Shown in pieces: positions 1 to 64,000 of a stretch of 64,000 bases of DNA; the first letter of the stretch is position 1; every line of letters starts with the position of its first letter. The translations under genes were made by a program, and so were the position numbers. This stretch comes from an uncultured Elusimicrobia bacterium (lineage in GTDB: Bacteria; Elusimicrobiota; Elusimicrobia; 2-01-FULL-59-12): positions 11,400 through 75,399 of the forward strand of contig CAZSAL010000004.1 of the NCBI GenBank assembly GCA_964604825.1, read 5' to 3'. The notes beneath the pieces were generated by a model. That model was given only the letters and a program-made list of their open reading frames with translations. It was not told the DNA's origin and did no database searches.

Positions 1-755
1 GCGGCTGCGCTCTACGGTGCGATTACTGCACCTATCCACTTATCGAAGGCCGGTCCTATCGCCTGAAGGACCCCGTGCGCGTTGTCGATGAAATGATCGA
101 CCTAGCCCATAGGCCGGAAGTCACGCATTTCTTCATAGTGGACTCCGTATTCACAATTCCTCCGGCCCATGCTAAGGCTGTCTGCCGGGAAATGATCCGG
201 CGAAGGTTCGATATCCCCTGGACGTGTTACGGCAATCCCATCGGCTTTGATGCAGAGCTGGCACATTTGATGAGTGACGCCGGTTGCGCCGGGATTGAAG
301 TCGGTTCAGACTCGGGGTCTGATCGCGTGCTGAAGAATTTGCGCAAAGGTTTCACGACATCCTCCATTAAGAATTTCCACTATCTCTGTGCGGCCGAGGG
401 TCTCAAGGATTGCCACACATTCATCCTTGGCACCGAGGGCGAAACTCTAGATGAAGTTCAAACCACATTGCGGTTCGCTGCGGACCTCGATCCCTACGCT
501 GCCATACTATCTGTCTGGAACGATGACAATGACATCTTCGGTGGGAAAGCCGCTGCCGAGCGGACTCATTTTAGAAAAATCGTCTTGGAAGAAATCTCGG
601 CCAATCAGCATTTATTTCCCTATTGGGTGGTCCAGGAATTGGGCATTCTTTTTGATCCCTCCCTTTTTCAGTTGCTGAGGGCACGAGGGATTCAGGGTCC
701 CCTTTGGCAGTACATCCGCAATGCAGGCTCATCGTTCAAACTTAAGGAGGCATGA
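1..755 (+). CDS. radical SAM domain protein, 5'-partial; reading frame is open to the window start (listed ORF begins at GTG 75)
   Basis: Translation shows a radical-SAM/TIM-barrel-like C-terminal region (IEVGSDSGSD, TFILGTEGET). No in-frame stop between nt 3 and 75. Confidence 0.55.
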   Translation, partial: GCALRCDYCTYPLIEGRSYRLKDPVRVVDEMIDLAHRPEVTHFFIVDSVFTIPPAHAKAVCREMIRRRFDIPWTCYGNPIGFDAELAHLMSDAGCAGIEVGSDSGSDRVLKNLRKGFTTSSIKNFHYLCAAEGLKDCHTFILGTEGETLDEVQTTLRFAADLDPYAAILSVWNDDNDIFGGKAAAERTHFRKIVLEEISANQHLFPYWVVQELGILFDPSLFQLLRARGIQGPLWQYIRNAGSSFKLKEA

Positions 756-1156
756 TCGTGAAAAAGCCAAGCTTAATAATCGGGATTCTGTCGGCAGTGC
801 TAATCTCAGGGTGCTTCACGCATAGAGTTTTACTGAATCCAGAGGTCAATATTCCAGCGAATCTATCACAAACGGATGTCCAAACAGCCATACATAAAGC
901 TTTTGACAGTTACGGATGGACAGTGGATAAACAAGAATCTGGATTGATCACGGCACATTTGCAGCAGGACAAGTTTTTCGCGAGTGTTCGCGTGGTCTAT
1001 GATCAAAACAGGGCAACTATAGAATATGTCGAAAGCAAAAACTTCTGGCATGAAAAGTCCGTCACGGGGGAAGAAAGAATTCATAGCCGTTATAACGTCT
1101 GGGTTAAGAATATTGCTGAGAGCCTTGCGGTCAAGTTGAATCCCAAACACCAGTAA
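752..1156 (+). CDS. small lipoprotein (signal peptide with lipobox LISGC)
   Basis: N-terminal hydrophobic segment ending ...VLISGCFTH. ATGA overlap with the upstream gene. Confidence 0.45.
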   Translation: MIVKKPSLIIGILSAVLISGCFTHRVLLNPEVNIPANLSQTDVQTAIHKAFDSYGWTVDKQESGLITAHLQQDKFFASVRVVYDQNRATIEYVESKNFWHEKSVTGEERIHSRYNVWVKNIAESLAVKLNPKHQ

Positions 1157-1336
1157 ATATCTGACGGCGGCCTTGTTCTGATTAGTGATAAAATAACCTC
1201 CGCTATAGACCAAATCTGGCGACGATTTGTTGAGCTAATTTCATTTGCCCTGTTTGGATTAGGCGGCCTGATTCTGGGGACGTTTGTTTTCCCTTTTATA
1301 TGGATCCTTCCTGCTTCGCGGGCTGCGAAGACATCC

Positions 1337-1987
1337 TTGATTCAATGGGTTGTTTATCGTTCTTTTAGACTGTTTTTGGGGTTCATTGAAGCATTCAAAG
1401 GTATGGAATTCCGGTTTGAAGGAGCGGAATTCCTCAAAAGTCCTGGCGCCGGACTCATCATCGCCAATCATCCGACACTGCTTGATGTTGTTGTTCTAAT
1501 TTCACAGCTTCCACAGGTGGATTGTATCGTCAAGAAGGAACTGTGGAATAATTTCTTTCTTAAGCTAATCGTCTCTTGGGCGGGATATATTCCTAACGAC
1601 GATGGCTTAGGGTTAACAGAAGCCGCAATTCAACGATTAGGGGAAGGAAGAAAGGTCATAATCTTTCCAGAAGGGACCCGGTCTCCTCAAGAAGGAATAC
1701 GACCTTTCAATAAGGGCTTCGCATATATCGCCGTACGCTCTAGGTGTCTTCTGTGGCCGGTAGTCATGACCTGTCGTCCCGCCGCGTTAATGAAGGGGCA
1801 AAGCGTGTTTAGCGTTCCGCTCACGCGCGCGAGACTTACTGCCGTTGCCGGCAAGCCGCTCAATCCGGTGGACTATATCGAAGCTGGGGACCGCGATCCC
1901 ATTGCAGCCAGAAAAGTAGCCGCGGCCGTACAGCGATACTTTGAGGAGAAATTAGACGATGCAGAACTTGGAAGAACTGGAAAATGA
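1337..1987 (+). CDS. lysophospholipid / 1-acyl-sn-glycerol-3-phosphate acyltransferase family protein; N-terminus may extend upstream to about 1200
   Basis: HX4D motif (IANHPTLLD) and FPEGTRS motif of PlsC/LPLAT acyltransferases. A TM-like segment lies in the open frame upstream of the listed ATG. Confidence 0.7.
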   Translation: MIQWVVYRSFRLFLGFIEAFKGMEFRFEGAEFLKSPGAGLIIANHPTLLDVVVLISQLPQVDCIVKKELWNNFFLKLIVSWAGYIPNDDGLGLTEAAIQRLGEGRKVIIFPEGTRSPQEGIRPFNKGFAYIAVRSRCLLWPVVMTCRPAALMKGQSVFSVPLTRARLTAVAGKPLNPVDYIEAGDRDPIAARKVAAAVQRYFEEKLDDAELGRTGK

Positions 1988-2246
1988 AATTAAGGTCCTT
2001 ATCGTGAATTCATTGAGGCTCGAAGATGTAAAGCCTCATGACATTAAGAGCGGTCAACCTCTATTCGGGAAGGGATTAGGATTGGATTCCATCGATGCGT
2101 TGGAGCTCTCCGTCGCACTTGCAAAGAAATACGGTGTACTGCTAGATGGAAAGACAACCGACTATAAGAAGCATTTTGCGTCAGTGCGAAATCTGGCTTT
2201 GTTTGTGTCAACTCGGCCAAAGGGGAAAAACAAAAAAAAGCCATGA
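1959..2246 (+). CDS. acyl carrier protein
   Basis: LGLDSIDALEL phosphopantetheine-attachment motif; about 95 aa. Confidence 0.8.
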   Translation: MQNLEELENEIKVLIVNSLRLEDVKPHDIKSGQPLFGKGLGLDSIDALELSVALAKKYGVLLDGKTTDYKKHFASVRNLALFVSTRPKGKNKKKP

Positions 2247-2512
2247 TCACGAAAGAGGCAGTTACAAAAAAGGTAAAAGAAGTGTTTGAGCGCGAGTTCG
2301 ATATTGCACCGTCAGAAATGAAGCCGGGAGCCAATCTGTATAAGGATTTGGGCTTAGACAGTATCGACGCCATCGATCTGGTCGTCCGTTTGGAGGTCGA
2401 AACGGGATTAAAATTGAAAGCGACCGAGTTGAAATCTATCCGCACGTTTCAGGACGTGGTCGACGTTGTTTGGAAGAAACTCCAGAAGAAAAAAGCCGCC
2501 CGTGAGAAATGA
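2243..2512 (+). CDS. acyl carrier protein (second, tandem)
   Basis: LGLDSIDAIDLV motif; ATGA overlap with the preceding ACP. Confidence 0.8.
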   Translation: MITKEAVTKKVKEVFEREFDIAPSEMKPGANLYKDLGLDSIDAIDLVVRLEVETGLKLKATELKSIRTFQDVVDVVWKKLQKKKAAREK

Positions 2513-3153
2513 TGACACCAAGTGCAGGGACGCAAGACAAGGCATCCTGCCCAACTAAAGTCTTTTCGCTCGCTGTTGCAGCCCTTATTCTGACGTACCC
2601 CTTCTTGGTCTACTTTGGCTGGCAGCGGATCAGCCCGCGCCTTATTATGGGAGCAGCAATTGTTTTATTCGGATTACGTCTGCTTTTCGCAGCTTCCCGA
2701 CTGAGTCGATCCCAATGCAAGGAACTGGCAGAACCATGGCTTTTCCCTGCTGCATTCCTCTTGATCGCATTCGCTATAGGACGCCGGACATTGATTCTTT
2801 ATTGGCCAGCAACAATATCCACCGCACTACTTTTCGCGTTTGGCCGCACGCTGGCACACCCACCGACAGTTGTTGAACTCTTTGCCCGAGTTCAAAAATC
2901 AATACTGACAGACGAGGAAATCGCCTATTGCCGTAACGTCACGCGGATATGGTGTCTATTCTTTATGGCAAACGGATCGATCGCGCTATGGCTTGCATGG
3001 GGCGGCTCACTACGAGAATGGACGCTGTATAACGGAATGATTTCGTATCTGCTCATTGGAACTCTGATGGCCTCAGAGTATTTCTACCGTCACTGGCGAT
3101 TTCGACCGGAGGGCCATTTGTTGAGCAATTGGATGAATCGATGGACCCACTAA
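2509..3153 (+). CDS. integral membrane protein of the APE-type cluster
   Basis: Multiple hydrophobic helices; ATGA-coupled within the operon. Confidence 0.5.
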   Translation: MMTPSAGTQDKASCPTKVFSLAVAALILTYPFLVYFGWQRISPRLIMGAAIVLFGLRLLFAASRLSRSQCKELAEPWLFPAAFLLIAFAIGRRTLILYWPATISTALLFAFGRTLAHPPTVVELFARVQKSILTDEEIAYCRNVTRIWCLFFMANGSIALWLAWGGSLREWTLYNGMISYLLIGTLMASEYFYRHWRFRPEGHLLSNWMNRWTH

Positions 3154-4886
3154 ACTGCTTGATGTTGGCCAAGAGGCCGCGTCACGCCGTTGTCGCCTTA
3201 AACCGTAATCGAACGTATTCATGGGATGAATTCCAGAATCACGTGGGTGGCTTGTGTGCGCAATTATCGAAGTGCCCCGGTGGGCGTTGGCTGCTGACGT
3301 GCCAATCTAGTTATGCTTTCGCAGTTGGACTTTTTGCGTTGTGGCATACCGAGCGCGTAGCCGTGCTGGCGCCCAATCAACAACCCAAGAGTCTAGTGGA
3401 AGTGGCAAAAGGCGTCGCCGGTCTCATCACAGATAGTGATCATTCAGCACCTCGTATTCCTCGGCTACGACCCCTCGCGACGTCCGCCAGGGCGCGGGGG
3501 TGGGAGAAATTGAAGCTCTCTCAAACCTGTTTGGAGCTATTTACGTCGGGGTCGACCGGAGACCGCAAAGTGGTCTTGAAGAATCTATCTATGCTGCAAT
3601 GCGAAATTGCGGCTTTGGAAGCGACGTTTGGTAATCGACTGAGGGATTCTGCAGCCTATTCGACAGTTTCGCATCAGCACATTTATGGATTGCTCTTTCG
3701 ACTCTTATGGCCCCTAAGCTCCGCGCGACCATTTATCGATGAATCGGTGTCATTTTGGGAAGAATTGGACATAAGCATTGCTCGAGGAAGATCGGTCTAT
3801 TTAGTGAACTCCCCCACACATCTCGAACGAATCTCGTCAACAGGTCGTAAGGCGCTTGTAGCCGCCCATCCCCGAGCGATCTTTTCGTCTGGCGGGCCGC
3901 TCCGGGTATCTGCGGCCGCGCAAATAAGGGAAATACTCGGGGCAGCACCGATAGAGGTGTTTGGCTCAACGGAGACGGGTGGCGTCGGCTGGCGACTATG
4001 TAATAGGACTAAGAGATCGCAAGACTGGACACCCTTGAGAGGCGTAACAATTTCAGTAGAAGGCGCGGCCAGCATAGGGACTTTTCGCGTCAGCTCGCCG
4101 TTTGTAAGTTCAGCGGACGCATCGCTCATAATGGGCGATCGAGGAATAGTGTTACCCAATGGCAAGTTCCGTATTGAAGGTCGCATCGACCGAATCGTCA
4201 AAATATCGGAAAAACGTGTATCCCTCGACGACATGGAACGTCGCCTTTCGCGTCACCCCTGGGTAGCTGAAACCAAAGTCGTTCTGCTCCATTCTAACGA
4301 CGAGTCCTCCAGAAGTGTTCTTGGCGCGGCCATCGTTTTGAATTCGAAGGGCGAATCTCAACTTAAGCGGGGAGGGAGACCCGCGCTATCCGTGGCTTTC
4401 CGGAGACATCTTCAAAAACACTTTGATATATCAACGCTGCCTCGTATATTCCGATTCATTGAAGTCATGCCCGGAAATGCCCAGGGCAAAGTATCGGAAA
4501 TCTCTCTTAAGTCTATCTTCCAGAGCCAATTCGATTCTGCGGTGACGATGCCGCAACGACTTCGAGAGACCAAGACAAATTCAGCACTTCGAGTTCGCTA
4601 CCGTGTTCCTCGCGAATTGGCCTATTTTGAAGGGCATTTTCCGCACTATCCGGTCGTTCCAGGGATTGTCCAGATTCGCTGGGTGGTCGAAGCCGCGAGC
4701 CAATGGTTGGGAAGTCGGTTTGATATTCAACGCATGGAGGCGATCAAATTCAAGAACTTACTCCTTCCAAATCAGATGTTTTCCTTGACAGTAGATAAGG
4801 AACGTTCGGGAATGTCGTCGATATTGCGTTTTTCTCTTTCGGAGAAAAACACCCTCTACAGTTCAGGCCGCCTGGTGTTAGCATGA
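3129..4886 (+). CDS. AMP-dependent acyl-CoA/ACP ligase fused to a C-terminal hotdog (FabA/FabZ-like) dehydratase domain
   Basis: FTSGSTGDRK AMP-binding motif. C-terminal FEGHFPHYPVVPGIVQIRW hotdog dehydratase signature. Confidence 0.7.
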   Translation: MDESMDPLNCLMLAKRPRHAVVALNRNRTYSWDEFQNHVGGLCAQLSKCPGGRWLLTCQSSYAFAVGLFALWHTERVAVLAPNQQPKSLVEVAKGVAGLITDSDHSAPRIPRLRPLATSARARGWEKLKLSQTCLELFTSGSTGDRKVVLKNLSMLQCEIAALEATFGNRLRDSAAYSTVSHQHIYGLLFRLLWPLSSARPFIDESVSFWEELDISIARGRSVYLVNSPTHLERISSTGRKALVAAHPRAIFSSGGPLRVSAAAQIREILGAAPIEVFGSTETGGVGWRLCNRTKRSQDWTPLRGVTISVEGAASIGTFRVSSPFVSSADASLIMGDRGIVLPNGKFRIEGRIDRIVKISEKRVSLDDMERRLSRHPWVAETKVVLLHSNDESSRSVLGAAIVLNSKGESQLKRGGRPALSVAFRRHLQKHFDISTLPRIFRFIEVMPGNAQGKVSEISLKSIFQSQFDSAVTMPQRLRETKTNSALRVRYRVPRELAYFEGHFPHYPVVPGIVQIRWVVEAASQWLGSRFDIQRMEAIKFKNLLLPNQMFSLTVDKERSGMSSILRFSLSEKNTLYSSGRLVLA

Positions 4887-5638
4887 CGGAATCATCTATA
4901 CAGCACTGCATCGTCATTCCAGTTTATCGCCATTTTGGTCCCCTCGCAGTCGTCCTTGATCAGTTGGACCGATACGGTCTACGCTGCTATTTAGTGGATG
5001 ACTGCAATGAAACCCCTCTAAAGGACGCGATGGCCGCAGAACTTAGCCGCCGACCCCATGTCGAAGTACTTCGGTTGGAGATTCACGGCGGGAAAGGCGC
5101 TGCTTGTGTCGAAGGTGCACGCCTGGCGCATCGACACGGATTTAGTCACGCGATTTTTATAGATGCGGACGACCAGCACGAGGTGGCCGATATTCCTCGA
5201 GTGCTGGCGCTGTCACTCCAGAATCCGACGGCAATGATTCTAGGGAATCCGATGTTTGATCCATCTGCGCCAATGGCGCGACGTTTCGGACGGATTGTTA
5301 GCAACATGTGGGTATGGCTTGAGACATTATCGTTTGATATCAAGGACTCGCTCTGCGGATTTCGTTGTCTACCGCTTGATCCTTTTCTCCGAATTGCCTC
5401 GGGCTGTCAGCTGGGGCGCCGAATGGATTTCGATCCCGACATTGCGGTGCGTCTATTCTGGGAGGGCGTGCCGGCTGTAAATTTTGAAACTCACATACGC
5501 TATCCTCCCCAAGGAATCTCGAGCTTTGATTTTCTGCACGATAACGTAGCCTTGTTTCGGCTCCACTCTAAGCTCTTTTTTGGCATGGTGGTACGTAGTC
5601 CCCTTCTTTTGCTTCGCCATTGGTCACACGCCCCATGA
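4883..5638 (+). CDS. family 2 glycosyltransferase
   Basis: GT2-like N-terminus (VIPVYRHF...DDCNE...FIDADD, DXD-like); ATGA overlap. Confidence 0.6.
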   Translation: MTESSIQHCIVIPVYRHFGPLAVVLDQLDRYGLRCYLVDDCNETPLKDAMAAELSRRPHVEVLRLEIHGGKGAACVEGARLAHRHGFSHAIFIDADDQHEVADIPRVLALSLQNPTAMILGNPMFDPSAPMARRFGRIVSNMWVWLETLSFDIKDSLCGFRCLPLDPFLRIASGCQLGRRMDFDPDIAVRLFWEGVPAVNFETHIRYPPQGISSFDFLHDNVALFRLHSKLFFGMVVRSPLLLLRHWSHAP

Positions 5639-6576
5639 ACGAAAAACCTATAGCGCGTTGGCAAAACATTCGGGAAAAGGGGTCGATATGGGGGATGCTC
5701 TTTACCGCCAAGGTGTATCGGCTCTTGGGCCGTTGGGCCACAGAGCCGATCCTATGGGTCATTGTGTTTTACTTCTTTCTAAAAGACAGACGGACGCGGG
5801 GGGCCTCACGTCAATACCTCGAACGCATTTCCTCGACAAAGGCTAATTTAAGAAGACCACGATGGTGGGACGTGTATCGCCATCATTTATCGTTTGCTCG
5901 AACATCGTTGGATCGCTTTGACGTCTGGACAAATCGATTGGATGATTACACCTTCTATTACCACGGAGAAGAGAATGTGACCCGCCTATTGGAACAGGGG
6001 CGTGGCGCGGTCTTGATCGGAGCACATTTAGGGAACTTTGATACCTTGCGGGCGCTCGGGAAGCGGCGAGGCGGAAAGATCCATATCTTGACTGATCGAC
6101 GAAATTCTCAAAAGTTCTCACAGATTTTACGTCGCTTTTGTCCCGACATGGATGAAGGCATCGTAGAATATGAACCTGGCGCGGTCGAGACTATCTTCGA
6201 ACTAAAACAAGCCATCGAGCGCGGTGAGTTTGTCGGATTGCTGGGGGACCGAATCGGAGCGGTGGGAGGGCGTGCATTGCGGCGCGTCAGCTCCGCTACG
6301 TTTTTGGGCGCAAGCGCCTCTTTTCCTCAGGCGCCTTTTCTTTTTGCAGCGCACTTGGAATGTCCGGTACTGCTTCTCTTTGCCCTTCGAAGAGCACATC
6401 GGATTTACGATTTTTACGTAGAGCCGTTTGCAGAACGCATCGATTTGCCTGAGGCGGATCGCGATGAAGCCCTAAACCAATACGCGGCTGCCTTTGCGGC
6501 AAGACTGGAATATTATTGTCTGAAATCGCCTATGCAATGGTTTAATTTTTACGATTTTTGGGGGAAACTGTCATGA
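5635..6576 (+). CDS. lipid A biosynthesis (LpxL/HtrB-like) lauroyl/acyl transferase family protein
   Basis: LABLAT-like N-terminal TM plus acyltransferase body. ATG 5635 overlaps the upstream stop (ATGA); a TTG at 5620 is also possible. Confidence 0.55.
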   Translation: MNEKPIARWQNIREKGSIWGMLFTAKVYRLLGRWATEPILWVIVFYFFLKDRRTRGASRQYLERISSTKANLRRPRWWDVYRHHLSFARTSLDRFDVWTNRLDDYTFYYHGEENVTRLLEQGRGAVLIGAHLGNFDTLRALGKRRGGKIHILTDRRNSQKFSQILRRFCPDMDEGIVEYEPGAVETIFELKQAIERGEFVGLLGDRIGAVGGRALRRVSSATFLGASASFPQAPFLFAAHLECPVLLLFALRRAHRIYDFYVEPFAERIDLPEADRDEALNQYAAAFAARLEYYCLKSPMQWFNFYDFWGKLS

Positions 6577-8132
6577 CTCGACTCATTCGAATTGGTGATC
6601 GCCCCTGGCGAATAGAAGATGTCGTTGCGGTGGCCGAAGGCCGTGCGCGGGTTCAATATCGTCCCGATCCACGCACCCGCAGACTGATTCAGGCCGGGGT
6701 CGCCTTCGTCGATAAACTTTGGCGGGGGGAAGATCCTCTCTATGGAGTTACGACAGGCTTCGGAGCTTCCGTGGAACGTCCCGTTCCTGCAGCACTGGCA
6801 GTGCATCTTTCCAAGCAACTCGCGCGGTTCCATGGATGCGGTCTCGGAGACATATTTAGCGAGGAACAGACCTTGGCGATACTCGCCGCGCGGCTGATCT
6901 CCTTGGCCAGAGGCTATTCCGGTGTCCGAGAGCAAGTATTGCGCCGGCTCTGCGACATGATTAACCGGCGAGTGCTACCTGTAATTCCTCAGGAAGGCTC
7001 TGTCGGAGCAAGCGGGGATTTGACGCCGCTCTCCTATGTCGCTTCTGCGATCATGGGCGAGGGTCGAGTGCGCTTCAATGGCAGGATTGTTACCGCCCAA
7101 ATTGCGTTCAAACGCTTAGGATGGAAACCACTCGAATTAAATCCCAAAGAGGGGCTGGCTCTCATGAATGGCACAAGTGTTATGACCGCCCTGGCATGCC
7201 TAGCGCTCACGAGGGCGTCCTACCTCGAACAATTAGCCAGTCGAATTACAGCCGTGTCGGTTCTCGCGATAAAGGGGAATCCATCCCATTTTGATCGCCA
7301 ATTGTTCGAATTAAAGAATCATCCCGGACAAAAGCAATCAGCAGAACGGATCCGGAAGGATTTGCAAAGGTATTCACGTCAATCTGGCCGAACGGTTTCA
7401 CGTCTACAAGACCCCTATTCTCTGCGGTGTGCGCCCCATGTCGTCGGCGTTTTATCCGATGCGCTCCCATGGATGGTCCGTCAAATTGAGATCGAGCTCA
7501 ATAGCTCCAATGATAATCCGCTGATTGATGGAATAGGGGAACACGTGATGCACGGAGGTCACTTCTACGGTGGCCACGTCGCCTTCGTCATGGACTGTCT
7601 CAAGACGGCGGTCGCCAATGTGGCGGATCTCCTTGACCGTCAACTCGCACTACTTGTCGATATTCGAAGCAATGGGGGGCTGCCATCGAATTTGACAGGG
7701 TCATCTCAGGAACGAGCGTGCATTAATCATGGTTTTAAAGCCATTCAAATCGGCGCCTCCGCCTGGACCGCGGAAGCCTTGAAGCTGACAATGCCTGCAA
7801 GTGTGTTTTCCAGATCAACGGAATGCCACAACCAGGATAAAGTCAGCATGGGAACAATTGCCGCACGGGACGCTCTTCGAGTATTGGATTTAACGGAGCA
7901 AGTTGCCGCGGCTGTCCTGCTCGGAGCCATGCAGGGATTGGAATGCCGACTCATCGGGAAGCAGTTGGTCCGGGGGGATTATTCAATGGAGATTGACGTT
8001 CAACGACAGGCCATTCGCAGATACAGCCCATTTCTAAGAGAAGACCGCCCCCTGGAAGAGGATTTGCGCCGCACCATGAGAGAAATAGGCCGGCGCTCTT
8101 GGCCACTCTACGGGAAAACCAGCTCTTTATGA
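6573..8132 (+). CDS. aromatic amino-acid ammonia-lyase (HAL/PAL/TAL family; likely tyrosine ammonia-lyase supplying the aryl starter unit)
   Basis: GSVGASGDLTPLS contains the Ala-Ser-Gly triad that forms the MIO cofactor. ATGA overlap at 6573; alternative TTG at 6558. Confidence 0.8.
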   Translation: MTRLIRIGDRPWRIEDVVAVAEGRARVQYRPDPRTRRLIQAGVAFVDKLWRGEDPLYGVTTGFGASVERPVPAALAVHLSKQLARFHGCGLGDIFSEEQTLAILAARLISLARGYSGVREQVLRRLCDMINRRVLPVIPQEGSVGASGDLTPLSYVASAIMGEGRVRFNGRIVTAQIAFKRLGWKPLELNPKEGLALMNGTSVMTALACLALTRASYLEQLASRITAVSVLAIKGNPSHFDRQLFELKNHPGQKQSAERIRKDLQRYSRQSGRTVSRLQDPYSLRCAPHVVGVLSDALPWMVRQIEIELNSSNDNPLIDGIGEHVMHGGHFYGGHVAFVMDCLKTAVANVADLLDRQLALLVDIRSNGGLPSNLTGSSQERACINHGFKAIQIGASAWTAEALKLTMPASVFSRSTECHNQDKVSMGTIAARDALRVLDLTEQVAAAVLLGAMQGLECRLIGKQLVRGDYSMEIDVQRQAIRRYSPFLREDRPLEEDLRRTMREIGRRSWPLYGKTSSL

Positions 8133-8554
8133 CCACTTCCGCTAAAAACCGAAGTAAAAGAGCATCAAAAGTCGAAATCGACGTTCCCTTCTACGATGTA
8201 GATGGTCTAAATATCGTATGGCATGGGCATTACTTTAAGTACTTTGAAGCTGCTCGGACCGCGTTCTTACGCTCTATCGGGTTTGACGCGCCTGAAATGC
8301 GGCGATCTGGGTACATTTGGTTGGTTATCGAGTCCCATTGCCGTTACGTTGCTCCCATGCGCTACGGCATGAAAGTACTGGTCCGCGCTTCATTAGCGGA
8401 TTTCGAGCATCGCGTGAAATTTCTTTACACCGTTTTTGACAAGAAGACTCGGCGACGATTGGCCACCGGGTACACCGTCCAGGCCGCTGTCCATGCCAAA
8501 ACAGGAGAATTGTGTCTTATGACCCCTCCTATTTTTCTCCGCCATCTGAAATAA
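8129..8554 (+). CDS. 4HBT-family hotdog thioesterase
   Basis: YDVDGLNIVWHGHYFKYFE motif typical of 4-hydroxybenzoyl-CoA thioesterase-like proteins; ATGA overlap. Confidence 0.6.
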   Translation: MTTSAKNRSKRASKVEIDVPFYDVDGLNIVWHGHYFKYFEAARTAFLRSIGFDAPEMRRSGYIWLVIESHCRYVAPMRYGMKVLVRASLADFEHRVKFLYTVFDKKTRRRLATGYTVQAAVHAKTGELCLMTPPIFLRHLK

Positions 8555-8561
8555 GGCGTTA

Positions 8562-9260
8562 ATGCGTCAACGTCTCTCATGCCTCAATCATCCTTTACTG
8601 CTGACTGGATTATTTTTCATTTCATCCTTTAGGTCCATTTCAGCTTCCGACCCCGTTGTCATATCCACCCTTTCGGTGACCGATGTCGCATCTTCCGATT
8701 TTCAAACCGTTTGCGAGCATCTCCGGGCCGTGACCCTGGTTCAGGCAGATTTTGCCGAGGAAAAGACCCTCCATATTCTTACGCATCCGATTGCTTCCAC
8801 AGGAACGCTCTTATTTTCGCCAAAGTCGGGCGTCTACCGGGTCACGCTAACGCCTATCCATCAGGAACTTCTCATCACACGCTCACAATTTATCCAGAAA
8901 GATGCCCAAGGGAATGTCCAGCGAATGAGTGTGCAGCGCCAACCGGTTGCCCAAGCATTCGTTGACGTTTTTCTATCCTTTTTCGCAGGAGATAAGCAGG
9001 CTTGGGAGCGAACCTTTGAAGCATTCTTTTCCGGATCCCTCGAGCGTTGGCGAATCGTATTCCTTCCGCGACACAATAGCCCGGCTGCGAAAGCGATCCG
9101 CAAAATTGTTTTTGAGGGGCACGACGGAATTGTGGATGAAATCTCATTGATCGAAACCAATGGTGACGGGACACACACTATTTATACGCACCAGCGCGTT
9201 TCTCAGGGCGTACTAGCTGAATCTGATCAGAGGTTTCCTGCGGATCTGGCAACGCCATGA
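8562..9260 (+). CDS. LolA-like outer-membrane lipoprotein carrier family protein
   Basis: Signal peptide plus LolA-like size. Position immediately upstream of the MMPL exporter as in APE/flexirubin clusters. Confidence 0.5.
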   Translation: MRQRLSCLNHPLLLTGLFFISSFRSISASDPVVISTLSVTDVASSDFQTVCEHLRAVTLVQADFAEEKTLHILTHPIASTGTLLFSPKSGVYRVTLTPIHQELLITRSQFIQKDAQGNVQRMSVQRQPVAQAFVDVFLSFFAGDKQAWERTFEAFFSGSLERWRIVFLPRHNSPAAKAIRKIVFEGHDGIVDEISLIETNGDGTHTIYTHQRVSQGVLAESDQRFPADLATP

Positions 9261-11626
9261 ATAATCGACTCGTATTGGCACTTTGGGGTTGTGTAATAAC
9301 GGGTTGTCTTATATTCGGCGCCGCACGAATGTGGCGAGGTTCGGCAGTGGATACAAGTATTCTGTCGCTTCTCCCTGCGTCCGAAGGAGATCCATTACTG
9401 ACCGAATCCAACGCTTTACTGTCCCAGCGAGCGAGTCATTTGATGGCGTTCGTCATTGGTCATCGTGATGCGATGCAAACGGTATCCTTGGGCCAGGTCC
9501 TCAATGACCAGCTGAGGCGATCGCCATTTGTGAAGGAAATAGTAACGGAGCTCTCTCCAGAAAAACAAAAGGCATTCTACGATCTCTATTTTCCCTTTCG
9601 TTATCAAATGCTCTCACCTGAAGATCGACAGCACCTGACAGAACCCCATCCCTTGAATTACTTTGTGTCTCGCCTAGTTGGCAGTCTTTATAGTCCGACC
9701 TCGTCCTTTTTCACGCGCATCATCCCTCAAGATCCTCTTCTGTTCTTCCCGGCCCTCGTCCGCTCGTGGATGGAAATTGTCGATCCACGTCACTCTGCGG
9801 TGTCTGGTAATGGGATTTCCTTTGTCGATACGGACGGTACGTCTTATGCATTTTCAGCGGTTGAGCTGGTGCTCGATCCCTTCGAATCTAAGAATCAAGA
9901 CCGCATGCTTACCTGGCTGAGAGATTTGAGACGTGACATCCTGACGAAATCACCAGAATCCCATTTCTATGTTTCAGGCGTGTTGCCTTTTGCAGCAGCA
10001 GAGAGACTGCGTACTGAACGCGAAATGACGATCGTAAGTCTCGGCTCCCTCTTTGGCGTCCTGTTGTTAACATTGGTGGTTTTCGAGTCCATTAGAGCGG
10101 TAATTCTAGCAGCGCTTCCACTTCTCGTCGGATTTATTGCGGCCGTTGCAGCAACATTATTGTGTTTTGGGCATATTCACATTATAACGTTCGCATTCGG
10201 ATCTTCGTTAATCGGCGTTGCCATTGATTATCCAGTGCTTTATCTGGCTTTTCACCGCACGGCGGGTCAAGTGTGGGATGCCGAATTCGCGCTTCGCCAA
10301 GCATTGCCCGGCCTGTTGCTAGGAGCCACCACCACGTTGTTGGGATACGCGGCGCTCAGTCTGGCTCCCTTCCCCGGTCTAAGGCAAATGGCGCTCTTTT
10401 CATCAGTCGGTCTTTGTGCCGCATTGATAACCGTCATATTGGTCTTTCCGATATTAGTGGCTCGACCATCGACATGCCAGGCTGAACCACGCATACTTAC
10501 CTTCGGCAAATCGATTCTTATCAGGACATCTGCTTGGTGGCAAAGCCGGAAGAAAAGCGCCGCGCTCGGTTTAATTACGCTTTCGATATTCATCATTTGG
10601 GGCCTCTCGAAGATTCGATTTGACGACGATATTCGTCTGTTGCAAAGCCCGTCCGAATCAATTGTTCAGGAAGATTCTTTCGTGAGGAAGGTCATGAAGG
10701 GATTTGGTGGCAATCAGTTTATTCTTATCCGCGCGAGCACATTGGAAGAGCTGCTTGAGCGACAAGAATTGTTGCAGGAAAAGGTAAATCCCTTGATACA
10801 GGGAGGTGTGATTTCTTCGATCCAATCCTTAGCGCCTTTTCTGCCAAGCGTAAAGCGACAGGTAGAGAATAGACAATTGCTCGACTCCGTCATCCTCTCT
10901 CAACCTGCGTCCATTCGCGAACAATTAAGTGGGGTGGGTCTGAGTGCGGACATCTCCAATCATTTATTAAAAGATCTGAGCCATCCTTTCAAACCCTTCA
11001 CTGTTGACCAGTGGCTCGCGAGCCCGGCGTCTCATTTATTGCGTTCATTATGGATTGGATCATCACAGCATGAATTCGCCTCCGCAGTCCTCATCAGCGG
11101 TCTGTCCGATCCCGGCCGTTTGAGGGCGTCTTTAAAAGATATGAAGGGGATAAAATATTTCGATCAAATAGAGGAATACTCGAATCTCTTTCGTCGCTAC
11201 CGGCATTTAAGCCTGCGACTGATCCTGGCTGCCTATTGCGGGGTCTGGGTACTCACGATTCTGCGGTATGGATTCAAACGCGGGACATGGGTAACCTTTC
11301 CTGCTGTCGCAGCAGTTCTATTCACATTCGCTCTCTATGGCTGGTGTGGTGTCCGAGTTCAATTGATTCATTGCCTGGCGGCCCTGTTAGTACTCTCTAT
11401 GGGCATTGATTACACAATCTATTTCGCTGAATGTGCCCGCGCGCGCCGGCCAGTTGACTCGACTCTCTTAGCTGTTGAAATGTGCGCCGTCTCGTCGCTC
11501 CTGTCGTTTGGCCTCTTGGCCTTATGTAAAACGCCGGTCTTATCGTCCATTGGCATGACGGTATTTTGTGGAATGCTGATCGCCTTTCTCTTATCACCGA
11601 TGCCATATTGGGAGTCCGTCCTGTGA
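9257..11626 (+). CDS. MMPL/RND-superfamily exporter (about 789 aa)
   Basis: Two blocks of about 6 TM helices separated by periplasmic domains. Confidence 0.7.
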   Translation: MNNRLVLALWGCVITGCLIFGAARMWRGSAVDTSILSLLPASEGDPLLTESNALLSQRASHLMAFVIGHRDAMQTVSLGQVLNDQLRRSPFVKEIVTELSPEKQKAFYDLYFPFRYQMLSPEDRQHLTEPHPLNYFVSRLVGSLYSPTSSFFTRIIPQDPLLFFPALVRSWMEIVDPRHSAVSGNGISFVDTDGTSYAFSAVELVLDPFESKNQDRMLTWLRDLRRDILTKSPESHFYVSGVLPFAAAERLRTEREMTIVSLGSLFGVLLLTLVVFESIRAVILAALPLLVGFIAAVAATLLCFGHIHIITFAFGSSLIGVAIDYPVLYLAFHRTAGQVWDAEFALRQALPGLLLGATTTLLGYAALSLAPFPGLRQMALFSSVGLCAALITVILVFPILVARPSTCQAEPRILTFGKSILIRTSAWWQSRKKSAALGLITLSIFIIWGLSKIRFDDDIRLLQSPSESIVQEDSFVRKVMKGFGGNQFILIRASTLEELLERQELLQEKVNPLIQGGVISSIQSLAPFLPSVKRQVENRQLLDSVILSQPASIREQLSGVGLSADISNHLLKDLSHPFKPFTVDQWLASPASHLLRSLWIGSSQHEFASAVLISGLSDPGRLRASLKDMKGIKYFDQIEEYSNLFRRYRHLSLRLILAAYCGVWVLTILRYGFKRGTWVTFPAVAAVLFTFALYGWCGVRVQLIHCLAALLVLSMGIDYTIYFAECARARRPVDSTLLAVEMCAVSSLLSFGLLALCKTPVLSSIGMTVFCGMLIAFLLSPMPYWESVL

Positions 11627-12819
11627 CGCGTTCTCCTATAGCCTTGACCGCATTAGGAATGGTCAATGCTCTCGGTCATGAGTCGCGCACAATCTGGAAG
11701 CGTCTCCTGGCTGGTGACCAATCGAAACTGACTTTGCAGCGCAATTATCTAAAAGACCGCACAGTTCGGGTTGGAAAAGTCGCCGGAAAGTGGCCGGAGT
11801 TTCCTCACTCTCTAAGGCGATACAAATGCCGTAACAATTCATTAGCCCTCATCGCCTTTGAAGAGATCGAAGCAGAAGTCCGCCTCGCTATCAAGAAATA
11901 CGGCCGCCAACGCATCGGCGTCGTTATGGGATCGAGTACTTCGGGAATGGCTGCCACCGAATCGGCTTTCGCGCATTGGCATTCTTCGGGAAAGCTCCCG
12001 CGCGCTTTTGACTATGTCCAGCATGAAATGGGGGGGCTTTCACAATTCCTATCTGCTCTTGCCGGAGTGAATGGCCCGGCCTATACACTTTCGACAGCCT
12101 GTTCATCCAGCGCAAAGGTGCTAGCCTCTGCCCGTGCGCTCATTTACCAGGGTTGGTGTGACGCGGTTCTTGTCGGCGGGACCGATTCCCTATGTCGATT
12201 AACGCTTCAGGGGTTCGCCTCGCTGGAGGCACTCTCTAATGAACCCTGCAACTCTATGAGCCGCAACCGGACCGGATTCAATATTGGAGAAGGCGCGGCA
12301 ATGTTTTTGATGGAACGCTCAGAGACGGGGGTGCGACTCCTTGGTGTCGGAGAATCCTCCGATGCATATCATATTTCCGCTCCAGATCCTGATGGTAAAG
12401 GTGCTTATACGGCGATGAAAGAGGCGCTGTCCGATGCAAGCCTAAAACCAGAGGATATCTCTTACATCCATCTTCACGGAACAGGAACAGCCTTGAACGA
12501 TCATATGGAAAGCCGCGCGGTGGCCCGGTTATTTCCAAAGGTACCCGCTAGCTCAAGCAAAGGAATGCTAGGCCACACATTGGGCGCCTCCGGCGCGATG
12601 GGAGTCGGTATCTGCTGGCTTGCTCTCACCCACTCGTGTCAAAATACGATTGCACTTCCGCCTCACCTTTGGGACGGCCAGCGTGATCGGAACCTGCCTC
12701 GTTTGGCATTGGTGAACGTTGGGCAAACAATCAAGGCGAAAAGCCAAGCCGCTTTAATGAGTAATTCATTCGGATTTGGCGGAAGCAACTGTTCTATTAT
12801 TATTCAGAGCCATTTTTAA
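11623..12819 (+). CDS. beta-ketoacyl-ACP synthase
   Basis: KS fold: STACSSS active-site Cys context, HLHGTGT, GHTLGASGA. GTG 11623 overlaps the MMPL stop (GTGA); the listed ATG 11566 would overlap by 60 nt. Confidence 0.75.
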   Translation: MTRSPIALTALGMVNALGHESRTIWKRLLAGDQSKLTLQRNYLKDRTVRVGKVAGKWPEFPHSLRRYKCRNNSLALIAFEEIEAEVRLAIKKYGRQRIGVVMGSSTSGMAATESAFAHWHSSGKLPRAFDYVQHEMGGLSQFLSALAGVNGPAYTLSTACSSSAKVLASARALIYQGWCDAVLVGGTDSLCRLTLQGFASLEALSNEPCNSMSRNRTGFNIGEGAAMFLMERSETGVRLLGVGESSDAYHISAPDPDGKGAYTAMKEALSDASLKPEDISYIHLHGTGTALNDHMESRAVARLFPKVPASSSKGMLGHTLGASGAMGVGICWLALTHSCQNTIALPPHLWDGQRDRNLPRLALVNVGQTIKAKSQAALMSNSFGFGGSNCSIIIQSHF

Positions 12820-12831
12820 TGTCGACACTAA

Positions 12832-13251
12832 TTGGAGGATTCTATGGTCAGGAAATTGTCGCTAATCATTGCCTTTGTCTTGTCTGGTTGTTCTGCGCAC
12901 AATCCTTTTATCGTATCGAATACGACTGATACTCAAGCCGTATCAACGACAAAATACCCTCCCCATACAAACAAAGTGTATGTAACTGAAAACAGCCTGC
13001 CCGCTTCTATGAAGTATGAGATTTTAGAGTCTATCGAGGTTGGGAAAGTCTGGTACGGCTCATCCGACAATGTAAAAAAGTCTATGGCGGATAGGGCGCG
13101 TGAGATTGGGGCTAATGCTGTTATTGAGATTAAGACCTGGCATCAGCCCTCAGGATTCTCATGGGCAGCGCCGCATGGGTCTGGGAAGGCCGTCAGAATG
13201 TCGCAGCCCGATTTCGAAACCCTTTCTAAACGGCAAGACGAGTGGTTTTGA
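12832..13251 (+). CDS. lipoprotein (lipobox LSGCS)
   Basis: Signal peptide ending FVLSGCSAH. Confidence 0.45.
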   Translation: MEDSMVRKLSLIIAFVLSGCSAHNPFIVSNTTDTQAVSTTKYPPHTNKVYVTENSLPASMKYEILESIEVGKVWYGSSDNVKKSMADRAREIGANAVIEIKTWHQPSGFSWAAPHGSGKAVRMSQPDFETLSKRQDEWF

Positions 13252-13276
13252 CGATTCATGCAAAGGGGGATGTACT

Positions 13277-13870
13277 ATGAAACACACCAGTAGAATTGCC
13301 ATCGCACTCCTGCTCGCTGGTTTTAGCGCTTGCGCCACCGTAAAGGCACGGCTCGAGAATATTCCGTTAATATGGAAACCGACTTCGGAAATCGACCTTC
13401 CTCCGGGTACGGTAGACACAATCGTTGGGACGAAAATAGAGTTCGACGTATTCAAGGACGTACGCCAGCAGCCGGAGATGATAGCCCAAAACCTCGAAGA
13501 CGCCGTTTCTAAGCCCGTCACGACGCGTGACAATGTTGGACAGTTTGTTAGAACGCATGTTCGCGAAGCCTTTTACAAGGCGGGCTTGAATACAGTGGAT
13601 AGCGATGGCGACGTTATCATCACGGGTGAAATTCGTCAGTTTTTCGTGGACGAAACGACGATTTATAAAGGGACTGTCCTGCTACGCCTAAACGTTCAAA
13701 ACCATGCTGGCGAAAAGTTATGGAGCGGCGTTGCTTCCGGGACTGCAAAGCGCTTTGGCCATTCCTATTCTGCAGAAAACTACTATGAAGTTCTTTCCGA
13801 TTCAGTGCTCAACGCAATATCTTCATTGTTGAGAGATGTGGAATTTCGGAAGGCTTTAGCGCAGAAATAG
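13277..13870 (+). CDS. lipoprotein (lipobox LAGFSAC)
   Basis: Start at MKHTS, preceded by a GGGGGA Shine-Dalgarno sequence. The listed 13100 start overlaps the previous gene and lacks an SD. Confidence 0.45.
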   Translation: MKHTSRIAIALLLAGFSACATVKARLENIPLIWKPTSEIDLPPGTVDTIVGTKIEFDVFKDVRQQPEMIAQNLEDAVSKPVTTRDNVGQFVRTHVREAFYKAGLNTVDSDGDVIITGEIRQFFVDETTIYKGTVLLRLNVQNHAGEKLWSGVASGTAKRFGHSYSAENYYEVLSDSVLNAISSLLRDVEFRKALAQK

Positions 13871-13913
13871 ATGAGAAAGGAACGGCATCCTTCATGACTG
13901 TGAGACATAGCTT

Positions 13914-14669
13914 TTGAAGTTTCGGGTCCTTCAATGGACGGCTTGGGCTCCTGGTGTAACGACTCAGCACGAATGGCTTAAATTCTTCGCCGATACCAGG
14001 CCGCCTCAATCCAGCGGCTCGCCCGATATGTCGGATATCCAGCCCATGCTTCGACGACGCATGAGCCGCCTCACTCGCATGTCAATAGTCGTGGCAGCCG
14101 ACTGTTGCCGCCAGGCTGGCATCTCCGTGAGCGACGTGCGGACGGTGTTCGCTTCGAGGCATGGGGAGATGCAAGTGACTGTCGAACTTCTCAAACAGAT
14201 GGTTGTCGGGTCAACCATATCGCCAATCGACTTTTCCGGTTCGGTTCATCATACGGCACTGGGTTATTTGAGTATTGCTTCGAAAAGCCTAGAACCTATG
14301 CGTGCCGTGGCAGGGGGAGAGGCCTCTTTTTGTTATGGATTTTTGGAAGCTTTAGGCATGTTAGCTGAAACAGACGGGTCTCCGGTTTTACTTATTGCCG
14401 CAGATGACATCGTGCCTGCGCCCTTTGATGACTTCGTGAGAAGGAGCAGTTTTCCTTATGCAGTCGCCTTTTTACTTTCCAGCGCTCGATCCCGACAGGG
14501 CAAATCTTTAACGTTTACTATTCCCTCCGGGTCGCTCAACCAAACGCAACGGAAAAGTGACTCAAAATGGCTGAATATTCCGGCCTTGGACTTTCTATAT
14601 TGGTACTTGAAAAGGAATAATCCTTTAGAATTACGCCTTTCGAAACGGAATTGGCGATGGGAAAAATGA
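13914..14669 (+). CDS. KS-like chain-length-factor / beta-ketoacyl synthase N-terminal-domain protein lacking the canonical active site
   Basis: KS N-terminal fold similarity (thiolase-like); short, about 251 aa. Confidence 0.5.
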   Translation: MKFRVLQWTAWAPGVTTQHEWLKFFADTRPPQSSGSPDMSDIQPMLRRRMSRLTRMSIVVAADCCRQAGISVSDVRTVFASRHGEMQVTVELLKQMVVGSTISPIDFSGSVHHTALGYLSIASKSLEPMRAVAGGEASFCYGFLEALGMLAETDGSPVLLIAADDIVPAPFDDFVRRSSFPYAVAFLLSSARSRQGKSLTFTIPSGSLNQTQRKSDSKWLNIPALDFLYWYLKRNNPLELRLSKRNWRWEK

Positions 14670-15124
14670 CTTTACCCGTATTGGTAGATGAAGTAGTGCC
14701 TCATAAGCGACCGATGTCCCTATTGCGACATGTCGTTGCGCATAATTCACATACCACTATCTGTGACGTACATATTGAAGCTAATTCCCTTTTCAACGAG
14801 AATGGCTGCGTCAGTTCCTGGGTAGGACTAGAATACATGGCCCAAGCGGTGGCAGCTCATGCCGGTATGAAATCGCGTCAACGAGGGGAGTCGCCAGAAA
14901 TCGGTTTTTGGCTCGGAACTCGTAGGGCGGATTTTTTTACGGACCGATATCGCCTGGGTCAGACCTTGCATATTGCCGTGCGACATATCTGGGGAGAAGG
15001 GGATTTGTTTTCATTCGACTGTTCAATCACTGATGCAGGCGATGGACGCCAATTGGCTGTAGCTCAACTAAACGTATTCCGCCCTTCAGAGGCGGAGCTT
15101 GTCCTTTCGAGGAGAACAAAATGA
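14651..15124 (+). CDS. hotdog-fold 3-hydroxyacyl-ACP dehydratase (FabZ/ApeP-like)
   Basis: About 157-aa hotdog-sized protein between the CLF-like KS and FabG, as in APE clusters. Confidence 0.5.
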   Translation: MAMGKMTLPVLVDEVVPHKRPMSLLRHVVAHNSHTTICDVHIEANSLFNENGCVSSWVGLEYMAQAVAAHAGMKSRQRGESPEIGFWLGTRRADFFTDRYRLGQTLHIAVRHIWGEGDLFSFDCSITDAGDGRQLAVAQLNVFRPSEAELVLSRRTK

Positions 15125-15846
15125 AACGCAGAGTCCTTGTGACAGGGGCGAGCGGTGGCATTGGTTGCGCCATTGCTCGGACATTGGCCGATGCTGGGTT
15201 CCATTTGACGCTCCACTATCGTCGCGACCGGCAGTCGGCGGAAAATACGGCGATGGCGATTCGAAAAAACGGGGGACGTCCAAGACTGATACATTTTGAT
15301 GTGACCGATCGAAACGCAAGCCGACATGCTCTTGAACAAGAGATAAAGAAGCATGGCGCATTCTGGGGCGTGGTTTGTAGTACAGGAGTGATCGCCGACG
15401 GCCCATTCCCAGCGATGACCGGATCTGATTGGGATCGAGTCATTCGGACTAATCTTGACGCTTTTTACAATATCCTATCCCCTCTGACTATGCCCATGAT
15501 CCATCTGAAGGATGGCGGGCGTATCGTCACTTTGTCCTCCTTGTCAGGCTTGGCGGGGAATCGCGGGCAGGTTAACTACAGTGCGGCAGAAGCTGGCATC
15601 ATCGGTGCAACGAAAGCTCTTTCCAAAGAACTCGCCAAGCGCCAAATCACCGTCAATAGCGTGGCTCCTGGTTTGATTGAAACTGATTTGATCACACCGG
15701 AGATACGCGAGCAGGTTCTACCGAACATTCCGATGCATCGACTAGGACATCCACAAGAAGTGGCGGCGACCGTGGCATTTCTATTTTCTGAAGGCGCGGG
15801 ATACATAACGGGCCAGGTTCTGTCCGTAAATGGGGGCATCCTGTGA
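15121..15846 (+). CDS. fabG: 3-oxoacyl-ACP reductase (SDR family)
   Basis: TGASGGIGCAIA Rossmann motif; SDR catalytic region YSAAEAGIIGATKAL (YxxxK). Confidence 0.85.
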   Translation: MKRRVLVTGASGGIGCAIARTLADAGFHLTLHYRRDRQSAENTAMAIRKNGGRPRLIHFDVTDRNASRHALEQEIKKHGAFWGVVCSTGVIADGPFPAMTGSDWDRVIRTNLDAFYNILSPLTMPMIHLKDGGRIVTLSSLSGLAGNRGQVNYSAAEAGIIGATKALSKELAKRQITVNSVAPGLIETDLITPEIREQVLPNIPMHRLGHPQEVAATVAFLFSEGAGYITGQVLSVNGGIL

Positions 15847-17090
15847 AACGTCGGGTTGTTGTGACGGGAATGGCCGGGATTTCTCCCATTGGATCTGATT
15901 GGCCCACAGTGCGGAAACATCTGAGAGAGGGCATTTCGGGTGTTTCCTCGATGCCGGAGTGGGTAGGTTGTAAGGGCCTTCAAAGTCATCTAGTCGCAAA
16001 GGCCAAATTCGAGATTCCGCAAGAATGGCATAGAAAACAGATCCGCACAATGGGGCGCGTTGCGCTCATGGCGACTTATACAGCACAGGAAGCCCTTCGC
16101 CAAGCACGGCTACTGGATCATCCCTCACTAACTGACGGATCATGTGGAGTATCATACGGCTCCACAGAAGGTTCGCCGCCTGCAGTCGAAGAATACTTTC
16201 GCAGTCTCGCTATCAAGCGAAGCTTAAAAGGACTCTCACCGTACACCTATATACAGCTGATGAGCCACACATGCGCAGCAAATCTCAGTCAATTTTTCAA
16301 AATTAAGGGCCGTATCATCCCGACTTGTTCCGCGTGTACATCGGGGAGTCAGGGTATAGGGTACGCCTATGAAGCCATTAAAAACGGATATCAACGTGTC
16401 ATGGTCGGCGGGGGCGCCGAAGAACTACACCTGGCTGCAACCGTTGTCTTTGATGTTATGTTCGCGACTTCTACACAAAATCAAAAGCCTACGTCAACGC
16501 CCAGACCATTTGATAAACACCGAGACGGCCTCGTTATCGGTGAAGGGGCTGGAACATTGATTGTGGAAGACTTGGTTCACGCGAGAACCAGAGGCGCTAC
16601 CATTTATGCCGAGTTGGTAGGCTTTGGTACTAATAGCGATGGTGCTCATATTGTAAATCCCAGCATCGACGGTATGGAAGCCGCCATGCGACTTGCGCTT
16701 GACGACGCAAAGCTCCGACCCTCAGGCATCGGGTATGTCAACGCCCACGGCACTGCAACGGAGTTGGGTGATATTGCTGAAACTCAGGCGACTGCTCGAA
16801 TCTTCGGTAAACATATGCCCATTAGCTCTCTGAAGAGCTATATGGGTCATACCCTCGGAGCCTGCGGCGCTTTGGAGGCTTGGATGTCTATCGAGATGAT
16901 GCGAGAAGGATGGTTTGCTCCAACCCTTAATTTACGTGACGTCGACAAGCGTTGTGGCCGTTTGGACTACATTCGAAAGAAGCCTCGGGAGCTAAAAGTG
17001 GACTATGTGATGTCGAATAATTTTGCCTTCGGCGGCGTGAACACTTCACTCATCTTCAGGCGCTGGTCGGGTTCCGGTGGATTACACTGA
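15843..17090 (+). CDS. beta-ketoacyl-ACP synthase I/II (FabB/FabF-like)
   Basis: CSACTSGSQ active-site Cys, HGTATELGD and GHTLGACGA His motifs. Confidence 0.85.
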   Translation: MKRRVVVTGMAGISPIGSDWPTVRKHLREGISGVSSMPEWVGCKGLQSHLVAKAKFEIPQEWHRKQIRTMGRVALMATYTAQEALRQARLLDHPSLTDGSCGVSYGSTEGSPPAVEEYFRSLAIKRSLKGLSPYTYIQLMSHTCAANLSQFFKIKGRIIPTCSACTSGSQGIGYAYEAIKNGYQRVMVGGGAEELHLAATVVFDVMFATSTQNQKPTSTPRPFDKHRDGLVIGEGAGTLIVEDLVHARTRGATIYAELVGFGTNSDGAHIVNPSIDGMEAAMRLALDDAKLRPSGIGYVNAHGTATELGDIAETQATARIFGKHMPISSLKSYMGHTLGACGALEAWMSIEMMREGWFAPTLNLRDVDKRCGRLDYIRKKPRELKVDYVMSNNFAFGGVNTSLIFRRWSGSGGLH

Positions 17091-17101
17091 TTGCCAGAGG
17101 C

Positions 17102-17728
17102 TTGACCGCCGTATTTGCCCTTCACCTCCTGACCGCCGCAGCGATGGCCGCGACCGTGGAACTGATGCCGATGGTCGGATTCCAAGTTAACGGATCGAAG
17201 GATTTGGTAGGCCCGCGCAATGACCGAATGGACCTCAAAAACGTTGCTTTACGAGGAGTCTCAATCGGATATATGAACAAAGATAATGGAGAACTTGAAT
17301 TTTCCTGGACACGAGCGAACAGCTCAGCGCAAATTCAACGATCCGGCGGCTTCCCTTCGGACCAATTTGATGTGAAAATCGACCAATTTCACCTCAATGC
17401 TCTTTACATGTTTAGTGATGATGCCGTACAGCCCTTCATACTGATTGGCGCAGGGGCCACACACCTGGCGCCGGTAACAGACCGCTCACCGACGACCCTA
17501 TTTTCGATGGCACTTGGTGGCGGTGTGAAATGGCTTTGGAACGATTACATTGGCCTCCGGCTGGACGGCAGATGGACTCCAGCCCTTTCACCTCAGGGCA
17601 CGCATTTCTTCTGCGATAACACCGGAGACACGGGATGTTACAGCACGCAAGCCAATTCCTACGCCAGCCATGTTGTCCCCGCACTGCAAAGCTTTGAATT
17701 CACCAGCGGATTGCTCTTAAGGTATTAA
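17102..17728 (+). CDS. outer-membrane beta-barrel protein (OmpW/OmpA-like)
   Basis: Signal peptide, alternating amphipathic strands, C-terminal aromatic residue. Confidence 0.4.
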   Translation: MTAVFALHLLTAAAMAATVELMPMVGFQVNGSKDLVGPRNDRMDLKNVALRGVSIGYMNKDNGELEFSWTRANSSAQIQRSGGFPSDQFDVKIDQFHLNALYMFSDDAVQPFILIGAGATHLAPVTDRSPTTLFSMALGGGVKWLWNDYIGLRLDGRWTPALSPQGTHFFCDNTGDTGCYSTQANSYASHVVPALQSFEFTSGLLLRY

Positions 17729-18960
17729 TCTTTCTGCATTCGAACATGATCCGCGAGCGTCTTAACCGCACGCGCATGCTGTTTAACAAATGGATTAGTG
17801 TCATCCCAGACATATCCCGCCAGTACTGAGCAAATCTGCTTTTTGATTTTCGGGTCTTGTACCTTGGAGAAAAAGATCTCCTGCAAATCCCCGTTATACC
17901 AGCCGGTTACATAGGTCCGGAAAGTATTGATTCCACGCATCATGTAGTCAACATACTCCTTTTGGAAATCGACCTCTCCGCCCTTCAATTTACGCGAAAC
18001 TAACTTTGCCGCCACCGATCCTGACTCCATGGCGAAGGTGACTCCCGAAGAGAACACGGGATCAAGGAATTCCGTCGCATTTCCAACCGTCACATAGCCC
18101 TTATCAAAGAATTTAGTTGATGTAATGGCGTAGCCTTCGATTGTGCGGGGCTCAATGACCATTTCTTGGTCAATAAATCGATCACGTAAGTAACGGGAGT
18201 CCCTAATCAACGCTCGCATGCGATCCGAATTCCCGGAAGGGTACGTTTGAAAAAACTCAGGGCTCCCCACGTAACCAACGGAGGTATTTCCGTTTGAAAA
18301 GGGAATAATCCAAATCCAGACATCGCGCTTATGAACTACGACCGTGATCCTGTTTCCTCCAACACCTTCAGGCCGATGACTGTCTTTCATGTGCGTAAAA
18401 TGTGTTTTTCGAGGATCGAAGCTGGATCGCTTATTTAGACCCAGCATGGTTGGAACGACCCGTCCATATCCACTCGCGTCAATCACGTAGCGAGCACTGA
18501 TTTGCTTCCTGTGCCCGTTTGCATCTCGCAAAGTCGTTACAGACGGCTCATCATCATTGAATTGTATCGAGACGACTTCCATTTCGAATTCTATTTGAAC
18601 GCCTTTCCTGACCACTTCTTCTGCCAAGATCTGGTCAAAGTCAGCACGGGGTACTTGCCACGTCCATGACCAACCTTTCGTGAATTGTTCGGAGAAATTA
18701 AAGTCACAGGCTTTATCATCCATGAAGAATTGGGCACCATACTTCTTCTGAAACCCAGCCTTTTTGACGGCTTCTAGAAGCCCGGTCTCGTCCAAGTGGT
18801 CCATGACCCTCGGCAGGAGGCTCTCGCCTATTACAAATCGTGGGAATTTAGCCTTTTCGATAACCCGCACGTTAAGTCCGCTTTGATGAACGATAGAGGC
18901 AGCGATGCATCCGGCAGGCCCCGCTCCAATTACTAATACCTCTGTCTTTTCAATATCCAT
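17725..18960 (-). CDS. flavin-dependent halogenase
   Basis: N-terminal GAGPAG FAD motif and the WxWxIP signature (VWIWIIP) of flavin-dependent halogenases. Convergent with the cluster. Confidence 0.75.
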   Translation of the reverse strand: MDIEKTEVLVIGAGPAGCIAASIVHQSGLNVRVIEKAKFPRFVIGESLLPRVMDHLDETGLLEAVKKAGFQKKYGAQFFMDDKACDFNFSEQFTKGWSWTWQVPRADFDQILAEEVVRKGVQIEFEMEVVSIQFNDDEPSVTTLRDANGHRKQISARYVIDASGYGRVVPTMLGLNKRSSFDPRKTHFTHMKDSHRPEGVGGNRITVVVHKRDVWIWIIPFSNGNTSVGYVGSPEFFQTYPSGNSDRMRALIRDSRYLRDRFIDQEMVIEPRTIEGYAITSTKFFDKGYVTVGNATEFLDPVFSSGVTFAMESGSVAAKLVSRKLKGGEVDFQKEYVDYMMRGINTFRTYVTGWYNGDLQEIFFSKVQDPKIKKQICSVLAGYVWDDTNPFVKQHARAVKTLADHVRMQKD

Positions 18961-19475
18961 TCGCTCTTTGCATTTTATAAGAGCTGGAAAAGAAATTCTG
19001 AAAATACGTGCATATTATGTTGGCCGAATTAAGGGGATCTTCCTTCCGTATGGCTAGGCCTTTGAGTGAATCCTCCACAAATGAGTATTACATCTTATCT
19101 TGTCAGTGCAGAGGTACAATGATTAAGCCCACCTGAAATCAGACTTCGCAGTATAAGGATCGCGTGAATAAATTCGACAAGGACACCGGATGGACCCAGA
19201 CCAAGGCCATGTCGGCTTGTGGTTGTGGTCACAGGGAGAAGAGCCATCGACCCATCAGCCGGAAATGCAGTTTGTGCGACTGCCAGCAATTCAAGCCCGC
19301 TCAAAAATCGAAAACACATGACCCACGATAGTGTCGCATGGACGGTTCAGCCAGTGTTAACAAGCGCCGTAAAACCGAACCCGTAATTCATCCTATACGG
19401 GTGTATAATCTGGGCTAAATGTGGCTGTTCATCACGATTTATTCTGAGTCGAACAATTCATAAGGTCGAGACAAA

Positions 19476-20699
19476 ATGGAAATACTGATCGCTGTCGGGT
19501 GTTTTACGGCAGGATTTCTTGTGGCGTGGGCGGTGTTCGGTCGTTCGCGAGGAATCCCTCGGGAACAGTATGACAATCTCCTCAAGGAGAAAACGGAAGC
19601 GACCAGCGCGGTTTTGGGGTTAACCGGGAATGTCAGCCGTTTGGAAGCCGAAAAACAGGGGCTTCTGGAAAAACTGAAATCCGATAAGGCGGACCTCGAA
19701 AACATCCAACAGAAATTTGAGGATCGCTTTAAAACTCTTGCGCAGGAAATTCTTGAAGCTCAACAAAAGAAGTTCCAGGAGTCCGGCGAGGCTGGCATCA
19801 AGTCCCTTGTTGATCCGCTTTGGAAACAGCTGAAAGACCTGCAGGAATACGCGATCGAGGCCAAAACCTTGAATCAGGATATGACTAAGGAAACCAAAAG
19901 CCTGGTCACCGCACTGCGCGGGGACTCCACAACGCAGGGACGCTGGGGGGAAATGCAGCTAAACCACATCTTAGATCGTTCAGGCCTCAAGGAAGGTGAA
20001 GGCTATGTGGTTCAAGGGAAGGGCCTTGGGCTCAAAGGGGAAGATGGGGAACTTCAAAAACCGGACGTTATAATCAACATCCCAGATCCCGAGAAACCCA
20101 AGCACTTGATCATCGATTCCAAGGTCTCTCTTACCTCTTACGACGCCTACGTCAATTCGGATGACATGGATGTCAAACAACAATCCATCAAGGAATTTTT
20201 AGTCTCGATAAGAAATCACGTTGATGATCTGGGTGGCAAACGTTACGACCGAAGCGAAAAGCTGAATTCGCCTGATTTCGTCTTAATGTTTATTCCTATT
20301 GAAGGAGCCTTCGCATTGGCCGTCCAATCGGATAAGGACATTTTCGCCGATGCCTGGGAAAAGCACATCGTCATCGCCAGCCCTACCACGCTTTTGGCGA
20401 CCCTGAGAACGGTAGCCGCCCTATGGAGCCAAGAACGGGTCAGCCGCAACGTCCTGGCTATCGCCGAACGAGCAGGCAAGCTGCATGAAAAATTCGCGGG
20501 GTTCCTGGGCGATCTCGAAGAAGTCGGTAAGAAACTCAAAAGTGCCCAATCCAGTTATGATGAAGCGATCAACAAGATCACTGGCCGTGGAGGCCTCACA
20601 TCTCAAGTCGAATCCCTCAAATCCCTGGGTGCCAAAACCTCCAAAACAATCGACGCAAAATTCTTGCCAGTCACTGAAAACGAGAGTGACAAATACTAA
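19476..20699 (+). CDS. rmuC: DNA recombination protein RmuC
   Basis: N-terminal TM, long coiled coil, RmuC C-terminal domain (IIDSKVSLTSYDAY). Confidence 0.8.
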   Translation: MEILIAVGCFTAGFLVAWAVFGRSRGIPREQYDNLLKEKTEATSAVLGLTGNVSRLEAEKQGLLEKLKSDKADLENIQQKFEDRFKTLAQEILEAQQKKFQESGEAGIKSLVDPLWKQLKDLQEYAIEAKTLNQDMTKETKSLVTALRGDSTTQGRWGEMQLNHILDRSGLKEGEGYVVQGKGLGLKGEDGELQKPDVIINIPDPEKPKHLIIDSKVSLTSYDAYVNSDDMDVKQQSIKEFLVSIRNHVDDLGGKRYDRSEKLNSPDFVLMFIPIEGAFALAVQSDKDIFADAWEKHIVIASPTTLLATLRTVAALWSQERVSRNVLAIAERAGKLHEKFAGFLGDLEEVGKKLKSAQSSYDEAINKITGRGGLTSQVESLKSLGAKTSKTIDAKFLPVTENESDKY

Positions 20700-20706
20700 T
20701 GCAGCT

Positions 20707-22434
20707 ATGCAGTTAAAGTACATAGATCAATTCCTAGCGGCCAATGGCCTCGCAAACCCATCTTTGGCTGTCCTTCGTTCAACGGGGGACCGTTATGATG
20801 CGATGCTTCTTCAGCCTGACTCTGAAGTTGTATGTCGGAATGATTTTATCGGTAATGCCGACCCCACAACAGCGGATAAGAAGCACTTGGCTTTCTTTCA
20901 GCTCGCCTCCTCTAAAGCAGTCCACCTCGCTATAACTCCAGAATACTCGACTCCTTGGCAAACCGTTGAGAAACTTATTAATCGGTCAGTTATGCCTTCG
21001 GACGATGCGCTATGGGTGATTGGCTGTGAAGCCATAACCCCTGCTGCACTATCAACATTTCGGCAAGAGCATCCAAGCGTGACTTGGATAATTCCTGAAT
21101 CGCCACAGCGTGGTACACGTACCTTTTTAGATCCGCTGTTGTACCTGTTCAAAACACGGACTCAAGCTGGAGATAGCAAGATCGTTAGCCTGGTGCAATT
21201 CAAGACTCAAGAAATGGGGGGAGATCGTGACGCCTTCCTGGAGCGGAATAACTTAATCAAGGGTGATACGATCTTTATTCTAAGAAACGATGAGGGTTCC
21301 ATCTACCTGTTCACGCTTATTTGTTCAGATGCTTTGAGTTTTACGCCCAGAGACCTTAAGAACCCAGAACAACCGCATCTTATATTGCACATCCAACTTA
21401 ACCCCGACCCACGACATCCGGCCATCCAGAAATACCGTAAGGACTTATTTGACACAAAATCGGACAACAAGGAAATTCTATGCTTGAACTGGGCTAGAAA
21501 CATCCGTGTTCAAGGCAAAGACGATCCTTTAAACGAGATTTCGGGATCGGCTATATACACCAAGTCCCCCGAACTCGATACAAGGGACGCATCCGTATTG
21601 AACAACCATGCGGGTGGTCTATATTTGACGCATTGGAAATCGGCTCGAGGAAATGTTTTTTTTCTCAACTATATTGAGTCTGTGTTCTACTTTTCATCAA
21701 CACGCCCATCACAAACGGAAGCTCCCCCTCAAACCGCAACTAGAACGGGACCTCAGATGATGTCGACTTTTCGCTGGGATTCTCGCGGACTTGATTGGCT
21801 GCAGGTCTCAGAGGCTGATAGCGGCATAGCAGGGCTTTGCAGTCAATTCGATCTGGCGCAATTTAAACGGACCGCCGCATCGGATAATCCTCTAGAATTC
21901 GAGCGCCTGCTAACGCTTTCATGTGGGCTGATAAAAGGCACTACATGGAACCCATCGCCAGACTTTTTGCGAATATTTGAGATCGACGACAAAGAGCTTG
22001 TTTTTAGAGTGGCCTTTTGCCAGGACCCACACCCAGATGCTAGCGCTTTCAGAGGTCGCACACTCAATCACTTGAAGGCATTGCGTGACATCTTGGCTGA
22101 TCCTAGCCAATTCCCGATGACAATTGCTGACTTGGCTGGTAATTGTGAGATCAAATACATGTCTGCAGAAGCACCATTGAACCTATTCTCGGTCACGACG
22201 GGAGATCCCGCATTCGTTGCTTATGTTGGTCACGAAGGATCGCTTGCCGATAAGCGACAGCTTTACGATAAGATGGTCACATTCTGCTCTGCCAAGGATA
22301 ATGCCCGGAGTCGGGTTGTTTTGTGGTACCACGTCGGTCTTAGCATAGACAAAGTATTCGATCAGACTGCTCCAACTGTTGCCAAGGACTTAACTGAACC
22401 ACCTCAATCGATCGTCAAGGATTCTAACCCATGA
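20707..22434 (+). CDS. hypothetical 575-aa protein; N-terminal about 300 aa weakly resembles the nitrilase/CN-hydrolase (amidase) superfamily; candidate effector partner of the downstream SMC-like ATPase
   Basis: Start set at ATG 20707, just after the rmuC stop. The listed ORF start 20485 lies inside rmuC. Possible E-K-C triad: ITPEY around aa 79, SKIVSLV around aa 158, LICSDALSF around aa 206. Confidence 0.55.
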   Translation: MQLKYIDQFLAANGLANPSLAVLRSTGDRYDAMLLQPDSEVVCRNDFIGNADPTTADKKHLAFFQLASSKAVHLAITPEYSTPWQTVEKLINRSVMPSDDALWVIGCEAITPAALSTFRQEHPSVTWIIPESPQRGTRTFLDPLLYLFKTRTQAGDSKIVSLVQFKTQEMGGDRDAFLERNNLIKGDTIFILRNDEGSIYLFTLICSDALSFTPRDLKNPEQPHLILHIQLNPDPRHPAIQKYRKDLFDTKSDNKEILCLNWARNIRVQGKDDPLNEISGSAIYTKSPELDTRDASVLNNHAGGLYLTHWKSARGNVFFLNYIESVFYFSSTRPSQTEAPPQTATRTGPQMMSTFRWDSRGLDWLQVSEADSGIAGLCSQFDLAQFKRTAASDNPLEFERLLTLSCGLIKGTTWNPSPDFLRIFEIDDKELVFRVAFCQDPHPDASAFRGRTLNHLKALRDILADPSQFPMTIADLAGNCEIKYMSAEAPLNLFSVTTGDPAFVAYVGHEGSLADKRQLYDKMVTFCSAKDNARSRVVLWYHVGLSIDKVFDQTAPTVAKDLTEPPQSIVKDSNP

Positions 22435-25400
22435 ATCTTGCAAGCCTAGAAACCTTCCTAGATAAGAATTTTCAAGTCGTGGAGCATCGTAAGTCTGAAC
22501 GGATAATCACCGCCCACTTGATTCGTCGGGAATGCGTTGTGGCAATGTACTTTTTCGATTACAGTGAACATATCTTGGAACCCGGGTTTAACCTCTCGAC
22601 CTTCCAAGAAGACAATATAGCTAAGGAATATTACAAGCAGAGTTCATGGCTGCAATGGAATATGAATCTCATTTTTGTAATGACACCAGAGCACTTTCAT
22701 AATATCGCTGGGTCACCCACGCAAATCTCAATCGAAGCCGATCGTTTGTACTGCCGCAAGCATATTTGCTCTGTCACAGACCTCGACTCATTATTCCCGC
22801 TATCAAAGCCGATCTTTTCTGACAGCCAAGGGATGAGTTCTGACTTGACCAGCCGTTGGCATGAGAAATTAGCCGGCGCTGGACTTCATGATGTGTTGTC
22901 GGAGGCCCCATTTGCGCAAGTCATTCGGGAAATCATCGAGCCGCCATCCGACAAGGTTCCTTCTCCTCAGATTGACCTTAGCACAAGAGATGTCAGCGAC
23001 AACGCTGGATTAAAAGTGCAGCTGGATAGGCTAGATATTAGGAACTTTCGCGTGAAACCATCCCACAAAGCCTATAAATTAGGCATGGTTAATATTATTT
23101 GTGGTCCAAATGGCGTCGGTAAAACGTCTTTTCTCGAGGCCATCGAACTATGTCTATGCGGCCGAACGTTCCGCGGTGGCGCGCAACTCGGAAGCGATAT
23201 AGCTTACTGGGTTCGAGGTTTAGGACAATCGCTTACACTTGCGCTCGATGACAACAGGCTCTATCAGAGTCGCGATCTGCGCTGGTACAACAATCGGTAT
23301 TCTAGGGGGAATAATCTCTCTCATAGTTTTAATAAATTCAATTTCTACGACACAGATCAGGCCTATAGGCTCTCATACAAGACCGACCCCAATGAAATCC
23401 GGTCTGCCTTTGCAAGTCTGGCGCTGGGAGAACGAGTCAACTTTTTCGACGAACGCATTCGCCGTGTGCGTCATGAACTCGGAGATGAACTAATTCGCCG
23501 ACAGGCTAGGATAAAGGCTCTTGAGGCCCAGATTCAACAAAATGAATTAGAAATTAAGGAGCTATCGCTGGGCCTGCCCCCACCCGAGCCAATACTGGAG
23601 GTTCTAACGAATGATCTCCGCCGCATTTTATGGAAAGGATCTATTCCTCTCGAGAACGACAATAATCTATCGACGATAGAAGCGCCGCTCCTTGACGCTC
23701 GATCTAAACTCCGAGAATTAATGCAAATCCTAAACCCTTGGGTTTCGCCTCTTTCCAAGAAAGCGATCGCCGATGTAGATACCAAGCTCAGTAAAGTTCT
23801 TTCGAAAGTCGCAGAATTGGAAGCCCGAATTGAGAATTCCTCTAAATCAGGTAATGCGACGCAGACCGCGATCAACGGAAAGCTCCGGACTGTTGAATTG
23901 TTAAAACGCGCATTGGAGTATGCACGCATTGGGCCCTGGAACCGCTTTTCAGGTGTAGACGAACGCATTGCTAAGCTGGAAAACACTTTGACTCGCCTAG
24001 ATGTTGTTCTTCAACTCATATCGGACTGCGATACGACACTTTTCCAAGACAATCATACGCCCGTCTTGACATACGTACAACAGCTGACTTCAAAATGCGA
24101 AGCCTTTCAAGCTGAATTAGATCGCATGAGCAAAGCAATTAACAATTTACGTAAAACATTAGACCACCTGGGTCAACTGAGTTCCGATCTACGCAGAATT
24201 GGTTTAGAGATCATCTCTCTCAAGCCGGATTCAGAGGAGTGTCCGCTTTGCCATGCAAATCATCCAAAGGGGGAGCTGAAGGTTCATGTAGAGCAGGTGG
24301 ATTCGAGGCTAGCGACCTTGCCCGATTTGGAAAAGCTAAATGCGCAATACAGTAAGCTAACTACTAATTTAAAAGATGCCCGACAACTACTTGATTCTGC
24401 CCGGATGATTCAACGCGCAATCCGCGAGTATTCTTCAGCTCCGAACAGTGACCGAGTGGATTTCGTGGCGGCTATCGCTTCATTGAAGGGGATTTTACCA
24501 GCTCGTGAAATTGCCGCAAACGAGCATGGCCGGGAGGTCGCATTTCGGCAATCTTTAGCGGCTAAGAGGCTTTCAGAAGATGACCTACGGACCATCGCTG
24601 CCGACTTAACGGAAATGAAGGACGGGTTTCAATTGCATTTGCAAACTGAAGAATCTCTGTCTGTACAACTCAATAACTTGAATGAAGAAATACTGACACT
24701 CCGTCAAGAACTGACAAAGCATGGCGCTGAGCGTCAGCGTGATCAGCAAGCTTTGCTAACATTGTGTCAGGATGTGTTAATCGAGGAAACCGATACCCAG
24801 AAATCACTTCTTATCATACGCTCAAGATCCACAGCGTGCCGACGTGCTATTGGGAATCTTCAGGATATAGAGCAGGCAATTGACGTCTCAGACGACATGA
24901 TCCTGACTGATTTACTAAATGTTACTGAACGTGCCTTAGGATACCTCGGCAAACTCAACCAACTCAGGACTGAAGCCCAAAGCCGGACAAAAGCGTTGCA
25001 ATTTCGAAGCAACGCAGTTGCAACGCTCAAGGCACAACATTTGGCAGAAAGCGAACCTCTCCGCCGGATAAAGAATGCGCTCGAACCACTAGAATATATT
25101 GTTCAACACGACAACAAGGAACAAGCGTTAGAAACATTCTTCGCTGCCTACAGGGATAGAATTCTGCAAATATTTCGGACAATGCATTCCCCGAGGGAAT
25201 TCGATGACATCATGATAAGCGATAGTACGGTCACTTTGCGCAATCTAAATGGGAATATTTCTGGTTTAAACAATATTAGCACCGGCCAACGAGCGGCGCT
25301 CGCACTTTCCATATTTCTGTCCCTCAATGCCTCTCTGCAAGATGGCCCATCAATGATTCTCATTGATGATGCTGTTGCCAATGTGGATGACATTAATTGC

Positions 25401-25544
25401 GTAGCCTTTTTAGATTTTCTAAGGGAATTTGCGGTTACAAGGAAGAGACAGCTGTTCTTTGCAACAGCAAATACGAGACTCGCAAATCTATTTACTAAGA
25501 AGTTTTCTTTCTTGGGTGACGAATTCGTAAATATTACCCTATGA
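22431..25544 (+). CDS. Rad50/SbcC-like SMC-family ATPase with a central zinc hook and an N-terminal extension of about 200 aa of unknown fold
   Basis: Walker A GPNGVGKT near aa 225. CPLC zinc-hook near aa 603, flanked by long coiled-coil sequence. C-terminal signature-like STGQRA plus Walker B MILIDD. ATGA overlap with the upstream gene. Confidence 0.75.
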
Positions 25545-25620
25545 GACCCTCGATCAAGTATTTAGAAGAATTGGCGCTCATCATTTGTTCGAATCGCCGT
25601 ACATCCTTAATAGGTATCTG

Positions 25621-27192
25621 ATGCCAAACAACTTAGCCGAACTCGAAATGAAACTCTGGGACGCCGCAGATGAGCTTCGGGCCAATTCCAAGCTTAGTGC
25701 TGCCGAGTATTCCACCCCGGTGCTGGGGCTCATCTTCCTCCGGTTTGCAGACCACAAGTTCACCGTAGCCGAAAAGGAACTATCCAAGACCGGTACGGGC
25801 CGCCGCACCATCGGGAAAACTGACTACCAAGCCCGGGGTGTGCTTTACCTACCCCCCGAAGCACGATTCTCCCGATTGATCGCCCTCCCGGAGGGAGAGA
25901 ATATTGGCAAAGCCCTTAACGATGCCATGAAGGTGATCGAAGCCGACAACGAGGACCTCAGGGGCATCCTTCCGAAAACCTACACGCAATTTGAGAACAA
26001 GATGCTTGTCGAGCTTCTGAAACTTATGAACTCGATCCCTATGGATATCGAAGGGGACGCCTTTGGAAAAATTTACGAATACTTCCTTGGGGAATTTGCC
26101 TTGACCGAGGGCAGGGATGGAGGAGAATTCTTTACGCCGACCCCTATCGTAAAGCTCATCGTCGAGGTCATCGAGCCCTTTCACGGCAAGATCTATGACC
26201 CCGCTTGTGGTTCTGGGGGCATGTTTGTGCAGTCTGCCCGATTTGTGGAAAACCACAAAAAGAGAGCATCCGATGAGATAAGCGTCTACGGGCAGGAAAA
26301 AACGGCAGAAACAGTACGGCTCTGCAAAATGAACCTCGCTGTCCATGGACTTTCAGGCGACATTCGAGAAGCCATCTCGTATTACGACGATCTCCATAAT
26401 TCGCCGGGACAGTTTGATTTCGTAATGGCAAATCCACCCTTTAACGTGGATCGTGTAGATAAAGAGCGCATCAAGGATGATAAGAGGCGATTCCCATTCG
26501 GGATGCCTTCCATCGACAATGCCAACTTTTTGTGGATTCAACTCTTTCTGAGCTCCTTAAACAAAACGGGAAGAGCAGGATTTGTCATGACTAACACAGC
26601 CGCAGATGCACGATCTTCTGAAATGGAGATTCGGAAGAAGATTATTACGTCGAATGTAGTTAACGCAATCGTTTCTGTTGGCCCAAATATGTTCTACACG
26701 GTCATTCTCCCCTGTGATCTTTGGTTTTTTGACAAAGCCAAGTCTAAGACGAAACAATCCGGCACTATCCTATTCCTTGATGCCCGTGATATATATCACC
26801 AGATTGATCGATCCCATAGAGATTGGACAGATGACCAAATTGGCTTTCTAGGAAATATCGTGCGACTCTATCGGGGTGAATCTTTGGATTTTAAACAAGG
26901 CGGGAGAGATACTGAATTGAAGATCTTGGAGTTATTCGGTAAAAAGCCAAAGTATACGGACATCCCCGGTCTTTGCAAGGTGGTCACGCTGAAGGATGTT
27001 GAAACTCAGAATTGGTCCTTGAGTCCGGGCAGTTATGTGGGGGTCGATTCAGGAATGAAGTTTAATCAAGACCGATTTGGCCAAAGCTTTGAGGTCTTAA
27101 CTCAGCAATTCGTTCAACTTACTTCAGAGGCACATCTTCTCGAATCCACAATTGTTCGAAACGTGAAGACTATCCTCAAGACTCTAGAATGA
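25621..27192 (+). CDS. hsdM: type I restriction-modification system methyltransferase subunit HsdM
   Basis: N6-adenine MTase motif IV NPPF (MANPPFN), typical HsdM N-terminus. An alternative start at 25585 is in the same frame. Confidence 0.85.
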
Positions 27193-28397
27193 AGCTTTCC
27201 GATTACGTAGCCTTCAATCCTCGTGTTTCTTTGGAAAAAGGAGTGAGGGCTAACTTTGTCTCAATGGATGCGATTAGGCCGGGGCTTCGTTATGTATACC
27301 CCGACCAGGAAAGAATAGTGAATGGCTCCGGGTCAAGATTTGTTCCAGGAGATATTCTCTTTGCACGCATCACGCCATGCTTAGAGAATGGAAAGATCGC
27401 TCAATATTCCGGTGATTCTAATGGTTTTGGCTCAACTGAGTTCTTCGTACTCCATGCGATCGAATCTTCAACCGATCCGGCATATCTCTATTACTTCTCG
27501 CAGAAATCTGATTTACGAGCCGCCGCTGCTAAGAGTATGACAGGGGCGTCGGGTCGACAAAGGGCAAACATCGACGCTTTAAAGGAATATCCATGCGTAT
27601 TCCCATCTTTGCGTGAGCAACGTTCTATTGCCGCCGTTCTTACGGCCTATGATGAGCTTATCGATAATACCCTCAAACGTATAAGAATTCTGGAAAAGAT
27701 CGCGCATTCTATCTTTCGAGATTGGTTCGTGTTATATCGCTTTCCTGGTCACGAAACTCAACGGTTTACCAAATCACCTCTAGGCCGAGTTCCAACAAAG
27801 TGGTCAGTTAAAAAGGCGACAGAGGCCATTTTTGTAAATCCTAAAACAGTGGTGAGAAAGCGTAAATCTATCCCTTTTGTCTCAATGAGTTGTCTTTCAG
27901 ATGATTCAATGATTATTCGTGACGGAGAGACTAGAAGTGCAGCTTCTGGGCCAAAGTTTCAGAAGGGCGATACGCTTTTTGCTCGCATTACTCCTTGCCT
28001 AGAAAACGGCAAAACAGGGTTTGTTCAATTTTTAGTGGGTGACGAGCCTGCTTGTGGATCAACTGAATTCATCGTCTTGCGTTCAAAGACCTTGTGTCCA
28101 GAATATGTGTACTTATTGGCACGTACAGATGAATTCCGCGGCAACGCCATTAAGAGTATGACCGGAGCAACCGGACGCCAGCGAGTCAGGGAGTCCTGTT
28201 TTGACAACTTTCTGATAGCTCATCCTGACACAGATACTTTGAAGAACTTCCATGATTGTGTAAGCCCAATCTTTCACCAAATATACTTGTTATTCTTGAG
28301 AAATCAGAATCTTCAACGGACCCGAGATTTGATCTTGCCCTGTCTTATCTCTGGCCAACTCGGACTGAGCCAAATGGAGAACCCCACCAAATCATGA
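27189..28397 (+). CDS. hsdS: type I R-M specificity subunit HsdS (two target-recognition domains)
   Basis: Internally duplicated conserved region: [12 protein letters not shown] ... GSTEF appears twice. ATGA overlaps on both sides. Confidence 0.8.
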
Positions 28398-31300
28398 CCC
28401 TTTCCGGCTATTCCGAGGATCGCCTTATACAGGCCCCGACCGTTGAGCTATTCGGCAAGCTGAAATGGGACACGGCAGATTGTATGGGCGAGTTCGATAG
28501 CGGAAAAAGCACGCTTGGCAGGGAATCGAAAGGCGACGTCGTGCTGGTCAAGAAATTGCGCCCCGCCCTTCGCAAACTGAACCCGGACCTGCCAGAAGAG
28601 GCCATCTCCCTTGCCATCGAAGAGATCACCCGTGACCGGAGCGTGATGAGCCCGGTTGCCGCCAACAAGGAAATCTACGAGGCGTTGAAAACCGTGGTGA
28701 AGGTTTCTTGCCGGAGCCAGGAGGCGCAGGAAGAGGAGACGTACACGGTCAACGTGGTCGATTGGCAGACGCCAGCAAACAACGATTTCTTCCTTGCGTC
28801 GCAGTTTTGGGTGGCAGGGGATATGTATACCCGTCGTGCGGACTTGGTCGGTTTCGTCAACGGGCTCCCCCTGGTTTTCATCGAATTGAAGGCCGCTCAC
28901 CGCAACTTGGAAGAAGCCTACCGGGGCAACTTGCGGGACTACCGAACAGCCATCCCGAAACTCTTTTGGTACAACGCCTTCAACGTCCTATCCAACGGTA
29001 TCGACAGCCGGATCGGCACGATCACGAGCGATTGGGAGCACTTCGCCGAATGGAAGAAGATCAACAGCGAGGGCGAAGAGGGCATTATTTCCTTGGAAAC
29101 GATAATCAGGGGAGTCTGTGATAAGGAAAAGCTCCTTGATTTGGTCGAGAATTTCACCCTATTCGTCGAAGCGAAGGGCGGTCCGGTCAAGATGTTGGCC
29201 AAGAACCATCAGTATCTTGGCGTAAACAATGCCGTTCAGGCGTTGACCCAGATCAAAGAGAAAAAGGGCCGTCTCGGCGTCTTTTGGCATACGCAGGGAA
29301 GCGGGAAGAGCTATTCAATGGTGTTCTTTTCGCAGAAGGTCCTCCGGAAGAAGCCAGGTAATTGGACGTTCCTTGTCGTAACCGATCGTAAAGAGCTGGA
29401 CACTCAGATTTATAGGAACTTCGCTAGTGCCGGGGCGGTCACGGAACAGGAAGCGCAGGCGACTAGCGGGGCTCACCTGAAACAGCTTCTCAGGGAAGAT
29501 CATCGCTTTGTTTTTACCTTGATCCAGAAGTTCGGGACGGACGGGGGCGCAGCCTTTCCCGTGCTTTCGGAGCGTTCCGACATTATTGTAATCACCGACG
29601 AAGCACACCGATCGCAATACGATACCCTGGCCTTGAATATGCGGACGGCATTACCCCAGGCCGCCTTCATCGCTTTTACTGGGACACCTCTCATCGTCGG
29701 CGAAGAGAAGACCAAGGATGTCTTCGGCGATTACGTCAGTGTCTACAACTTCCGGCAATCCGTGATCGATGGGTCTACCGTCCCGCTTTACTACGAGAAC
29801 CGCATCCCGGAGCTTCAGCTTACTAACCAGCATCTGAACGAGGATATGGAAACATTGCTTGAGGCCACCGACTTGGACGAGAACCAGCAGCGACGCCTCG
29901 AGCAGGAGTTCAGCCGGGAATACCACTTGATCACCCGCGAGGATCGCCTGAAACGGATAGCGGAAGACGTGGTCGAACACTTCACGGGCCGGGGCTTTCA
30001 GGGCAAGGCGATGGTCATCAGCATCGACAAAGCTACCGCCGTTAAGATGTATGACCGAGTCAAAACCCGTTGGCCGATTCATTTAGCCAAGCTGCGCCAG
30101 GAACTTCAAAGCACCCAGGATGCCGAACAGAAAGCCGATTTGGAAAGACGGATCACCTTCATGCAAACGACGGACATGGCGGTCGTCGTATCACAGGGGC
30201 AGAACGAGGTTGAGGATTTGAAAGCAAAAGGGGTGGACATTACGCCTCACCGCTATCGTATGGTCCACGAAGATTTAGAAACCAAGTTCAAGACTTCCGA
30301 AGACCCGCTACGACTCGTTTTCGTTTGCGCCATGTGGATGACGGGCTTTGATGTCCCGTCATGTTCAACGATCTACCTGGACAAGCCGATGCGGAACCAC
30401 ACGCTTATGCAGACGATCGCCCGGGCTAACCGTGTATGCGGCGAGAAACTGAACGGCTTGATCGTGGATTACGCCGGCGTCTTTCGCAGTCTGCAGAAAG
30501 CCTTGGCTATCTACGGCACAGGGGTAGGCGGCACGGCGACCCAAGGCGATATGCCCGTTCAGGCCAAGCAGGAACTTATTGAAGGATTGCGCCACCACGT
30601 GGCACTGACGGTCGATCTATGCGAATCAAAGGGCGTAGACCTGTCGAAGATTATTACGAGCACGGCGTTCGAGCGTGTTAAGCAGATGGAGGATGCCCGG
30701 GAGACCATGATCGCTGACGACCAGACAAAGAAGCAGTTTTTGGCTTCTGCGACTTCTATTCACCGCCTTTTCAAAGCCATCCTTCCTGACCCGGCCGCAA
30801 AGGAATTGTCGCCACAATGTTCGGCTATCGTCAGGCTGGCCGACAGCATCCGTTCGTTGGCAGGACCCGTCGATATCTCTGAAGTCATGCAGGATGTCGA
30901 AGAATTGTTGGACGATTCCGTGGCGTCCGCCGGGTACGTGATCCGGGATCGGGGGCCAGAGAAGCGGATCGACTTATCTAAGATTGATTTTGAAGCCCTT
31001 CAGAAGAAGTTTGCTGCCGGATACAAACGGACGGAGATTGAACGGCTGAAGGCTTTGCTTCAAGGGCGACTCGTTGTCCTTGTGCAAAAGAATCGCACGA
31101 GGATGGACTTCCTTGAACGCTTCCAGAAGATGATGGATGAATACAACGCCGGGGCGGTCAACATCGATGAGTTCTTCAAGCAATTGGTTGCCTTCTCCCG
31201 GCAGTTGGACGACGAAGACAAGCGGGGGATTACCCAGAATTTAAGCGAAGAAGAGCTGGCCGTCTTCGATCTGCTCACAAAGCCGGAGCCAAAGCTCACC

Positions 31301-31555
31301 AAGAAGGCCGAAGTGGAAGTGAAGAAGGTAGCGAAGCAATTATTAGAGAAATTAAAAGCTGAAAAACTCGTTCTCGACTGGCGGAAACGTCAGCAATCCC
31401 GGGCCGCTGTCCGGCTATGTATCGAAGAAGTTCTTGACCAACTACCGCAGGATCTCTATCCCAAGCCAGTCTATGCCAAAAAATGCGACCTAGCCTATCA
31501 GCACATCTACGAAGCTTACTATGGAAGTGGCGCAAGCATCTATCAGACGGCATGA
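28394..31555 (+). CDS. hsdR: type I R-M restriction endonuclease/helicase subunit HsdR
   Basis: SF2 helicase motifs including DEAH (VITDEAHRSQ). Start ATG 28394 overlaps the hsdS stop (ATGA). The listed start 28256 is internal to hsdS. Confidence 0.85.
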   Translation: MTLSGYSEDRLIQAPTVELFGKLKWDTADCMGEFDSGKSTLGRESKGDVVLVKKLRPALRKLNPDLPEEAISLAIEEITRDRSVMSPVAANKEIYEALKTVVKVSCRSQEAQEEETYTVNVVDWQTPANNDFFLASQFWVAGDMYTRRADLVGFVNGLPLVFIELKAAHRNLEEAYRGNLRDYRTAIPKLFWYNAFNVLSNGIDSRIGTITSDWEHFAEWKKINSEGEEGIISLETIIRGVCDKEKLLDLVENFTLFVEAKGGPVKMLAKNHQYLGVNNAVQALTQIKEKKGRLGVFWHTQGSGKSYSMVFFSQKVLRKKPGNWTFLVVTDRKELDTQIYRNFASAGAVTEQEAQATSGAHLKQLLREDHRFVFTLIQKFGTDGGAAFPVLSERSDIIVITDEAHRSQYDTLALNMRTALPQAAFIAFTGTPLIVGEEKTKDVFGDYVSVYNFRQSVIDGSTVPLYYENRIPELQLTNQHLNEDMETLLEATDLDENQQRRLEQEFSREYHLITREDRLKRIAEDVVEHFTGRGFQGKAMVISIDKATAVKMYDRVKTRWPIHLAKLRQELQSTQDAEQKADLERRITFMQTTDMAVVVSQGQNEVEDLKAKGVDITPHRYRMVHEDLETKFKTSEDPLRLVFVCAMWMTGFDVPSCSTIYLDKPMRNHTLMQTIARANRVCGEKLNGLIVDYAGVFRSLQKALAIYGTGVGGTATQGDMPVQAKQELIEGLRHHVALTVDLCESKGVDLSKIITSTAFERVKQMEDARETMIADDQTKKQFLASATSIHRLFKAILPDPAAKELSPQCSAIVRLADSIRSLAGPVDISEVMQDVEELLDDSVASAGYVIRDRGPEKRIDLSKIDFEALQKKFAAGYKRTEIERLKALLQGRLVVLVQKNRTRMDFLERFQKMMDEYNAGAVNIDEFFKQLVAFSRQLDDEDKRGITQNLSEEELAVFDLLTKPEPKLTKKAEVEVKKVAKQLLEKLKAEKLVLDWRKRQQSRAAVRLCIEEVLDQLPQDLYPKPVYAKKCDLAYQHIYEAYYGSGASIYQTA

Positions 31556-31643
31556 TCCCCTGCAACTCAGCCAACCGCGCAATCTAATTTCCGCTTAATT
31601 CTTTAATTCTTCCTTCTCAGGCCCACGCTTAAGTCCACGAATT

Positions 31644-31676
31644 TCGGGAATATTTTTGCGTTTTCGACACTAATGC
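31644..31676 (+). promoter_or_regulatory. conserved 33-nt motif copy A (TCGGGAATATTTTTGCGTTTTCGACACTAATGC)
   Basis: One of three near-identical copies (also 33379..33411 and 56309..56341), each shortly upstream of a start codon. Confidence 0.5.
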
Positions 31677-31783
31677 TTGGACCGTTGTACAGGCATTGAT
31701 CAGGAGACGAGCATGGAGCGCCAGAAAGGGTCTGGGTACCCCGGATTGGGTGGGGAACTTGGCAATCAGGGTAGGCAGGATAC

Positions 31784-31834
31784 GCATTTTGTAAACAAAA
31801 TGCCCTCGCCCCCGATTGCGGCCCTTCGGGCCGC
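31784..31834. promoter_or_regulatory. candidate oriT region: two perfect hairpins immediately upstream of mobC
   Basis: GCATTTTG-TAAA-CAAAATGC at 31784-31803 and GCGGCCC-TTC-GGGCCGC at 31818-31834, between the 33-nt motif and the mobC SD. Confidence 0.35.
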
Positions 31835-31886
31835 GGCTCTTGCGGGCTCCTGCCTTACCCTGATTGCCGACCTTAAGGAGGTTTCA

Positions 31887-32285
31887 ATGAAGAGAAAACC
31901 GGCATCCGAATTGTTGAGCAAGATTGTGAACGTGCGCGTACCTTATGACGAATACCATGGATTCCGCAAGCTGGCGGAGTATCTCAAAGTCAGCCCGGGC
32001 AGGTTGATCCGACACATCCTCCGCGAAAACTACATGGGACAATCCGATCCCTTGCCCGACCACATGAAAGGCTTCCGCGAGGCCGTTAACCAGCTGGCGG
32101 CAGCCGGCCGTAATCTCAATCAACTAGCCCGCGCTGCCAACAGCGGGCAACGGGTCGATCAAACTGAGGCCCAAGCTGTCATGGCTGAGATCCAAGCAGC
32201 GCTCAATCGAATGGGTGTGGAAATCAAAGCCTACATGTCGCGGCGCCGCAAACTGGAATGCGTTGAGCCCCGAAAAGCCGCTTGA
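31887..32285 (+). CDS. mobC: MobC-family relaxosome accessory protein
   Basis: MobC-like LNQLARAANSG core. Strong SD AAGGAGG 7 nt upstream of ATG 31887. The same frame is open back to 31677/31713, so a longer form cannot be excluded. Confidence 0.65.
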   Translation: MKRKPASELLSKIVNVRVPYDEYHGFRKLAEYLKVSPGRLIRHILRENYMGQSDPLPDHMKGFREAVNQLAAAGRNLNQLARAANSGQRVDQTEAQAVMAEIQAALNRMGVEIKAYMSRRRKLECVEPRKAA

Positions 32286-33243
32286 TTTCTCTTACCGGCC
32301 GCTCGTTAAAGGGCATGGCCTGGTCGTTGCCTTGCCGCTCGCAGAACGCCTGCGGGCGGCAAGGGGCGTTCCGCAGGCCGTGGTCAAAGTAGCTGGCTAC
32401 GGTCACGGGACCCCGGCAGCCAAGCGCCTCCTCCGATACATCAGCCGCAAAGGGGAATTGCCGCTCGAAACTGAATTGGGGGAGGTTCTGACCACCACCG
32501 ATGAACAGAAGGCCCTAGTGAATGATTGGGCCATCGATTTTGACGCACGAGGGGACAGCCGAGATACCGTTCACCTCATCTTCTCCATGCCGCCGGGGTC
32601 TTCTCCCGAAGCCTTGCGCCGCACCATCCGGACGGTTCTGCAGCGGCGGTTCCAGGGGCATGAGGCGGTCTTTGCCATCCATGAAGACAAGAAGCATCCG
32701 CATGCCCATGTGGTGGTCAAGATGTTCAATGTCGAAACTGAAAAGAAATTGCGCCTCAACCGACCCGACCTTTATCGCCTGCGCGAAATCTATGCTGAAG
32801 CCGCGCGAGAGGAAGGGGTTGAAATGGCCGTGTCACCCCGGGCCGCGCGGGGAATCGGACGAAAGGGCAGCCGTCGCGTCGCTCATCAGCTTCATCGCAA
32901 GGGGATCGTACCGCGCGCTGAGAAAGAGACCGCACGTGAAGTCCTTGAAAGTCTGGAAAAAGGCGATCTACGGGCGAAACCCTGGGAAGTCGCCATGCGG
33001 CGCCGCAATGACCTCGAAAGGCAAGCCTACCGAACCGAAGCCGAACGGCTCCGCACCGCCGCGCTCCAAAACGTCAAAGACAGGGACGCGCTCTTGAAGG
33101 CGGCGGCCGACCTCGAACGATTTTCCCGCGCGATGCCCACGCCCAAGACACTCCGCCAAACAATGATTGACCAGCTTCTCCAATCGCCGCGTCCCAAGAA
33201 TCCGGGATCCTCCCGGGACCACGACGGCGGTCTTGAGCGCTAA
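32215..33243 (+). CDS. conjugative relaxase (MobA/VirD2-like, MOBP/MOBQ-type)
   Basis: N-terminal Tyr region (VVKVAGYGHG) and histidine triad HEDKKHPHAHVVV. The exact start is uncertain because the ORF overlaps the end of mobC. Confidence 0.75.
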   Translation: MWKSKPTCRGAANWNALSPEKPLDFSYRPLVKGHGLVVALPLAERLRAARGVPQAVVKVAGYGHGTPAAKRLLRYISRKGELPLETELGEVLTTTDEQKALVNDWAIDFDARGDSRDTVHLIFSMPPGSSPEALRRTIRTVLQRRFQGHEAVFAIHEDKKHPHAHVVVKMFNVETEKKLRLNRPDLYRLREIYAEAAREEGVEMAVSPRAARGIGRKGSRRVAHQLHRKGIVPRAEKETAREVLESLEKGDLRAKPWEVAMRRRNDLERQAYRTEAERLRTAALQNVKDRDALLKAAADLERFSRAMPTPKTLRQTMIDQLLQSPRPKNPGSSRDHDGGLER

Positions 33244-33378
33244 TCCCGATTCACCTCCACTGTTCGCTTTGTGCGCATCCCTCGTAGCTAGATAAATCTC
33301 CGCATGCTATTTTTCACCTTTTTATTTTGAGTTTCGTTGATTTTCTCCGCGCGAAATGAAAAGTGCCGAACCAGGTAA

Positions 33379-33411
33379 TCGGGAATATTTTCGAGTTTTC
33401 GACACTAACGC
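33379..33411 (+). promoter_or_regulatory. conserved 33-nt motif copy B, upstream of the T4SS operon
   Basis: TCGGGAATATTTTCGAGTTTTCGACACTAACGC, 40 nt upstream of ATG 33452. Confidence 0.5.
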
Positions 33412-33451
33412 TTCGAAGGGCAGCACTATCGCAAGTTGGAAAGGAGCCGCT

Positions 33452-33700
33452 ATGCAGATGGAAATTGAAGGACAAGAGGTCGTCTACAAGGATCTTCCTG
33501 ATCTCCAGGGGAAGTTGACGGGACTCCTGGACAAGATCACGCAGGAGCGCGTGCTCCATGACCAGGAAGCCAAGCGCCTGCGTCATCAGGAGAAAAAGCT
33601 CCGTGCGTTTCTAGGGAATTCCGGCACTATGCCGGTCGCCACGACGGATCGTGACTCCGACCCGGCAGATGTCGCAGGCAAAGGGGGCGCCCATGAATAA
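33452..33700 (+). CDS. small coiled-coil hypothetical protein preceding the pilin gene
   Basis: SD AAGGAG 6 nt before ATG 33452; charged helical sequence. Confidence 0.3.
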   Translation: MQMEIEGQEVVYKDLPDLQGKLTGLLDKITQERVLHDQEAKRLRHQEKKLRAFLGNSGTMPVATTDRDSDPADVAGKGGAHE

Positions 33701-33980
33701 CAGGGGGTTCCTCACATTGGGTCTGTTGGCTGTACTCATGCTTTCGGTCGCGCTTCCGGCCTTGGCTGACATGGGAGGCTTGCCTTGGGAAACACCCCTT
33801 CAAGTCGTTGTTAACGCTCTCAGCGGTTCCACCGGCACCCTCCTGGCCGTTCTGGCGGTCATGGCCGTTGGCGTGATGGCTTTAGCCGGGCGAGTCTCCT
33901 GGGCGCATGCAGGCGCGGTCCTTTTCGGAATCGCCTGCATCTTCGGTGCGGCGCGGATCGTGGCGATCTTCAATGGTTGA
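33693..33980 (+). CDS. virB2: T4SS pilin VirB2/TrbC family
   Basis: Signal peptide plus two hydrophobic helices (LPALADMGG...). Size and position before VirB3/VirB4. Confidence 0.7.
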   Translation: MNNRGFLTLGLLAVLMLSVALPALADMGGLPWETPLQVVVNALSGSTGTLLAVLAVMAVGVMALAGRVSWAHAGAVLFGIACIFGAARIVAIFNG

Positions 33981-34266
33981 GAACCGGAACAACGATCCGC
34001 TTTTTCTCGGGCTTACTCGTCCGGCGATGATCTGGGGCGTGCCCCAACCGGTTTTTATCCTGAACGGGATGGTATCCATGGTCGGGTTTCTTGTCTTCAA
34101 CTCCTTTTATCCGCTCTTCATTGGAGCGCCGGTCCTGCATGGAGTGGCCTATCTACTTTGTCTCAAAGAAGCCCGCATTTTTGACCTGTGGTTCATCAAA
34201 GCGCGCTTCCTGCGATGCCTGAATCGCCGCTATTGGGGAGCCAACAGCTACGACCCTTTCCAATGA
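33973..34266 (+). CDS. virB3: T4SS protein VirB3/TrbD
   Basis: About 97 aa with two TM segments; directly upstream of and coupled to VirB4. Confidence 0.65.
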   Translation: MVENRNNDPLFLGLTRPAMIWGVPQPVFILNGMVSMVGFLVFNSFYPLFIGAPVLHGVAYLLCLKEARIFDLWFIKARFLRCLNRRYWGANSYDPFQ

Positions 34267-36659
34267 TCCAACTCAACGAACATCGCCCCGCGAAAGGCCA
34301 CCTCTCCGGTTCGGAGATCCCGGTGGGGACCTTCATCCCTTACGCCTGCCATTACGATGACCAAACCATTCTGACCAAGAATGGGCACCTCATCCAATTT
34401 CTGCGACTGGACGGATTTGCCTTTGAGTCCGCCGACCCCGAGGACATCGATGTTCGAAAGCGCCTTCGGAACGTGCTTCTCAAATCTCTGGCCGGTCCCG
34501 AATATGCCTTATGGTTTCACACGATTCGCAGCCGACAGCCGGCCTATCCGGAAGGCCAGTTCGAACCTGGGTTCGCGGAGATTCTCAACAACCGCTGGAA
34601 AGAGAAGAACGCCGGCCGCAATTTATTCCAAAACAGTCTATACGTTTCGATAGTTAAACGCGGCCACGTAGGACATGCGGGAAGTTTTCAGCAATTCCTG
34701 GGAATCTTCACGCAGAAGGGCAGTGACGCAGCACATGCCGAGACCTTGGGGGCTGCCTGCCAGGATTTAAAAGACATCACCCATCGCCTTGAATCCACCT
34801 TATCCGATTATGGCCCACATCTCCTCACGACACATTCGACACCGGCGGGCGTTATGTCCGAGCCATTGGCTTTTCTAGCACGGCTGATCAATCTGGAAGA
34901 CCGCCCGGTACTGGTTCCCGCGATGGACCTCTCGCGTTATCTCGCCTGGAAGCGCCTTTTCTTTGGCGGCAATGCGATCGAGTGCCGCGGAGCGACCCAT
35001 AGCCGGTTGGCCGCGATGGTCTCTATAAAGGAATACGCACCGGAAACGTATGCAGGGCTTCTGGACGGGTTTTTCTCGCTGCCTTTTGAGTTTGTTCTCA
35101 CGCAGTCCTTTACCTTTGTGCACCGTCAAACGGCACTTTCCGCGATGCAGCTCCAACAGCGTCGCATGGAGCAAACCGGGGATCTGGCCGTTTCGCAGAT
35201 GGAAGAAATCGACCAGGCGCTGGATGACGCGACCGGTGGTGCGATCGCGTTCGGCCAGCATCACCTGACCGTTCAGCCCATCGTCAATACCATGAAGGAA
35301 CTGGATGAAGCCATCGCGCGCATCGACACCGAGCTCATGAACCTGGGCATCCTGGGCGTCCGCGAAGACCTCAACATGGAACCCTGCTTTTGGGCGCAGC
35401 TTCCGGGCAATTTCGAGTACATCGCCCGGCGCGCCACGGTAAGTACGGCCAATCTGGCCGGCTTTGTTTCACTCCATAATTTTCCAGCCGGTCGCCCCTC
35501 AGGCAATCACTGGGGTCCAGCCGTCACCGTCCTTGAGACCAAATCCGGGACGCCCTACTTCTTTAATTTCCATTCGGGAGATGTGGGGCACACGACGTTC
35601 ATCGGTCCGACCGGGTGCGGCAAGACGGCACTTCTCAATTTCCTATGCGCACAAAGCCGGAAGTTCGGTGGTCGGGTTTTTTATTTCGACCGCGACCGCG
35701 GCTCGGAGATTTTCCTGCGGGCATTGGGAGGGACTTATCGCAACCTGGGCGCCGCGCATCCTTCCGGCTTTAACCCGCTCCAACTGGCCGACACACCTTC
35801 TAACCGCGCCTTTCTCGTGGACTGGCTGAAAAGCATGCTCATAGCCTCTGGAGATGCCTTCACCGGTGAAGAATTGGCTCGTGTGGGCGAAGCCGTTGCC
35901 GGCAACTACAAGCTCGCCTGGGACCATCGGACACTTGATAACGTGGCTCCCTTTCTGGGAATGGGCGGCCCTGGGAGCCTGGCGGGACGGCTTGCAATCT
36001 GGCATGGCCAGGGGGAAAAACGAAATCTCTTTGGTAATTCTGCCGACCTCCTGTCCTTAGACCAAAAGGTGATGGCTTTCGAGATGGGTCCACTGATGAA
36101 CGACACTTCAAGTATCACCCCGGTACTTTTGTATCTCTTCCACCGGATCAGTTCGGCCCTGGACGGCACGCCCACGATGATCGTACTGGAAGAAGCCTGG
36201 GCACTCCTCAAAAATCCCATCTTTGCCGCCAAGATCGAGGATTGGCTCAAAACCTTCCGAAAGTTGAATGCCCTTGTCATCTTTGCCACACAGAGCGTCG
36301 AAGATGCCGTGCGTTCGGCGATCAGCCCGGCCCTGATTGGGCAAACCGCCACACACATCTACTTTCCGAATCCCAAAGCCACCGAGGAATACCGCAACGT
36401 CTTCAAACTGTCCGAACGAGAGATGCACCTCATCCGTGACGTGTTGGACAAAGAGAGCCGCTGCTTTTTGCTCAAACAGGCGCACGATTCGGTGGTTGCG
36501 CGCGCCGACTTCTCGCCCATGCCGGACATTCTGGCTGTCCTCTCCGGTCGTGCCGAGACTGTCGCGATCGTCGATCGCCTGCGCTCCGATGTGGGGGATG
36601 ATCCGGCAGTCTGGCTTCCACTTTTTCAACAGGAGGTTTCACATGGGCTCAAGTCTTAA
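34263..36659 (+). CDS. virB4: T4SS ATPase VirB4/TrbE
   Basis: Walker A GPTGCGKT and VirB4/CagE-like body. ATGA overlap with virB3. Confidence 0.9.
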   Translation: MIQLNEHRPAKGHLSGSEIPVGTFIPYACHYDDQTILTKNGHLIQFLRLDGFAFESADPEDIDVRKRLRNVLLKSLAGPEYALWFHTIRSRQPAYPEGQFEPGFAEILNNRWKEKNAGRNLFQNSLYVSIVKRGHVGHAGSFQQFLGIFTQKGSDAAHAETLGAACQDLKDITHRLESTLSDYGPHLLTTHSTPAGVMSEPLAFLARLINLEDRPVLVPAMDLSRYLAWKRLFFGGNAIECRGATHSRLAAMVSIKEYAPETYAGLLDGFFSLPFEFVLTQSFTFVHRQTALSAMQLQQRRMEQTGDLAVSQMEEIDQALDDATGGAIAFGQHHLTVQPIVNTMKELDEAIARIDTELMNLGILGVREDLNMEPCFWAQLPGNFEYIARRATVSTANLAGFVSLHNFPAGRPSGNHWGPAVTVLETKSGTPYFFNFHSGDVGHTTFIGPTGCGKTALLNFLCAQSRKFGGRVFYFDRDRGSEIFLRALGGTYRNLGAAHPSGFNPLQLADTPSNRAFLVDWLKSMLIASGDAFTGEELARVGEAVAGNYKLAWDHRTLDNVAPFLGMGGPGSLAGRLAIWHGQGEKRNLFGNSADLLSLDQKVMAFEMGPLMNDTSSITPVLLYLFHRISSALDGTPTMIVLEEAWALLKNPIFAAKIEDWLKTFRKLNALVIFATQSVEDAVRSAISPALIGQTATHIYFPNPKATEEYRNVFKLSEREMHLIRDVLDKESRCFLLKQAHDSVVARADFSPMPDILAVLSGRAETVAIVDRLRSDVGDDPAVWLPLFQQEVSHGLKS

Positions 36660-37401
36660 GAAATATCTTCTGCGACAACCGTCCTTTGGCGTCATGCTGG
36701 AACGCGCCGCAGGGCTAACGATATTCGTTCTGGTCGTTGTGATTCTGACCGAACTCGTCACCCCTACTTCTTCGCAGGCAACCCTACCGGTTCTTGATTA
36801 TGCGGCCGTGAGTCAGATGCTCGTTCAGACAGAGCAGTTTACTCAGCATCTCTCCATGATGGCCCAGCAGATCACGATGCTCAAACAACAGGTTCAGTCC
36901 ATGAGCGGCCATTACGGGATCGGAAATCTAAGCGGCCCCATCAATGGGTGGGGCACGAGTTCCTGGGGGGATATAGTCGGGATGGTGAACACCGGCGTGA
37001 ATCCCGGTGACGCCTCCCAAGTCCAGGCTTACAAAGCCGCCCACTCGCAGGTTGCCGCCCAGTACCCTCCGCTTGATCCGAACCTGGCCGCGTCCAACCC
37101 ACGCATGCAGGCGGTCTGGAGCGGAACCTATCAGGCGGCGATCACAGGTTTAAGCGCCGGCCAGGGCACGTTTAACGCCGCGTCCGTGCCTCTTGCCGAT
37201 CTGCAGGCCTACCAGAACCGGATTGAACATACCGATACCGTCAAAGCCGCGCTCGACTTAAACACGGCGGTCGGAATTAAATCGGCTCAGATCAACGCCG
37301 AGCTTCTGCGTACAAACGCCATGCAGTTGTATCTACAGGCCAATGCCCAGAACGCTATCGCGAGCGGACAGGCCGCGCAATCAGACTTTTTCGCCAATTA
37401 A
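36643..37401 (+). CDS. VirB5/TrbJ-like minor pilus protein
   Basis: SD AGGAGG then ATG 36643; signal anchor, helical secreted protein; position between VirB4 and VirB6. Confidence 0.5.
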   Translation: MGSSLKKYLLRQPSFGVMLERAAGLTIFVLVVVILTELVTPTSSQATLPVLDYAAVSQMLVQTEQFTQHLSMMAQQITMLKQQVQSMSGHYGIGNLSGPINGWGTSSWGDIVGMVNTGVNPGDASQVQAYKAAHSQVAAQYPPLDPNLAASNPRMQAVWSGTYQAAITGLSAGQGTFNAASVPLADLQAYQNRIEHTDTVKAALDLNTAVGIKSAQINAELLRTNAMQLYLQANAQNAIASGQAAQSDFFAN

Positions 37402-37411
37402 GGAGCCACTC

Positions 37412-38419
37412 ATGGATTCTTATCTCGGACTGAGCAATATCTTGAACCTCGTCGACGCGTCGATTCAGATCTATGTCCAATCCACCTATCAGGCGCTTTC
37501 CTCTGCGCTCGCGCCGACCTTGAAGCTTCTCATGATCCTCTATGTGGTCTTCTTCGGGATCGGACATTTAACAGGCCATACGCCGTTTAATCTCTGGCGA
37601 ACGCTAAGGCATCTCGCCGTCATGGTTGTCGTGTCGGCGTTTGTTACGCAATGGGATTTCTTCACCCTCTATTTCGCCAACCTCTTTACGAATGGCCCCG
37701 GGAGGCTAATGGCCATCATTTCCGGTGGATCGGCCGATCCGAACGCCATGCTGGGCGACGTGCTGGATCGTGGGGTCATGGCTGCCAACGCGATCAACCA
37801 GACGGCGAGCGTTTTCACACTGGGTTTTCTGATCGTGGGCTACAGCCTGTTTTACATGACGCTCATTTCGGTCGCGTACGCACTTTATCTCCTGGTGCTT
37901 TCAAAGATTGCGCTCTCTATTCTCCTGGGGCTGGCTCCATTCTTTTTTCTTTTTCTGCTTTTTGATGCCACGCGTGATTTCTTCGTGCATTACTTTCGGC
38001 AGGTCTTTAATTTCGCTCTCATTCCCATTTTCACTGCTGCGGTCCTGAGCATCATGCTCAAAATACCTCAGCAGGCCCTCATGCAGCTGCAGTCGGCACT
38101 CGCCGCACACAGCGGGCATGGGGGACTTTATTGCGTGTATGTCCTGCTCTCGTTCTTCATCCTCCTGGGGCTTCTGCACCAGGTCACGGGTTTGCCGCCG
38201 GCATCTCGGGCGGCGGCCTGCATCTGCATCCGGGTGGCTTCGCCGCGATGTCTACGGCGATCGCGGTCGTTGGCGCCCAGCGAGGGGCCAAGCGCATTGT
38301 GGAAGCCGCCAGGCGCGGACGTGAGAAGATCCGCTCCCTGCGCCGGGAGAAGCGATCATGAACGGACTCCTCTTTCAGAATCCCTTCAAGACGCTTTCCT
38401 ATCCAGCCGAGGCCTATGA
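37412..38419 (+). CDS. virB6: T4SS inner-membrane protein VirB6/TrbL
   Basis: Polytopic membrane protein; SD AAGGAG before ATG 37412. Confidence 0.65.
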   Translation: MDSYLGLSNILNLVDASIQIYVQSTYQALSSALAPTLKLLMILYVVFFGIGHLTGHTPFNLWRTLRHLAVMVVVSAFVTQWDFFTLYFANLFTNGPGRLMAIISGGSADPNAMLGDVLDRGVMAANAINQTASVFTLGFLIVGYSLFYMTLISVAYALYLLVLSKIALSILLGLAPFFFLFLLFDATRDFFVHYFRQVFNFALIPIFTAAVLSIMLKIPQQALMQLQSALAAHSGHGGLYCVYVLLSFFILLGLLHQVTGLPPASRAAACICIRVASPRCLRRSRSLAPSEGPSALWKPPGADVRRSAPCAGRSDHERTPLSESLQDAFLSSRGL

Positions 38420-39047
38420 CTGGTATCAGGACCGCTATCAATCGGTGCACGTGAGCCGCAATCGCTGGCTCTGTACCGCCTGGGCGGCATTAGCTCTGGC
38501 CCTTCTCGAAGCCGCCGCGCTGATGACTCTTATCCCGCTCAAGACCTCCGTTCCTTTTCTCATCAAAGAGGAGACCTCGGGAGCCGTTACGACTGTCGCG
38601 CCCCTGGCCGGCGACCCATCCATGACTTACGACGAAGCCATCCGCAAATACTTCCTCGGCCATTACGTCATTGACCGGGAGACCTACGATCCAGCGGATC
38701 TGGCGGAGAATTACCGCGCGGTTGATCTGATGTCGGGTTCCTCTGAGCGGCGGTTGTTTGATCAATGGATCGCTTCCAATAATCCGACCGGACCACTCGC
38801 TGTGTATGGAAATCAGATTCGGCGATTCGTCCACGTGAAATCAATCGCATTCCTGCCGGGACAGATGGCGCAGTTGCGCTTCACAGCGACGGAACAGAAG
38901 GCGTCGAGCGCTCCCAAAGTCAGCGAATGGATCGCCACGGTGACCTGGCGTTTTGGACCCGCACCCATCGCCGAGGCGGACCGGCTCGTCAATCCACTCG
39001 GATTCTGTATCACCCATTACCGCATCGACCAGGAGGTCATTTCATGA
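38358..39047 (+). CDS. virB8: T4SS protein VirB8
   Basis: Single N-terminal TM plus an NTF2-like periplasmic domain pattern typical of VirB8. Confidence 0.7.
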   Translation: MNGLLFQNPFKTLSYPAEAYDWYQDRYQSVHVSRNRWLCTAWAALALALLEAAALMTLIPLKTSVPFLIKEETSGAVTTVAPLAGDPSMTYDEAIRKYFLGHYVIDRETYDPADLAENYRAVDLMSGSSERRLFDQWIASNNPTGPLAVYGNQIRRFVHVKSIAFLPGQMAQLRFTATEQKASSAPKVSEWIATVTWRFGPAPIAEADRLVNPLGFCITHYRIDQEVIS

Positions 39048-39766
39048 TTCGCATTCGCCTTATGTTTAGTCTGCTGTTTCTCTTTGCGGCTTATTCTGTC
39101 CATGCAGAGAGCGTTCCGCGTGCCACGGTCACGGATGACCGGGTCAAATTGCTCGTCTACAGCCCCAACCAGGTCTATCGGCTCGTCGCGTATTACGGCT
39201 ATCAGATCGACATTCAAATCGGAGACGCTGAAGAGATCAAAACCATCGCGGCCGGCGACTCCATCGGCTGGCAGATCGTTGGCGCGGGCCAGCATATCTT
39301 CATCAAACCGATGGCCGATGGGGCCCGCACAAACCTCTCGCTCGTGACGAACAAGCGAACCTACATATTTGATCTTGTCGCCCGATCGCCCCTCAGGCGC
39401 GAGGACATCACATACCTCATACGCTTTCGCTATCCCGAAACGGAGGCGTTCGCTTCATTGGTGCCGAGTGCGGCAGACAAAGACGGACCGAACTTCAATC
39501 TCAATTACAAGATCGCGGGGGCAAAAAGCATTCAACCGCTTCATGTCTTTGATGACGGCCAATTTACCTATTTTGAATTTGATCATACCCGGTCTCTTCC
39601 GGCCATCTTTGTGGTCGGGTCTGACGGCAAAGAAAGCCTCGTGAATTACCGCATGGAAGGCACCTACGTGGTCGTCGAACGCCTGGGCGACTTTTACACG
39701 ATGCGCAGCGGCAATGAAACCGCTACCGCAATCAATCAGAAGAAATTGTTGACGGACCCCGCTTAA
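39044..39766 (+). CDS. virB9: T4SS outer-membrane core protein VirB9/TrbG
   Basis: Signal peptide, VirB9/CagX conserved beta-rich domain. ATGA overlap with virB8. Confidence 0.8.
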   Translation: MIRIRLMFSLLFLFAAYSVHAESVPRATVTDDRVKLLVYSPNQVYRLVAYYGYQIDIQIGDAEEIKTIAAGDSIGWQIVGAGQHIFIKPMADGARTNLSLVTNKRTYIFDLVARSPLRREDITYLIRFRYPETEAFASLVPSAADKDGPNFNLNYKIAGAKSIQPLHVFDDGQFTYFEFDHTRSLPAIFVVGSDGKESLVNYRMEGTYVVVERLGDFYTMRSGNETATAINQKKLLTDPA

Positions 39767-39777
39767 GGAGAGCCGAC

Positions 39778-40827
39778 ATGGAAGAACAGACACCCGAACC
39801 GAATCTGACTCCCGTGGTACCTGCCGAGATCCCGAGCGCTGTCCGTTCCGGGACGTCATGGAACCCGGGTCTTTGGCTCGCGCTGGCGGCGCTCTTGTTT
39901 CTGGCCTTCTTTTTCATGAAGGGGGGAAAGCGTAGAGCTCCAATGGCTGCAAATGAAAGCGACTTCAATACGGCAAGCGCCTCGCCCTCGACCGCCCCCA
40001 CGTTAGCGGTACCCACAATTCCTATTCTCCCACCGCCGGCGGCCTGGCAGAGACCGGAACAGGCGTCTCTGCGTGATGCGCGCCGCAATTCCCCCGTCGT
40101 CCTCTACACCAACACCGCCGCCACCCCCGGCGCGGGGTCGGGCGCCTCCTCCCCCGACCCCGCGGCCGGCCCTCCCATGCCTTCCGGGTTTCATCCCACC
40201 AGCAGCGGCTCGGCCCGTTCGTCGACCCTGGGCGACCGGGAATTCATCATCGCGGAAGGAAAACTCCTGGATGCGGTCCTCGAAACAGGCATCAACACGG
40301 ATCATCCGGGCATGCTCCGGGCGCTTATCTCGGACGATATCTACGGAGATTCCGGCCGCACGGTGCTCTTGCCGCGAGGCTCACGGCTGATCGGGCAGTA
40401 CGACGCGGACGTCGCTCAGGGACAATCCCGCGTCTTCGTCATCTGGCAGCGCGCCATCAGACCGGACGGCATCGACATCGCCTTGGGTTCCGGTGGGACT
40501 GATTCTCTCGGGGAAGCCGGGCTTTCAGGCGATGTGAACCGTCATTTCTTCACGATGTTCGGGGCGGCCACGCTTTTGTCTATTATCGGGGCTTCGGCTG
40601 CGACCATCGGCGTCGGTGCCCAGGATGCTGGGAACTCCCTGGCGACCTATCGGAGTTCGATGGCGCAGGGGTTCAGCGAGGCGACCAACAATGTGATGGG
40701 CGTGTTTGTGCGCATAAAACCCACGATCTCCGTCCCGCCCGGGACTTCGGTCAAAGTATTTGTGGCCCGTGATCTCTATTTCGATCCGGCGGCTATCGCT
40801 TCCCGCCGGGTCCAGGTTATTCCATGA
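39778..40827 (+). CDS. virB10: T4SS core protein VirB10/TrbI
   Basis: TM helix, Pro-rich linker, C-terminal VirB10 beta-barrel domain. Confidence 0.8.
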   Translation: MEEQTPEPNLTPVVPAEIPSAVRSGTSWNPGLWLALAALLFLAFFFMKGGKRRAPMAANESDFNTASASPSTAPTLAVPTIPILPPPAAWQRPEQASLRDARRNSPVVLYTNTAATPGAGSGASSPDPAAGPPMPSGFHPTSSGSARSSTLGDREFIIAEGKLLDAVLETGINTDHPGMLRALISDDIYGDSGRTVLLPRGSRLIGQYDADVAQGQSRVFVIWQRAIRPDGIDIALGSGGTDSLGEAGLSGDVNRHFFTMFGAATLLSIIGASAATIGVGAQDAGNSLATYRSSMAQGFSEATNNVMGVFVRIKPTISVPPGTSVKVFVARDLYFDPAAIASRRVQVIP

Positions 40828-41798
40828 GCCGAGTAGCCCTTCGAACGTTTCTATCGCCTCTTGATTCCCTCTTGAGCGAGGATGACGTGAGCGAGATCTC
40901 AATCAATCAGCCCGGGGAAGCCTGGGTCGAGCGCAAAGGGGAAATGAAGAGGCTCGATCTGCCTGCTCTCGATCCCGAACACCTTCGTCTCATGGCGGAT
41001 TTAATCGCGGAATCCTCCCAACAGCAACTGTCGCCCGAAAAGCCGCTTCTTTCCGCAACTCTGCCCGAGGGGCACAGAGTTCAGATTGTTCTCCCGCCCG
41101 CCGCTGAAGACTTCTGCTGTTCGATACGAAAACCGGGCGTCATTCACTACGACCTGGCCGCTTATGAAGAACAAGGGGCCTTTGCCGAAACCGCCACCGC
41201 TCATGAGGTATCGCCCGACGAAGCTCTCCTTACCGGCCTTTTGCGCCATCACGACATTCCGACCTTCATCCGCACCGCGGTCCAAAGTCGCCGCAATATC
41301 CTGATTTCAGGGGGAACTTCGACCGGCAAAACGACTTTCTTAAACGCTTGTCTTCAGGCCATCCCCGATCACGAAAGGTTAGTCACTGTGGAAGATGCCC
41401 GCGAAGTGCGCGTGCGCCAGCCCAACCGCGTTCATCTTCTGAGTTCGCGCGGCGGCCAGGGGCGAGCCCAGGTCACGCCTCAACAGCTGATCGAAGCGTC
41501 TTTACGCCTGCGGCCCGACCGCATCATCATGGGCGAATTGCGAGGGGTCGAAGCCTTCGCTTTTCTGCGCGCGATTAATACGGGTCATCCGGGCTCGATC
41601 GCAACGATTCACGCTGACTCACCCGAGATGGCCTTTGAACAACTGGCCCTCATGGTCCTGCAAGCCGATCTCGGCATGACTCGGCCGCAAGTTCTGGACT
41701 ACGTTCGTCATGCCATTCCCATAGTGCTTCAGCTCCACCGAGGCGACGCCGGACGTCGGGTGGTCTCGGAAATCTACTACGCGGGGTATTCCTCATGA
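40824..41798 (+). CDS. virB11: T4SS ATPase VirB11
   Basis: Walker A GGTSTGKTT; PulE/VirB11 family. Confidence 0.85.
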   Translation: MSRVALRTFLSPLDSLLSEDDVSEISINQPGEAWVERKGEMKRLDLPALDPEHLRLMADLIAESSQQQLSPEKPLLSATLPEGHRVQIVLPPAAEDFCCSIRKPGVIHYDLAAYEEQGAFAETATAHEVSPDEALLTGLLRHHDIPTFIRTAVQSRRNILISGGTSTGKTTFLNACLQAIPDHERLVTVEDAREVRVRQPNRVHLLSSRGGQGRAQVTPQQLIEASLRLRPDRIIMGELRGVEAFAFLRAINTGHPGSIATIHADSPEMAFEQLALMVLQADLGMTRPQVLDYVRHAIPIVLQLHRGDAGRRVVSEIYYAGYSS

Positions 41799-43537
41799 AT
41801 CAAACACGCGGCATCTGGTGGTCGGCGGCAGGCCTCACCGCATTGATCGCATGGTCTTGGCTCGCCGGCTTTGTCTTTTGCGTTCTGGCACGACTTCCGT
41901 TCCATCAAGTCACGCCCTGGACGCTCTGGCATTACTTTCCCTTTTACTTTACTTCCCCTCCGGTTCGACAGCTCATGAACACCTCCACCATCGCCGCCTT
42001 TGTTCTGTTGGCGCTTCTGGTCGGGTCCTGGATCAAGAATCAGAAGCTCATCAGCCCTTACGGCGATGCCCGCTGGGCGTCGTGGGGTGAGGTGCGGCGA
42101 GCGGGCCTCCTCTCCCGGACTGGCATTTTGCTGGGACGGCGCGCGGGACGGTTCCTCTGCATGCCGGGCTGGGAGCACGTGATGTGTTTTGCGCCGTCCG
42201 GCTCCGGCAAGGGAGTAGGCATTGTCATCCCGAACCTTCTCCATTGGTCAGATTCCGCGATCGTCCACGACGTGAAGGGGGAGAATTTCCGCCTCACGAG
42301 CGGTTACCGCGCCGCGCATGGACAAAAAGTGTATTTCTTCAATCCCGGTGATCCGGATGGGCGCACTCATCGGTACAACCCCTTCCAGTTCGTAAGCGAC
42401 GATCCAGGACTTCGAATCGACGATCTTCAGAAAATTGCCCATCTCTTATTGCCCAAGCACGATTTCTGGGAAAACGAGGCCCGTACGCTTCTCGTGGGTT
42501 TGGCGCTTCATTTATTGGATGAATCGGGCGCAGCGGTGTCTTTCGGCAACATTCTCTGCACCATCCGGGAATCGAACTTTTTTGATTATGTGCATGACCT
42601 GTTGACGCGGCGCCGGGATGGGATGAATCCCGTAGCCTGCATGGCCTTAAACGCTTACATTCAAAAAGCCGAGAAGGAACGAAGCGGAGTCCTTTCCACA
42701 TTGAGTTCCGCCCTGGAGCTTTGGGCAAACCCTCTGATCGACGCCGCCACCTACGCGAGCGACTTCGACCTGCGCCGCTTCAAGAAAGAACGGATAACGC
42801 TTTATGTAGGGGTCTCCCCGAACAACCTCCACCGTTTGCGGCCTCTCCTTCAGATCCTTTACCAGCAGGCCACCGACATTCTCACCGAAAAGGAACCCGA
42901 CCCAAAGACAGAACCTTTCGGCGTGCTCTTTCTGATGGACGAATTCGCCAGCCTCGGGCGCATGACGCAGTTTGAGCAGGCGAGTGCCTATTTTCGCGGC
43001 TACCGGGTCCGATTCATGATGATCATTCAGGACTTACCTCAGTTGGAGCGGCATTATGAACGGACGGGCCTTTATTCGTTTCTCGGAATGTCCAAGGTAA
43101 AAGTGACTTTCGCCTCCGGCGATTATGAGACGGCGGAAGTCATCTCCAAATATCTGGGGAATTTCGGAGCTCGTACCGAATCCGAGAGTCAAAGCGAGCC
43201 TACGGGATCGCTTTGGCTTTCAGGCCGCACCAGCCGGTCGTTCTCTGAGACTTCTCGAGCCCTGCTCCTTCCGCAGGAAATCCTTCAGCTCCCACCGGAT
43301 GAGGAAATCGTCATGATCGAGGGACTGCCTCCCATTCGCGCAAGCAAGATCCGCTATTTTCAAGAATCCGTCTTTACGTCCCGGATGATTCCACCGATAC
43401 CGATTACTCCCATCACACCCATTCTGCGTGAGCTCAAAGTCGTTTCCTTGCCTCCGGCGCGCGAATTGAGCGAGCAGGAAAAGGATCAGTTCCGGCAGCA
43501 ATACGCGATCGACGACCATCCTCAAGACGCCGCATGA
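41795..43537 (+). CDS. virD4: type IV coupling protein VirD4/TraG
   Basis: N-terminal TMs, Walker A APSGSGKG, TraG/VirD4 body. Confidence 0.85.
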   Translation: MNQTRGIWWSAAGLTALIAWSWLAGFVFCVLARLPFHQVTPWTLWHYFPFYFTSPPVRQLMNTSTIAAFVLLALLVGSWIKNQKLISPYGDARWASWGEVRRAGLLSRTGILLGRRAGRFLCMPGWEHVMCFAPSGSGKGVGIVIPNLLHWSDSAIVHDVKGENFRLTSGYRAAHGQKVYFFNPGDPDGRTHRYNPFQFVSDDPGLRIDDLQKIAHLLLPKHDFWENEARTLLVGLALHLLDESGAAVSFGNILCTIRESNFFDYVHDLLTRRRDGMNPVACMALNAYIQKAEKERSGVLSTLSSALELWANPLIDAATYASDFDLRRFKKERITLYVGVSPNNLHRLRPLLQILYQQATDILTEKEPDPKTEPFGVLFLMDEFASLGRMTQFEQASAYFRGYRVRFMMIIQDLPQLERHYERTGLYSFLGMSKVKVTFASGDYETAEVISKYLGNFGARTESESQSEPTGSLWLSGRTSRSFSETSRALLLPQEILQLPPDEEIVMIEGLPPIRASKIRYFQESVFTSRMIPPIPITPITPILRELKVVSLPPARELSEQEKDQFRQQYAIDDHPQDAA

Positions 43538-43590
43538 CGCACCCTCGCGGAGCCTGAAGCCCGAGGCATTACCTCAAAGGAGATACCACC

Positions 43591-44145
43591 ATGGCCACCA
43601 AAGCCGCAAAGACAACGAAAGAAAAAGTAGCGCCTGCGCCGGAGACCAAAACCCCGCCCGCCAAAGCTCCCGAGCCGACTCAACAGCCGAGTCCATCAAC
43701 GCCTGCGCCGCAGCAGACGTCTGTCGCCGATGCGCCCGCCGTATCCACACAAGCTTCCGTTGCGCCGCCGAATGGTGTTCGCATGCCGGCGATCAATGAC
43801 GTCCGCGTAGCGGGACGCCTCACTCGCGATCCCGTCATTCGGGAAGTCGGCAGCCAGAAAGTCGCCAACTTCGACATCGCCGTTGAGAAACGCTACCGCG
43901 ACGCACAGAACCAGTGGCAGAAGCAGGTCTCCTTCGTCCCCTGCGCCGTTTGGGGAGTCGTGGCCGACCGCGCGAGGGAATTCCTAAAGAAAGGCAGTCC
44001 GGTCTATCTCGAAGGACGGCTTCGCTCCCAGTCCTGGCAGACCCGCGATGGTCAGAAGCGTTCCATCATGCGTCTGGAAGCCTTCAAAGTGCAGTCGTTG
44101 GCCAGAGGGCAAGCGCGGAGCCAGGGACAGGAAGTCGGCGACTGA
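43591..44145 (+). CDS. ssb: single-stranded DNA-binding protein with a Pro/Ala-rich disordered N-terminal extension of about 65 aa
   Basis: SSB OB-fold core (RLTRDP...VWG...YLEGRL...W...). Lacks a canonical acidic C-terminal tail. Confidence 0.7.
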   Translation: MATKAAKTTKEKVAPAPETKTPPAKAPEPTQQPSPSTPAPQQTSVADAPAVSTQASVAPPNGVRMPAINDVRVAGRLTRDPVIREVGSQKVANFDIAVEKRYRDAQNQWQKQVSFVPCAVWGVVADRAREFLKKGSPVYLEGRLRSQSWQTRDGQKRSIMRLEAFKVQSLARGQARSQGQEVGD

Positions 44146-44154
44146 GGCTAAGCC

Positions 44155-44565
44155 ATGGTTGATACGAACCCAGCTCCAAATAATGCGTATCCGCCTGACG
44201 ACGTGTCCCGTGCAAATGACTTCCGCCTGGCGGGACGCGTCGCGGGCGATGCCATCTTCCGCGGTCTTGACGGGCGAAGGTTCCTCCAATTCCGCCTGGC
44301 CGTCGAAAGAGACTACAGGGATGTTTCGGACCGGGAAGAAAAGCAGGTCACCTATGTTCCGGTGGCCGTTGGGGGAACGTTGGCGACTTACTGCCGGCCA
44401 TTTCTGCGGGATGGGACCCCGATCTATATCGAAGGACGGGTGCACTCACATACCGTGAAAACTCCGGACGGCGGTCAACGTACTCAATTGCGCTTCGACG
44501 CCTTCAAGGTGCAGTCGCTCGCGCGGGGCCAAAGCCGGAGCCAGGGACAGGACATTGCAGACTAA
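44155..44565 (+). CDS. SSB-like OB-fold protein (paralogue 2)
   Basis: Paralogous to the upstream ssb; shares the C-terminal FKVQSLARGQ.RSQGQ tail. Confidence 0.65.
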   Translation: MVDTNPAPNNAYPPDDVSRANDFRLAGRVAGDAIFRGLDGRRFLQFRLAVERDYRDVSDREEKQVTYVPVAVGGTLATYCRPFLRDGTPIYIEGRVHSHTVKTPDGGQRTQLRFDAFKVQSLARGQSRSQGQDIAD

Positions 44566-44589
44566 ACAGCACCGTCGGGAGGTTTATCC

Positions 44590-44985
44590 ATGAATGACAC
44601 AGTTCGGAAACAAGCACCGCCGGGCCTTCTGACGCAGAAGGCTCCGCGGATGCTGTCGGTCAACAAGGTTCGTCTGGCAGGACGTCTGACCCAGGACCCG
44701 GAAATCCGGTCGGCGATCGGCGACAAAATGATCGTGCATTTGAATCTGGCACTTGAGCGTCCTTACCAAGGCAGTACCGGACATCTGCGACAAGAGCTCA
44801 CGTTTGTTCCGGTCACCGTTTGGGATAGCCTGGCGGACAGTGCGACCCGGGATCTCAAAAGGGGAAGTCCAATCTACGTTGAAGGCAGGCTTAAGAGTGA
44901 TCGATGGAAGGCCGGAAGCGGAGAGGTTTGTTCCGCGCTGAAAATCGAAGCCTCCAAACTCCAGATGCTTTCAGCGGCGGCTTAA
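44590..44985 (+). CDS. SSB-like OB-fold protein (paralogue 3)
   Basis: Paralogous OB-fold core (RLAGRLTQDPE...YVEGRL); divergent C-terminus. Confidence 0.65.
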   Translation: MNDTVRKQAPPGLLTQKAPRMLSVNKVRLAGRLTQDPEIRSAIGDKMIVHLNLALERPYQGSTGHLRQELTFVPVTVWDSLADSATRDLKRGSPIYVEGRLKSDRWKAGSGEVCSALKIEASKLQMLSAAA

Positions 44986-45275
44986 GGCGCCGCGCGCCTT
45001 GGCCGGCGCAGGCTTTCCCACTCGGCTAGAAATCCCTGTCGGCTAAGCTTGACTCTTTTGAGCCGATCGCTAGTCGTTGCGGCCAAAGCCAAGCAGGCGC
45101 TGCACAACGAATACACATACTGTTCCTTCCAGGAGAGTAAGACTGTGAGACCGGCCGTCAACAAAATACTGATTCCCTGAGCATAAGCCTGTAAATCTAT
45201 GAAATTTCCTTTCTTTGCCACTTCATCGCGGTACTGGATTCTCGCGTCTTTTGTTCCGTTCTTCGTCATTGTCAT
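44982..45275 (-). CDS. hypothetical small membrane protein (two predicted TM helices)
   Basis: Minus-strand ORF in the 720-bp gap; start taken at MTMTK with an AAGGA upstream. Only weak support. Confidence 0.25.
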   Translation of the reverse strand: MTMTKNGTKDARIQYRDEVAKKGNFIDLQAYAQGISILLTAGLTVLLSWKEQYVYSLCSACLALAATTSDRLKRVKLSRQGFLAEWESLRRPRRAAP

Positions 45276-45706
45276 TGGTCCTTTCGATGCTTCGCTATCC
45301 GCGAAGACACCGCGAACCAACGGCGAGCAATGAAGGGTCCCGCCCAGGGATCGACCGGCCCGCAGGGATCGGGGAGACCTGGAACATTCAGGGCGTCCTG
45401 AGAAGGCGTCACCACGCCGGTTCATGCCGTGGATACATCACGGCATGGAGGGGCGACCGAGCGTCAGCGACGGAGAGGGAGGAGGGGAGGGATAAATGCG
45501 AAGCGTTTATGCTCGCCAGCGACCTTGACGAGATCCATCACAGTCGCCGGCCATGTGGCGACCCCTCGCCCCGCGAGCTGGGGCAGCTGCTAAAATGGAG
45601 CGTCTACGGGGGAAAGCTCAGCCCCAACCACTATTCTCACTAAGGCCTTCGATAGCTGCTGTCGAAGCGTTGACTTGCCTCCTAAAAATGGGTAGAAAAT
45701 GCCCCA

Positions 45707-45735
45707 TTGACAATTGGCCATCTAATTAATATGGT
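45707..45735 (+). promoter_or_regulatory. candidate sigma70-type promoter for the Ubl-like / E2 / E1 / JAB operon
   Basis: TTGACA, 17-nt spacer, then TATGGT, about 30 nt upstream of the AGGAGG-ATG of the first gene. Confidence 0.4.
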
Positions 45736-45764
45736 ATGTGCAATTGTAGTAATCAGGAGGAAAG

Positions 45765-45959
45765 ATGGACAAAAAACCGACAATTCAGGAGCTGGAAGCT
45801 CTGCTAAACAGCGAAGAGGAGACTCCTATCCAGATTCTACCCAACGGGGAAATCCGACCTGTGGGCCAGGTGAACCCTGCAGATCTAGGAACAAAAAAAC
45901 CTCTGACGATGAAAGAAAATCTGGGGGGCGAGTACGGGGGGCAGCCTGGTGGATATTAA
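45765..45959 (+). CDS. small acidic protein (64 aa) ending in Gly-Gly-Tyr; candidate ubiquitin-like / Pup-like modifier or tag
   Basis: AGGAGG SD. C-terminus ...GGQPGGY. 11-nt overlap with the GTG start of the E2-like gene. Confidence 0.4.
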   Translation: MDKKPTIQELEALLNSEEETPIQILPNGEIRPVGQVNPADLGTKKPLTMKENLGGEYGGQPGGY

Positions 45960-46326
45960 CCGGATTCAGCGAGAATTTTTGGAAGCACAAAAGACGTTCG
46001 CGTATTTAGAACTGCATCCGACCGCAGATGGACGGGTATTCGCGAAAACTGCCCTTCAAACGTCCATTCAAATGTACGTTTTATCGATTAAATTCCCTGA
46101 CAATTACCCTTATGAAATGCCCAGCGTTTATGTTGATACGCCTCCAATCGCCATTTCACCGCACCGGTACAATAGCGGCAATATATGTTACCTGCATCAT
46201 GCGATGTGGAATCCCGGCATTCACCAACTTTCCTTTGTTATCGGACGCGCGGCAAAATGGTTAAACAAGTACGAAATTTGGAAACGCAATGGTGGCCAGT
46301 GGCCCGGCGCAGAGATAAAGCACTAA
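45949..46326 (+). CDS. ubiquitin-conjugating-enzyme (E2/UBC)-like protein with candidate catalytic Cys
   Basis: UBC-like HPN-region analogue FPDNYPYEMPSVYV and catalytic-Cys context NSGNICYLHH. Confidence 0.55.
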   Translation: MDINRIQREFLEAQKTFAYLELHPTADGRVFAKTALQTSIQMYVLSIKFPDNYPYEMPSVYVDTPPIAISPHRYNSGNICYLHHAMWNPGIHQLSFVIGRAAKWLNKYEIWKRNGGQWPGAEIKH

Positions 46327-46335
46327 GAGGTCATC

Positions 46336-46866
46336 TTGAAAATTGAATTTAAAACTCTAAATATGATGCAGCTCAGAAAATCTCCCGGAGAGGTCCTGGA
46401 TCGTGTTGCCCGAGATGGGGAGGTCTTCGTTGTGGAAAGGAACGGGCAGCCCAAGGCTTGTTTGGTCCCCGTCTCATTCCTCATGCCGGATGTATCGCCT
46501 GACCGCATTACCGATGAGCTAAACAAGCTCCGCGATAAAAATGAAAATTTCAAGGTGACCATTAGCGACGGCAAAGAGTTGGAAATCAGCTTCCACGAAG
46601 TCGCCGCGGGCGAAAACGTTGTGGTGACCGTCACTCTACCTCACGGATATCCCAATTCTGCCCCTCGAATTCAAGTTCCACAGTTGCCGTCGAACACGCC
46701 CAAACGATGGCAAGATGGTTCCTTGTCCATTTTTGGAGCGACGGCGACGTGGAATACAAAAAATCACGACGTCGTTTATGCGCTGGGCGAGGCGAGACGA
46801 TGGCTACGACAATATGCAAAGTGGCGCAAAAATGGTGAGTGGCCGACAACGCCGGAGGGCGCTTAA
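46336..46866 (+). CDS. E2-like paralogue lacking the catalytic Cys (UEV-like), with a Phd/YefM-antitoxin-like N-terminal extension
   Basis: LPHGYPNSAPRIQV and DGSLSIF (Cys replaced by Ser) are paralogous to the upstream E2-like. N-terminus QLRKSPGEVLDRVARDGEVFVVERNGQPKACLVPV resembles Phd/YefM. Confidence 0.5.
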   Translation: MKIEFKTLNMMQLRKSPGEVLDRVARDGEVFVVERNGQPKACLVPVSFLMPDVSPDRITDELNKLRDKNENFKVTISDGKELEISFHEVAAGENVVVTVTLPHGYPNSAPRIQVPQLPSNTPKRWQDGSLSIFGATATWNTKNHDVVYALGEARRWLRQYAKWRKNGEWPTTPEGA

Positions 46867-47720
46867 TGAGCGAGGACCGAATTTTTGAGCGAATCGAATC
46901 ACTTTTTGACATTCAGCTGTTAGCGCCCGTCAAAGTCCTAATCGCTGGATGTGGGTCCGGCGGCGGGAGCGTAGCCTTGGCTCTTGTCATGTCTGGGATC
47001 CGCCACTTCGCGCTATTAGATCGCGATGTGTTAGGCCCGGAAAATGTCATCCGGCATGTCTGCGGAAGACGGTTTATCGCCAGGAAAAAAGTGGACGCTC
47101 TCGCCGAAGTTCTGCTGGATCGAAACCCGAACGCCGATATACGAAAAATAGAAGCGGACATCATGAGCTATCCCGATATCGAAACGGAGATTAAAGCGGC
47201 GGATGTGGTCGTGCTCGCGACCGACAATGAACCGTCCCGCTACAAAATTAACGAAATCTGCGTTCGAAATGCCATCCCCTTTGTGGTCGGTCGCGTCTTC
47301 ACCCGAGGAATCGGCGGGGAAGTCTTCAGTTACAGGCCCGAATCGGGGGGATGTTTGGCTTGTCTTGAAGCGTCCTTACAGCGGACCCCGTTTAGAGAGG
47401 GCATCAAAGAGATTGACTTGGTTTCTGAGGAAGAACGGCAAAAAGTCTATGGGATGGAAATATCGGAAATAAAGGATTCCCCCGGACTGATCATCGACAT
47501 ATCCTTTATTACCTCCTTTCATGCGCGCTTTGTCTTAGACGCAGTCGCGCGACGGTTGAAAGAACGTCCGAAATATCTGAGCTTGATTGACGAAAATTAT
47601 CTCATTTGGGGAAATCGTCCCACCCACCCCTTTAAAAGGCATTTTCAGGTGCAGCGAATCATTCTGAATCGCCAAGAGGCTTGCGGAGTTTGTTCCGGGA
47701 AGGTTGGGGCCGATGTTTAG
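46839..47720 (+). CDS. E1-like ThiF/MoeB-family activating enzyme
   Basis: Rossmann GCGSGGG motif and a ThiF-like central region (ATDNEPSRYKINE). Confidence 0.8.
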   Translation: MADNAGGRLMSEDRIFERIESLFDIQLLAPVKVLIAGCGSGGGSVALALVMSGIRHFALLDRDVLGPENVIRHVCGRRFIARKKVDALAEVLLDRNPNADIRKIEADIMSYPDIETEIKAADVVVLATDNEPSRYKINEICVRNAIPFVVGRVFTRGIGGEVFSYRPESGGCLACLEASLQRTPFREGIKEIDLVSEEERQKVYGMEISEIKDSPGLIIDISFITSFHARFVLDAVARRLKERPKYLSLIDENYLIWGNRPTHPFKRHFQVQRIILNRQEACGVCSGKVGADV

Positions 47721-48615
47721 ATCAAAAACTTTGCAGATTCGCGTGTCGATCGCGAAAAAGGCTCTTGAGGCCATCTTTGACGAATGCGACCGGTTTGATA
47801 TGGATGAAACGGGTGGACGAATTATCGGCGACTATCGAAAAAAAGATTTGCGGTATGACATCGAGGTTCGAGGGGTCATTGGGCCGGGTCCCAATGCCAA
47901 GCGAACGGCCACGAGTTTTTTTCAGGACGGGGATTATCAGGAAAAGGTGTTCCGGTCTGTTGAACAAAGTCATCCGGATATCGAACATCTGGGTAATTGG
48001 CACACGCATCATGTGAACGGCTTGTCCACGCTCAGCTCGGGAGATAAAGCAACTTACCAAAACATCGTGAATCATGATCAACACAATACTGACTTCTTTT
48101 ATGCAATTCTGGTCGTCCGGAAAACTCCCGGCCGAAATCAACGCTACGACGTCAAACACTATTTCTTCCGACGTGATGATCGCGCAGTTTATGAGATACC
48201 CGACTACGAGGTTCAGATCGTCGATACGCCCATTCTTAGCCCGCTGCTCTCAGAAGGAACCGTTTCTGCGCCCACCCCATCGCGGCAATACGATGTTCTA
48301 GGCTACGCCAACCAGGAACGCGTCAGAGATCAGGAATTCTTTTCCGAGTTCTTTCCGGCGTTCAGACCCTTATTGTCCAAGAGCACGGGCACTTTCTATT
48401 GGAAAGGAAAATTGGACCTAATCGATGGGCGCGCAATCGATGTTCTGGCCATGGAAATCGCCGGCACATCGTCTTATTCCGTTACCGTGTCAGGACAAAA
48501 GATACCCACCTTGGACACCATCGCAAATTATAGGGACCGTGCTTTTAAATCAGCCCGGCAGGCCGTCATGGATCTGGAGAGAGATATGAATCAAGAAATG
48601 TACCGCAAGAAATGA
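47704..48615 (+). CDS. JAB/MPN (JAMM) metalloprotease-domain protein
   Basis: Upstream Glu, then HTHHVNGLSTLSSGD (HxH...SxxD JAMM-like motif). Confidence 0.7.
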   Translation: MGPMFRSKTLQIRVSIAKKALEAIFDECDRFDMDETGGRIIGDYRKKDLRYDIEVRGVIGPGPNAKRTATSFFQDGDYQEKVFRSVEQSHPDIEHLGNWHTHHVNGLSTLSSGDKATYQNIVNHDQHNTDFFYAILVVRKTPGRNQRYDVKHYFFRRDDRAVYEIPDYEVQIVDTPILSPLLSEGTVSAPTPSRQYDVLGYANQERVRDQEFFSEFFPAFRPLLSKSTGTFYWKGKLDLIDGRAIDVLAMEIAGTSSYSVTVSGQKIPTLDTIANYRDRAFKSARQAVMDLERDMNQEMYRKK

Positions 48616-48619
48616 CCCC

Positions 48620-49465
48620 ATGAACATTATTACGGTCAATGTGGGTCAAGGCGCTCTCTCCATAGTCCGGCATCAGACGGAAGCCATTATTGTAGATTCG
48701 AGAATTCCTCCGTCGGATGACGACACTGTAGCCTTTGTCAAAGGAATGCTGGCCACGTCATTGAAAGGCCACTATGTGAAAGGGTTAGTATTGACAGGAT
48801 TTGATAGCGACCATCTGGATGTTGTCGGTCTCTCGATCGTTCTCCCCAAGTATCGGCCCGATTGGGTCATGTATCCCAAATACTATAAAGACAGCGAAGA
48901 GGCCAAATTGGCGTTTGATCTCATCACCGAACAAGAAGACCTTCGACGTGGTTCCGCCAATCCGTTGGAAAGAGTATCCGTCCGGCTTGACGTGCTGTCC
49001 AACCGCAAACTTTCCGGTCTCTCCTCCAACTTCGACTTTGAGCTATTCTCGCCGCACATTGCGGATATGGATAATTCGAATAATTCCAGCATTGTTCTCA
49101 AATTGACAGGAATAGGGGCAGGTGGATTTTCCTACTTGATCACTGGCGATACGGAAAACGAACGATGGAAAACGATCAGCGAATTGTTCGGAGGTGCCTT
49201 GAAGGCACATGTTTTGGCAGCGCCCCATCATGGGTCAAAAAATACCACTCATCCCGCCTCATTGCTTCATATCAATCCGCACACCGTTCTGATCAGCGCC
49301 GGCGTAGACAGTCAATATGGCCATCCCAGTCCAGAAGCCGTTAAAGTCTATCAACGAGTTGCAAGATATGTTTTCTCGACCAATATGGGAAACGGCGTTT
49401 CACTCCTCACTCAACCAGGTCTCACCGAGATCACGACGACACTAATCCCGAGTTCGGATGCATGA
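48620..49465 (+). CDS. metallo-beta-lactamase-fold protein (ComEC C-terminal-domain-like)
   Basis: LTGFDSDHLD and APHHGSKNT motifs of the ComEC-type MBL domain. Confidence 0.6.
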   Translation: MNIITVNVGQGALSIVRHQTEAIIVDSRIPPSDDDTVAFVKGMLATSLKGHYVKGLVLTGFDSDHLDVVGLSIVLPKYRPDWVMYPKYYKDSEEAKLAFDLITEQEDLRRGSANPLERVSVRLDVLSNRKLSGLSSNFDFELFSPHIADMDNSNNSSIVLKLTGIGAGGFSYLITGDTENERWKTISELFGGALKAHVLAAPHHGSKNTTHPASLLHINPHTVLISAGVDSQYGHPSPEAVKVYQRVARYVFSTNMGNGVSLLTQPGLTEITTTLIPSSDA

Positions 49466-50121
49466 AAAAGGGAAAAAGTAGTGCACCCACCGCTTACTTA
49501 AAAAGCAAGAACGCGATCTCTCTATGGTCATTCATCGGCGTGCATCTGGCCATTTTCCTCTCCCTGTCTATCGGCAAGCAATGGAATAGTGCCTCGGTGA
49601 ATCATTTTTGGGGTCGCATTACGACAAAAGATGGTCTGATTGCTGCCTGCATGCCCATCATCACCATTGTCTTGACCGGACTTCTCGGCGATACCGGAAA
49701 GGCGCGACTGATTTTCTGGCGGTGGCGTGATCCCTTGCCGGGATGCCGAGTGTTTACGGAACTTATGGCAGCAGATCCGCGCATTGATCACGGAATTCTA
49801 AAGACCAAACACGGAACACTCCCTTCTGAACCCCACGCGCAAAACGCCCTGTGGTATAGGCTTTACAAAAAGCATCTGGCCAAAGCGAATGTAAGCGAAT
49901 CGCATCGAATCTATTTGTTGATGCGTGATATGACAGTTGTCTCGGCCATCTTCGCTGTCCTGCTTCCAGTCGGCGTTTTCATGGTGTCGGTCGACAGGCA
50001 AGTCGTCATCATTTACAGCGCCGCTCTTATAGCGGAATACATGATCCTTGCTACCTCGGCGAGAAATTACGGCGAACGGTTTGTTTTAAACGTTCTCGCT
50101 GAAGAAGGTAATGCGCCTTAG
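49462..50121 (+). CDS. hypothetical polytopic membrane protein
   Basis: ATGA-coupled to the MBL gene; about 4 hydrophobic helices. Confidence 0.4.
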   Translation: MKKGKSSAPTAYLKSKNAISLWSFIGVHLAIFLSLSIGKQWNSASVNHFWGRITTKDGLIAACMPIITIVLTGLLGDTGKARLIFWRWRDPLPGCRVFTELMAADPRIDHGILKTKHGTLPSEPHAQNALWYRLYKKHLAKANVSESHRIYLLMRDMTVVSAIFAVLLPVGVFMVSVDRQVVIIYSAALIAEYMILATSARNYGERFVLNVLAEEGNAP

Positions 50122-50292
50122 CGTTAGCCAGTGAATCTTAAGACCTAAATCCTCCTTTCTCTGGTTCCGTCCGAGACTCCTCGGGGCCAAATAGAACGAT
50201 TTCCGGTTCCCTCATCCTCTCTTTAGCAAACCCTATCAGGTTCTAATCGTACGACGAACTTCAACATTATTTTCCGTCTCGCTTTTTCATTC

Positions 50293-50544
50293 TAAGGGTT
50301 GGCGGGTGGAGGCATAGCGGGCAGGCGACACAAAATCGTTGCCCCCTGCGCTTGCGGGGCCCCACCATTTTGTCCCGCCGGATCGCGCCCGCTACTCCCT
50401 ACCCCACGGACGGCCGTCAACCGTGGGGTGTCGCTCGATCCGCCAGACGTCTGGCGGATCGGTTAAACCTCCTCCCTCCAACCCTTTACCCGAATTGTGG
50501 CTCGCCAGATGCGTGGCGGGACTACTTCACGAGGAGACAATCAC
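50293..50544 (+). ncRNA. unclassified structured leader element, copy 1 (multi-hairpin, anti-SD-containing), immediately upstream of a hypothetical gene
   Basis: About 80% identical to 53248..53494. Conserved hairpins with compensatory changes. CCUCCUCC anti-SD-like segment and a downstream GAGGAG SD. Confidence 0.5.
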
Positions 50545-51180
50545 ATGAATAACGAAGTGCCGGTTAAAGAAGTGGCCGCCAAGATGCTGGCGGTCTGCAA
50601 CAGCCTGGGATGGAAGGTTGATATGCCATCGGATGAATTCAGTCACGTGTACCTGAAGGCGCAGGTCGAGGGGTTTCCATCCTCCTACGCCTCACTCACC
50701 TATGGACGGTATCCCTGCGAAGGACGGATCACGGTCACGGCCAATTCCAACCATGATTCGGCCATCTACCGCTACGGAGAAAAGCACCTGAGCATCAGCG
50801 TGAGCGCCAGTCGACCCGCCGAGGCAATCCTGAAAGAAATCCAGCGGCGGTTTGTTCCGACCTATCTTGAGATCGCCCGGAAAGCGGAAGAAATCCATCA
50901 CCGGCACGAGGAATACAGCCGGAAACTGGAGTCCTGTATGGGAGATTTGAAGGGGGAACCCCTGGATGAGCCCGAAAGGACAAATGGGAAGGTTCGTTTT
51001 CACTTGGACGATATCTGGGGAGCGGTGCAGTATGCGAGCGATGACCAACTCGCCATCGACTTTCATAATGTCCCGGCGGAGAAAGTAGGCCGCATCCTGG
51101 CGATTCTGCGGGAGAAGGTTGGTTCACTGAAGGAGGAATCCCTTGTATCGGATTCAGTGAGAGGTAACTGCCATGAATAG
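50545..51180 (+). CDS. hypothetical protein (211 aa)
   Basis: ATG 50545 follows SD GAGGAG; the rest of the listed ORF lies inside the structured leader. Confidence 0.5.
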   Translation: MNNEVPVKEVAAKMLAVCNSLGWKVDMPSDEFSHVYLKAQVEGFPSSYASLTYGRYPCEGRITVTANSNHDSAIYRYGEKHLSISVSASRPAEAILKEIQRRFVPTYLEIARKAEEIHHRHEEYSRKLESCMGDLKGEPLDEPERTNGKVRFHLDDIWGAVQYASDDQLAIDFHNVPAEKVGRILAILREKVGSLKEESLVSDSVRGNCHE

Positions 51181-51475
51181 AAAATATCTAGCGCTCCACG
51201 AAGCGATCAGCGAAGGCCGCGCGGAGTGGGGCAATGTTCAGATTCCGTCCAGCTTGTTACCTCCTGGACGCAAGTGCCTCAATCAGTTCTGCGAAAGTCT
51301 CTTCTGCAGTCGCCATCACCCGGTCCCGTCATTGGCCGAGGAGCGATGGTACGTCAAACGGTTCCTTGGAGTGAGCTGGATCTTTTTCGTACCTCGGAAT
51401 CATTGGCGTCGGTGGTGCTTGCTTGCCGCGTTTAAATCGCACCGTGACGCGCAGGTTTACCTGAACACGCTGTAG
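51173..51475 (+). CDS. small hypothetical protein with a CxxxxC...CxxHH cluster
   Basis: ATGA-type coupling with the upstream ORF; Cys/His cluster KCLNQFCESLFCSRHH. Confidence 0.35.
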   Translation: MNRKYLALHEAISEGRAEWGNVQIPSSLLPPGRKCLNQFCESLFCSRHHPVPSLAEERWYVKRFLGVSWIFFVPRNHWRRWCLLAAFKSHRDAQVYLNTL

Positions 51476-51539
51476 GGAAGTTTAACCACAGAACCTGGGA
51501 GGCGCTTAACCGCCTTTCGTATATGGGTTGTATGCAGTG

Positions 51540-51590
51540 AGGGCGGGTTGTTCACCAGACCGTTGGTGGATGGCCCGCCTTCTTTATTGT
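51540..51590 (+). terminator. candidate rho-independent terminator
   Basis: GGGCGGG ... CCCGCC stem with an inner CACCA/TGGTG helix, followed by TTCTTTATTGTC. Confidence 0.45.
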
Positions 51591-51637
51591 CTGACTCGCT
51601 TCCTCTGGAGGCGAGAACTTAAAACAAGGAGAACAAC

Positions 51638-53119
51638 ATGCCAACGAAAGAAGTCGCACAGCTGCAAATGGCCGTAAAAGAGATCGTGGAAGGGTCGAAT
51701 TGCCGCAGCCGGATGAATCCCGGCAAGTTCGAGGAGCTGGTGCAGAACGTCAAGAAAGTGGGGATTTTGGAACCGGCGCTTGTGAGGAGGGACGCGGAAG
51801 GGAAGGTCATTCTGATCGCAGGGCATCGGCGCCTGGCGGCGGCCAAAGCCGCTGGGTTGGAAAATATACCGGTGCGGCTCTTGGAAGTGGATGAGAAGCA
51901 GGCTGCCGAAATACAGACCTTGGAGAATCTCCACCGGGAAGACCTTGCGTCGATGGATGAAGCTCGGGCCTTCAAACAACTCCTGGATGGGGGTTCGCAC
52001 ACGATCGAGTCACTGGCCGCTCAAATAGACAAGTCACCTACCTACGTCTATCGGAGCCTGAGGTTGCTCGAATTGCCGGCCAAAGCAATCAAGGCTCTGG
52101 AGGAGGGGATTATCACCACCGGCCACGCACAGCAAATCCTGCGCGCCCCGGAGAAAAACGCCGAAGCGCTCGTGGCCTTTGCGACCACACGTATGGAATG
52201 GCAGAAACGCTATCCCAGCGTTTCGGAACTGCGGGAATACGTCGAGAAACGCATCGCCAAGGACCTTGCGGCGGCGCCGTTTCCGAAAGACGTACCGTAC
52301 GCAGAACAGGTCGCGTGCAACGCCTGCCCGTTCAATACCGGCAACCAGAACGTGCTCTTTGATGGCGCAACCAAGGGTCACTGTACGAACCCCGGCTGCT
52401 TCAACCGCAAAACAGCCGCCTACTACAAAGAGCTACAGACCACGGCAGCCGCCAGGTACGCGGGGCTGAAGTTCCTGGGAACCGCTTCAGATAACGGGTA
52501 CGCTTCGGGCCCCCAACAGATCAAAGGGGCGTATGTGGTGGAAAAGCTCGACGACAAAATCAAGAAGGCCATTCAGGCCAAACCGGATCAGTTCGGGTTC
52601 GGGATCGTAAAGCCCTCACGCTGGGGAGGGAAGAAGGCGCGTGTCGTTCTTCTCTGCAAAGAAGCGAAGTTGGCGGGGGTGAAGGAAGTGAATCGTGCAC
52701 CGGCCTATCGGGAACAAACCCCTGAAGAGCGCGAACGAGAGGAGTTTATTCGAAGCCATGTTCAAAGAACCTACGCTGCGCTTGCCGTCGAAATGCTGGA
52801 GTTTGATAAAGAGGACCTCCTCGCGCTTCTACAGGAGGAATGGGACGATGATTGGAAACGTCGCCGGGTCCTGCCATTCCTGGAAGCCTCGGGAGTTTCA
52901 GAATCAGATGCAGAGGAGGGTAAGTTTCCGGCAGAGGTTCTGGAAAAGAAAAGCCGGGATTCGTTGATCCAACTCGTGCTCTTGTCGATGCTCAATGACA
53001 ACAGCGATTCGATCGGCTCACTTTTGGAGGTCAAAAAAGTGAAAGTGCAGGAAGTGCTCAATAAAGCTCAGGCCGAGGCGCTCAAGGTCTGGAACGAGAA
53101 GCATCCCCAGGCCGCATAA
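51638..53119 (+). CDS. ParB/Spo0J/KorB-like N-terminal-domain protein
   Basis: ParB N-terminal domain (ILEPALVRR...IAGHRRLAAAKAAGLENIPV); SD AAGGAG. Confidence 0.75.
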   Translation: MPTKEVAQLQMAVKEIVEGSNCRSRMNPGKFEELVQNVKKVGILEPALVRRDAEGKVILIAGHRRLAAAKAAGLENIPVRLLEVDEKQAAEIQTLENLHREDLASMDEARAFKQLLDGGSHTIESLAAQIDKSPTYVYRSLRLLELPAKAIKALEEGIITTGHAQQILRAPEKNAEALVAFATTRMEWQKRYPSVSELREYVEKRIAKDLAAAPFPKDVPYAEQVACNACPFNTGNQNVLFDGATKGHCTNPGCFNRKTAAYYKELQTTAAARYAGLKFLGTASDNGYASGPQQIKGAYVVEKLDDKIKKAIQAKPDQFGFGIVKPSRWGGKKARVVLLCKEAKLAGVKEVNRAPAYREQTPEEREREEFIRSHVQRTYAALAVEMLEFDKEDLLALLQEEWDDDWKRRRVLPFLEASGVSESDAEEGKFPAEVLEKKSRDSLIQLVLLSMLNDNSDSIGSLLEVKKVKVQEVLNKAQAEALKVWNEKHPQAA

Positions 53120-53140
53120 GTCATTCCCGTCGCACTGAAG

Positions 53141-53182
53141 GCCGGCTCTCTCCCAAACGGAGAGGGTCGGCCTTTTTTTTCG
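53141..53182 (+). terminator. rho-independent terminator
   Basis: 14-bp GC-rich stem (GGCCGGCUCUCUCC / GGAGAGGGUCGGCC, two G-U pairs), 5-nt loop, then a run of 9 T. Confidence 0.7.
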
Positions 53183-53247
53183 ACTGCATACCTCGAAAAC
53201 GGAAATCCTGATTTATCGCGTCGTGGTTGGAAAGCGTGCTATCGAGC

Positions 53248-53494
53248 ATTCCCATTGTAAGGGTTGCCGGAAGGAGGCATAGCGGACAGACGGAACAAAA
53301 TCGTTGCCCCCTGCGGGGCCCCACCATTTTGTTCCGTCTGATCGCGTCCGCTACTCCTTACCCCACGGGCGGCCGTCAACCGTGGGGTGTCGCCCGGCCC
53401 CTTCCGGGGCCGCGTTAAACCTCCTCCCGTCAACCCTTTGCCTTTCAGTGGCTCGCCAGACACACGGCGAGACTATCACGCGAAGGAGAAAGAC
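53248..53494 (+). ncRNA. unclassified structured leader element, copy 2
   Basis: Paralogous to 50293..50544; same helices with compensatory substitutions. The anti-SD CCUCCUCC opposes the downstream GAAGGAG SD. Confidence 0.5.
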
Positions 53495-53776
53495 ATGACG
53501 ACCATACGAGACAACATGAAGGACCTGGTGCAGCGGATGCTGGTGACCAAGGGGATTACTTCTGAAGAACAGGCGTATGAATGGGCCTGTGGGATTGCCG
53601 ATCACCTGGGATTGGATGGGTTGGAGGGGGATCAAATCGGGCGGCTGGCCTGTGTGATCCTCACCACATTGAAGGGAACGACGACCCTTTATCACAAGCC
53701 GGCCGAGGTGCCGGTGGTGTGGATCAACTTTGACGATCTCAGGCGCGAAGGCGTCGAGTCCGTGGAGGTGTTCTAG
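53495..53776 (+). CDS. hypothetical protein (93 aa)
   Basis: ATG 53495 after SD GAAGGAG; the rest of the listed ORF lies inside the structured leader. Confidence 0.45.
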   Translation: MTTIRDNMKDLVQRMLVTKGITSEEQAYEWACGIADHLGLDGLEGDQIGRLACVILTTLKGTTTLYHKPAEVPVVWINFDDLRREGVESVEVF

Positions 53777-53778
53777 CC

Positions 53779-54453
53779 ATGGAAACCACCCAACAAGCTG
53801 ACTTGATCCGGGATTTGCCGCCCTGCATTCGTCCTCTGTCGCGACTGGGAACCTTGGGTGTGGAAGCGCTCAAGGAGGCCGAGCTGCTTTCGCTGGCGGT
53901 CCGGTCACGCTCGCTGCGCTGGCCAGAGGAAGTGCTGGGTCGTCACAGTGTGAAGGAATTGCTGGGGATGCCCTGGCAGAGACTGGCTTCGCTGCGCGGG
54001 ATAAGCCATGCGGGAGCGGCGGCGCTTTTAGCTTCGGCGGAACTGGTACGGCGCGCGTCGGGCCAACCGGATGCGGGCCGGCCCGTTCTTCAATCGGTGG
54101 GGGATGTGGCGGTGCAGGCTCTGGAGATACGAGACAAGAAAAAAGAGTACCTGCTCGCCTTCTTTCTGAATGCCCGGCATCAGCTGATCGCTAAAGAGAT
54201 CATCTCGATCGGGACGCTGACGGCGTCTCTGGCACATCCTCGAGAGATCTTTGCTCCGGCGATTGGACAGGCCGCGGCGGGGGTCGTGCTCGTGCATAAC
54301 CACCCCTCGGGAGATCCTTCACCCTCGGATGAAGACGTCCGACTGACCAAGCGCATCGCACAGGCGGGCCAGATCATGGGCATAGAGTTGCTCGACCACC
54401 TTATTCTGGCTTCGTCTGGAACTTTTTCGTTTAAGACCAGCGGTGCGCTCTGA
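53779..54453 (+). CDS. radC: RadC-like JAB-domain protein
   Basis: HNHPSGDPSPSDEDVRLT JAMM motif and RadC family C-terminus. Confidence 0.85.
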   Translation: METTQQADLIRDLPPCIRPLSRLGTLGVEALKEAELLSLAVRSRSLRWPEEVLGRHSVKELLGMPWQRLASLRGISHAGAAALLASAELVRRASGQPDAGRPVLQSVGDVAVQALEIRDKKKEYLLAFFLNARHQLIAKEIISIGTLTASLAHPREIFAPAIGQAAAGVVLVHNHPSGDPSPSDEDVRLTKRIAQAGQIMGIELLDHLILASSGTFSFKTSGAL

Positions 54454-54983
54454 TGGATGCTCGAACGTTTACGGAGCTTCATTTGGATTGCAGGAAACGT
54501 GTGCTTTTCGGGATTCGAGGGTATGTACGCAATCACGATGAGGCGGAGGATGTGACGGCTTCGGCTTTTGCGACCGCCTTTCAAAAGCGCAAGAGCTTCC
54601 GTAATGAGTCATCCTTCTACACCTGGGTTTATCGGATCGCCGTCAACCGTGCGACGTCGTCCCTGCGCAGGCGGCGGACGGTATCGCTGGATCTGCTTGA
54701 GGGAGCGTTACCGGATTCATTGATCGAATCGGACTTGATGGACCGCGCGATTGACCGGGAGGAGTGCTGCCGGAAGCTGCGCTGGGCGCTTCGGAAAATT
54801 CCGGTCTATTACCGTCAGGTCCTGGTGGACCATTTCGTCCGGGGCTTTTCGATCCGGCAGATCGCCCGGCGTCATCGCATTCCGATCGGAACGGTGTTGA
54901 GCCGGATCTTCAGCGCCAAGCGGCGGCTTCGGCGGGCGTGGAAAGGCAGGGAATCAATAAGAGCCGACTTAAGAGGGTCGTAA
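54453..54983 (+). CDS. ECF-type RNA polymerase sigma factor
   Basis: Sigma70 region 2 (YTWVYRIAVNR) and region 4 HTH (FSIRQIARRHRIPIGTVLSRI). Confidence 0.8.
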   Translation: MDARTFTELHLDCRKRVLFGIRGYVRNHDEAEDVTASAFATAFQKRKSFRNESSFYTWVYRIAVNRATSSLRRRRTVSLDLLEGALPDSLIESDLMDRAIDREECCRKLRWALRKIPVYYRQVLVDHFVRGFSIRQIARRHRIPIGTVLSRIFSAKRRLRRAWKGRESIRADLRGS

Positions 54984-55275
54984 ATACTTAAAAAATACGA
55001 GGACCCTCGCACTTATTCTCGCTTCGCTCCGTCACCGCCTGCTCCGCTCGAATGGGGATGCGCTATTAGGGGGGATGAATTGACGGGCAAAAAATGGCGT
55101 TTTGAGGGTGACAGGCAGAACTCACCGTTGGCTCACAGAAAGTCCCAGGCGTCAGAGGACAAAAGACTGTGGGCATTTCAGCCGTGAATTTGGCCTGATC
55201 GCCCCATTGATGCTTTCGGGTTTCCGAGCCAACCTTAGAGTCGAGGGGCATCGATTCGGAAAGGGCCACCAAACC

Positions 55276-55944
55276 ATGCGGATTCTGCTTGTTGATGGAG
55301 ACAAACGATCCAGCCTCTTTTTAAAAGAAGGGCTGTCCCGTGAGGGATTCGCCGTCGACGTTGCCGGCGACGCTGAAGAAGCCCTGCAGATGACGGGAAA
55401 CATTCCCTATGACGGTCTGCTCTTGAATGGCCGCTTTCCAGACCGGACCGCTTACGGGCTTCTCGCCGCGCTGCGCAAACAGGGTTGCCCTGCCGCCATC
55501 CTCATGCTGTCGGGGCAAAACCCTCCGCCGGGAAATACCTCCTTGCCTCACCCCTCGGAATCCAGCCCCCGTCTTACGGACATCACCGCCCGCCTGTACG
55601 CGGCGATGGAGACGAGCCGGGCCCTTCAGGAAAGCGAAGGTCACTCACCCCAACTTCGATCGGGCGACCTGCGAATGGATCTGGGTGCGCACCGCGTCCT
55701 GTGGCGCGGAAAAGAGGTCGATCTCACCAAAAAAGAATTCGAACTCCTGGAATGCCTGCTCCGCCATCCGGGCCGGGTCCTCTCCCAGCACGCCATCGCT
55801 CAGGAAATCTGGAACATCGACTTTCAGGGCCATTCGAACATCGTCGAAACCCACGTCAAACGCCTGCGCGCGAAATTGGGGGATCGGTTTCCCGTTCATC
55901 TCATCCAGACCATTCGCGGTGTCGGCTACCGACTCGTCGTGTAA
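55276..55944 (+). CDS. OmpR/PhoB-family response regulator with an atypical receiver (phospho-acceptor Asp position occupied by Asn)
   Basis: Receiver domain plus winged helix (GVGYRLVV). Aligns LLLNGRFP where canonical receivers have LLLD; the acidic pocket is VDGD. Confidence 0.75.
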   Translation: MRILLVDGDKRSSLFLKEGLSREGFAVDVAGDAEEALQMTGNIPYDGLLLNGRFPDRTAYGLLAALRKQGCPAAILMLSGQNPPPGNTSLPHPSESSPRLTDITARLYAAMETSRALQESEGHSPQLRSGDLRMDLGAHRVLWRGKEVDLTKKEFELLECLLRHPGRVLSQHAIAQEIWNIDFQGHSNIVETHVKRLRAKLGDRFPVHLIQTIRGVGYRLVV

Positions 55945-56008
55945 GTCAGTCCCTCTGCCATACTCCAGCTGCCGGTTCCGCTGGCTGAATTCCTCATATC
56001 TCAACTTC

Positions 56009-56105
56009 CGCCATTTTCCCGCCATCTGATCGCCATCTGACCGCCATGTAAATATCATCAAATCGCCATCCAATCTCCATCGTCCCGTCAGCGGATCGCC
56101 AGATT
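56009..56105. repeat. array of CGCCAT-containing direct repeats with 11-bp periodicity; candidate response-regulator operator
   Basis: CGCCAT at 56012, 56021, 56032, 56043 and 56065; degenerate copies CTCCAT at 56076 and CGCCAG at 56098. Spacings are 9, 11, 11, 22, 11 and 22 bp. Confidence 0.5.
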
Positions 56106-56308
56106 CACTCCTTAGAATTTAAGGCGGTGAATGTTCGTGTTAATAACTGATCCCTTCATCGGAACCCTTTCAGACCTGGCCCCAGGCCGGTCCCGGACAG
56201 CCGACACCCCCCAATTCTCCGCATGCCCAATAGTCCTATTTTTACGTGGCACGCCCTCCGATCTTCCGTCGAGAGAGCTTCTTTTTCAATCATGCGGGTT
56301 TAGGGAAG

Positions 56309-56341
56309 TCGGGAATATTTTTCGATTTTCGACACTAATGC
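56309..56341 (+). promoter_or_regulatory. conserved 33-nt motif copy C, upstream of the PorV-like gene
   Basis: TCGGGAATATTTTTCGATTTTCGACACTAATGC, ending 14 nt before ATG 56356. Confidence 0.5.
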
Positions 56342-56355
56342 ACAGGATGGCAATA

Positions 56356-57483
56356 ATGCGGACGCGAACCTTGATCCTGATTCTGACCTTGATGCTGACC
56401 GGACTCCTGCGGGCTTCTGACCCTGGAACGACGGCGGCGGATTTCCTGAACCTGGGAGCCGGTCCCCGCGCGATCGCAATGGGGGATGCCCAGGTGGGCC
56501 TGGCCAACGATGTCTATTCGACTTATTGGAACCCGGCGGGCCTCTCCACTTTAAGGACTCAGGAAGCCGCTTTTGTCCAGACGCAGTACCTCCAGAATAT
56601 TTCCCAGGAGTATCTGGCCTATGCCATGCCTCAAACCCGTTTTGGTTCTTTTGGCGCGAGCTTCACTTATCAAGGCTACGGAAGTTTCTCCGGATACGAC
56701 GCCTCGGGCCAACCGACCGCCAGCGTGGGCGCCAATGACATGGATCTGGGGATCTCTTACAGCCGTGATCTCTATAAGGATGAACGCTATGGCTCCGAGT
56801 TGTCGGCCGGCGTCACTGGGAAATGGATCCGCGAGCAACTGGACCAGGCCAGCGCCAATGCCTACGCGGGAGACTTTGGACTGCTTTTTTCCCCCGGCAT
56901 CCGGTGGGGGGAATCTCTAAACGGCTGGAAAGCGGGTTTGGCGCTGCGCAATGTCGGCACCGCCATGACTTTTGATCAGGAATCCTTTGCGCTTCCCCGA
57001 ACTCTCGCCGCCGGACTCTCCTATACGGGCAACTGGCGGGATGAATCCATCACTGTCACTTTGGACGGCCGGCAGCCGAATAGTGGAGCGCGGAGCATGG
57101 GAGCGGGTCTTGAAATCTGGACCCTGCAATCCTTTGTTCTGCGCGGAGGTTACACCACGGAAGGTGATTTGGGCAGCGGTCTGCGCGTCGGCGCAGGGAT
57201 TCGCTTTAAGACGATCGAAGTCGACTATGCCTTCGCCTCGGAGGGCCCGTTAGGCAACACGCAGCGATTCGGACTCACGCTTCGATTTGCCGCTCCGAAA
57301 GAAAATCCCGTGCTCCTGGCGCAGCATTCCTTTGAAAGGGGCATGCACGAATTCAACAAAGGACGTTATACCGAGTCGCTCGCGGATTTTAATAAAACGC
57401 TCGAAGTCGATCCCACGCATCCGCAGGCGCTCGACATGATGAAACGAACTTATGAAAAGCTCAATGAACCTTCAGCGCAATAG
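56356..57483 (+). CDS. PorV/PorP(SprF)-like outer-membrane beta-barrel protein with a C-terminal TPR region
   Basis: Signal peptide, then the PorP/PorV family N-terminal motif (RAIAMGDAQVGLANDVYSTYWNPAGL). C-terminal TPR-like helices. Confidence 0.5.
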   Translation: MRTRTLILILTLMLTGLLRASDPGTTAADFLNLGAGPRAIAMGDAQVGLANDVYSTYWNPAGLSTLRTQEAAFVQTQYLQNISQEYLAYAMPQTRFGSFGASFTYQGYGSFSGYDASGQPTASVGANDMDLGISYSRDLYKDERYGSELSAGVTGKWIREQLDQASANAYAGDFGLLFSPGIRWGESLNGWKAGLALRNVGTAMTFDQESFALPRTLAAGLSYTGNWRDESITVTLDGRQPNSGARSMGAGLEIWTLQSFVLRGGYTTEGDLGSGLRVGAGIRFKTIEVDYAFASEGPLGNTQRFGLTLRFAAPKENPVLLAQHSFERGMHEFNKGRYTESLADFNKTLEVDPTHPQALDMMKRTYEKLNEPSAQ

Positions 57484-58897
57484 CCTGATTCTGGCGTTGC
57501 TCTTTTTCCCCGTGGGGCTCCATGCCGTGGCGGCCAGCGGAGGTGACTACACCCTGACCAAATGCCTTGCCGGGGAATCCGGAGTCAATCAGGTTTCTTC
57601 CGCGGATTACGGAACGCCTTACACGCTGGGCGAAGACGCCGCGGGCGTCGACATGCAAAGTACGGATTACGATCTGGTCACCGGCTACTTCAGCGGTTAT
57701 CCCAGCGGCACCGTCGGACCTTTCAGTCTCTTAAGTTCTAATGTGGGCACAACCAAAATCCTGCAGGATGGCGTTCAGGTCGGTGTGCCCGTAAACGCCA
57801 CAGTCCAGCTCACGTTTTCAAGTCCGCTTGATCCGACCACGATCGCCGGGGGCATCCAGGTCATGATGGTCATGGACCATCTCGGGCAACCTCAGGATGT
57901 CATTGTGCTGTCCTCCTATACCTACGATGCTGCCGGGTCTACGGTCGTTTTCTCGCCGCAAGGCGCGTGGCCGGGCAATACGCTCCTGGACGTGATCGTC
58001 AACAGCCAATTGCAGTCGATCGACGGCTTTGCGCTCGCCCAGGAAGCGCACGTTCGATTCATCACGGTTCTGGACCCTGCTCAGGAGAACGTTGTCCTGC
58101 ATCCCATTCCGATTCCGGGGCTGGCTCAGGCCTCGGCTGTCGGCAGCGCGCCGTCTTTAAACCTCGATATCCCAACCGGGTCCCTCTCCAGTTACGCGTA
58201 TGTGCTGGTCAGCCAGGACCCGATTCATTCCCCGCTCCAGGCAAACCCCAGCGTCATCCAGACGGCGACGCAGAAAGCCCAAAACTCGGGCGGCGCCTAC
58301 CAGACGCCGCTCGCCCTTGAAGAAATTGCCGCTTACAACCAGCAGGGTCAACCCATGAGTCTGGCCAAGGCAATCAGTTTTTCAATCACCTCCAGTGGAA
58401 GTCAGGGCTTTACGGGCGGGACGACCGTGCCGATCAACCCACAGACGCTCTCTCTCTGGACATTGGATTCGGCGCACTCCTTGTGGGTCAAAATGCCGGA
58501 CAGCCGCCCGGATGGAGCGGGTGTGGCCGGATCGGTCACCCAGTTCTCGGTTTATGCCCTGATGGGGAGCGCCGCCACCGATGCTTCCAATACCTATGTC
58601 TTTCCGTTGCCCTGGCGGCCGCACGGTCCGAATTCCGGCGACGGCCCTGGTCAGACGGGGACCGACTCCGGCGGCATCACGTTCTCAAACCTTCCGTCCG
58701 AGTGCTCGATCAAGATTTACACCGTGACAGGGGGGCTTGTGCGCAACCTGCATCATTCCGATTTAGCCGGACCGGTCGGCCAGGAAAAGTGGGACGGCAA
58801 CACGTCGAGCGGGGAGCACGCCGCCAGCGGAGTATACCTCTGGCGCGTGGAATCGTCCGCCGACGGCAAAAACGGCAAGCTCATGCTCATACGCTAG
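57452..58897 (+). CDS. secreted protein with a T9SS-type C-terminal sorting domain-like tail
   Basis: Signal peptide. C-terminus IKIYTVTGGLVRNL...GVYLWRVESS...KLMLIR resembles the Por secretion-tail / FlgD-Ig-like CTD. Confidence 0.45.
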   Translation: MKSSMNLQRNSLILALLFFPVGLHAVAASGGDYTLTKCLAGESGVNQVSSADYGTPYTLGEDAAGVDMQSTDYDLVTGYFSGYPSGTVGPFSLLSSNVGTTKILQDGVQVGVPVNATVQLTFSSPLDPTTIAGGIQVMMVMDHLGQPQDVIVLSSYTYDAAGSTVVFSPQGAWPGNTLLDVIVNSQLQSIDGFALAQEAHVRFITVLDPAQENVVLHPIPIPGLAQASAVGSAPSLNLDIPTGSLSSYAYVLVSQDPIHSPLQANPSVIQTATQKAQNSGGAYQTPLALEEIAAYNQQGQPMSLAKAISFSITSSGSQGFTGGTTVPINPQTLSLWTLDSAHSLWVKMPDSRPDGAGVAGSVTQFSVYALMGSAATDASNTYVFPLPWRPHGPNSGDGPGQTGTDSGGITFSNLPSECSIKIYTVTGGLVRNLHHSDLAGPVGQEKWDGNTSSGEHAASGVYLWRVESSADGKNGKLMLIR

Positions 58898-58905
58898 AGC
58901 ACCGT

Positions 58906-59877
58906 ATTCAGGAGATGACCATGAAGAAGATCACGGTTTTACTCATGTTGATGCTGACAGCCAGCGCGGCCCTCCGGGCCATGCCTGCGCAGATCACCTT
59001 CCAGGGAACGCTCAAGCAAAAGAATGTTCCGGTCAATGTCGCCAAGAACATGCAGTTCAGTTTTGTGGACTCCTCCGGCAGCAGCATCCCGGGGACTGTT
59101 CCCGTCGCCATCGCGAACGTCCAGGTGACGAACGGATTGTTTGCCGTTCAACTGCCGCTCGACCCGACGATTCCGTGGGACAAGTATCAGCCGTACATCC
59201 AGGTCTCCGTGGAAGGGCAGGTCCTCGGCCCCAATCAGCCGCTGAATGCCAACGCCTATGCCATGGTGGCCAATAGCGTAGTGGACGGCTCCATCACCTA
59301 TGCGAAACTGGCCCCCAGCGCGCAAACCGCCACGGTGCCACCGGGCGCGGTGATGGCCTTCGACGGATCGGTGGCTCCCGGCGGCTGGCTATTCTGTGAC
59401 GGCTCCGCCGTCAGCCGAACCACTTATTCCAGCCTGTTTGCCGTCATGGGCATCAACCACGGAAGCGGGGACGGAACCAGCACCTTTAACCTTCCGGATT
59501 ACCGGGGCCGCTTCCTGCGCGGTCAGGACCAGGGGACTGGCCGTGACCCCGATGCGGCCGGCCGCAGCGCGATGAACGCCGGGGGCAATGTCGGGGATGC
59601 GATTGGCACTGTAGAAGGCGGTGCGACCGCCATGCCGAACAATACCTTCGCGACGGATAAATCCGGCGCTCATACGCACCAGTATTTACGACCCATTCAC
59701 GGGTGGGGTGACCAGTCCGGCTCCAATGGCGTGCCCTGGGTCATTGCGGGTGATCAATATGGCACGACCGGCCAGCCGGAAGGGACCGCGGACGGAGCGC
59801 ATAGCCACAAAGTGGTCGGCGGCGACAACGAGACGCGGCCGGTGAATGCCTCCGTGAACTGGATCATTAAGTACTAG
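58906..59877 (+). CDS. phage tail-collar domain protein (MdpB-like), secreted
   Basis: Signal peptide; collar-domain core AFDGSVAPGGWLFCDGSAVSRTTYSSLFAVMG...FNLPDYRGRFLRG. Confidence 0.7.
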   Translation: MQEMTMKKITVLLMLMLTASAALRAMPAQITFQGTLKQKNVPVNVAKNMQFSFVDSSGSSIPGTVPVAIANVQVTNGLFAVQLPLDPTIPWDKYQPYIQVSVEGQVLGPNQPLNANAYAMVANSVVDGSITYAKLAPSAQTATVPPGAVMAFDGSVAPGGWLFCDGSAVSRTTYSSLFAVMGINHGSGDGTSTFNLPDYRGRFLRGQDQGTGRDPDAAGRSAMNAGGNVGDAIGTVEGGATAMPNNTFATDKSGAHTHQYLRPIHGWGDQSGSNGVPWVIAGDQYGTTGQPEGTADGAHSHKVVGGDNETRPVNASVNWIIKY

Positions 59878-59879
59878 CC

Positions 59880-61181
59880 ATGAGGCTCATCGTTCCTCAT
59901 CGCGTTAAACGTTCAGGTCTGCCAGTTCTCTTGCTGCTTCTGGCCAGCGCTCTGAGCCTGCAGGCGGAGAGCCTGAACCCTCCCGAACTGGCGCAGGGGA
60001 TTCAAGCCTATCAGGAAGAGCGCCTCTTGACCGCCCTGGGGCATTTCATTCATGTCATCGAGAAGAACCCATCCAACACGCAAGCCCAGACCTATGTGAA
60101 ATTGATCGCGCAGAAATTGCAGGACCGGCAGGCAGAGCGCGCGCGTGAGGAAGAAGTGGCGATTCTGTCTGCGACGTCCAGACTCCTGGACAGCCGGCGA
60201 ATGGATACCCGGGCCGTTGATCGGGACTTGCGAGAAATCATGAACGCGAAATCCGAGCGCGAGGCGGCGGAACGCCATTCCAAGTGCACGATGGCGCAGA
60301 TGGAAGCTCAATTGGGGCGACTGGCGGTGGCCAACGATTTGGTTTTTCAAGTCATCGCCCAGTGCCCGACTGATTCAGAGGCCCAACGCCTCTTGAGCGA
60401 TTTGCAGAGTCAGATCCGGCAAACTCTGGACGGGCGCAAGGACCTCTCTGTCCCCGAGCGCCGGACCCTCGAAGGATTTTACGCCTACGGCCAGGCGGAC
60501 TACACGTCGGCCGCGGCGGCATGGGGTCAGGCCCGGAGCGCCCTTGATCAGAGTCTGCCCGGACCCGAGGCGATTCATCAAGTGGCGCTCCTCCATTTTG
60601 AAGCGTATGAGAAAATCGCCCGAGCGCATGTCGACGAAGAACTGGAGGCTGCCCGGCTTCGGCTCCTCTTCGGTGAAGGCGTGGCCGCCTATGAGAAACA
60701 GGACTTTAGTAAAGCGCTGAACTCTTTCCGTCAGGTGGCTCTCGCCGATCAAACCTATCCGCAATTGGGCCAATACCTCGTCCAGTCGGAAGTGGCCGTC
60801 GAGCGAAACCGCACGAGCGCCTTGAGCGACGCCAAGCGGCAGGAAGCTTCACAGGCCTTTGCCAAAGGCATGGCCAATCTCGAAAAAGGCGACTACGCGC
60901 TCGCCAGGACTTCTTTCGAAGCGGTACTTGCGCTGGATCCCGCTCATCCTCAGGCCAAACTGTATTTGCAGCAGATCGACTCTCAGAAAACCCGGCCCAC
61001 CGATCCTTTGGCCGGTCAGCAGCATTATGAGGCGGGACTCATGGCCTTTGTCGGAGGCGATATGGAGCAGGCGATCCGCGAATGGCACATCGCGCTCAGG
61101 TTTGATCCGGAGAATCCCAAGGTGACCAGCTCTCTAAACAAGGTCCAAAGGGAATTGGCGTCGGCCCACGAACTCCCTTAA
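59880..61181 (+). CDS. TPR-repeat protein (secreted)
   Basis: Signal peptide; multiple TPR-like helical hairpins. Confidence 0.55.
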   Translation: MRLIVPHRVKRSGLPVLLLLLASALSLQAESLNPPELAQGIQAYQEERLLTALGHFIHVIEKNPSNTQAQTYVKLIAQKLQDRQAERAREEEVAILSATSRLLDSRRMDTRAVDRDLREIMNAKSEREAAERHSKCTMAQMEAQLGRLAVANDLVFQVIAQCPTDSEAQRLLSDLQSQIRQTLDGRKDLSVPERRTLEGFYAYGQADYTSAAAAWGQARSALDQSLPGPEAIHQVALLHFEAYEKIARAHVDEELEAARLRLLFGEGVAAYEKQDFSKALNSFRQVALADQTYPQLGQYLVQSEVAVERNRTSALSDAKRQEASQAFAKGMANLEKGDYALARTSFEAVLALDPAHPQAKLYLQQIDSQKTRPTDPLAGQQHYEAGLMAFVGGDMEQAIREWHIALRFDPENPKVTSSLNKVQRELASAHELP

Positions 61182-61200
61182 CGGGAATGGAGGTTTAGCT

Positions 61201-62592
61201 ATGCGGCTTTTTCCAAAATTGGCTCTCCTGGTTTCCGGACTCCTCCTGGCCGCCGTGGTGGGGTTGAGTGCGCTCTATTACGTGAGCGAGGAACGACTCA
61301 TCCGGCAACAGGCGCAAGCTCACCAGCAGGAGCTTCTCCAGAACCTGGTGTTGATCGCCCAGGATGCCTATTTCTCGACAGACGACCTCCTGCTGGCCAC
61401 CTACACGCACCGGTTGTTGAAATGGAATCCGGAACTCCTGAGTGCAAGTGTCGTGGACCCGCGCGGGCGGATCAAGGCACATTCCGAACCGCACAACATC
61501 GGCAAGATGAGCGATGCGGTCACGCCGTCTTCCGCCCTGGTCTTAAGTCAGCCCGTTAAATACGGGCAATTATATTTAGGGACCGCCTCCGTGATGTTTT
61601 CTCAGAAAGTGCTGGACGCTATGCTTCAGGCCCGTCTGGACGAACTTAAAAAGCGTGTCCTCAGTTTGACCATCACAGTGCTCCTCCTGGGCCTGGCCGG
61701 TTCCTTTGGGATGGCCTTGTCCTGGACGCGGCCGATCAAGCGCGTCATTGTCGGAGCCGAAGCGATCGGCAAAGGCCGCTGGGACATTGATCTGGGAGTT
61801 TCAGAAGAGCGCCGCGATGAGTTGGGAATCCTCTCGCGCTCGATCCGAGCCATGGCCGGCGAGCTCAAAGAGCTCGATCAAATGAAAGAGGATTTCGTGA
61901 CAGCCGTCACGCACGAGCTGCGTTCACCTTTGGGCGCCATCGAATGCTTCCTGAATAAGATCGCCGACGAGCGTCGCCTGGGTCGCCCGCAGACCCAATG
62001 GGACGACTACCACAACCGCATGGCGCAGAATGTCCAGCGCCTGACGCGTTTTGTTAACGATCTTCTGGATGTCGCCGCTCTCGACCGGGGAAAGGTTCAA
62101 CTGCAGCCTGAAGTCGTCGATATGGGAGTGATGACGCGTGAGGTGGTGGCGCTCTTTGAAGCGACGCTCCAGCAAAAACGCATGCGCGCCGAAATTGAGC
62201 TGCCGGACCGGCTTCCCAAGGTTTTGGCCGATCCGGACAAGATTAACCAGGTGGTCGTCAATCTCCTATCCAACGCCATCAAATTTACGCCGGAGGGGGG
62301 ACTGATCAGGATTCGCTTGGACGATTTGGATCCGAAACCATTCCTGCAAATTTCCGTCGTGGATTCGGGCGTTGGAATCCGTCCGGAAGACCAGGTCAAA
62401 CTTTTCAACAAATTTGAACAGGTGAAGTCGACCCGTCAGAAACTAAAAGGGCCGAAAGGAACCGGGCTTGGTCTGGCGATCTGCAGGGGCCTCGTCGAAT
62501 TGCATGGAGGCGAAATTCAAGTCTCCAGCGAACTGGAACAGGGAAGCACGTTTACCTTCACGCTTCCCGTTGTTCCCGTCGCGTTAAATTGA
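61201..62592 (+). CDS. sensor histidine kinase
   Basis: TM-extracytoplasmic-TM architecture, H-box THELRSPL, and HATPase_c G-boxes (GTGLGLAI). Confidence 0.85.
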   Translation: MRLFPKLALLVSGLLLAAVVGLSALYYVSEERLIRQQAQAHQQELLQNLVLIAQDAYFSTDDLLLATYTHRLLKWNPELLSASVVDPRGRIKAHSEPHNIGKMSDAVTPSSALVLSQPVKYGQLYLGTASVMFSQKVLDAMLQARLDELKKRVLSLTITVLLLGLAGSFGMALSWTRPIKRVIVGAEAIGKGRWDIDLGVSEERRDELGILSRSIRAMAGELKELDQMKEDFVTAVTHELRSPLGAIECFLNKIADERRLGRPQTQWDDYHNRMAQNVQRLTRFVNDLLDVAALDRGKVQLQPEVVDMGVMTREVVALFEATLQQKRMRAEIELPDRLPKVLADPDKINQVVVNLLSNAIKFTPEGGLIRIRLDDLDPKPFLQISVVDSGVGIRPEDQVKLFNKFEQVKSTRQKLKGPKGTGLGLAICRGLVELHGGEIQVSSELEQGSTFTFTLPVVPVALN

Positions 62593-62608
62593 CCCAAAAG
62601 GAGCCGTC

Positions 62609-63568
62609 ATGGATACAAACCCTATTCTGTACGTGGAAGACGAGCCGGACTATCAGGTCCTGGTTTCTGGAATTCTTTCCGAAGCAGGCATCTTCACGGA
62701 AGTAGCCGATACCGGCGAAGACGGCATGGAGAAGCTCTCCCGAAGGACACCCAGCCTTCTGCTCTTGGACGTCAATCTCCCGGACACGAGCGGCTATGAC
62801 CTGTGCAGCCGCATCCGTCAGGAAGAAGCCTGGGCGGATCTTCCGATTGTGATGTTGACGGTCCGCGGTCGACCGAATGAATGGCTGGAGGGATTCTCCA
62901 AAGGAGCTGATGACTATCTGTCCAAGCCCTTCAATCCGCCGGAGCTGATCGAACGAGTGCAGTCGATCTTAAACGGAAAACGCGACCGGCGTTTGAACTC
63001 GGATGATCCGGAACATCTTCTGATCGAAGCCGCGCTGGCCGGCAATCGCAGGGCCTTTGAAGTGCTCATCACCCAGTACAGAATGCCACTTCTTCACAGC
63101 GTCAGGAGACTTGCGGACAATCCTGCCGTGGCCGAAGATATTGTCGCCGCCGCCTTTTCGACTGCCTATGAAACGCTAGGGCGATTCAACGGCAACTCTT
63201 CCTTCTTCACGTGGCTCTATGGCATCGCTGACAATCAAATTCATACGGAGTGGCGGAGCCACAGTGTCGCCCCCCTGGTTGAATTCAATGAAGAGCACCC
63301 GGCGCGCTCGAGCCATTCCTCCGTTTCCATTTCGGCCAACCAATCCGAGTTGTATCTGAAGGCAATGCGCAAGCTCGATCGTGCCATTACCAGCCTGCCG
63401 GCGGACTATCGCACGCCGGTCCGCCAACATTGCATCAATGAGGTTCCGGTCGAAGATCTCGCCCGTCAGCTCAAGCTCCCCGTCGGGACCGTCCTCTCCC
63501 GGATCCACAGGGGGAAAGCCCTCCTCCGGAAAATCTTCAGACGATACCCCAAGCCGGAAGCTCTTTAA
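62609..63568 (+). CDS. response-regulator receiver domain fused to an ECF-like sigma factor
   Basis: Canonical REC (VEDEPD, LLLLDVNLPD, MLTVRG, SKPF), then sigma70 region 2 and region 4 (DLARQLKLPVGTVLSRIHRGK). Confidence 0.75.
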   Translation: MDTNPILYVEDEPDYQVLVSGILSEAGIFTEVADTGEDGMEKLSRRTPSLLLLDVNLPDTSGYDLCSRIRQEEAWADLPIVMLTVRGRPNEWLEGFSKGADDYLSKPFNPPELIERVQSILNGKRDRRLNSDDPEHLLIEAALAGNRRAFEVLITQYRMPLLHSVRRLADNPAVAEDIVAAAFSTAYETLGRFNGNSSFFTWLYGIADNQIHTEWRSHSVAPLVEFNEEHPARSSHSSVSISANQSELYLKAMRKLDRAITSLPADYRTPVRQHCINEVPVEDLARQLKLPVGTVLSRIHRGKALLRKIFRRYPKPEAL

Positions 63569-63681
63569 AATCCTAGCGCATCCTCCGCGCGGTCAGCGTC
63601 ACTAAATCCCTCTGACCGCCATTACAGCCTCTCGCCGTCGACAGCTTGCACAAGTCCCCTGACAGAAAGGAATAGACGCCT

Positions 63682-64000
63682 ATGAACGCCATCCTCCCCA
63701 CAGAACCCATTGAAGACCGAATTCTCATGATTCGCGGTCAGAAAGTCATGCTGGACGCCGACTTGGCCGAAATCTACGGAGTCACGACCGCGCGCTTAAA
63801 CCAGCAGGTGAATCGAAACCGTCACCGCTTCCCGGATGATTTCATGCTGACGCTAACACTCGCCGAGAAAGCGGAGCTTATTGCAAAACGCAATAACCTT
63901 CAGAAGCTCAAATACTACCCCGGGCTACCCAAAGCCTTCAGCGAACACGGTGCCGTTATGCTCGCGAGCGTCATAAACAGCCCGGTCGCCGTGCGCGCGA
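63682..64000 (+). CDS. ORF6N-domain protein, 3'-partial (runs off the window)
   Basis: ORF6N-like motif IRGQKVMLDADLAEIYGVTTARLNQQVNRNRHRFPDDFMLTLT. Confidence 0.5.
   Translation, partial: MNAILPTEPIEDRILMIRGQKVMLDADLAEIYGVTTARLNQQVNRNRHRFPDDFMLTLTLAEKAELIAKRNNLQKLKYYPGLPKAFSEHGAVMLASVINSPVAVRA

Follow-up and report, generated by a model that had tools for sequence, protein, structure and literature searches.

The known systems closest to the gene cassette described here are 6A-MBL and Type II CBASS. The former corresponds to operon class 6a of Iyer, Burroughs & Aravind (2006) and is reported to be anti-phage in P. aeruginosa (van den Berg et al. 2024; both as cited in PMC13276650 and PMC11601596). 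It is a two-gene operon on mobile elements in which E2, E1, and JAB activities of the CBASS/Atg7-like branch form one polypeptide, and the adjacent ComEC-like MBL enzyme is taken in the literature to be the conjugated substrate. Type II CBASS combines a CD-NTase, a Cap2 E2-E1 fusion, a Cap3 JAB protease, and an effector, and its E1 accepts a C-terminus that is not a beta-grasp, the cGAS tail (10.1101/2022.03.31.486616). The Bil (BilABCD) and Bub systems have separate genes for the E1, E2, peptidase, and small substrate. Their peptidase pre-processes the substrate C-terminus, and the Bub substrate is sometimes fused to the E2 and then cut off (PMC10557695, PMC11601596).

Here we analyzed a 64,000-nucleotide stretch of DNA from an uncultured Elusimicrobia bacterium (the window). 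All seven ORFs outlined in the original prediction are present at positions 45765-50121, and every item listed there was found in the sequence; all features given below lie on the forward (+) strand. This region represents one instance of a self-contained mobile cassette of 6+1 genes that, like 6A-MBL, resides on mobile elements and encodes E2, E1, and JAB activities of the CBASS/Atg7-like branch next to a ComEC-like MBL protein. However, the cassette fails the defining features of the two closest systems, having no fusion and no cyclase. Its three activities are encoded by three separate genes, and its extras are a small Gly-Gly protein, a protein that joins a Phd domain to an inactive E2, a further E2/RWD-like domain carried by the JAB protein, and an effector gene that varies between loci. 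Furthermore, its NCBIfam scores fall far under the cut-offs (54.8 versus 320 bits for the E1 with 6A-MBL_cap2_3 and 34 versus 220 bits for the MBL protein with 6A-MBL_enzyme).

Type II CBASS is approached by an E2 whose homologues carry the PF26395 E2-CBASS family in precomputed annotation, by a JAB domain whose best fold match is Cap3, by a presumed E1 substrate that is not a beta-grasp, and by a patatin effector (CapV in CBASS). In contrast, profile searches found no cyclase, nucleotidyltransferase, or nucleotide-sensing domain in the cassette, its E2 and E1 are separate genes, and its presumed substrate is a separate 57-aa protein instead of the tail of a signalling enzyme. The separate genes recall Bil and Bub, but the substrates of those systems are beta-grasp Ubls. 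Moreover, the Bil E1 combines a Cys domain with both an inactive and an active adenylation domain, whereas the E1 here is a single ThiF domain of 284 aa, and Bub uses Ser oxyesters, whereas the E2 here has an invariant Cys.

Conservation of the cassette and its promoter

The genes encode, in order, a small acidic protein (A), an active E2 (B), a Phd/YefM-like domain joined to an inactive E2 (C), an E1 (D), a JAB protein (E), an MBL-fold protein (F), and, in the variable seventh slot, a membrane protein (G). The gene-order counts refer to distinct related loci with sufficient upstream DNA (n = 47). Because A lies upstream of B in 47/47 of these loci and the order A-B-C-D-E-F is kept in 46 of them, the arrangement is more than chance. 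The related loci come from two phyla, Acidobacteriota and Proteobacteria, and have unrelated flanks; one is on a cultured plasmid (pMspAR10a of Mesorhizobium sp. AR10). What had been viewed as an unusual combination is a fixed cassette in many unrelated genomic contexts and not special to this element. Residues that do not vary among relatives include Cys80 and His72 of B, the ATP loop and zinc motifs of D, and the JAMM motif of E, and the nearest profiles and folds for the cassette proteins are CBASS-type E2, E1-E2, and Cap3. Profile matches, conserved residues, and gene order support the proposed conjugation-type module, made up of E1, E2, and JAB together with a Cys-less, Phd/YefM-fused paralogue of the active E2, an MBL protein, and a membrane protein. 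No sensor or signalling enzyme with a recognisable product was found in the cassette. Judging from these sequence comparisons, we hold at slightly better than even confidence that the cassette is an anti-phage conjugation system, related to the fused E2-E1(-JAB) modules of 6A-MBL and Type II CBASS but “split” into separate genes.

The promoter and operator region spans 45707..45760. Both the sigma70-like promoter and the AGGAGG predicted to precede A are present: a -35 TTGACA (45707-45712) and a -10 TATGGT (45730-45735), 17 nucleotides apart, match the promoter consensus at 10/12 positions, and the ribosome-binding site occupies 45755-45760. Promoter-like sites in the region do not exceed chance (4 observed versus 5.1 expected), and therefore the call depends on position and on conservation at other loci, where the same layout recurs upstream of A in 46 distinct loci. 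An inverted-repeat search identified two CAATTG palindromes (45711-45716 and 45741-45746). Across the 46 loci, the density of GCAATT/AATTGC upstream of A is 9.0 per kb compared to a background of 0.61 per kb, a 15-fold enrichment of the operator motif, and the palindrome GTGCAATT-N5-AATTGCAC is present at about 10 loci with few or no mismatches. An operator of the CAATTG type, conserved in this way, suggests that the Phd-like domain of C represses its own operon.

The small protein A and its phage homologues

The A gene (45765..45959) corresponds to the 64-aa acidic ORF ending in GGQPGGY that was originally described. Homologue comparison defines a conserved core of 57 aa (45765-45935) that ends in KPLTMKENLGGEY. 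All members listed share ILPNGEIR...KPLTMRENLGGEY or a near variant, and beyond the conserved end ...KPLTMRENLGGEY they carry variable tails of 0 to 15 or more residues. Codons 58-64 (45936-45956) are a non-conserved read-through tail: the window has the extra GGQPGGY because the stop after LGGEY (codons at 45921-45935) is lost and translation continues through the Shine-Dalgarno sequence and start of the E2 gene, where GGT GGA TAT at the end of A overlaps GTG GAT ATT at the start of B. The Gly-Gly just before the last residue and the terminal Tyr itself, which had drawn attention, are not conserved; relatives stop at ...LGGEY, and the pair that matters is Gly54-Gly55. The idea that JAB trims a lone terminal Tyr also fails, and any cut would take EY plus the tail, or the tail alone. 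One search gave 524 close homologues, and clustering at 50% identity gave 530 clusters. Among relatives, the codons for LGGEY show synonymous variation, and pN/pS, at 0.22 overall, drops to 0.08 in the final 13 conserved codons (45-57). By these measures, A is a real gene under strong purifying selection.

No family match for A was found in Pfam, NCBIfam, PADLOC, or PHROGs. AlphaFold2 modelled A alone with moderate confidence (pLDDT 66.8) as one helix (7-16), one hairpin (22-32), and otherwise coil. The beta-grasp fold, which had been posed against disorder, was not seen, and we reject A as a beta-grasp protein; kinship with ubiquitin or Pup was rejected for lack of similarity. Pup resembles A in being small, acidic, and largely unfolded, with Gly-Gly near a C-terminus that needs processing (as A would also). 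However, the likeness previously drawn from 64 aa and GGQ is a coincidence: the common length results from the read-through in the window, the hhalign probability is 0.1%, and the cassette lacks a Pup ligase, PafA, or Dop. Pup is ligated by a glutamine-synthetase-like enzyme via a Glu side chain rather than by an E1/E2 pair.

The conserved Gly-Gly followed by a variable tail makes A look like a processed modifier precursor, and this tiny protein without a ubiquitin fold is likely the tag of the cassette. MccA, the substrate of MccB, shows, like the cGAS tail in CBASS, that an E1-type enzyme can use a C-terminus that is not a beta-grasp. One relative (P0395) has a natural in-frame A-E2 fusion that would need cleavage, as in BubAB, whose substrate is fused to the E2 and released by cleavage (PMC11601596). 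Glu56-Tyr57 is as invariant as Gly54-Gly55, which is unusual if EY is discarded and counts against cleavage after Gly55. Mature A may end at Tyr57, or LGGEY may serve in binding and not in ligation.

An alternative that we consider fairly unlikely is that A is an unconjugated pseudo-substrate or regulator whose LGGEY plugs the E1 adenylation or JAB active site to turn the system off, or that A tethers the complex, while the true E1/E2 substrate is another cassette, host, or phage protein. Beyond the invariance of EY, odd for a discarded propeptide, this proposal draws on the 38/119 close homologues that end exactly at EY, on the mostly coil model of A alone, and on its solitary presence in phages, which suits an off-switch; the phage proteins would then be inhibitors keeping the system off. 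However, the widely differing tails after EY and the A-E2 fusion are most easily explained by proteolytic processing, and every cassette locus links A to the E2 gene (100%). None of the other cassette proteins ends in Gly or Ala, and F finishes with TTTLIP followed by a variable stretch without Gly (8 orthologues aligned).

Phage contigs carry A-like genes at 18 loci and JAB-only genes at 5 loci, and neither E1 nor E2 was found on them by scans with exact peptide patterns, which can miss relatives. In 5/16 phage loci, the A-like gene sits immediately downstream of the portal gene, ahead of the genes for the scaffold and major head proteins (portal assignments at L110 and L116: phrog_156 at 5e-97 and 2.5e-112). 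This placement, and the conjugation by Bil of its Ubl to a phage structural protein (PMC11601596), would fit a variant of the anti-phage model with a defined target. There, A would be primarily a phage family, with the phage copies as originals rather than decoys, and the cassette copy would be a bait whose helix-hairpin binds a head or portal component that the E2 cross-links, poisoning capsid assembly. We judge this variant improbable, since most phage A-like genes lie among small accessory ORFs, one contig has two copies, and identity of 47-61% between phages whose portals are unrelated points to an accessory gene that moves horizontally. LGGEY is also conserved in these phage copies without E1/E2, which makes sense only if they meet host enzymes.

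The E2 pair, E1, and JAB protein

B (45949..46326) is an active, UBC-fold E2 of 125 aa. As predicted, its GTG start overlaps A and its Cys lies in GNICY. It matches Pfam UQ_con (1.1e-5) and PADLOC E2 (2e-10) profiles, and the alignment with solved E2s passes through the active site, with Cys80 (46186-46188) at their catalytic Cys. Both Cys80 and His72 are invariant in 48/48 homologues.

C (46336..46866) likewise conforms to its description as a Cys-less E2 paralogue fused to a Phd/YefM-like N-terminus, an architecture common to 864 homologues. The Phd/YefM-like domain covers aa 6-47 (46351-46476; PF02604 6.4e-7, TIGR01552 1.3e-5), and the catalytically inactive E2 part covers aa ~58-170 within the same gene (PADLOC E2 3.3e-5; tblastn to B 1e-8 to 1e-14). 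Ser131 stands at the Cys position; of 52 homologues, 46 have Ser there, 5 have Ala, and 1 has Gln, and conservation does not extend to the His at -8. An active E2 encoded beside a paralogue without catalytic Cys and His resembles Ubc13-Mms2/Uev1a, an arrangement that positions the acceptor in K63-chain synthesis. It differs in that C carries a DNA-binding-type Phd/YefM domain and a third E2-fold domain is on the JAB protein.

D is a single-domain ThiF/MoeB-type E1 whose start we reassigned: the longest ORF begins at GTG 46839, but the TAATG overlap with C favors ATG 46866 (46866..47720, 284 aa). The predicted ThiF-type E1 with GCGSGGG is evident (PF00899 1.1e-30; PADLOC E1-E2 models up to 9e-30), and besides this Gly-rich ATP loop it has two CxxC zinc motifs. 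According to conservation and the Cys map, the crossover loop lacks a Cys, and the step through an E1 thioester may therefore be missing.

The best solved relatives of D are MccB (4e-12), then SUMO E1 and ThiF. Together with the short A, its conserved C-terminus, and its lack of a fold of its own, this ranking brings to mind a microcin C-like peptide-adenylate or RiPP-type pathway, in which D would adenylate the A C-terminus and so make a peptidyl-nucleotide that acts as a toxin or signal, the product would be processed by the MBL and JAB proteins, and the membrane protein would export it or give immunity. Such a pathway is very improbable: D lacks the MccB N-terminal peptide-clamp domain (its ThiF domain starts at residue ~28), the E2 with invariant Cys and His, two more E2-fold domains, and Cap3-like JAB point to protein transfer, and the seventh slot often holds a patatin rather than a transporter.

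E (47713..48615) more likely starts at ATG 47713, although the longest ORF begins at TTG 47704. Its JAB/JAMM domain (aa 1-170, about 47713-48222) has a JAMM motif invariant in relatives, substantiating the JAB protease call. A Cys-less E2/RWD-like domain (aa ~200-300, about 48310-48612) follows at the C-terminus after a disordered linker. This third, inactive E2-like domain of the cassette, carried by the JAB protein, corrects the earlier reading.

Putative effector genes, genomic setting, and proposed function

F (48620..49465) is a cytosolic ComEC-type MBL-fold protein of 281 aa (TIGR00361 5e-24) without a predicted TM segment. The expected APHHGS is invariant, though motif 2 is GFDxDH in place of HxHxDH (8 orthologues aligned). 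G (49462..50121) is, as described, a membrane protein ATGA-coupled to F, with TM segments predicted at 19-37, 53-71, 150-168, and 172-190. G-type proteins occupy the seventh slot at 30 loci by G match and 21 in downstream-ORF clustering, which also put patatin-like phospholipases there at 22 loci and a second TM family at 14, besides further TM proteins; overall, the alternates are patatin or at least five unrelated TM families. Judged by this turnover, the seventh gene is a variable slot for a putative effector, as in CBASS, whose effector repertoire also includes TM proteins. The PADLOC candidate PDC-M48 (M48A + M48B) is similar in that F matches M48B (4.9e-9), a TM protein from the seventh slot of a related locus hits M48A (2e-4), and an F-like MBL stands alone beside a TM protein, without E1/E2, on a viral contig (L095). 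However, the similarities are weak, G itself does not hit M48A, and PDC-M48 does not include an E1/E2/JAB module.

In the window, the cassette lies on a conjugative element between virD4 plus three ssb genes and parB-like plus radC genes, and two copies of a hairpin-forming 155-nt repeat follow it. ArdC (3), ParB (3), and RepB (2) recur beside other copies. This setting also fits element establishment, a point against the anti-phage reading. The cassette might serve its mobile element, with early leading-region expression tagging or disabling host defence or DNA-processing proteins, or act as an addiction module, in keeping with the toxin-antitoxin family origin of its Phd/YefM-like domain. 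We find this quite unlikely given that many copies lie on chromosomes, away from any conjugation genes, that swappable patatin/TM slots are typical of suicide-type immune effectors, and that stand-alone A and JAB in phages fit phage counter-measures better. Neighbors of related loci also include Thoeris, Dnd, dGTPase, integrases, and transposases, and the defence genes among them again favor immunity.

Under the preferred anti-phage reading, the Phd/YefM-like domain of C would repress the operon through CAATTG-type operators overlapping the promoter. A would be made as a precursor from which E, cutting behind Gly55, would strip Glu-Tyr together with whatever tail is present. By the chemistry of these families, D would adenylate the exposed Gly and pass A as a thioester to Cys80 of B, while the inactive E2-fold domains of C and the E C-terminus may hold the complex or position the acceptor in a UEV/Ubc13-like manner. 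A would then be ligated to a target (candidates are F, the effector, or a phage protein), and E may also reverse this conjugation. Ligation would control the pair of F and the slot-7 membrane protein or patatin phospholipase, which, as the variable-effector pattern suggests, would halt infection by cell-envelope damage. Phages may respond with stand-alone A as decoys and JAB domains as free deconjugases. Overall, this seven-gene cassette, widespread in bacteria and hitherto undescribed, looks like a ubiquitin-style tagging machine coupled to membrane-damaging effectors.

A seven-gene cassette and its genomic settings

The region at 45765-50121 consists of seven co-directional, closely packed open reading frames (ORFs), here called A to G. 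Gene A (45765-45959) encodes a small protein of 64 amino acids and follows a promoter-like site (TTGACA-17-TATGGT) and an AGGAGG sequence. It is followed by an E2 gene, B (45949-46326; Pfam UQ_con, 1.1e-5; PADLOC E2, 2e-10), and by C (46336-46866), whose product joins a Phd/YefM-like N-terminus (6.4e-7; TIGR01552, 1.3e-5) to an E2-like C-terminal half. Genes D and E encode a ThiF-type E1 (1.1e-30) and a JAB protease, and gene calls on identical public contigs, together with the junction sequences, suggest that they start at the ATG codons at 46866 and 47713, respectively. The series ends with F, a ComEC-type MBL-fold protein (TIGR00361, 5e-24), and G, a membrane protein with four predicted transmembrane (TM) segments whose gene is ATGA-coupled to F. 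When the ORFs, profile matches, and junctions were checked, the original prediction proved to have described the sequence of this region correctly.

Homologues are numerous (524 for A, 864 for C, and 1528 for E) and abundant in soil and peat metagenomes. Loci were collected by five routes: homologues of A, species-representative genomes that were scanned, a plasmid match, metagenomes searched with the MBL protein as query, and divergent A-family representatives. Gene A lies directly upstream of B in 47 of the 47 distinct loci in which B is complete and preceded by no fewer than 260 nucleotides of sequence, and the order A-B-C-D-E-F is identical in 46 of them. Hosts include Acidobacteriaceae, Terracidiphilus, Alphaproteobacteria, and Methyloceanibacter MAGs. 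One cultured host, Mesorhizobium sp. AR10, carries the cassette on plasmid pMspAR10a, at 116452-120167; its seven annotations there read hypothetical, E2, Phd-YefM antitoxin, ThiF, hypothetical, hypothetical, and patatin. A megablast search of plasmids with the cassette revealed no near-identical record, and the window matches a contig from a JGI metagenome. The flanks vary between loci, and the cassette therefore moves as a unit; it is a fixed set of genes rather than a chance neighborhood.

Among 145 neighboring ORFs from 29 loci, genes of mobile genetic elements (integrases, transposases, ParB, ArdC, and RepB) occur together with defense-type genes (Thoeris ThsA/ThsB, DndB/C, dGTPase, methyltransferases, and PADLOC candidate systems). 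In the window, the cassette sits in a conjugative element, with VirB4, VirB11, VirD4, and three SSB paralogues upstream and a ParB-like gene, radC, and an ECF-type sigma factor downstream. The SSB genes stand in tandem at 43591-44985, directly after virD4, and encode proteins of 184, 136, and 131 amino acids, the first with a long Pro/Ala/Thr-rich N-terminal extension. Further upstream, the same element holds defense-type cargo at 22431-31555, comprising an ABC-three-component-like (ABC-3C) ATPase (22431-25544; MComp1 and SMC_N matches) and the R subunit of a Type I restriction system (HsdR, 28256-31555).

This placement fits the earlier remark that candidate leading-region genes lie close by, and it keeps alive a rival explanation in which the cassette has a role in establishment of the element. 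Many copies are found in other settings, so a position within a conjugative element is not intrinsic to the cassette.

A direct repeat of ~155 nucleotides (84-92% identical) is present in two intergenic regions, at 50281-50437 and 53246-53396, just upstream of the ORFs at 50497-51180 and 53387-53776. As single-stranded DNA, the repeat is predicted to form a long imperfect hairpin (-38.5 kcal/mol; z, -1.96), and no Rfam match was found in 45000-54000, the repeat included. It may act as a single-strand promoter-like element of the leading region.

The small protein A and its Gly-Gly motif

The conserved part of A comprises 57 residues: an amphipathic N-terminal stretch (TIQELEALLNSEE), an invariant ILPNGE(I/V)R motif, a variable linker rich in Gly, Lys, and Ser, and the sequence KPLTM(K/R)ENLGGEY. 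When 1.84 billion cluster representatives were searched with the family profile, 530 clusters matched at E ≤ 1e-3 (230 at E ≤ 1e-10), and nearly all of these matches reach the protein C-terminus or stop a few residues short of it. No entry for this family was found in Pfam, NCBIfam, PADLOC, or PHROGs, although it spans 530 clusters at 50% identity.

An exact stop after EY is present in 38 of 119 close homologues, and in the others EY is followed by between 2 and more than 15 further residues. Of the two glycines that precede these variable ends, Gly55 never varies and Gly54 varies little or not at all. Glu56 and Tyr57 are conserved like the two glycines, and this is the only trait that sits awkwardly with a modifier precursor. 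Among divergent family members (P0361-P0508), 92 of 124 have Gly or Ala as the first tail residue after GGEY, and 28 of 137 have a tail that closes with -AA (such as ...GGEYAEAA and ...GGEYGVAA), endings that are reminiscent of ssrA-type C-terminal degrons.

In the DNA alignment, the common end of A reads ...GAA TAC TGA and is followed by a short G-rich spacer with the E2 ribosome-binding site and by the E2 start, ATG GAT ATC. The window's copy of A lacks that stop, and its frame continues through the spacer into the first bases of B, where GGT GGA TAT TAA overlaps GTG GAT ATT AAC. Because the stop has been lost and the frame reads through into the E2 start region, the terminal GGY and the Pup-like length of 64 amino acids are accidents. 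The GGY was considered as the functional end of the protein, and we reject this assignment; the relevant Gly-Gly sits in LGGEY.

Each of the five LGGEY codons varies synonymously. For 45 ungapped genes, we obtained a pS of 0.76 and a pN of 0.17, with a pN of 0.064 for codons 45-57, and these values indicate that selection on A acts at the protein level. A different explanation, that the glycines are retained as a by-product of the Shine-Dalgarno sequence for the E2 gene, was discarded because third codon positions vary and the residues stay constant (pN/pS, 0.08).

AlphaFold2 modeling of A from 56 sequences yielded a helix (residues 7-16) and a hairpin (22-24/30-32), with residues 33-64 unstructured (pLDDT 66.8; pTM 0.25). 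The original prediction had asked whether the 64-residue protein is a beta-grasp fold or disordered. The answer from this moderate-confidence model is that A appears to have no beta-grasp fold and to be coil outside the helix and hairpin. Foldseek found no significant structural neighbor for the model at E ≤ 0.001, and hhalign gave a probability of 0.2% for ubiquitin, so we ruled out A as a ubiquitin relative. The likeness to Pup likewise reflects no relationship (hhalign probability, 0.1%).

Taken together, the Gly-Gly, the variable extension, the neighboring JAB protease, and occasional fusion to an E2 are what one would expect of a modifier precursor on sequence grounds. The fusion is represented by a single family member, P0395 (186 amino acids), in which A and E2 are naturally joined in frame. 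The same traits are seen in the substrates of Bil and Bub systems (PMC10557695, PMC11601596).

Predicted conjugation enzymes and comparison with known systems

The cassette very probably encodes a conjugation module of the CBASS/6A type, as judged from its protein sequences. The original interpretation is partly supported, with the corrections that the relevant Gly-Gly is that of LGGEY and that A has no relationship to Pup and apparently no beta-grasp fold. B aligns through its active site with solved eukaryotic E2s, and its Cys80 and His72 are invariant in 48 sequences. Having a UBC fold with the catalytic Cys and the upstream His/Asn, B is predicted to be an active E2, and its homologues carry the precomputed family PF26395 “E2-CBASS.”

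The E2-like half of C is a clear paralogue of B. At the Cys position, C homologues have Ser (46 of 52), Ala (5 of 52), or Gln (1 of 52), and the upstream His is lost; C is therefore catalytically dead (UEV-like) rather than a Bub-style serine E2, and it has the UBC-like fold without a catalytic Cys that characterizes inactive E2s of the UEV/RWD type. We also considered Ser131 of C as an oxyester-forming catalytic residue of the Bub type. This candidate was set aside since 6 of 52 homologues have Ala or Gln at the position, which makes catalysis by this residue unlikely.

The Phd/YefM match of C is limited to its N-terminal part (profile positions 2-43 of 74; 29.5 bits vs a cut-off of 29.8), and no toxin gene of the Doc, YoeB, or RelE type is present within the cassette. 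With its E2-like C-terminus and no cassette toxin, C does not qualify as a probable Phd/YefM antitoxin. The region upstream of A has features of an operator. A TTGACA -35 element is common to 46 distinct loci, and the same loci carry repeated (G/A)TGCAATT(G/A) elements around and after the -10. The sequence GCAATT/AATTGC occurs at 9.0 per kb in the 80-nucleotide stretches upstream of A compared to 0.61 per kb elsewhere in the loci, and the palindrome GTGCAATT-N5-AATTGCAC is found in about ten loci with few or no mismatches. In the window, CAATTG is present at 45711 and 45741. Because the Phd/YefM-like segment is the cassette's only DNA-binding-type domain, the simplest reading is that C would act as an autorepressor.

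The E1, D, consists of one domain with an ATP loop and two CxxC zinc motifs, and no catalytic Cys was found in its crossover loop. Its best solved sequence relatives are MccB (4e-12), SUMO E1, and ThiF; MccB adenylates the C-terminus of a peptide. F is an atypical MBL protein with a GFDxDH motif in which the first two histidines of HxHxDH are missing. By analogy with CBASS and 6A-MBL, F might itself be conjugated. We judge this unlikely because its C-terminus (TTTLIP plus a variable stretch) has no Gly or Ala, which argues against F as an E1 substrate.

The closest described systems are 6A-MBL and Type II CBASS. The cassette shares its enzyme lineage with both and, like 6A-MBL, has an MBL-type partner, yet by sequence it appears to lack their defining features: its enzymes are not fused, its NCBIfam scores fall far short of the cut-offs, and no cyclase was found. 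6A-MBL corresponds to class 6a of Iyer 2006, an E2-E1-JAB triple fusion plus MBL that is anti-phage according to secondary sources. In 6A-MBL, E2, E1, and JAB follow one another in a single polypeptide (cap2_3), whereas they are separate ORFs in the window and in all 46 complete related loci. Against NF058523, D and E score 54.8 and 43.7 bits, respectively, compared to a cut-off of 320. The adjacent MBL-fold gene, which is always present, scores 34 bits against NF058524 (cut-off, 220) and is closer to ComEC-type models. In Type II CBASS, the C-terminus of the CD-NTase is the substrate of Cap2, whereas the cassette has no CD-NTase. Searches of Pfam, PADLOC, and NCBIfam detected no cyclase or nucleotidyltransferase among the seven proteins, and the one PADLOC “Cyclase” match, by B, covers only the E2-like C-terminal stretch of the model (positions 421-542). 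Plasmid matches to E are CBASS-like systems.

Other systems are more distant. Bil uses a beta-grasp Ubl and a multidomain E1, and the cassette differs on both counts. Bub E1 and E2 work via Ser oxyesters and have no catalytic Cys, whereas Cys80 of B is invariant. Pupylation depends on a different ligase and its modifier has no homology to A; Pfam and NCBIfam revealed no PafA or Dop family match among the cassette proteins. Neither this architecture nor the A family is described in the literature that we covered, which took in 6A-MBL through secondary sources; an earlier description may exist.

Variable effectors, phage-borne relatives, and a putative immune role

The gene that follows F, here called slot 7, is variable. 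Matches to the G-type membrane protein were found in 30 loci (21 in the clustering of downstream ORFs), a patatin-like phospholipase is present in 22 loci, the Mesorhizobium plasmid among them, and a second, unrelated TM family is present in 14; rarer TM proteins also occur. Effector type tracks the phylogeny of the core genes, as 38 of 42 D proteins have a nearest neighbor from their own class, and core proteins are ~73% identical between effector classes.

Two components of the PADLOC candidate system PDC-M48 are represented, since F matches PDC-M48B and one slot-7 TM family matches PDC-M48A. Furthermore, on a viral contig (L095:7434-8819), a TM protein precedes an MBL protein that resembles F (48% identity), beside phage structural genes and with no E1, E2, or JAB at this pair, which suggests that an MBL-TM pair is able to work alone. 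On this comparison, the MBL protein plus a membrane or phospholipase protein looks like an effector pair onto which a conjugation module has been grafted. In Type II CBASS, Cap2 and Cap3 are likewise grafted onto cyclase-plus-effector pairs. Two loci have a second MBL-fold protein after F (L021, ~1832-2713; L040, ~7959-9134), and the one in L021 matches PADLOC PDC-M48B at 7e-142. It may belong to a neighboring, separate system rather than occupy the effector slot.

Relatives of A and E are also carried by phages, which the original prediction had not anticipated. An IMG/VR scan with a diverse A alignment identified 18 loci, 16 of them with full-length A-like genes at 47-61% identity (e.g., L110:8001-8174, L115:3036-3230, and L116:7995-9065). 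The full-length genes (L102-L117) keep ILPNGE and LGGEY, no homologues of B to G were found within 8 kb of the viral A-like genes, and one contig has two A-like copies (L106 and L107). A corresponding scan with the E alignment recovered five viral loci (L120-L124) with JAB-only genes, such as L123:6013-6504 and L122:6007-6516. Their products of 163-179 amino acids are 48-55% identical to the JAB domain of E and keep the catalytic motif; the C-terminal domain is missing. Terminase or portal genes adjoin the JAB-only gene in two of the five loci. None of the five has an A-like gene, and PHROGs has no family for these proteins. No E1 or E2 was detected in viral contigs by alignment scans that need exact peptide words and can miss relatives.

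Phages that carry the tag alone or the tag remover alone, with no ligation enzymes, would be the pattern expected for counter-defense by decoy substrates and free deconjugases. Alternatively, A may have started out in the head module of phages, with the cassette employing it as bait. In two contigs (L110 and L116), the A-like gene indeed lies after the portal gene (phrog_156; 5e-97 and 2.5e-112) and before the scaffold and major head genes; most of the other viral A-like genes lie amid small accessory ORFs.

The counter-defense pattern, as embodied in the stand-alone phage homologues of A and JAB, joins the variable effector slot and the neighboring defense and mobile-element genes as indirect indications of a putative anti-phage role. 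Taking the whole chain together, we lean slightly toward a putative immune cassette of the abortive-infection type in which a mini-protein without a beta-grasp fold is the substrate of E1 and E2. A bolder proposal, which we consider tentative and somewhat doubtful, is that A founds a new kind of modifier: a separate “mini-tag” of ~57 residues, not of beta-grasp type, that would be processed by JAB and ligated by E1, E2, and UEV, with phages deploying decoy tags and free deconjugases.

The copy in cultured Mesorhizobium sp. AR10 makes the hypothesis directly testable, and the cassette offers a compact model, built of separate genes throughout, that comprises an E2, an E1, a DUB, and two UEV-like domains. 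If the mini-tag reading is true, the cassette and its phage relatives would be a bacterial counterpart of the arms race between ISG15 and viral de-ISGylases. If A is conjugated, the phage-borne A-like and JAB-only genes would constitute a new class of anti-defense genes and provide a handle on what the system senses. Conjugation of A would also mean that bacterial ubiquitin-type E1/E2 chemistry is bound neither to the beta-grasp fold nor to the tail of a signaling enzyme, and that a free, largely unfolded mini-protein can act as a tag, which would bear on the origin of the ubiquitin system.

Follow-up and report, generated by a model that had tools for sequence, protein, structure and literature searches.

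The closest described systems are the Frpo/ssi elements (Frpo1 and Frpo2 of F, ssi1-3 of ColIb-P9; "class 1"; IncF and IncI1), non-coding stretches of ~250-330 nt on the transferred strand which are repeated upstream of co-oriented establishment operons and whose single-stranded DNA (ssDNA) fold lets host RNA polymerase transcribe before complementary-strand synthesis, the duplex being inactive. In the F plasmid, two Frpo copies, 92% identical and ~5 kb apart, each precede leading operons, one of which carries ssb and the ParB-like gene yfjB (PMC9849209). Frpo is one long imperfect hairpin with both -35 and -10 reconstituted in its stem (PMC9849209, PMC12672017), and the ssDNA promoters known so far have in general been presented as a single long stem-loop in which both boxes are reconstituted (PMC12672017). 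Others, namely those of class 2 and class 3 in pESBL/F (NAR 2025, PMC12672017) and the Frpo' candidates (Samuel et al. 2024, PMC11541004), were identified from the stable folds that ssDNA forms ahead of operons under zygotic induction; like the elements reported here, they are without Frpo homology, and thus the ssDNA promoter class is polyphyletic. Synthetic templates provide a second point of reference: RNA polymerase binds with sub-nanomolar Kd, even when the -35 is mutated, to GGGA at -6/-3 and to fork junctions whose duplex part extends to -12 and whose -11 to -7 stretch is single-stranded (PMC3526302). Such templates are artificial and consist of two strands. A third is given by the ssoA-type origins of rolling-circle plasmids and ICEs, strand-specific and extensively folded ssDNA of ~200 nt. 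There, RNA polymerase recognises a promoter made by intrastrand pairing and makes a short primer ending at the ssoA hallmark CS-6 (TAGCGT in a terminal loop), with no coupling to a downstream SD or gene.

The window (the whole 64-kb stretch of DNA analysed) comes from an uncultured bacterium and contains a conjugative element: it encodes a MobC/NikA-like protein, a MobP relaxase, VirB4 to VirB11, VirD4 and three SSBs, followed by defence cargo, element copy 1, a ParB-like gene, copy 2, RadC and an ECF sigma factor, the whole set on the plus strand (Table 1). No integrase was found in it. From the analysis, which was in silico throughout, we consider it fairly probable that both copies are promoters working only as ssDNA, which would follow the logic of Frpo with a different architecture and without its sequence, for early expression of the ParB and RadC/ECF-sigma operons. 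As in F, two diverged copies are separated by a few kb, the genes that follow them include a ParB-like gene and genes of the SSB neighbourhood, and the elements are among the strongest ssDNA-fold outliers of their region, the same criterion as was used in PMC12672017. On the other hand, a search of PLSDB returned no similarity to known plasmids and comparison with the F leading region gave nothing significant; moreover, Frpo hosts are enterobacterial MOBF/MOBP plasmids, while the present host is an integrated element with a MOBP relaxase.

Table 1. Positions in the window of the two elements and of the features around them.
Feature	Position	Strand	Details	Basis
oriT-like region	31761..31870	-	inner inverted repeat 31784-31803; then GTATCCTG|CC on the minus strand (opposite + 31774-31783)	
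mobC/nikA-like gene	31888-32285	+	directly downstream of oriT-like region	
MobP-type relaxase gene	32215-33243	+	downstream of oriT-like region	
Copy 1	50285-50544	+		
Copy 1, -10 hexamer TAGAAT and discriminator GAAA (predicted)	50285..50294	-	T-12 opposite + 50294, T-7 opposite + 50289; GAAA opposite 50285-50288; non-template fork branch	
Copy 1, clamp	50294..50486	-	P1 encloses P2 50317-50392, P3 50401-50429, P4 50437-50460	folds, covariation
Copy 1, closing helix P1	50294-50312 with 50468-50486			folding
Copy 1, template branch and predicted mRNA 5' end	50487..50547	+	unpaired ~11 nt 50487-50497	
Copy 1, predicted start	near G 50499/50500	+		canonical -10 to +1 spacing
Copy 1, 5'-terminal hairpin	50499-50522	+	GGCTCGCC..GGCGGGAC	sequence
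Copy 1, GACTA	50520-50524	+	invariant	
Copy 1, SD GAGGAG	50531-50536	+	ATG 50545 of 211-aa gene	
Intrinsic terminator after parB (predicted)	53137..53175	+	17-bp stem and T-run	
Copy 2, left flank (tentative)	53231..53248	-	..GCTATCGAGCA; can pair with 5' arm and loop of right-hand hairpin (53450-53466), helix P0	
Copy 2	53250-53494	+		
Copy 2, -10 hexamer TACAAT and discriminator GGGA (predicted)	53250..53259	-	hexamer opposite + 53254-53259, GGGA opposite 53250-53253	
Copy 2, clamp	53259..53438	-	P1 encloses P2 53282-53351, P3 53360-53388, P4 53395-53412	folds, covariation
Copy 2, closing helix P1	53259-53277 with 53420-53438			folding
Copy 2, template branch and predicted mRNA 5' end	53439..53497	+	unpaired 53439-53449; predicted +1 at G 53450	
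Copy 2, 5' hairpin	53450-53473	+	GACTA 53471-53475	
Copy 2, SD AAGGAG	53483-53488	+	ATG 53495 of 93-aa gene, then radC and ECF sigma gene	

The sequence-only reading had described two structured copies carrying compensatory changes, and both points held. The copies are 79% identical over ~250 nt by blastn (85% mean column identity with flanks included), are the only two in the window, and have a common covarying architecture; all helices named in that reading were recovered on folding, at z of -5 to -7 versus dinucleotide shuffles. These include the long hairpin P2 (stem ACAAAAT/ATTTTGT, with a 6-nt apical insertion in copy 1), hairpin P3 (stem CCCCACGG/CCGTGGGG), the fourth hairpin P4, whose sequences in the two copies are unrelated, and the 3' hairpin. 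When the whole 64 kb was folded as ssDNA, the two elements were the top structural outliers (minus-strand z of -6.9 and -6.1) and the oriT-like region ranked third; the plus strand of the elements folds well too (z about -7). A homologue search added 20 distinct copies from related metagenome contigs, where they occupy the same two positions and preserve the architecture, giving 22 copies in all. Among 17 aligned relatives of the W type, to which both window copies belong, 97.3% of pair cells were canonical and two-sided changes occurred in 16 of 55 pairs, a pairing score reached by none of 500 shuffles (slid controls, ~45%). In L4, a second sequence type, the architecture is kept while closing helix P1, all junction sequences and CCUCCUCC are changed or lost: common to W and L4 are only the flanks (hexamer plus discriminator, GGCT hairpin, GACTA and SD), the interior having been replaced or recombined with its architecture retained.

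Such replacement bears on the idea of a repeated duplex protein-binding region, whether ParB/KorB-type centromere or operator sites around parB or relaxosome accessory sites. The ParB-like gene is indeed flanked by both copies, the element is rich in palindromes (e.g., ACGGCCGT), and the P2 stem resembles the oriT inner repeat GCATTTTGT/ACAAAATGC. But duplex operators need neither selection on ~190-nt long-range intramolecular pairing nor fully compensatory helix replacement, both copies persist in loci that lack parB (L010, L024 and L025), and the strand asymmetry of mismatches described next would be meaningless for duplex sites; we therefore regard this explanation as very improbable.

Several lines of evidence point to the minus strand as the one that folds: i) in every one of the 22 copies it was the stabler strand, with mean folding energies of -114 vs -104 kcal/mol under RNA parameters and -64.6 vs -57.3 kcal/mol under DNA parameters; ii) with G-U forbidden, the symmetric internal-loop mismatches of the plus strand were A.C in 28 cases and G.U in 7, with C.C in 22 and C.U in 16, so that A.C, C.C and C.U, destabilising on plus, read G.T, G.G and G.A on minus; iii) one P1 pair on the minus strand was AU:8 / GU:6 / GC:3; and iv) over the 43 pairs that the two strand-specific consensus folds share, G.T occupied 11 cells (9 columns) on minus and 1 cell (1 column) on plus. 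Each strand-specific consensus gains its own terminal wobble pairs and the plus strand also folds, and the strand call thus rests on internal positions in related, non-independent sequences. With that scope, the mismatch and wobble asymmetries show the minus strand, and not the mRNA-sense strand, as the strand apparently selected to pair.

The sequence-only reading had favoured a ligand- or temperature-responsive leader RNA with an anti-SD/SD switch: transcription from a promoter upstream of the element would give a plus-strand cis-regulatory RNA (riboswitch, thermosensor or protein-binding leader) that controls translation via CCUCCUCC/SD pairing. The plus strand does fold strongly as RNA with the same covarying helices and has some wobbles of its own at helix ends (U.G at the P3 base, G.U at the P4 base), and the element lies immediately 5' of SD and ATG. 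Both window copies carry CCTCCTCC with complementarity to their SD, as do W-type copies in general; the L4-type relatives, which keep the architecture, lack it. Since L4 loses CCUCCUCC and all junction sequences, there is no conserved aptamer core or expression platform, and since the start is predicted, in the best model, downstream of the closing helix, the anti-SD segment would lie outside the RNA. Moreover, an Rfam scan had no match even at E=10; no upstream plus-strand promoter was detected and a strong terminator stands directly before copy 2; and the most conserved flank motif can be read as a -10 plus discriminator on the minus strand only. Together with the greater stability and the mismatches of the minus strand, this makes a leader RNA unlikely. 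The second option of that reading, a DNA structure in a conjugative leading region that acts in single-strand initiation or resembles a promoter, gains support from strand asymmetry, hexamer and oriT.

The minus-strand end of the closing helix falls exactly on the T of a TANNAT hexamer, and a GGRA discriminator comes next. Across the 22 copies, T1, A2, A5 and T6 were present in 22, A4 in 18 and position 3 was free, and the next four bases were (G/C/T)G(G/A)A; in copy 2 the region reads TACAATGGGA. Partition-function folds of ssDNA left T-12 paired (unpaired probability 0.06) and A-11 mostly unpaired (0.67). On the opposite fork branch, a conserved GGCT(T)CGCC hairpin follows the helix end after 10-12 nt in all 22 copies, of both sequence-unrelated types, and SD and ATG come next. 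An ATNNTA with a 12-nt arm after it and a distal complement to that arm was found at these two sites only, on both strands of the 64 kb. We predict that the hexamer serves as -10 for the host RNA polymerase. A duplex sigma-70 promoter was not found on either strand of either intergenic region, and W-type copies have neither a recognisable -35 nor TG; L4-type copies alone have TG at -15/-14, with TTGAYG or TTGCAC 20-22 nt upstream (sequences read by eye).

Might the hexamer instead be an ordinary leftward duplex promoter for an antisense or small RNA, or the element a minus-strand non-coding RNA? The TANNAT motif, the extended -10 of the L4 type (TGTTANNAT) and the moderate conservation of ~20 nt after the hexamer would be in keeping with this. 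However, W-type copies lack the -35 and TG, the structured core would lie outside a leftward transcript, leaving its covariation without cause, and no coherent target exists, the content to the left varying by locus (varied defence cargo or the parB terminator); a minus-strand non-coding RNA would need a promoter inside downstream coding regions which are unrelated between copy 1 and copy 2. These possibilities thus have only a slight probability.

The direction of transfer was read from the oriT-like region at 31.77 kb, which resembles a MOBP-type oriT. Its minus strand carries what we take to be the nic consensus of RP4/MOBP oriTs, YATCCTG|Y at 8-nt spacing from the repeat. Thus we infer that the minus strand is transferred, which would make it the template for all these genes. 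Only if the conjugative element circularises, with putative borders near 19 kb and 54.5 kb, would the two copies follow nic in transfer at a distance of ~13-17 kb, with a type I R-M module ahead of them. The predicted terminator after parB isolates the copy 2 operon (operon B) from transcription upstream.

Under the ssDNA-promoter model, the minus strand of the integrated element would enter the recipient single-stranded during conjugation, and there the ~190-nt core would form a very stable clamp, in which a 20-bp P1, joining two segments ~190 nt apart in the duplex, is stacked on P2 and accompanied by hairpins P3 and P4. On the 3' side of P1, T-12 would be the last base pair and A-11 to T-7 would stay unpaired, offering sigma-A region 2/1.2 the non-template single strand of a fork junction; on its 5' side, ~11 non-complementary nt running into GGCT(T)CGCC would be the template. 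Because the bubble is pre-opened, host RNA polymerase could bind with no need to melt DNA, and would then initiate at the G of GGC to produce an mRNA-sense RNA with a 5'-terminal hairpin, GACUA, a strong SD and the gene, expressing the 211-aa / 100-aa / ParB-like operon from copy 1 and the 93-aa / RadC / ECF-sigma operon from copy 2. Complementary-strand synthesis would then abolish the fold, and since in the duplex the hexamer is oriented away from the genes, on whose side there is no -10, expression would be transient. By analogy only, the stable clamp may slow complementary-strand synthesis, and its transcript may prime the complementary strand, as reported for F Frpo.

A role in priming alone, as in sso/ssi-type single-strand origins where the folded minus strand recruits RNA polymerase or a primosome without any part in gene expression, would also fit the strand-specific ssDNA fold and the RNA-polymerase-type hexamer. 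Two sites per transferred strand would be useful for priming, and Frpo has been described for both transcription and primer synthesis (PMC12672017; bioRxiv 10.64898/2026.01.09.698686). Yet both copies lie, at every locus, directly upstream of co-oriented operons for which no other promoter was found, and the start-proximal hairpin, GACTA, SD and ATG are conserved at fixed spacing, none of which a pure primer site needs. The RSB and CS-6 consensus of ssoA was not found on the folded strand: W-type copies have TAGCGG on the plus strand, in a junction, and L4-type copies are without it. Priming as the sole function is thus quite unlikely, while it may well serve in addition to, and not in place of, gene expression.

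In construction, a multi-hairpin clamp holding a ready-made transcription bubble open, the proposed promoter is previously undescribed. The clamp/bubble architecture is without experimental precedent among the described ssDNA promoters, which are single long stem-loops (PMC12672017): unlike Frpo, the clamp is multi-branched, with a heteroduplex bubble at its base, a single-stranded -10 plus discriminator and, in the W type, no recognisable -35; and unlike the class 2, class 3 and Frpo' promoters, which are large stem-loops of enterobacterial plasmids with reconstituted -35/-10 and starts determined by 5'-RACE, the present elements are branched, have bubble/fork geometry and come from metagenomes only. 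The nearest counterpart is the synthetic fork-junction/bubble template (PMC3526302), with duplex to -12, a single-stranded non-template from -11 to -7, GGGA at -6/-3, downstream duplex from near +1 to +3 and high affinity largely independent of the -35, the equivalent of which would here form intramolecularly from one natural DNA strand. At GGCT(T)CGCC the bubble may be closed on its downstream side by a weaker helix, P0, which is weak in copy 1 as well as in the L4 type. Cognate left and right flanks paired better than non-cognate ones (-10.8 vs -8.4 kcal/mol; 18 of 22 copies; Wilcoxon p=1.4e-4, with copies that are not independent).

Copies 1 and 2, the structured elements that precede the genes for a 211-aa and a 93-aa protein, are 79% identical by blastn over ~250 aligned nt (mean column identity 85% with the flanks included), and blastn found no further copy in the window. 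All helices described in the sequence-only reading were recovered by folding, with z of -5 to -7 against dinucleotide shuffles: in both copies the closing helix P1 and the long hairpin P2 with its ACAAAAT/ATTTTGT stem, then the hairpin P3 (CCCCACGG/CCGTGGGG), the hairpin P4, whose sequence is unrelated between the copies, and a separate 3' hairpin preceding the Shine-Dalgarno sequence (SD) and ATG. The folded core is four-way branched behind P1. In a sliding single-stranded DNA (ssDNA) fold over the 64 kb, the two copies on the minus strand were the strongest outliers (z -6.9 and -6.1), and the oriT-like region was the third.

The 211-aa and 93-aa proteins belong to narrow families (60-100% identical), through which the contigs of relatives were drawn. 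These contigs carried 22 further distinct element copies, all occupying one or other of the same two positions; 20 of them, complete at the 5' end, were analyzed together with the two window copies as a set of 22, while L003 and L017, cut short or without the left arm, were left out. Two sequence types were present: the W-type of the window and the L4-type (loci L004, L016 and L020), in which the architecture is kept, the closing helix is replaced (ACAGTCGCCGC / GCGGCGACTGT), and the junctions and hairpins are different; only the flanks are common to both types. Two chimeric copies, B_L010 (L010 5943-6186) and B_L012 (L012 7058-7301), hold the L4-type P2 hairpin (GCATAAACGGGGCCCCTGCCCCATTTATCC) in a W-type frame, and therefore the internal hairpins behave as exchangeable modules. 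The 211-aa family was found at 13 loci in metagenome contigs, with no match among genome contigs, and the window itself comes from a JGI metagenome contig of 151 kb. Pattern searches for the element DNA gave no matches in viral contigs for the W-type hairpin and 25 for the 3' module, all by chance (no similarity outside the pattern). The right-arm pattern matched four times among 185,579 species genomes: an Acidobacteriota MAG held no element on inspection, and the matches in Bacillus, Halolactibacillus and Neobacillus contigs are presumed, from the pattern alone, to be chance.

The compensatory changes noticed between the two copies extended to the relatives: in the minus-strand alignment of 17 W-type sequences (A4), 97.3% of pair cells were canonical, two-sided changes were present at 16 of the 55 pairs, and the observed covariation values were matched by none of 500 shuffles. 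As a control, sliding the partners by 1-3 columns dropped canonical cells to 40-50%.

Several lines of evidence point to the minus strand as the strand selected to fold, a conclusion that is moderately strong, as the copies are related to one another and the counts are therefore not independent events: i) in every one of the 22 copies, the minus strand had the higher fold stability of the two; ii) in a strand-neutral test, where copies were folded with G-U pairs forbidden and mismatches were then tallied in symmetric internal loops, A.C was counted 28 times versus 7 for G.U, next to 22 C.C and 16 C.U, and on the minus strand these A.C, C.C and C.U mismatches read G.T, G.G and G.A, the best-tolerated ones according to nearest-neighbor data; iii) one P1 pair, read on the minus strand, is AU in eight, GU in six and GC in three sequences, and six of these read as A.C mismatches on the plus strand; iv) among the 43 pairs common to both strand-specific consensus folds, the minus strand had G.T in 11 cells (9 columns) and the plus strand in 1 cell (1 column). 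Separate per-strand consensus folds were not decisive as a strand test, each gathering its own invariant terminal wobbles, and were therefore replaced by the internal-loop and shared-pair analyses.

The main interpretation of the sequence-only reading, a riboswitch-like plus-strand leader RNA, was not supported. The plus strand also folds well, but the stability and mismatch evidence favors the strand antisense to the mRNA. Moreover Rfam cmscan, run on the whole window at gathering thresholds and on 50200-53600 at E up to 10, gave no relevant match (the sole one, Chlorobi-1 inside parB, was a chance match). There was no conserved ligand-binding core or expression platform, as the junction sequences differ between W-type and L4-type and modules are swapped between the types, and no terminator lies between element and ATG. 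The anti-SD/SD switch proposed for the closing helix was rejected because the anti-SD segment CCTCCTCC is not conserved, L4-type copies having GCCTCTGCGGCGACTG in its place.

The alternative in the same reading, a promoter-like ssDNA structure of a conjugative leading region, fared better, being supported by a -10/discriminator at the foot of P1, by the folding strand and by the oriT polarity. Directly 5' of P1 the plus strand reads CCATTNTAA, which on the minus strand is TANNAT. Among the 22 copies with intact left arm, T at position 1, A at 2, A at 5 and T at 6 were each present in 22/22, position 4 was A in 18/22, position 3 was free (T 8, C 6, G 4, A 4), and the four following bases were (G/C/T) G (G/A) A. 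At the sequence level, a sigma-70-family -10 with a GGGA-type discriminator after it shows just this pattern of conservation (TACAATGGGA in copy 2). Both are strongly conserved and positioned at the P1 fork: the T at -12 forms the final P1 base pair (A4 columns 39/233; AU in 17/17), and in ssDNA partition-function folds the unpaired probability was 0.06 for T-12 (paired) and 0.67 for A-11 (mostly unpaired). RNA polymerase binds fork junctions with duplex to -12 and single strand from -11 to -7 at sub-nanomolar Kd, with a mutated -35 too, and GGGA at -6/-3 strengthens this binding (PMC3526302). ATNNTA with a 12-nt arm and its distal complement occurred, on both strands of the 64 kb, at the two elements only.

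The hexamer could also be read as a leftward duplex promoter, or the minus strand as the source of an RNA; the L4-type copies have TG at -15/-14 and a -35-like TTGAYG or TTGCAC 20-22 nt upstream. In W-type copies there is no -35 at a distance of 16-18 nt from the -10, and a consensus scan found no canonical duplex sigma-70 promoter on either strand of both intergenic regions. Two other candidate boxes on the minus strand were discarded: TTGACG in the P3 loop as a -35 is not conserved, and TAGTCY (complement of the invariant GACTA) as a -10 has C at position 6 in many copies. At L017 58-360, the left P1 arm and hexamer are replaced by unrelated sequence and the remaining W-type element is intact; this copy may be decayed, or an assembly chimera on a 1.4-kb contig.

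When the minus strand is folded, the branch with the hexamer leaves P1 on the left in the 5'->3' direction, and the opposite fork branch, read 3'->5', leads rightwards through ~11 non-complementary nt to GGCT(T)CGCC, GACTA, the SD and the gene. GGCT began 10-12 nt past the end of P1 in 22/22 copies of both types, and canonical spacing would place the predicted +1 at the first G. With that start, the mRNA would begin with the 3' hairpin of the sequence-only reading as its 5'-terminal stem-loop, and would not include the closing helix with CCTCCTCC, which would be upstream of the start. The left flank past the discriminator complements the 5' arm plus loop of the right-hand 3' hairpin; cognate flanks paired better than non-cognate ones (-10.8 vs -8.4 kcal/mol; 18/22 copies, p=1.4e-4), and the pairing was weaker in copy 1 and L4-type copies. 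Tentatively, such a downstream duplex (P0) may close a bubble of ~10-11 nt.

Features of the window in order along the plus strand, with predicted sites marked as such
Feature	Position	Strand	Remark
Aryl-polyene-like cluster	1-18960		Chromosomal
RmuC, SMC-like ATPase, type I R-M system		+	After the aryl-polyene-like cluster
Apparent conjugative element	19000-54500	
oriT-like locus	31761-31870		Directly upstream of the MobC/NikA-like and relaxase genes
Inner 9-bp repeat of oriT-like locus	31784-31803	
MobC/NikA-like gene, MobP-type relaxase		+	After the R-M system
VirB4 to VirB11, VirD4		+	After the relaxase
Three tandem SSB paralogues	43591-44985	+	Directly after virD4
E2/E1(ThiF)/JAB/MBL module	45949-49465	+	Weak 6A-MBL-like match
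Copy 1	50285-50544		Precedes 211-aa, 100-aa and ParB-like genes
Predicted +1, copy 1	~50499/50500	+	From canonical spacing
211-aa gene	50545-51180	+	Followed by 100-aa and ParB-like genes (+)
Strong terminator	53137-53175		After parB
Copy 2	53250-53494		Precedes 93-aa, RadC and ECF sigma genes
Predicted +1, copy 2	53450	+	From canonical spacing
93-aa gene	53495-53776	+	Followed by RadC and ECF sigma genes (+)
ECF-type sigma gene	54453-54983	+	Overlaps the radC stop codon

An integrated conjugative element occupies part of the window, with all its genes on the plus strand; no integrase or excisionase was found within its apparent extent. The oriT-like locus comprises an outer 20-nt inverted repeat (GGCAATCAGGGTAGGCAGGA / TCCTGCCTTACCCTGATTGCC) around the inner repeat and a GC hairpin, and the 7-mer ACAAAAT/ATTTTGT is common to the inner repeat and to the P2 stem of W-type elements. 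After the inner repeat the minus strand reads GTATCCTG|CC, a MOBP-type nic consensus; it matches the MOBP nic YATCCTG|Y, and the predicted nick lies 8 nt from the repeat, as in RP4. This match, from which the nick position is deduced, implies that the minus strand would be the transferred strand, 5'->3' leftwards. With such orientation the relaxase would enter last, and the minus strand would be the template of all plus-strand genes. Provisionally, if the element circularizes with borders near 19 kb and 54.5 kb, the order of entry would be nic, the R-M module, the left end joined to the right end, RadC, copy 2, ParB and copy 1.

Between the SSB genes and copy 1 lies a slot whose defense cargo varies among loci, with AbiE in L023, a SLFN/Fic-like protein in L005, an OLD-family ATPase with a UvrD-like helicase (Gabija-like) in L009 and a type I R-M system in L024. 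Ahead of the 211-aa gene, most relatives carry a DUF4326 gene that the window lacks. The 211-aa and 93-aa proteins had no Pfam, NCBIfam or PHROG match, and their AlphaFold2 models (moderate confidence, pLDDT 66 and 74) had no Foldseek match in the PDB at E<0.01. The terminator behind parB insulates copy 2 from that gene. Past radC, gene order (ECF sigma, response regulator, PorV-like and others) is shared by all relatives, the sigma gene keeping the same position throughout. In L009 (8332-14336) and L023 (9559-13174), the ParB-like gene is split by an insertion of three tandem tyrosine-recombinase genes (recombinase-in-trio element), that in L009 with an IS transposase too.

On conjugative plasmids, early expression from the incoming single strand supplies anti-defense and establishment proteins before the host reacts. 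Promoters active in ssDNA have been found mainly by homology or as long hairpins, and to our knowledge experiments have shown them only in IncF and IncI enterobacterial plasmids. For copies 1 and 2, a predicted pair of ssDNA promoters is the best explanation, and on balance probably the right one; a promoter confined to ssDNA is the simplest account of all features together. Such a promoter would exist only in the single-stranded transferred DNA, where the multi-hairpin modular clamp would bring together two segments that lie far apart on that strand and so form a transcription bubble that is always open, made up of a duplex to -12, a single-stranded TANNAT-GGRA non-template branch, a non-complementary template branch and possibly the downstream duplex. 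On entry, the ParB-like operon and the RadC/ECF-sigma operon would switch on. In duplex DNA the hexamer faces away from the genes and no -10 lies on the gene side, so that expression would stop on strand conversion.

Two further readings concern sites of replication or binding. A pure priming site would also make use of a folded transferred strand. The hallmark of ssoA-type origins is CS-6, TAGCGT in the terminal loop; the elements have neither RSB nor CS-6 on the folded strand, and a resemblance in TAGCGG was discarded, this sequence being present on the plus strand only, in a junction, in W-type only and absent in L4-type. Protein-binding repeats, as in a parS or operator site, would fit a pair of related copies near a ParB-like gene; this reading was rejected because loci without parB retain both copies. 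Leader RNA, priming site, leftward duplex promoter or minus-strand RNA, and protein-binding repeats all leave unexplained, jointly, the minus-strand -10/discriminator at the foot of a covarying long-range helix and the fixed spacing to the gene-proximal module.

If the ssDNA-promoter reading is true, this strategy extends to integrative conjugative elements of distant, uncultured bacteria, and copies 1 and 2 would be the first ssDNA promoters described for an integrated conjugative element of an uncultured soil-type lineage. A folded single strand could then offer RNA polymerase a pre-melted bubble, a physical solution unlike that of Frpo, the ssDNA promoter of the F plasmid. The first genes expressed would include one for an ECF sigma factor, which suggests an entry-triggered transcription cascade. 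A searchable rule would also follow, a long-range helix on the transferred strand with a -10 and discriminator at its foot, usable in any mobile element with its transferred strand known, beyond enterobacterial plasmids.

The logic proposed for copies 1 and 2, a promoter active in transferred ssDNA, is the same as that of Frpo. F carries two Frpo copies, 92% identical and ~5 kb apart, each needed for early expression of the downstream leading operons (PMC9849209). One F leading operon holds ssb and the ParB-like yfjB, and SSB is reported to stimulate Frpo transcription (PMC11541004). The architecture is different: F Frpo2 folded as one hairpin of ~320 nt, and all three experimentally mapped classes of pESBL and F are described as large stem-loops reconstituting both boxes (PMC12672017), whereas the window elements are four-way branched behind a closing helix and, unlike the Frpo/ssi family, are not a single long imperfect stem-loop with both boxes. 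It is an even question whether they represent a new architectural class of ssDNA promoter, an open-bubble clamp rather than a hairpin mimicking duplex -35/-10. A simple consensus did not locate the Frpo boxes in F. No sequence homology to F Frpo or ColIb-P9 ssi was detected by blastn in the F leading region or in PLSDB (72,556 plasmids), where the element had no match. In a recent preprint, an F ssDNA promoter is also reported as a structural roadblock delaying complementary-strand synthesis (bioRxiv 10.64898/2026.01.09.698686); by analogy only, the very stable P2-P4 clamp could act likewise. The best match in the F leading region was 31 nt at 81% identity (E=0.04, 13-kb target, 23 queries; not significant), a resemblance of the P2 3' arm (GCGGGG..TTTTGTTCC) to both Frpo copies of F (L059 4542-4571 and 9932-9961) in opposite orientation.

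Follow-up and report, generated by a model that had tools for sequence, protein, structure and literature searches.

An aspartate-less OmpR/PhoB-family regulator and a conserved array of nine 11-bp direct repeats upstream of a PorV/PorQ-family gene in Elusimicrobiota

The locus and its neighbours

The DNA analysed here (the window) is a 64,000-nucleotide stretch from an uncultured Elusimicrobia bacterium, and the genes with coordinates given below lie on its forward strand. At 55276..55944, it carries a gene for a regulator of the OmpR/PhoB family (222 amino acids, ATG at 55276), which we characterized with Pfam, NCBIfam and alignments to PDB entries and family members. Directly upstream lies a gene for an ECF-type Sigma factor (54453..54983), identified by its Sigma70_r2 and Sigma70_r4_2 domains and by TIGR02937 (69.9 bits, cutoff 42.9). 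Downstream, an array of nine direct repeats (56009..56107) precedes a gene for a PorV/PorQ-family outer-membrane protein with a C-terminal TPR (56356..57483; NF033709 at 194.5 bits against a cutoff of 90, and Pfam PorV), whose homologues carry the names Elusimicrobia or Elusimicrobiota. A string of genes on the same strand follows, encoding a protein with a Big_5/FlgD-Ig tail (57464-58897), a phage-tail-collar-domain protein (58915-59877), a TPR protein (59880-61181), a HAMP-HisKA-HATPase kinase (61201-62592) and, adjoining the kinase, a canonical receiver::ECF-Sigma fusion in which all receiver catalytic residues are kept (62609-63568). The whole string from 57464 to 63568 is found in identical order at locus L001. 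The preliminary description of this DNA had stated that no cognate kinase is adjacent to the regulator, which is true in the narrow sense only, since the conserved string that follows includes this kinase at a distance of 5.3 kb.

This neighbourhood travels together. In every sufficiently long locus, a PorV-family gene follows the regulator (76-90% identity), and the ECF Sigma factor gene is a conserved partner in most orthologous loci: in L001, L007 and L009, tblastn places it 5' of the regulator (62-87% identity), and a Sigma gene is also called there on the contig of P0009. The surrounding island encodes a T4SS coupling protein, two SSB proteins, ParB, RadC and integrases, and the cluster of regulator, array and PorV gene seems to be carried by this conjugative island as cargo. 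Of a possible secretion system, the PorV/PorQ-family protein and one protein bearing a CTD-like tail were identified, not the full set.

A receiver without its phosphorylation site

The winged helix of the regulator (amino acids 145-220) matches the full Trans_reg_C profile (PF00486) with 93.9 bits, against a cutoff of 26.2, and this domain makes the protein a member of the OmpR/PhoB family. Along its length it aligns with DrrD, PrrA, RegX3 and other solved OmpR-family proteins, the best PDB match being the canonical DrrD (1kgs). It is not PhoB proper, as it scores 85.2 bits with TIGR02154 (cutoff 296.2) and 85.7 with NF053854 (cutoff 270). The receiver reaches 28.7 bits with Response_reg (PF00072), slightly short of the gathering score of 30.2, and the match is limited to positions 1-80 of the 111 in the profile. 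The alignment to DrrD and other solved proteins places Asn51, and no Asp, at the phospho-acceptor position (LLLNGRFP versus ILLDIMLP), just as had been proposed from the first look at the sequence. The same proposal had read the acidic pocket as VDGD and had seen no clear conserved Lys (KPF) motif, and we agree with both: Asp7-Gly8-Asp9 fall at the acidic pair, where Asp7 is kept and Gly8 replaces the second, metal-binding acidic residue, while the Lys position is taken by Ser97 in the family alignment or by Arg99 in the pairwise one. Ser79 occupies the Thr/Ser position in the PDB alignment. [quoted passage not shown]

The AlphaFold2 model of the regulator (mean pLDDT 76, pTM 0.48) comprises beta1-beta4 with alpha1-alpha3, a long helix at residues 100-120 (alpha5) and then the winged helix. 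Residues 81-97, where alpha4-beta5 would be expected, have a pLDDT below 50 and are predicted to be disordered, which makes the canonical, phosphorylation-driven alpha4-beta5-alpha5 dimer unlikely for this protein. In the family alignment, the alpha4-beta5 segment G-x-DDY/F-L-x-(R/K)-P is retained in most orthologues.

The loss of the acceptor is shared by the lineage. Thirteen of 14 other clade sequences (P0002-P0010, L005 and L006-L009) have Asn at this position and one has Ser; by name, Asn is found in P0001-P0009, L005, the second-clade loci L006-L009 and P0243, and Ser in P0010. All of the nearest canonical relatives (identity of at most 41%) have the acceptor Asp. This distribution rules out a sequencing error and shows that the lineage lost the acceptor long ago and has kept this state. 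No orthologue was found in the genome collection searched; the best matches there, from Elusimicrobia MAGs at 38-41%, have the acceptor Asp, different repeats downstream and no adjacent PorV gene. The earlier suggestion of a pseudo-receiver gains from the conservation of the acceptor loss in the lineage and from the two further catalytic residues lost in the window protein, and the alignments support the view that this is an aspartate-less OmpR/PhoB member that would not be activatable by conventional Asp phosphorylation.

The repeat array and the adjacent promoter-like elements

The array begins 64 nt past the stop codon of the regulator and consists of nine contiguous units on the forward strand, each with the consensus YGYCAKC followed by 4 nt. 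Units U1 to U4 (56009, 56020, 56031 and 56042) all read CGCCAT, followed by U5 (56053, TATCAT), U6 (56064, CGCCAT), U7 (56075, CTCCAT), U8 (56086, CGTCAG) and U9 (56097, CGCCAG), so that exact CGCCAT stands at five starts, namely the first four and 56064. The CGCCAT-type array reported in the preliminary description is real; it comprises nine units and not seven, the supposed 22-bp gaps being filled by U5 and U8. The start positions given there were 1-3 nt too high and its first step of 9 bp was an error, as every step is 11 bp. The array has the form of a pho-box-like element, defined by at least two contiguous direct repeats with an 11-bp period and a conserved core of 6-7 nt. TRF lists it as a short tandem repeat of period 11. 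YGYCAK is matched by seven of the nine in-phase slots, against a maximum of three in 200 shuffles, and the runner-up site in the window (both strands, periods 6 to 24) has two matches, the four found at period 22 being the same array. A two-unit pattern occurs four times in the window, always inside the array, where 0.48 occurrences would be expected. The 4-nt tails alternate, odd units ending in TYC(C/G) and even units being A-rich, which creates a dimer-sized super-period of 22 bp.

The period of 11 nt corresponds to the helical repeat of DNA and is not a multiple of three. A coding explanation was rejected, since such a period breaks the reading frame and the overlapping open reading frames are shadows of the regulator gene. 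We also rejected a function at the RNA level: the region 55945-56130 folds no better than its shuffles (z = +0.27), and a search of 54900-56500 against Rfam at a permissive E-value gave no match.

Exactly 10 nt past U9 lies a -10-like hexamer, TAGAAT (56113..56118, + strand), which we predict to belong to a regulator-dependent promoter. No -35 consensus precedes it; the array occupies that position, and a consensus promoter scanner did not call TAGAAT because of this missing -35. The spacing of last hexamer, 10 nt and TAnnnT is identical in the nine loci that were laid out (TAGAAT in the clade of the window, clade A, and TACTCT in the second clade, clade B). The geometry fits a layout in which the proximal repeat pair takes the place of the -35 box, and it is invariant in these nine loci, the promoter itself being read from sequence. 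Transcription would start near 56125. The -10 call uses a Sigma-70-type consensus that may not be the one of Elusimicrobiota, and the TACTCT of clade B is a weak match to it.

Further downstream, 18 nt before the start codon of the PorV-family gene, is an ECF-type promoter-like motif, GGGAAT-N16-CACTAA (56311..56338, + strand), which may be a second, Sigma-dependent promoter. It is probably the 33-nt motif to which the array had first been related. With its own -10-like hexamer directly alongside, the array does not have to work through this distal motif, and the distance between array and motif varies among loci. The exact 16-mer of the motif is unique within the window, and the block is conserved in alignment A3 and in the clade-B sequences, with GTCTAA replacing CACTAA in orthologues. 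The idea that a conserved block upstream of the regulator is the same promoter was dropped, because the spacing of the shared ATATT and GTCT elements, compared by eye, differs between the two (18 nt versus 13 nt). A small leader open reading frame from 56131 is probably not a gene, as it is absent from L164 and from the clade-B loci, where all frames are stopped; similar peptides are found in the window, L001 and L166, and what they share falls on motifs conserved at the DNA level.

In both clades, wherever an orthologous locus extends far enough, the array follows the end of the regulator gene, and it is conserved in register in L164/L004, L166, L006-L009, L017 and L015; in L005 it is cut by the contig end, and the contigs of P0003, P0008, P0009 and P0010 were outside this comparison. 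It accompanies the regulator in L164, where the genes upstream of the regulator differ. The array of L001 is more degenerate, with four of nine slots matching strictly, which indicates that nine strong units are not obligatory. L015 was considered as a locus with two arrays and rejected, being a frameshifted, palindromic contig and probably an assembly artefact. The regulators of clade B share 42-46% protein identity with those of clade A, and their arrays have in common with those of clade A the weak U5, the CGTCAG of U8 and the alternation of odd and even tails, while the 4-nt spacers diverge and the number and register of the units persist. Some array units of orthologues read literally TGTCAT. 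The hexamer changes from CGCCAT/TGCCAT in clade A to CGTCAG/CGTAAG in clade B, in parallel with a change of the recognition helix from ETHVKR to ERHV(S/C)(R/H); with only two clades, this covariation is effectively one evolutionary event. Across the 166 loci scanned (1.43 Mb), runs of at least three in-phase hexamers are confined to the regulator clade, and the approximately 150 loci encoding canonical OmpR-family relatives lack the array (at most two in-phase hexamers). None of 187 viral-contig loci with three in-phase CGCCAT or CGTCAG encodes relatives of the regulator, the PorV-family protein or their neighbours. We also observed a conserved inverted pair of 11-12 nt that flanks the regulator gene together with the array.

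A predicted operator for the regulator

Taken together, these observations favor, with a probability of roughly 60%, a model in which a phosphorylation-independent regulator would bind the array head-to-tail and control the promoter of the downstream PorV/PorQ-family operon, of which 56356..57483 is the predicted first gene. The earlier description had already likened the array to OmpR/PhoB-type sites, and its linkage to the regulator, its absence from canonical loci and the change of its hexamer with the recognition helix all fit this prediction. PhoP binds direct-repeat units of 11 nt, one monomer per unit, with cooperative extension from a core, and reported sites comprise as many as 7-8 units (PMC2275107). 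Pho boxes are located around the -35 box (PMC8601176), and effector domains bind head-to-tail, constitutively once the receiver is removed (PMC4415409). By analogy with PhoB and PhoP on their tandem pho-box repeats, the winged helices of the regulator would occupy the nine units head-to-tail, one per 11 bp. U8-U9 would stand at the -35 place, 10 nt 5' of TAGAAT, and their position next to a good -10 suggests that the bound regulator would recruit RNA polymerase (class II activation), with the upstream units serving as cooperative extension sites. The transcript would extend rightwards and, after a leader of some 230 nt, enter the PorV/PorQ-family operon, which may have its second, ECF-Sigma-type promoter just 5' of the PorV gene. 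Most likely, no kinase would govern the activity of the regulator; it would depend on how much of the protein is made, for instance under the neighbouring ECF Sigma factor, or on a ligand or partner. We infer binding, its stoichiometry, activation rather than repression, the start of transcription and the nature of the input. The odd number of units speaks against this model in one respect, as nine misfits simple dimer occupancy.

A bolder and rather doubtful version starts from the truncated or disordered receiver, which would be unable to form the usual alpha4-beta5-alpha5 dimer. The regulator would polymerise along the 99 bp of the array, some nine protomers forming a filament held by contacts of the DNA-binding domains only, and regulator and operator would act as a fast-co-evolving, self-contained private switch on an integrative conjugative element. 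Under such a scheme, selection might have adjusted the affinity of each unit, leaving the centre weak and U8 strong, and a further layer, such as a second factor or the inversion of DNA, might come from the inverted pair that encloses the regulator gene with its array. If it were true, a conjugative element would control a PorV/PorQ-type surface-export module outside Bacteroidota.

It is unlikely that the regulator binds the array negatively, covering about 100 bp as a repressor or roadblock that halts read-through from its own gene into the PorV-family operon or occludes TAGAAT, with the ECF-type promoter driving the PorV gene. Such a conserved promoter-like motif does lie directly 5' of this gene, and because the interval from the regulator gene to the PorV gene showed no terminator-like site, the array may sit within a read-through transcript and act negatively. 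RitR acts as a repressor at the piu promoter. This best-studied Asn-type relative modulates the activity of the iron-uptake promoter piu (PMC4395418). What speaks for activation is the exact 10-nt spacing of hexamer to -10 in the absence of a -35, an activator-dependent layout whose register a roadblock would not need. The repeats also lie on the sense strand, in the orientation relative to the -10 that is known from pho promoters. That the regulator is still under kinase control, with Asn51 deamidated to Asp or with the histidine kinase of the cluster acting allosterically or via another residue, seems to us very improbable, even if the gene string does include a conserved kinase and a reversion of Asn to a phosphorylatable Asp at the acceptor has been reported for a receiver domain (PMC4395418). 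The protein has also lost the Lys and the second, metal-binding acidic residue, its alpha4-beta5 region is predicted to be disordered, the acceptor of one orthologue is Ser, and the canonical receiver-Sigma fusion beside the kinase is its obvious partner.

Two further explanations dispense with the regulator altogether. The array could belong to the mobile element, as replication iterons or as a partition centromere bound by another protein of the island. The conjugation, SSB, ParB, RadC and integrase genes of the island and the 11-bp units with their 22-bp super-period would suit this idea, as parC of plasmid R1 has 11-bp iterons and iterons of 22 bp also exist. We give it little credence: the array accompanies the regulator and PorV genes even where the upstream genes differ (L164), its register to the -10-like hexamer is fixed, its hexamer changes along with the recognition helix of the regulator, and no Rep or ParR/ParM-type gene was found among the Pfam-scanned neighbours. 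Neutral tandem duplication by replication slippage, leaving a functionless array, is what a short period-11 repeat in TRF might otherwise suggest; it is contradicted by the pattern of conservation, which retains unit number, register and unit-specific features at 42-46% regulator identity while the 4-nt spacers diverge, and the array was found nowhere else in the 64-kb window and, among the 166 loci, only in the regulator clade.

Returning to the preferred model of a phosphorylation-independent activator, its parts have precedents. The closest in kind is RitR of Streptococcus pneumoniae, an Asn-type aspartate-less OmpR regulator (PMC4395418), Asn accounting for 16% of the substitutions in aspartate-less receivers, and aspartate-less members for about 2% of the OmpR-type architecture (PMC4395418). 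The two proteins share the OmpR/PhoB winged helix, the acceptor Asn (Asn53 in RitR) and further divergent pocket residues, with no specific sequence relationship between them. RitR is an orphan in the sense that it has no activating kinase, and mutations of its pocket residues leave DNA binding unchanged (PMC4395418). There are also clear differences: the (beta-alpha)5 fold of RitR is complete, its alpha4 being kinked, whereas the window protein is predicted to have a disordered alpha4-beta5; the piu promoter is the site of RitR action, whereas the window regulator is linked to a PorV/PorQ-family operon; and the sections of the RitR account available to us (PMC4395418) describe no nine-unit array. 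ChxR, HP1043/HsrA, JadR1, GlnR and CosR are likewise atypical regulators that act on direct repeats in the absence of Asp phosphorylation, and abundance or small ligands control some of these phosphorylation-independent OmpR/PhoB regulators (PMC12632262). These five come from different phyla and have other substitutions than the Asn found here, ChxR for instance carrying Glu (PMC4395418). The structures of atypical regulators are mostly constitutive dimers formed via part of alpha4-beta5-alpha5 (PMC12632262), a surface that looks degraded in the model of the window protein and is retained in most of its orthologues.

On the DNA side, the array resembles the pho boxes (CTGTCAT in E. coli, 11-nt units in Streptomyces) in its tandem 11-bp repeats with a 6-7 nt core and a 4-5 nt spacer, its placement on one helix face, its degenerate units among strong ones and the predicted role of its proximal pair in place of the -35 box. 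Binding of PhoB and PhoP is driven by phosphorylation, which the window regulator would do without; the predicted target is not a gene of the phosphate regulon; and nine contiguous in-register units exceed the PhoP operators, with up to six footprinted and eight proposed (PMC2275107). As for the target, the window module of Elusimicrobiota can be likened to the PorX/PorY system by its types of genes. In PorX/PorY-type regulation of PorV, SigP is the ECF Sigma factor and PorX is not known to be an OmpR-type DNA binder. A PorV-type outer-membrane component has been placed under a two-component system and an ECF Sigma factor (PMC12152298), and the window cluster likewise combines an ECF Sigma factor, a kinase and a receiver-Sigma fusion.

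In conclusion, no new class is defined here, as OmpR regulators of the aspartate-less kind were known before, and so were operators built of tandem 11-bp repeats. In a 2025 perspective, the switching of pseudo-receivers in bacteria is described as largely unknown (PMC12632262), and this lineage offers an unusually clean test case, with a small protein, a regular predicted operator and a single obvious target promoter. It also offers a natural swap of specificity between clades, CGCCAT going with ETHVKR and CGTCAG with ERHVSR, and it would provide a first handle on the regulation of a PorV/PorQ-family outer-membrane module in Elusimicrobiota.

Residue losses and lineage of the regulator

The regulator gene runs on the forward strand from the ATG at 55276 to the end of its stop codon at 55944 and encodes 222 amino acids; because all orthologues in the family alignment begin with MRIL(L/V)V, this ATG, and not an upstream TTG, is confirmed as the start. 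Pfam matches the Trans_reg_C winged helix over its full length (93.9 bits), and the receiver match is sub-threshold (28.7 vs 30.2 bits) and covers only profile positions 1-80 of 111. Many OmpR-family equivalogs of NCBIfam match the protein, all below cutoff, the best being the CopR/CztR subfamily (131 bits vs a cutoff of 279), with the PhoB model at 85 bits vs 296. When the protein is aligned to solved structures, of which DrrD (1kgs) is the best match (E = 6e-30), Asn51 takes the place of the acceptor Asp of the solved OmpR-family proteins, Ser79 occupies the Thr/Ser position, and Asp7-Gly8-Asp9 stands at the acidic pair, so that the second, metal-binding acidic residue is a Gly. The KPF position has no Lys, holding Arg99 in the pairwise alignment or Ser97-Pro98 in the family alignment. 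The preliminary description had claimed an Asn acceptor, a VDGD acidic pocket and the lack of a clear KPF Lys, and all three claims are borne out. The AlphaFold2 model (mean pLDDT 76, pTM 0.48) contains beta1 to beta4 and alpha1 to alpha3; at the expected alpha4-beta5 site, the Pro-rich residues 81-97 (QNPPPGNTSLPHPSESS) have a pLDDT <50, followed by a long helix (100-120) and then the winged helix.

Nine relatives at 54-81% identity came out of a word-indexed search covering 5.8 billion sequences, and identity then fell steeply to <=40%. When 1.84 billion cluster representatives were searched exhaustively, the only full-length clusters of this kind were those of the homologous proteins P0009 and P0243, and the Asp was present in all inspected matches from P0245 (41%) onward. 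According to the family alignments, the acceptor is Asn in P0001-P0009, in P0243 and at locus L005, as well as in a second clade, B (loci L006-L009, 42-46% regulator identity, "ILNAFLPD"); P0010 has Ser instead. Throughout the lineage, the second acidic residue is replaced by Gly, Ala or Arg, and the Lys position is Arg in most of clade A (the window-type regulators), Ser in the window protein and a retained Lys in clade B. By these searches and alignments, the aspartate-less trait belongs to a small lineage, and the regulator is classed as an atypical OmpR/PhoB-type response regulator whose pseudo-receiver is aspartate-less under the definitions of PMC12632262 and PMC4395418. Asn is the second commonest acceptor replacement (16%), and aspartate-less examples make up ~2% of the OmpR-type architecture (PMC4395418). 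One characterised example, RitR (Asn53; PMC4395418), is the closest characterised analogue of our regulator by residue, but not by specific homology.

A nine-unit repeat array and its conservation

Downstream of the regulator gene, the repeat finder delineates nine 11-bp units in a single register (56009-56107, forward strand). Their hexamers are exactly CGCCAT in U1 to U4 (56009, 56020, 56031 and 56042) and U6 (56064), with TATCAT in U5 (56053), CTCCAT in U7 (56075), CGTCAG in U8 (56086) and CGCCAG in U9 (56097). The direct repeats of the preliminary description are thus real, but they number nine and not seven, and their starts had been placed 1-3 nt too high; the supposed 9-bp first step does not exist, and the two 22-bp gaps are filled by the degenerate units U5 and U8. 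The pattern YGYCAK is matched in 7/9 slots, vs an in-phase maximum of 3 in 200 shuffles. Elsewhere in the window, on both strands and at periods 6-24, the best in-phase count is <=2 (the array at period 22 excepted), and all four occurrences of a two-unit pattern fall inside the array (0.48 expected).

In orthologous locus DNA taken from metagenomes, an array of the same kind lies 30-64 nt past the regulator stop codon in every locus with enough sequence. Nine slots are present in L164/L004, L166, L006, L007, L008, L009 and L017, the first three units up to the contig end in L005, and the nine-slot register with strict matches in 4/9 slots in L001. Among 166 fetched loci (1.43 Mb, both strands), at least three in-phase hexamers occur only in the loci of this clade, and in the ~150 loci that encode canonical OmpR-family regulators the count stays at two or below. 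The weakest unit in most loci is U5 (TATCAT, TATCCA or TAGCCA), and U8 is CGTCAG in both clades. These unit-specific features are shared by the two clades, as are the unit ends, TYC(C/G) in odd units and A-rich in even ones, which produce a super-period of 22 bp, as long as a dimer site. The hexamers are CGCCAT/TGCCAT/TGTCAT in clade A and CGTCAG/CGTAAG in clade B, and the recognition helix is SN(I/V)VETHVKRLR in the window group vs SNVVERHV(S/C)(R/H)LR in clade B; on this comparison, hexamer and helix change in parallel. Positions 192 and 195 of the regulator presumably correspond to Val197 and Arg200 on the recognition helix in the PhoB-DNA structure. Loci whose regulators share only 42-46% identity have PorV-family neighbours that are 76-90% identical, so the presumed target changes more slowly than the regulator-operator pair, whose architecture is kept.

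Several loci show further features. L001 (the 81%-identical locus) combines a more degenerate array with an insertion between RadC and the ECF sigma gene (2514-6119) that holds three genes for tyrosine recombinases and two further ORFs. L015 (whole, 4464 nt) carries two inverted copies of the clade-B regulator-array-PorV segment with many frameshifts, and is in all likelihood a palindrome produced in assembly rather than a real duplication. The nearest relatives with the canonical Asp, both from Elusimicrobia MAGs, also have short direct repeats directly behind the stop codon: TTTCCTGACA occurs twice (L084, 6685-6750) and CTTAAA/TTTAAG motifs are repeated (L085, 6676-6750), with a sigma-factor-like gene next in place of the PorV gene. 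These repeats hint that the ancestral layout may have been a regulator gene with its own operator behind it.

Putative promoters, leader and gene string

In all nine loci compared here, a gap of exactly 10 nt separates the last hexamer from TAnnnT, a -10-like hexamer that reads TAGAAT in clade A (window 56113-56118, forward strand) and TACTCT in clade B. It has no -35 consensus before it, and the array fills that position; pho boxes lie around the -35 box (PMC8601176), and array and hexamer are arranged as described there. We infer the TAGAAT promoter from sequence, and a consensus scan that needs a -35 box did not call it. No terminator-like site was found by scan between the regulator and PorV genes. 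An ECF-sigma-like promoter motif, GGGAAT-N16-CACTAA (56311-56338, forward strand), precedes the PorV start codon by 18 nt and is kept in both clades, its second half being GTCTAA in orthologues. Its distance to the array differs among loci, which speaks for the adjacent -10-like hexamer, and against this distal motif, as the element that acts together with the array. The first half of the motif recurs in weaker form (CGGGAATATTTTTGCG, 3 mismatches) at 31645-31660, upstream of an ORF at 31677-32285.

Upstream of the regulator gene, a block of ~50 nt (55012-55063, TTATTCTCGC...GCTCGAATGGGGATGCGC) is kept in both clades, and its core GAATGGGGAAG has a reverse-complement copy, CTTCCCCATTC, in the leader of the PorV gene. 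An 11-12-nt inverted pair ~1.15 kb apart thereby flanks the regulator gene and array (L001 9769-9779/10906-10916; L009 1781-1792/2968-2979), with degenerate copies in the window (55012-55063/56222-56234); we found no evidence of inversion at this pair, the orientation being the same in all loci. At its stop codon, the ECF sigma gene overlaps a hairpin-forming inverted repeat that lacks a T-run (GAGGGTC...GGACCCTC, 54972-55008) and that the terminator scan did not pick up. In the leader, an ORF from the ATG at 56131 (56131-56355) reads through, without a frame change, to the PorV-family gene; a similar one (M..D(S/P)xIGT ... SSPFFPFLIR ... GNIFR) ends just before the PorV start codon in L001 and L166, and L164 and clade B lack it. 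It is probably no gene but a side effect of motifs conserved at the DNA level.

The conserved string comprises the ECF sigma gene, the regulator gene, the array, and genes for a PorV/PorQ-family protein (NF033709, 194.5 bits), a Big_5 protein with a FlgD-Ig/CTD-like tail, a tail-collar-domain protein, a TPR protein, a HAMP-HisKA-HATPase kinase and a receiver::ECF-sigma fusion. Named homologues of the PorV-family protein are from Elusimicrobia/Elusimicrobiota, and no paper among the top matches of a literature search mentioned both Elusimicrobia and PorV. The preliminary description saw no adjacent cognate kinase; the cluster does contain a canonical kinase (kinase and fusion, 61201-63568), but it is better explained by another partner, since the fusion receiver keeps every catalytic residue (VEDEPD, LLLLDVNLPD, VMLTV, SKPF). 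By its residues, the fusion is a phosphorylation-controlled sigma factor in the same gene string. The genes upstream of the string include those for a T4SS coupling protein (41795-43537, 400 bits), two SSB proteins (43591-44145, 44590-44985), an E2-like/ThiF(E1)/JAB-like trio (45949-48615), ParB (51638-53119) and RadC (53779-54453); on the longer contig L002, the next feature named after the cluster is an integrase (19506-20600). From this gene content, the cluster looks to be at the end of an island (41795-54453) resembling an integrative conjugative element. The E2-like/ThiF(E1)/JAB-like trio resembles bacterial ubiquitin-like defence accessories.

A proposed mode of action

The effector domains of PhoB/PhoP bind 11-nt direct repeats head-to-tail and spread cooperatively (PMC2275107, PMC4415409). 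In PhoB/PhoP operators, contiguous arrays of up to six units have been footprinted and seven or eight proposed (PMC2275107), so nine units are at the top of, or slightly past, the known range and not different in kind. The array would work like an extended pho box, although the regulator misses the PhoB model cutoffs; the half-sites of the array belong to a class that overlaps with CTGTCAT, the pho core of E. coli (PMC4415409), and TGTCAT is found literally in the L164 and L166 arrays. What is observed are the residue losses, the array with its statistics and conservation, its specificity, its register to the -10-like hexamer, and the parallel change of hexamer and helix. We consider the array very probably the operator of the regulator. 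Winged-helix domains would bind it head-to-tail, one per unit, binding would spread cooperatively from strong to weak units, and U8-U9, at the -35 position, would touch RNA polymerase and switch on transcription of the PorV-family operon; the activity of the regulator would be set by protein level or by some ligand or partner, not by a kinase. To this proposal as a whole we give a probability of about 0.6.

The same binding could instead repress or act as a roadblock; we regard this as the main competitor, though unlikely. Far less probable is an array that serves another protein as an element-maintenance site: the hexamers vary together with the regulator's own recognition helix. Equally improbable is residual kinase control, by deamidation of the Asn or by allostery; a kinase is encoded nearby, its obvious canonical partner being the fusion. 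That the array is a neutral repeat is hardly credible, given the shuffles and its presence in both clades. The regulator and its array, as we read them, are not surprising in principle, and they are well suited to testing how pseudo-receiver regulators work.
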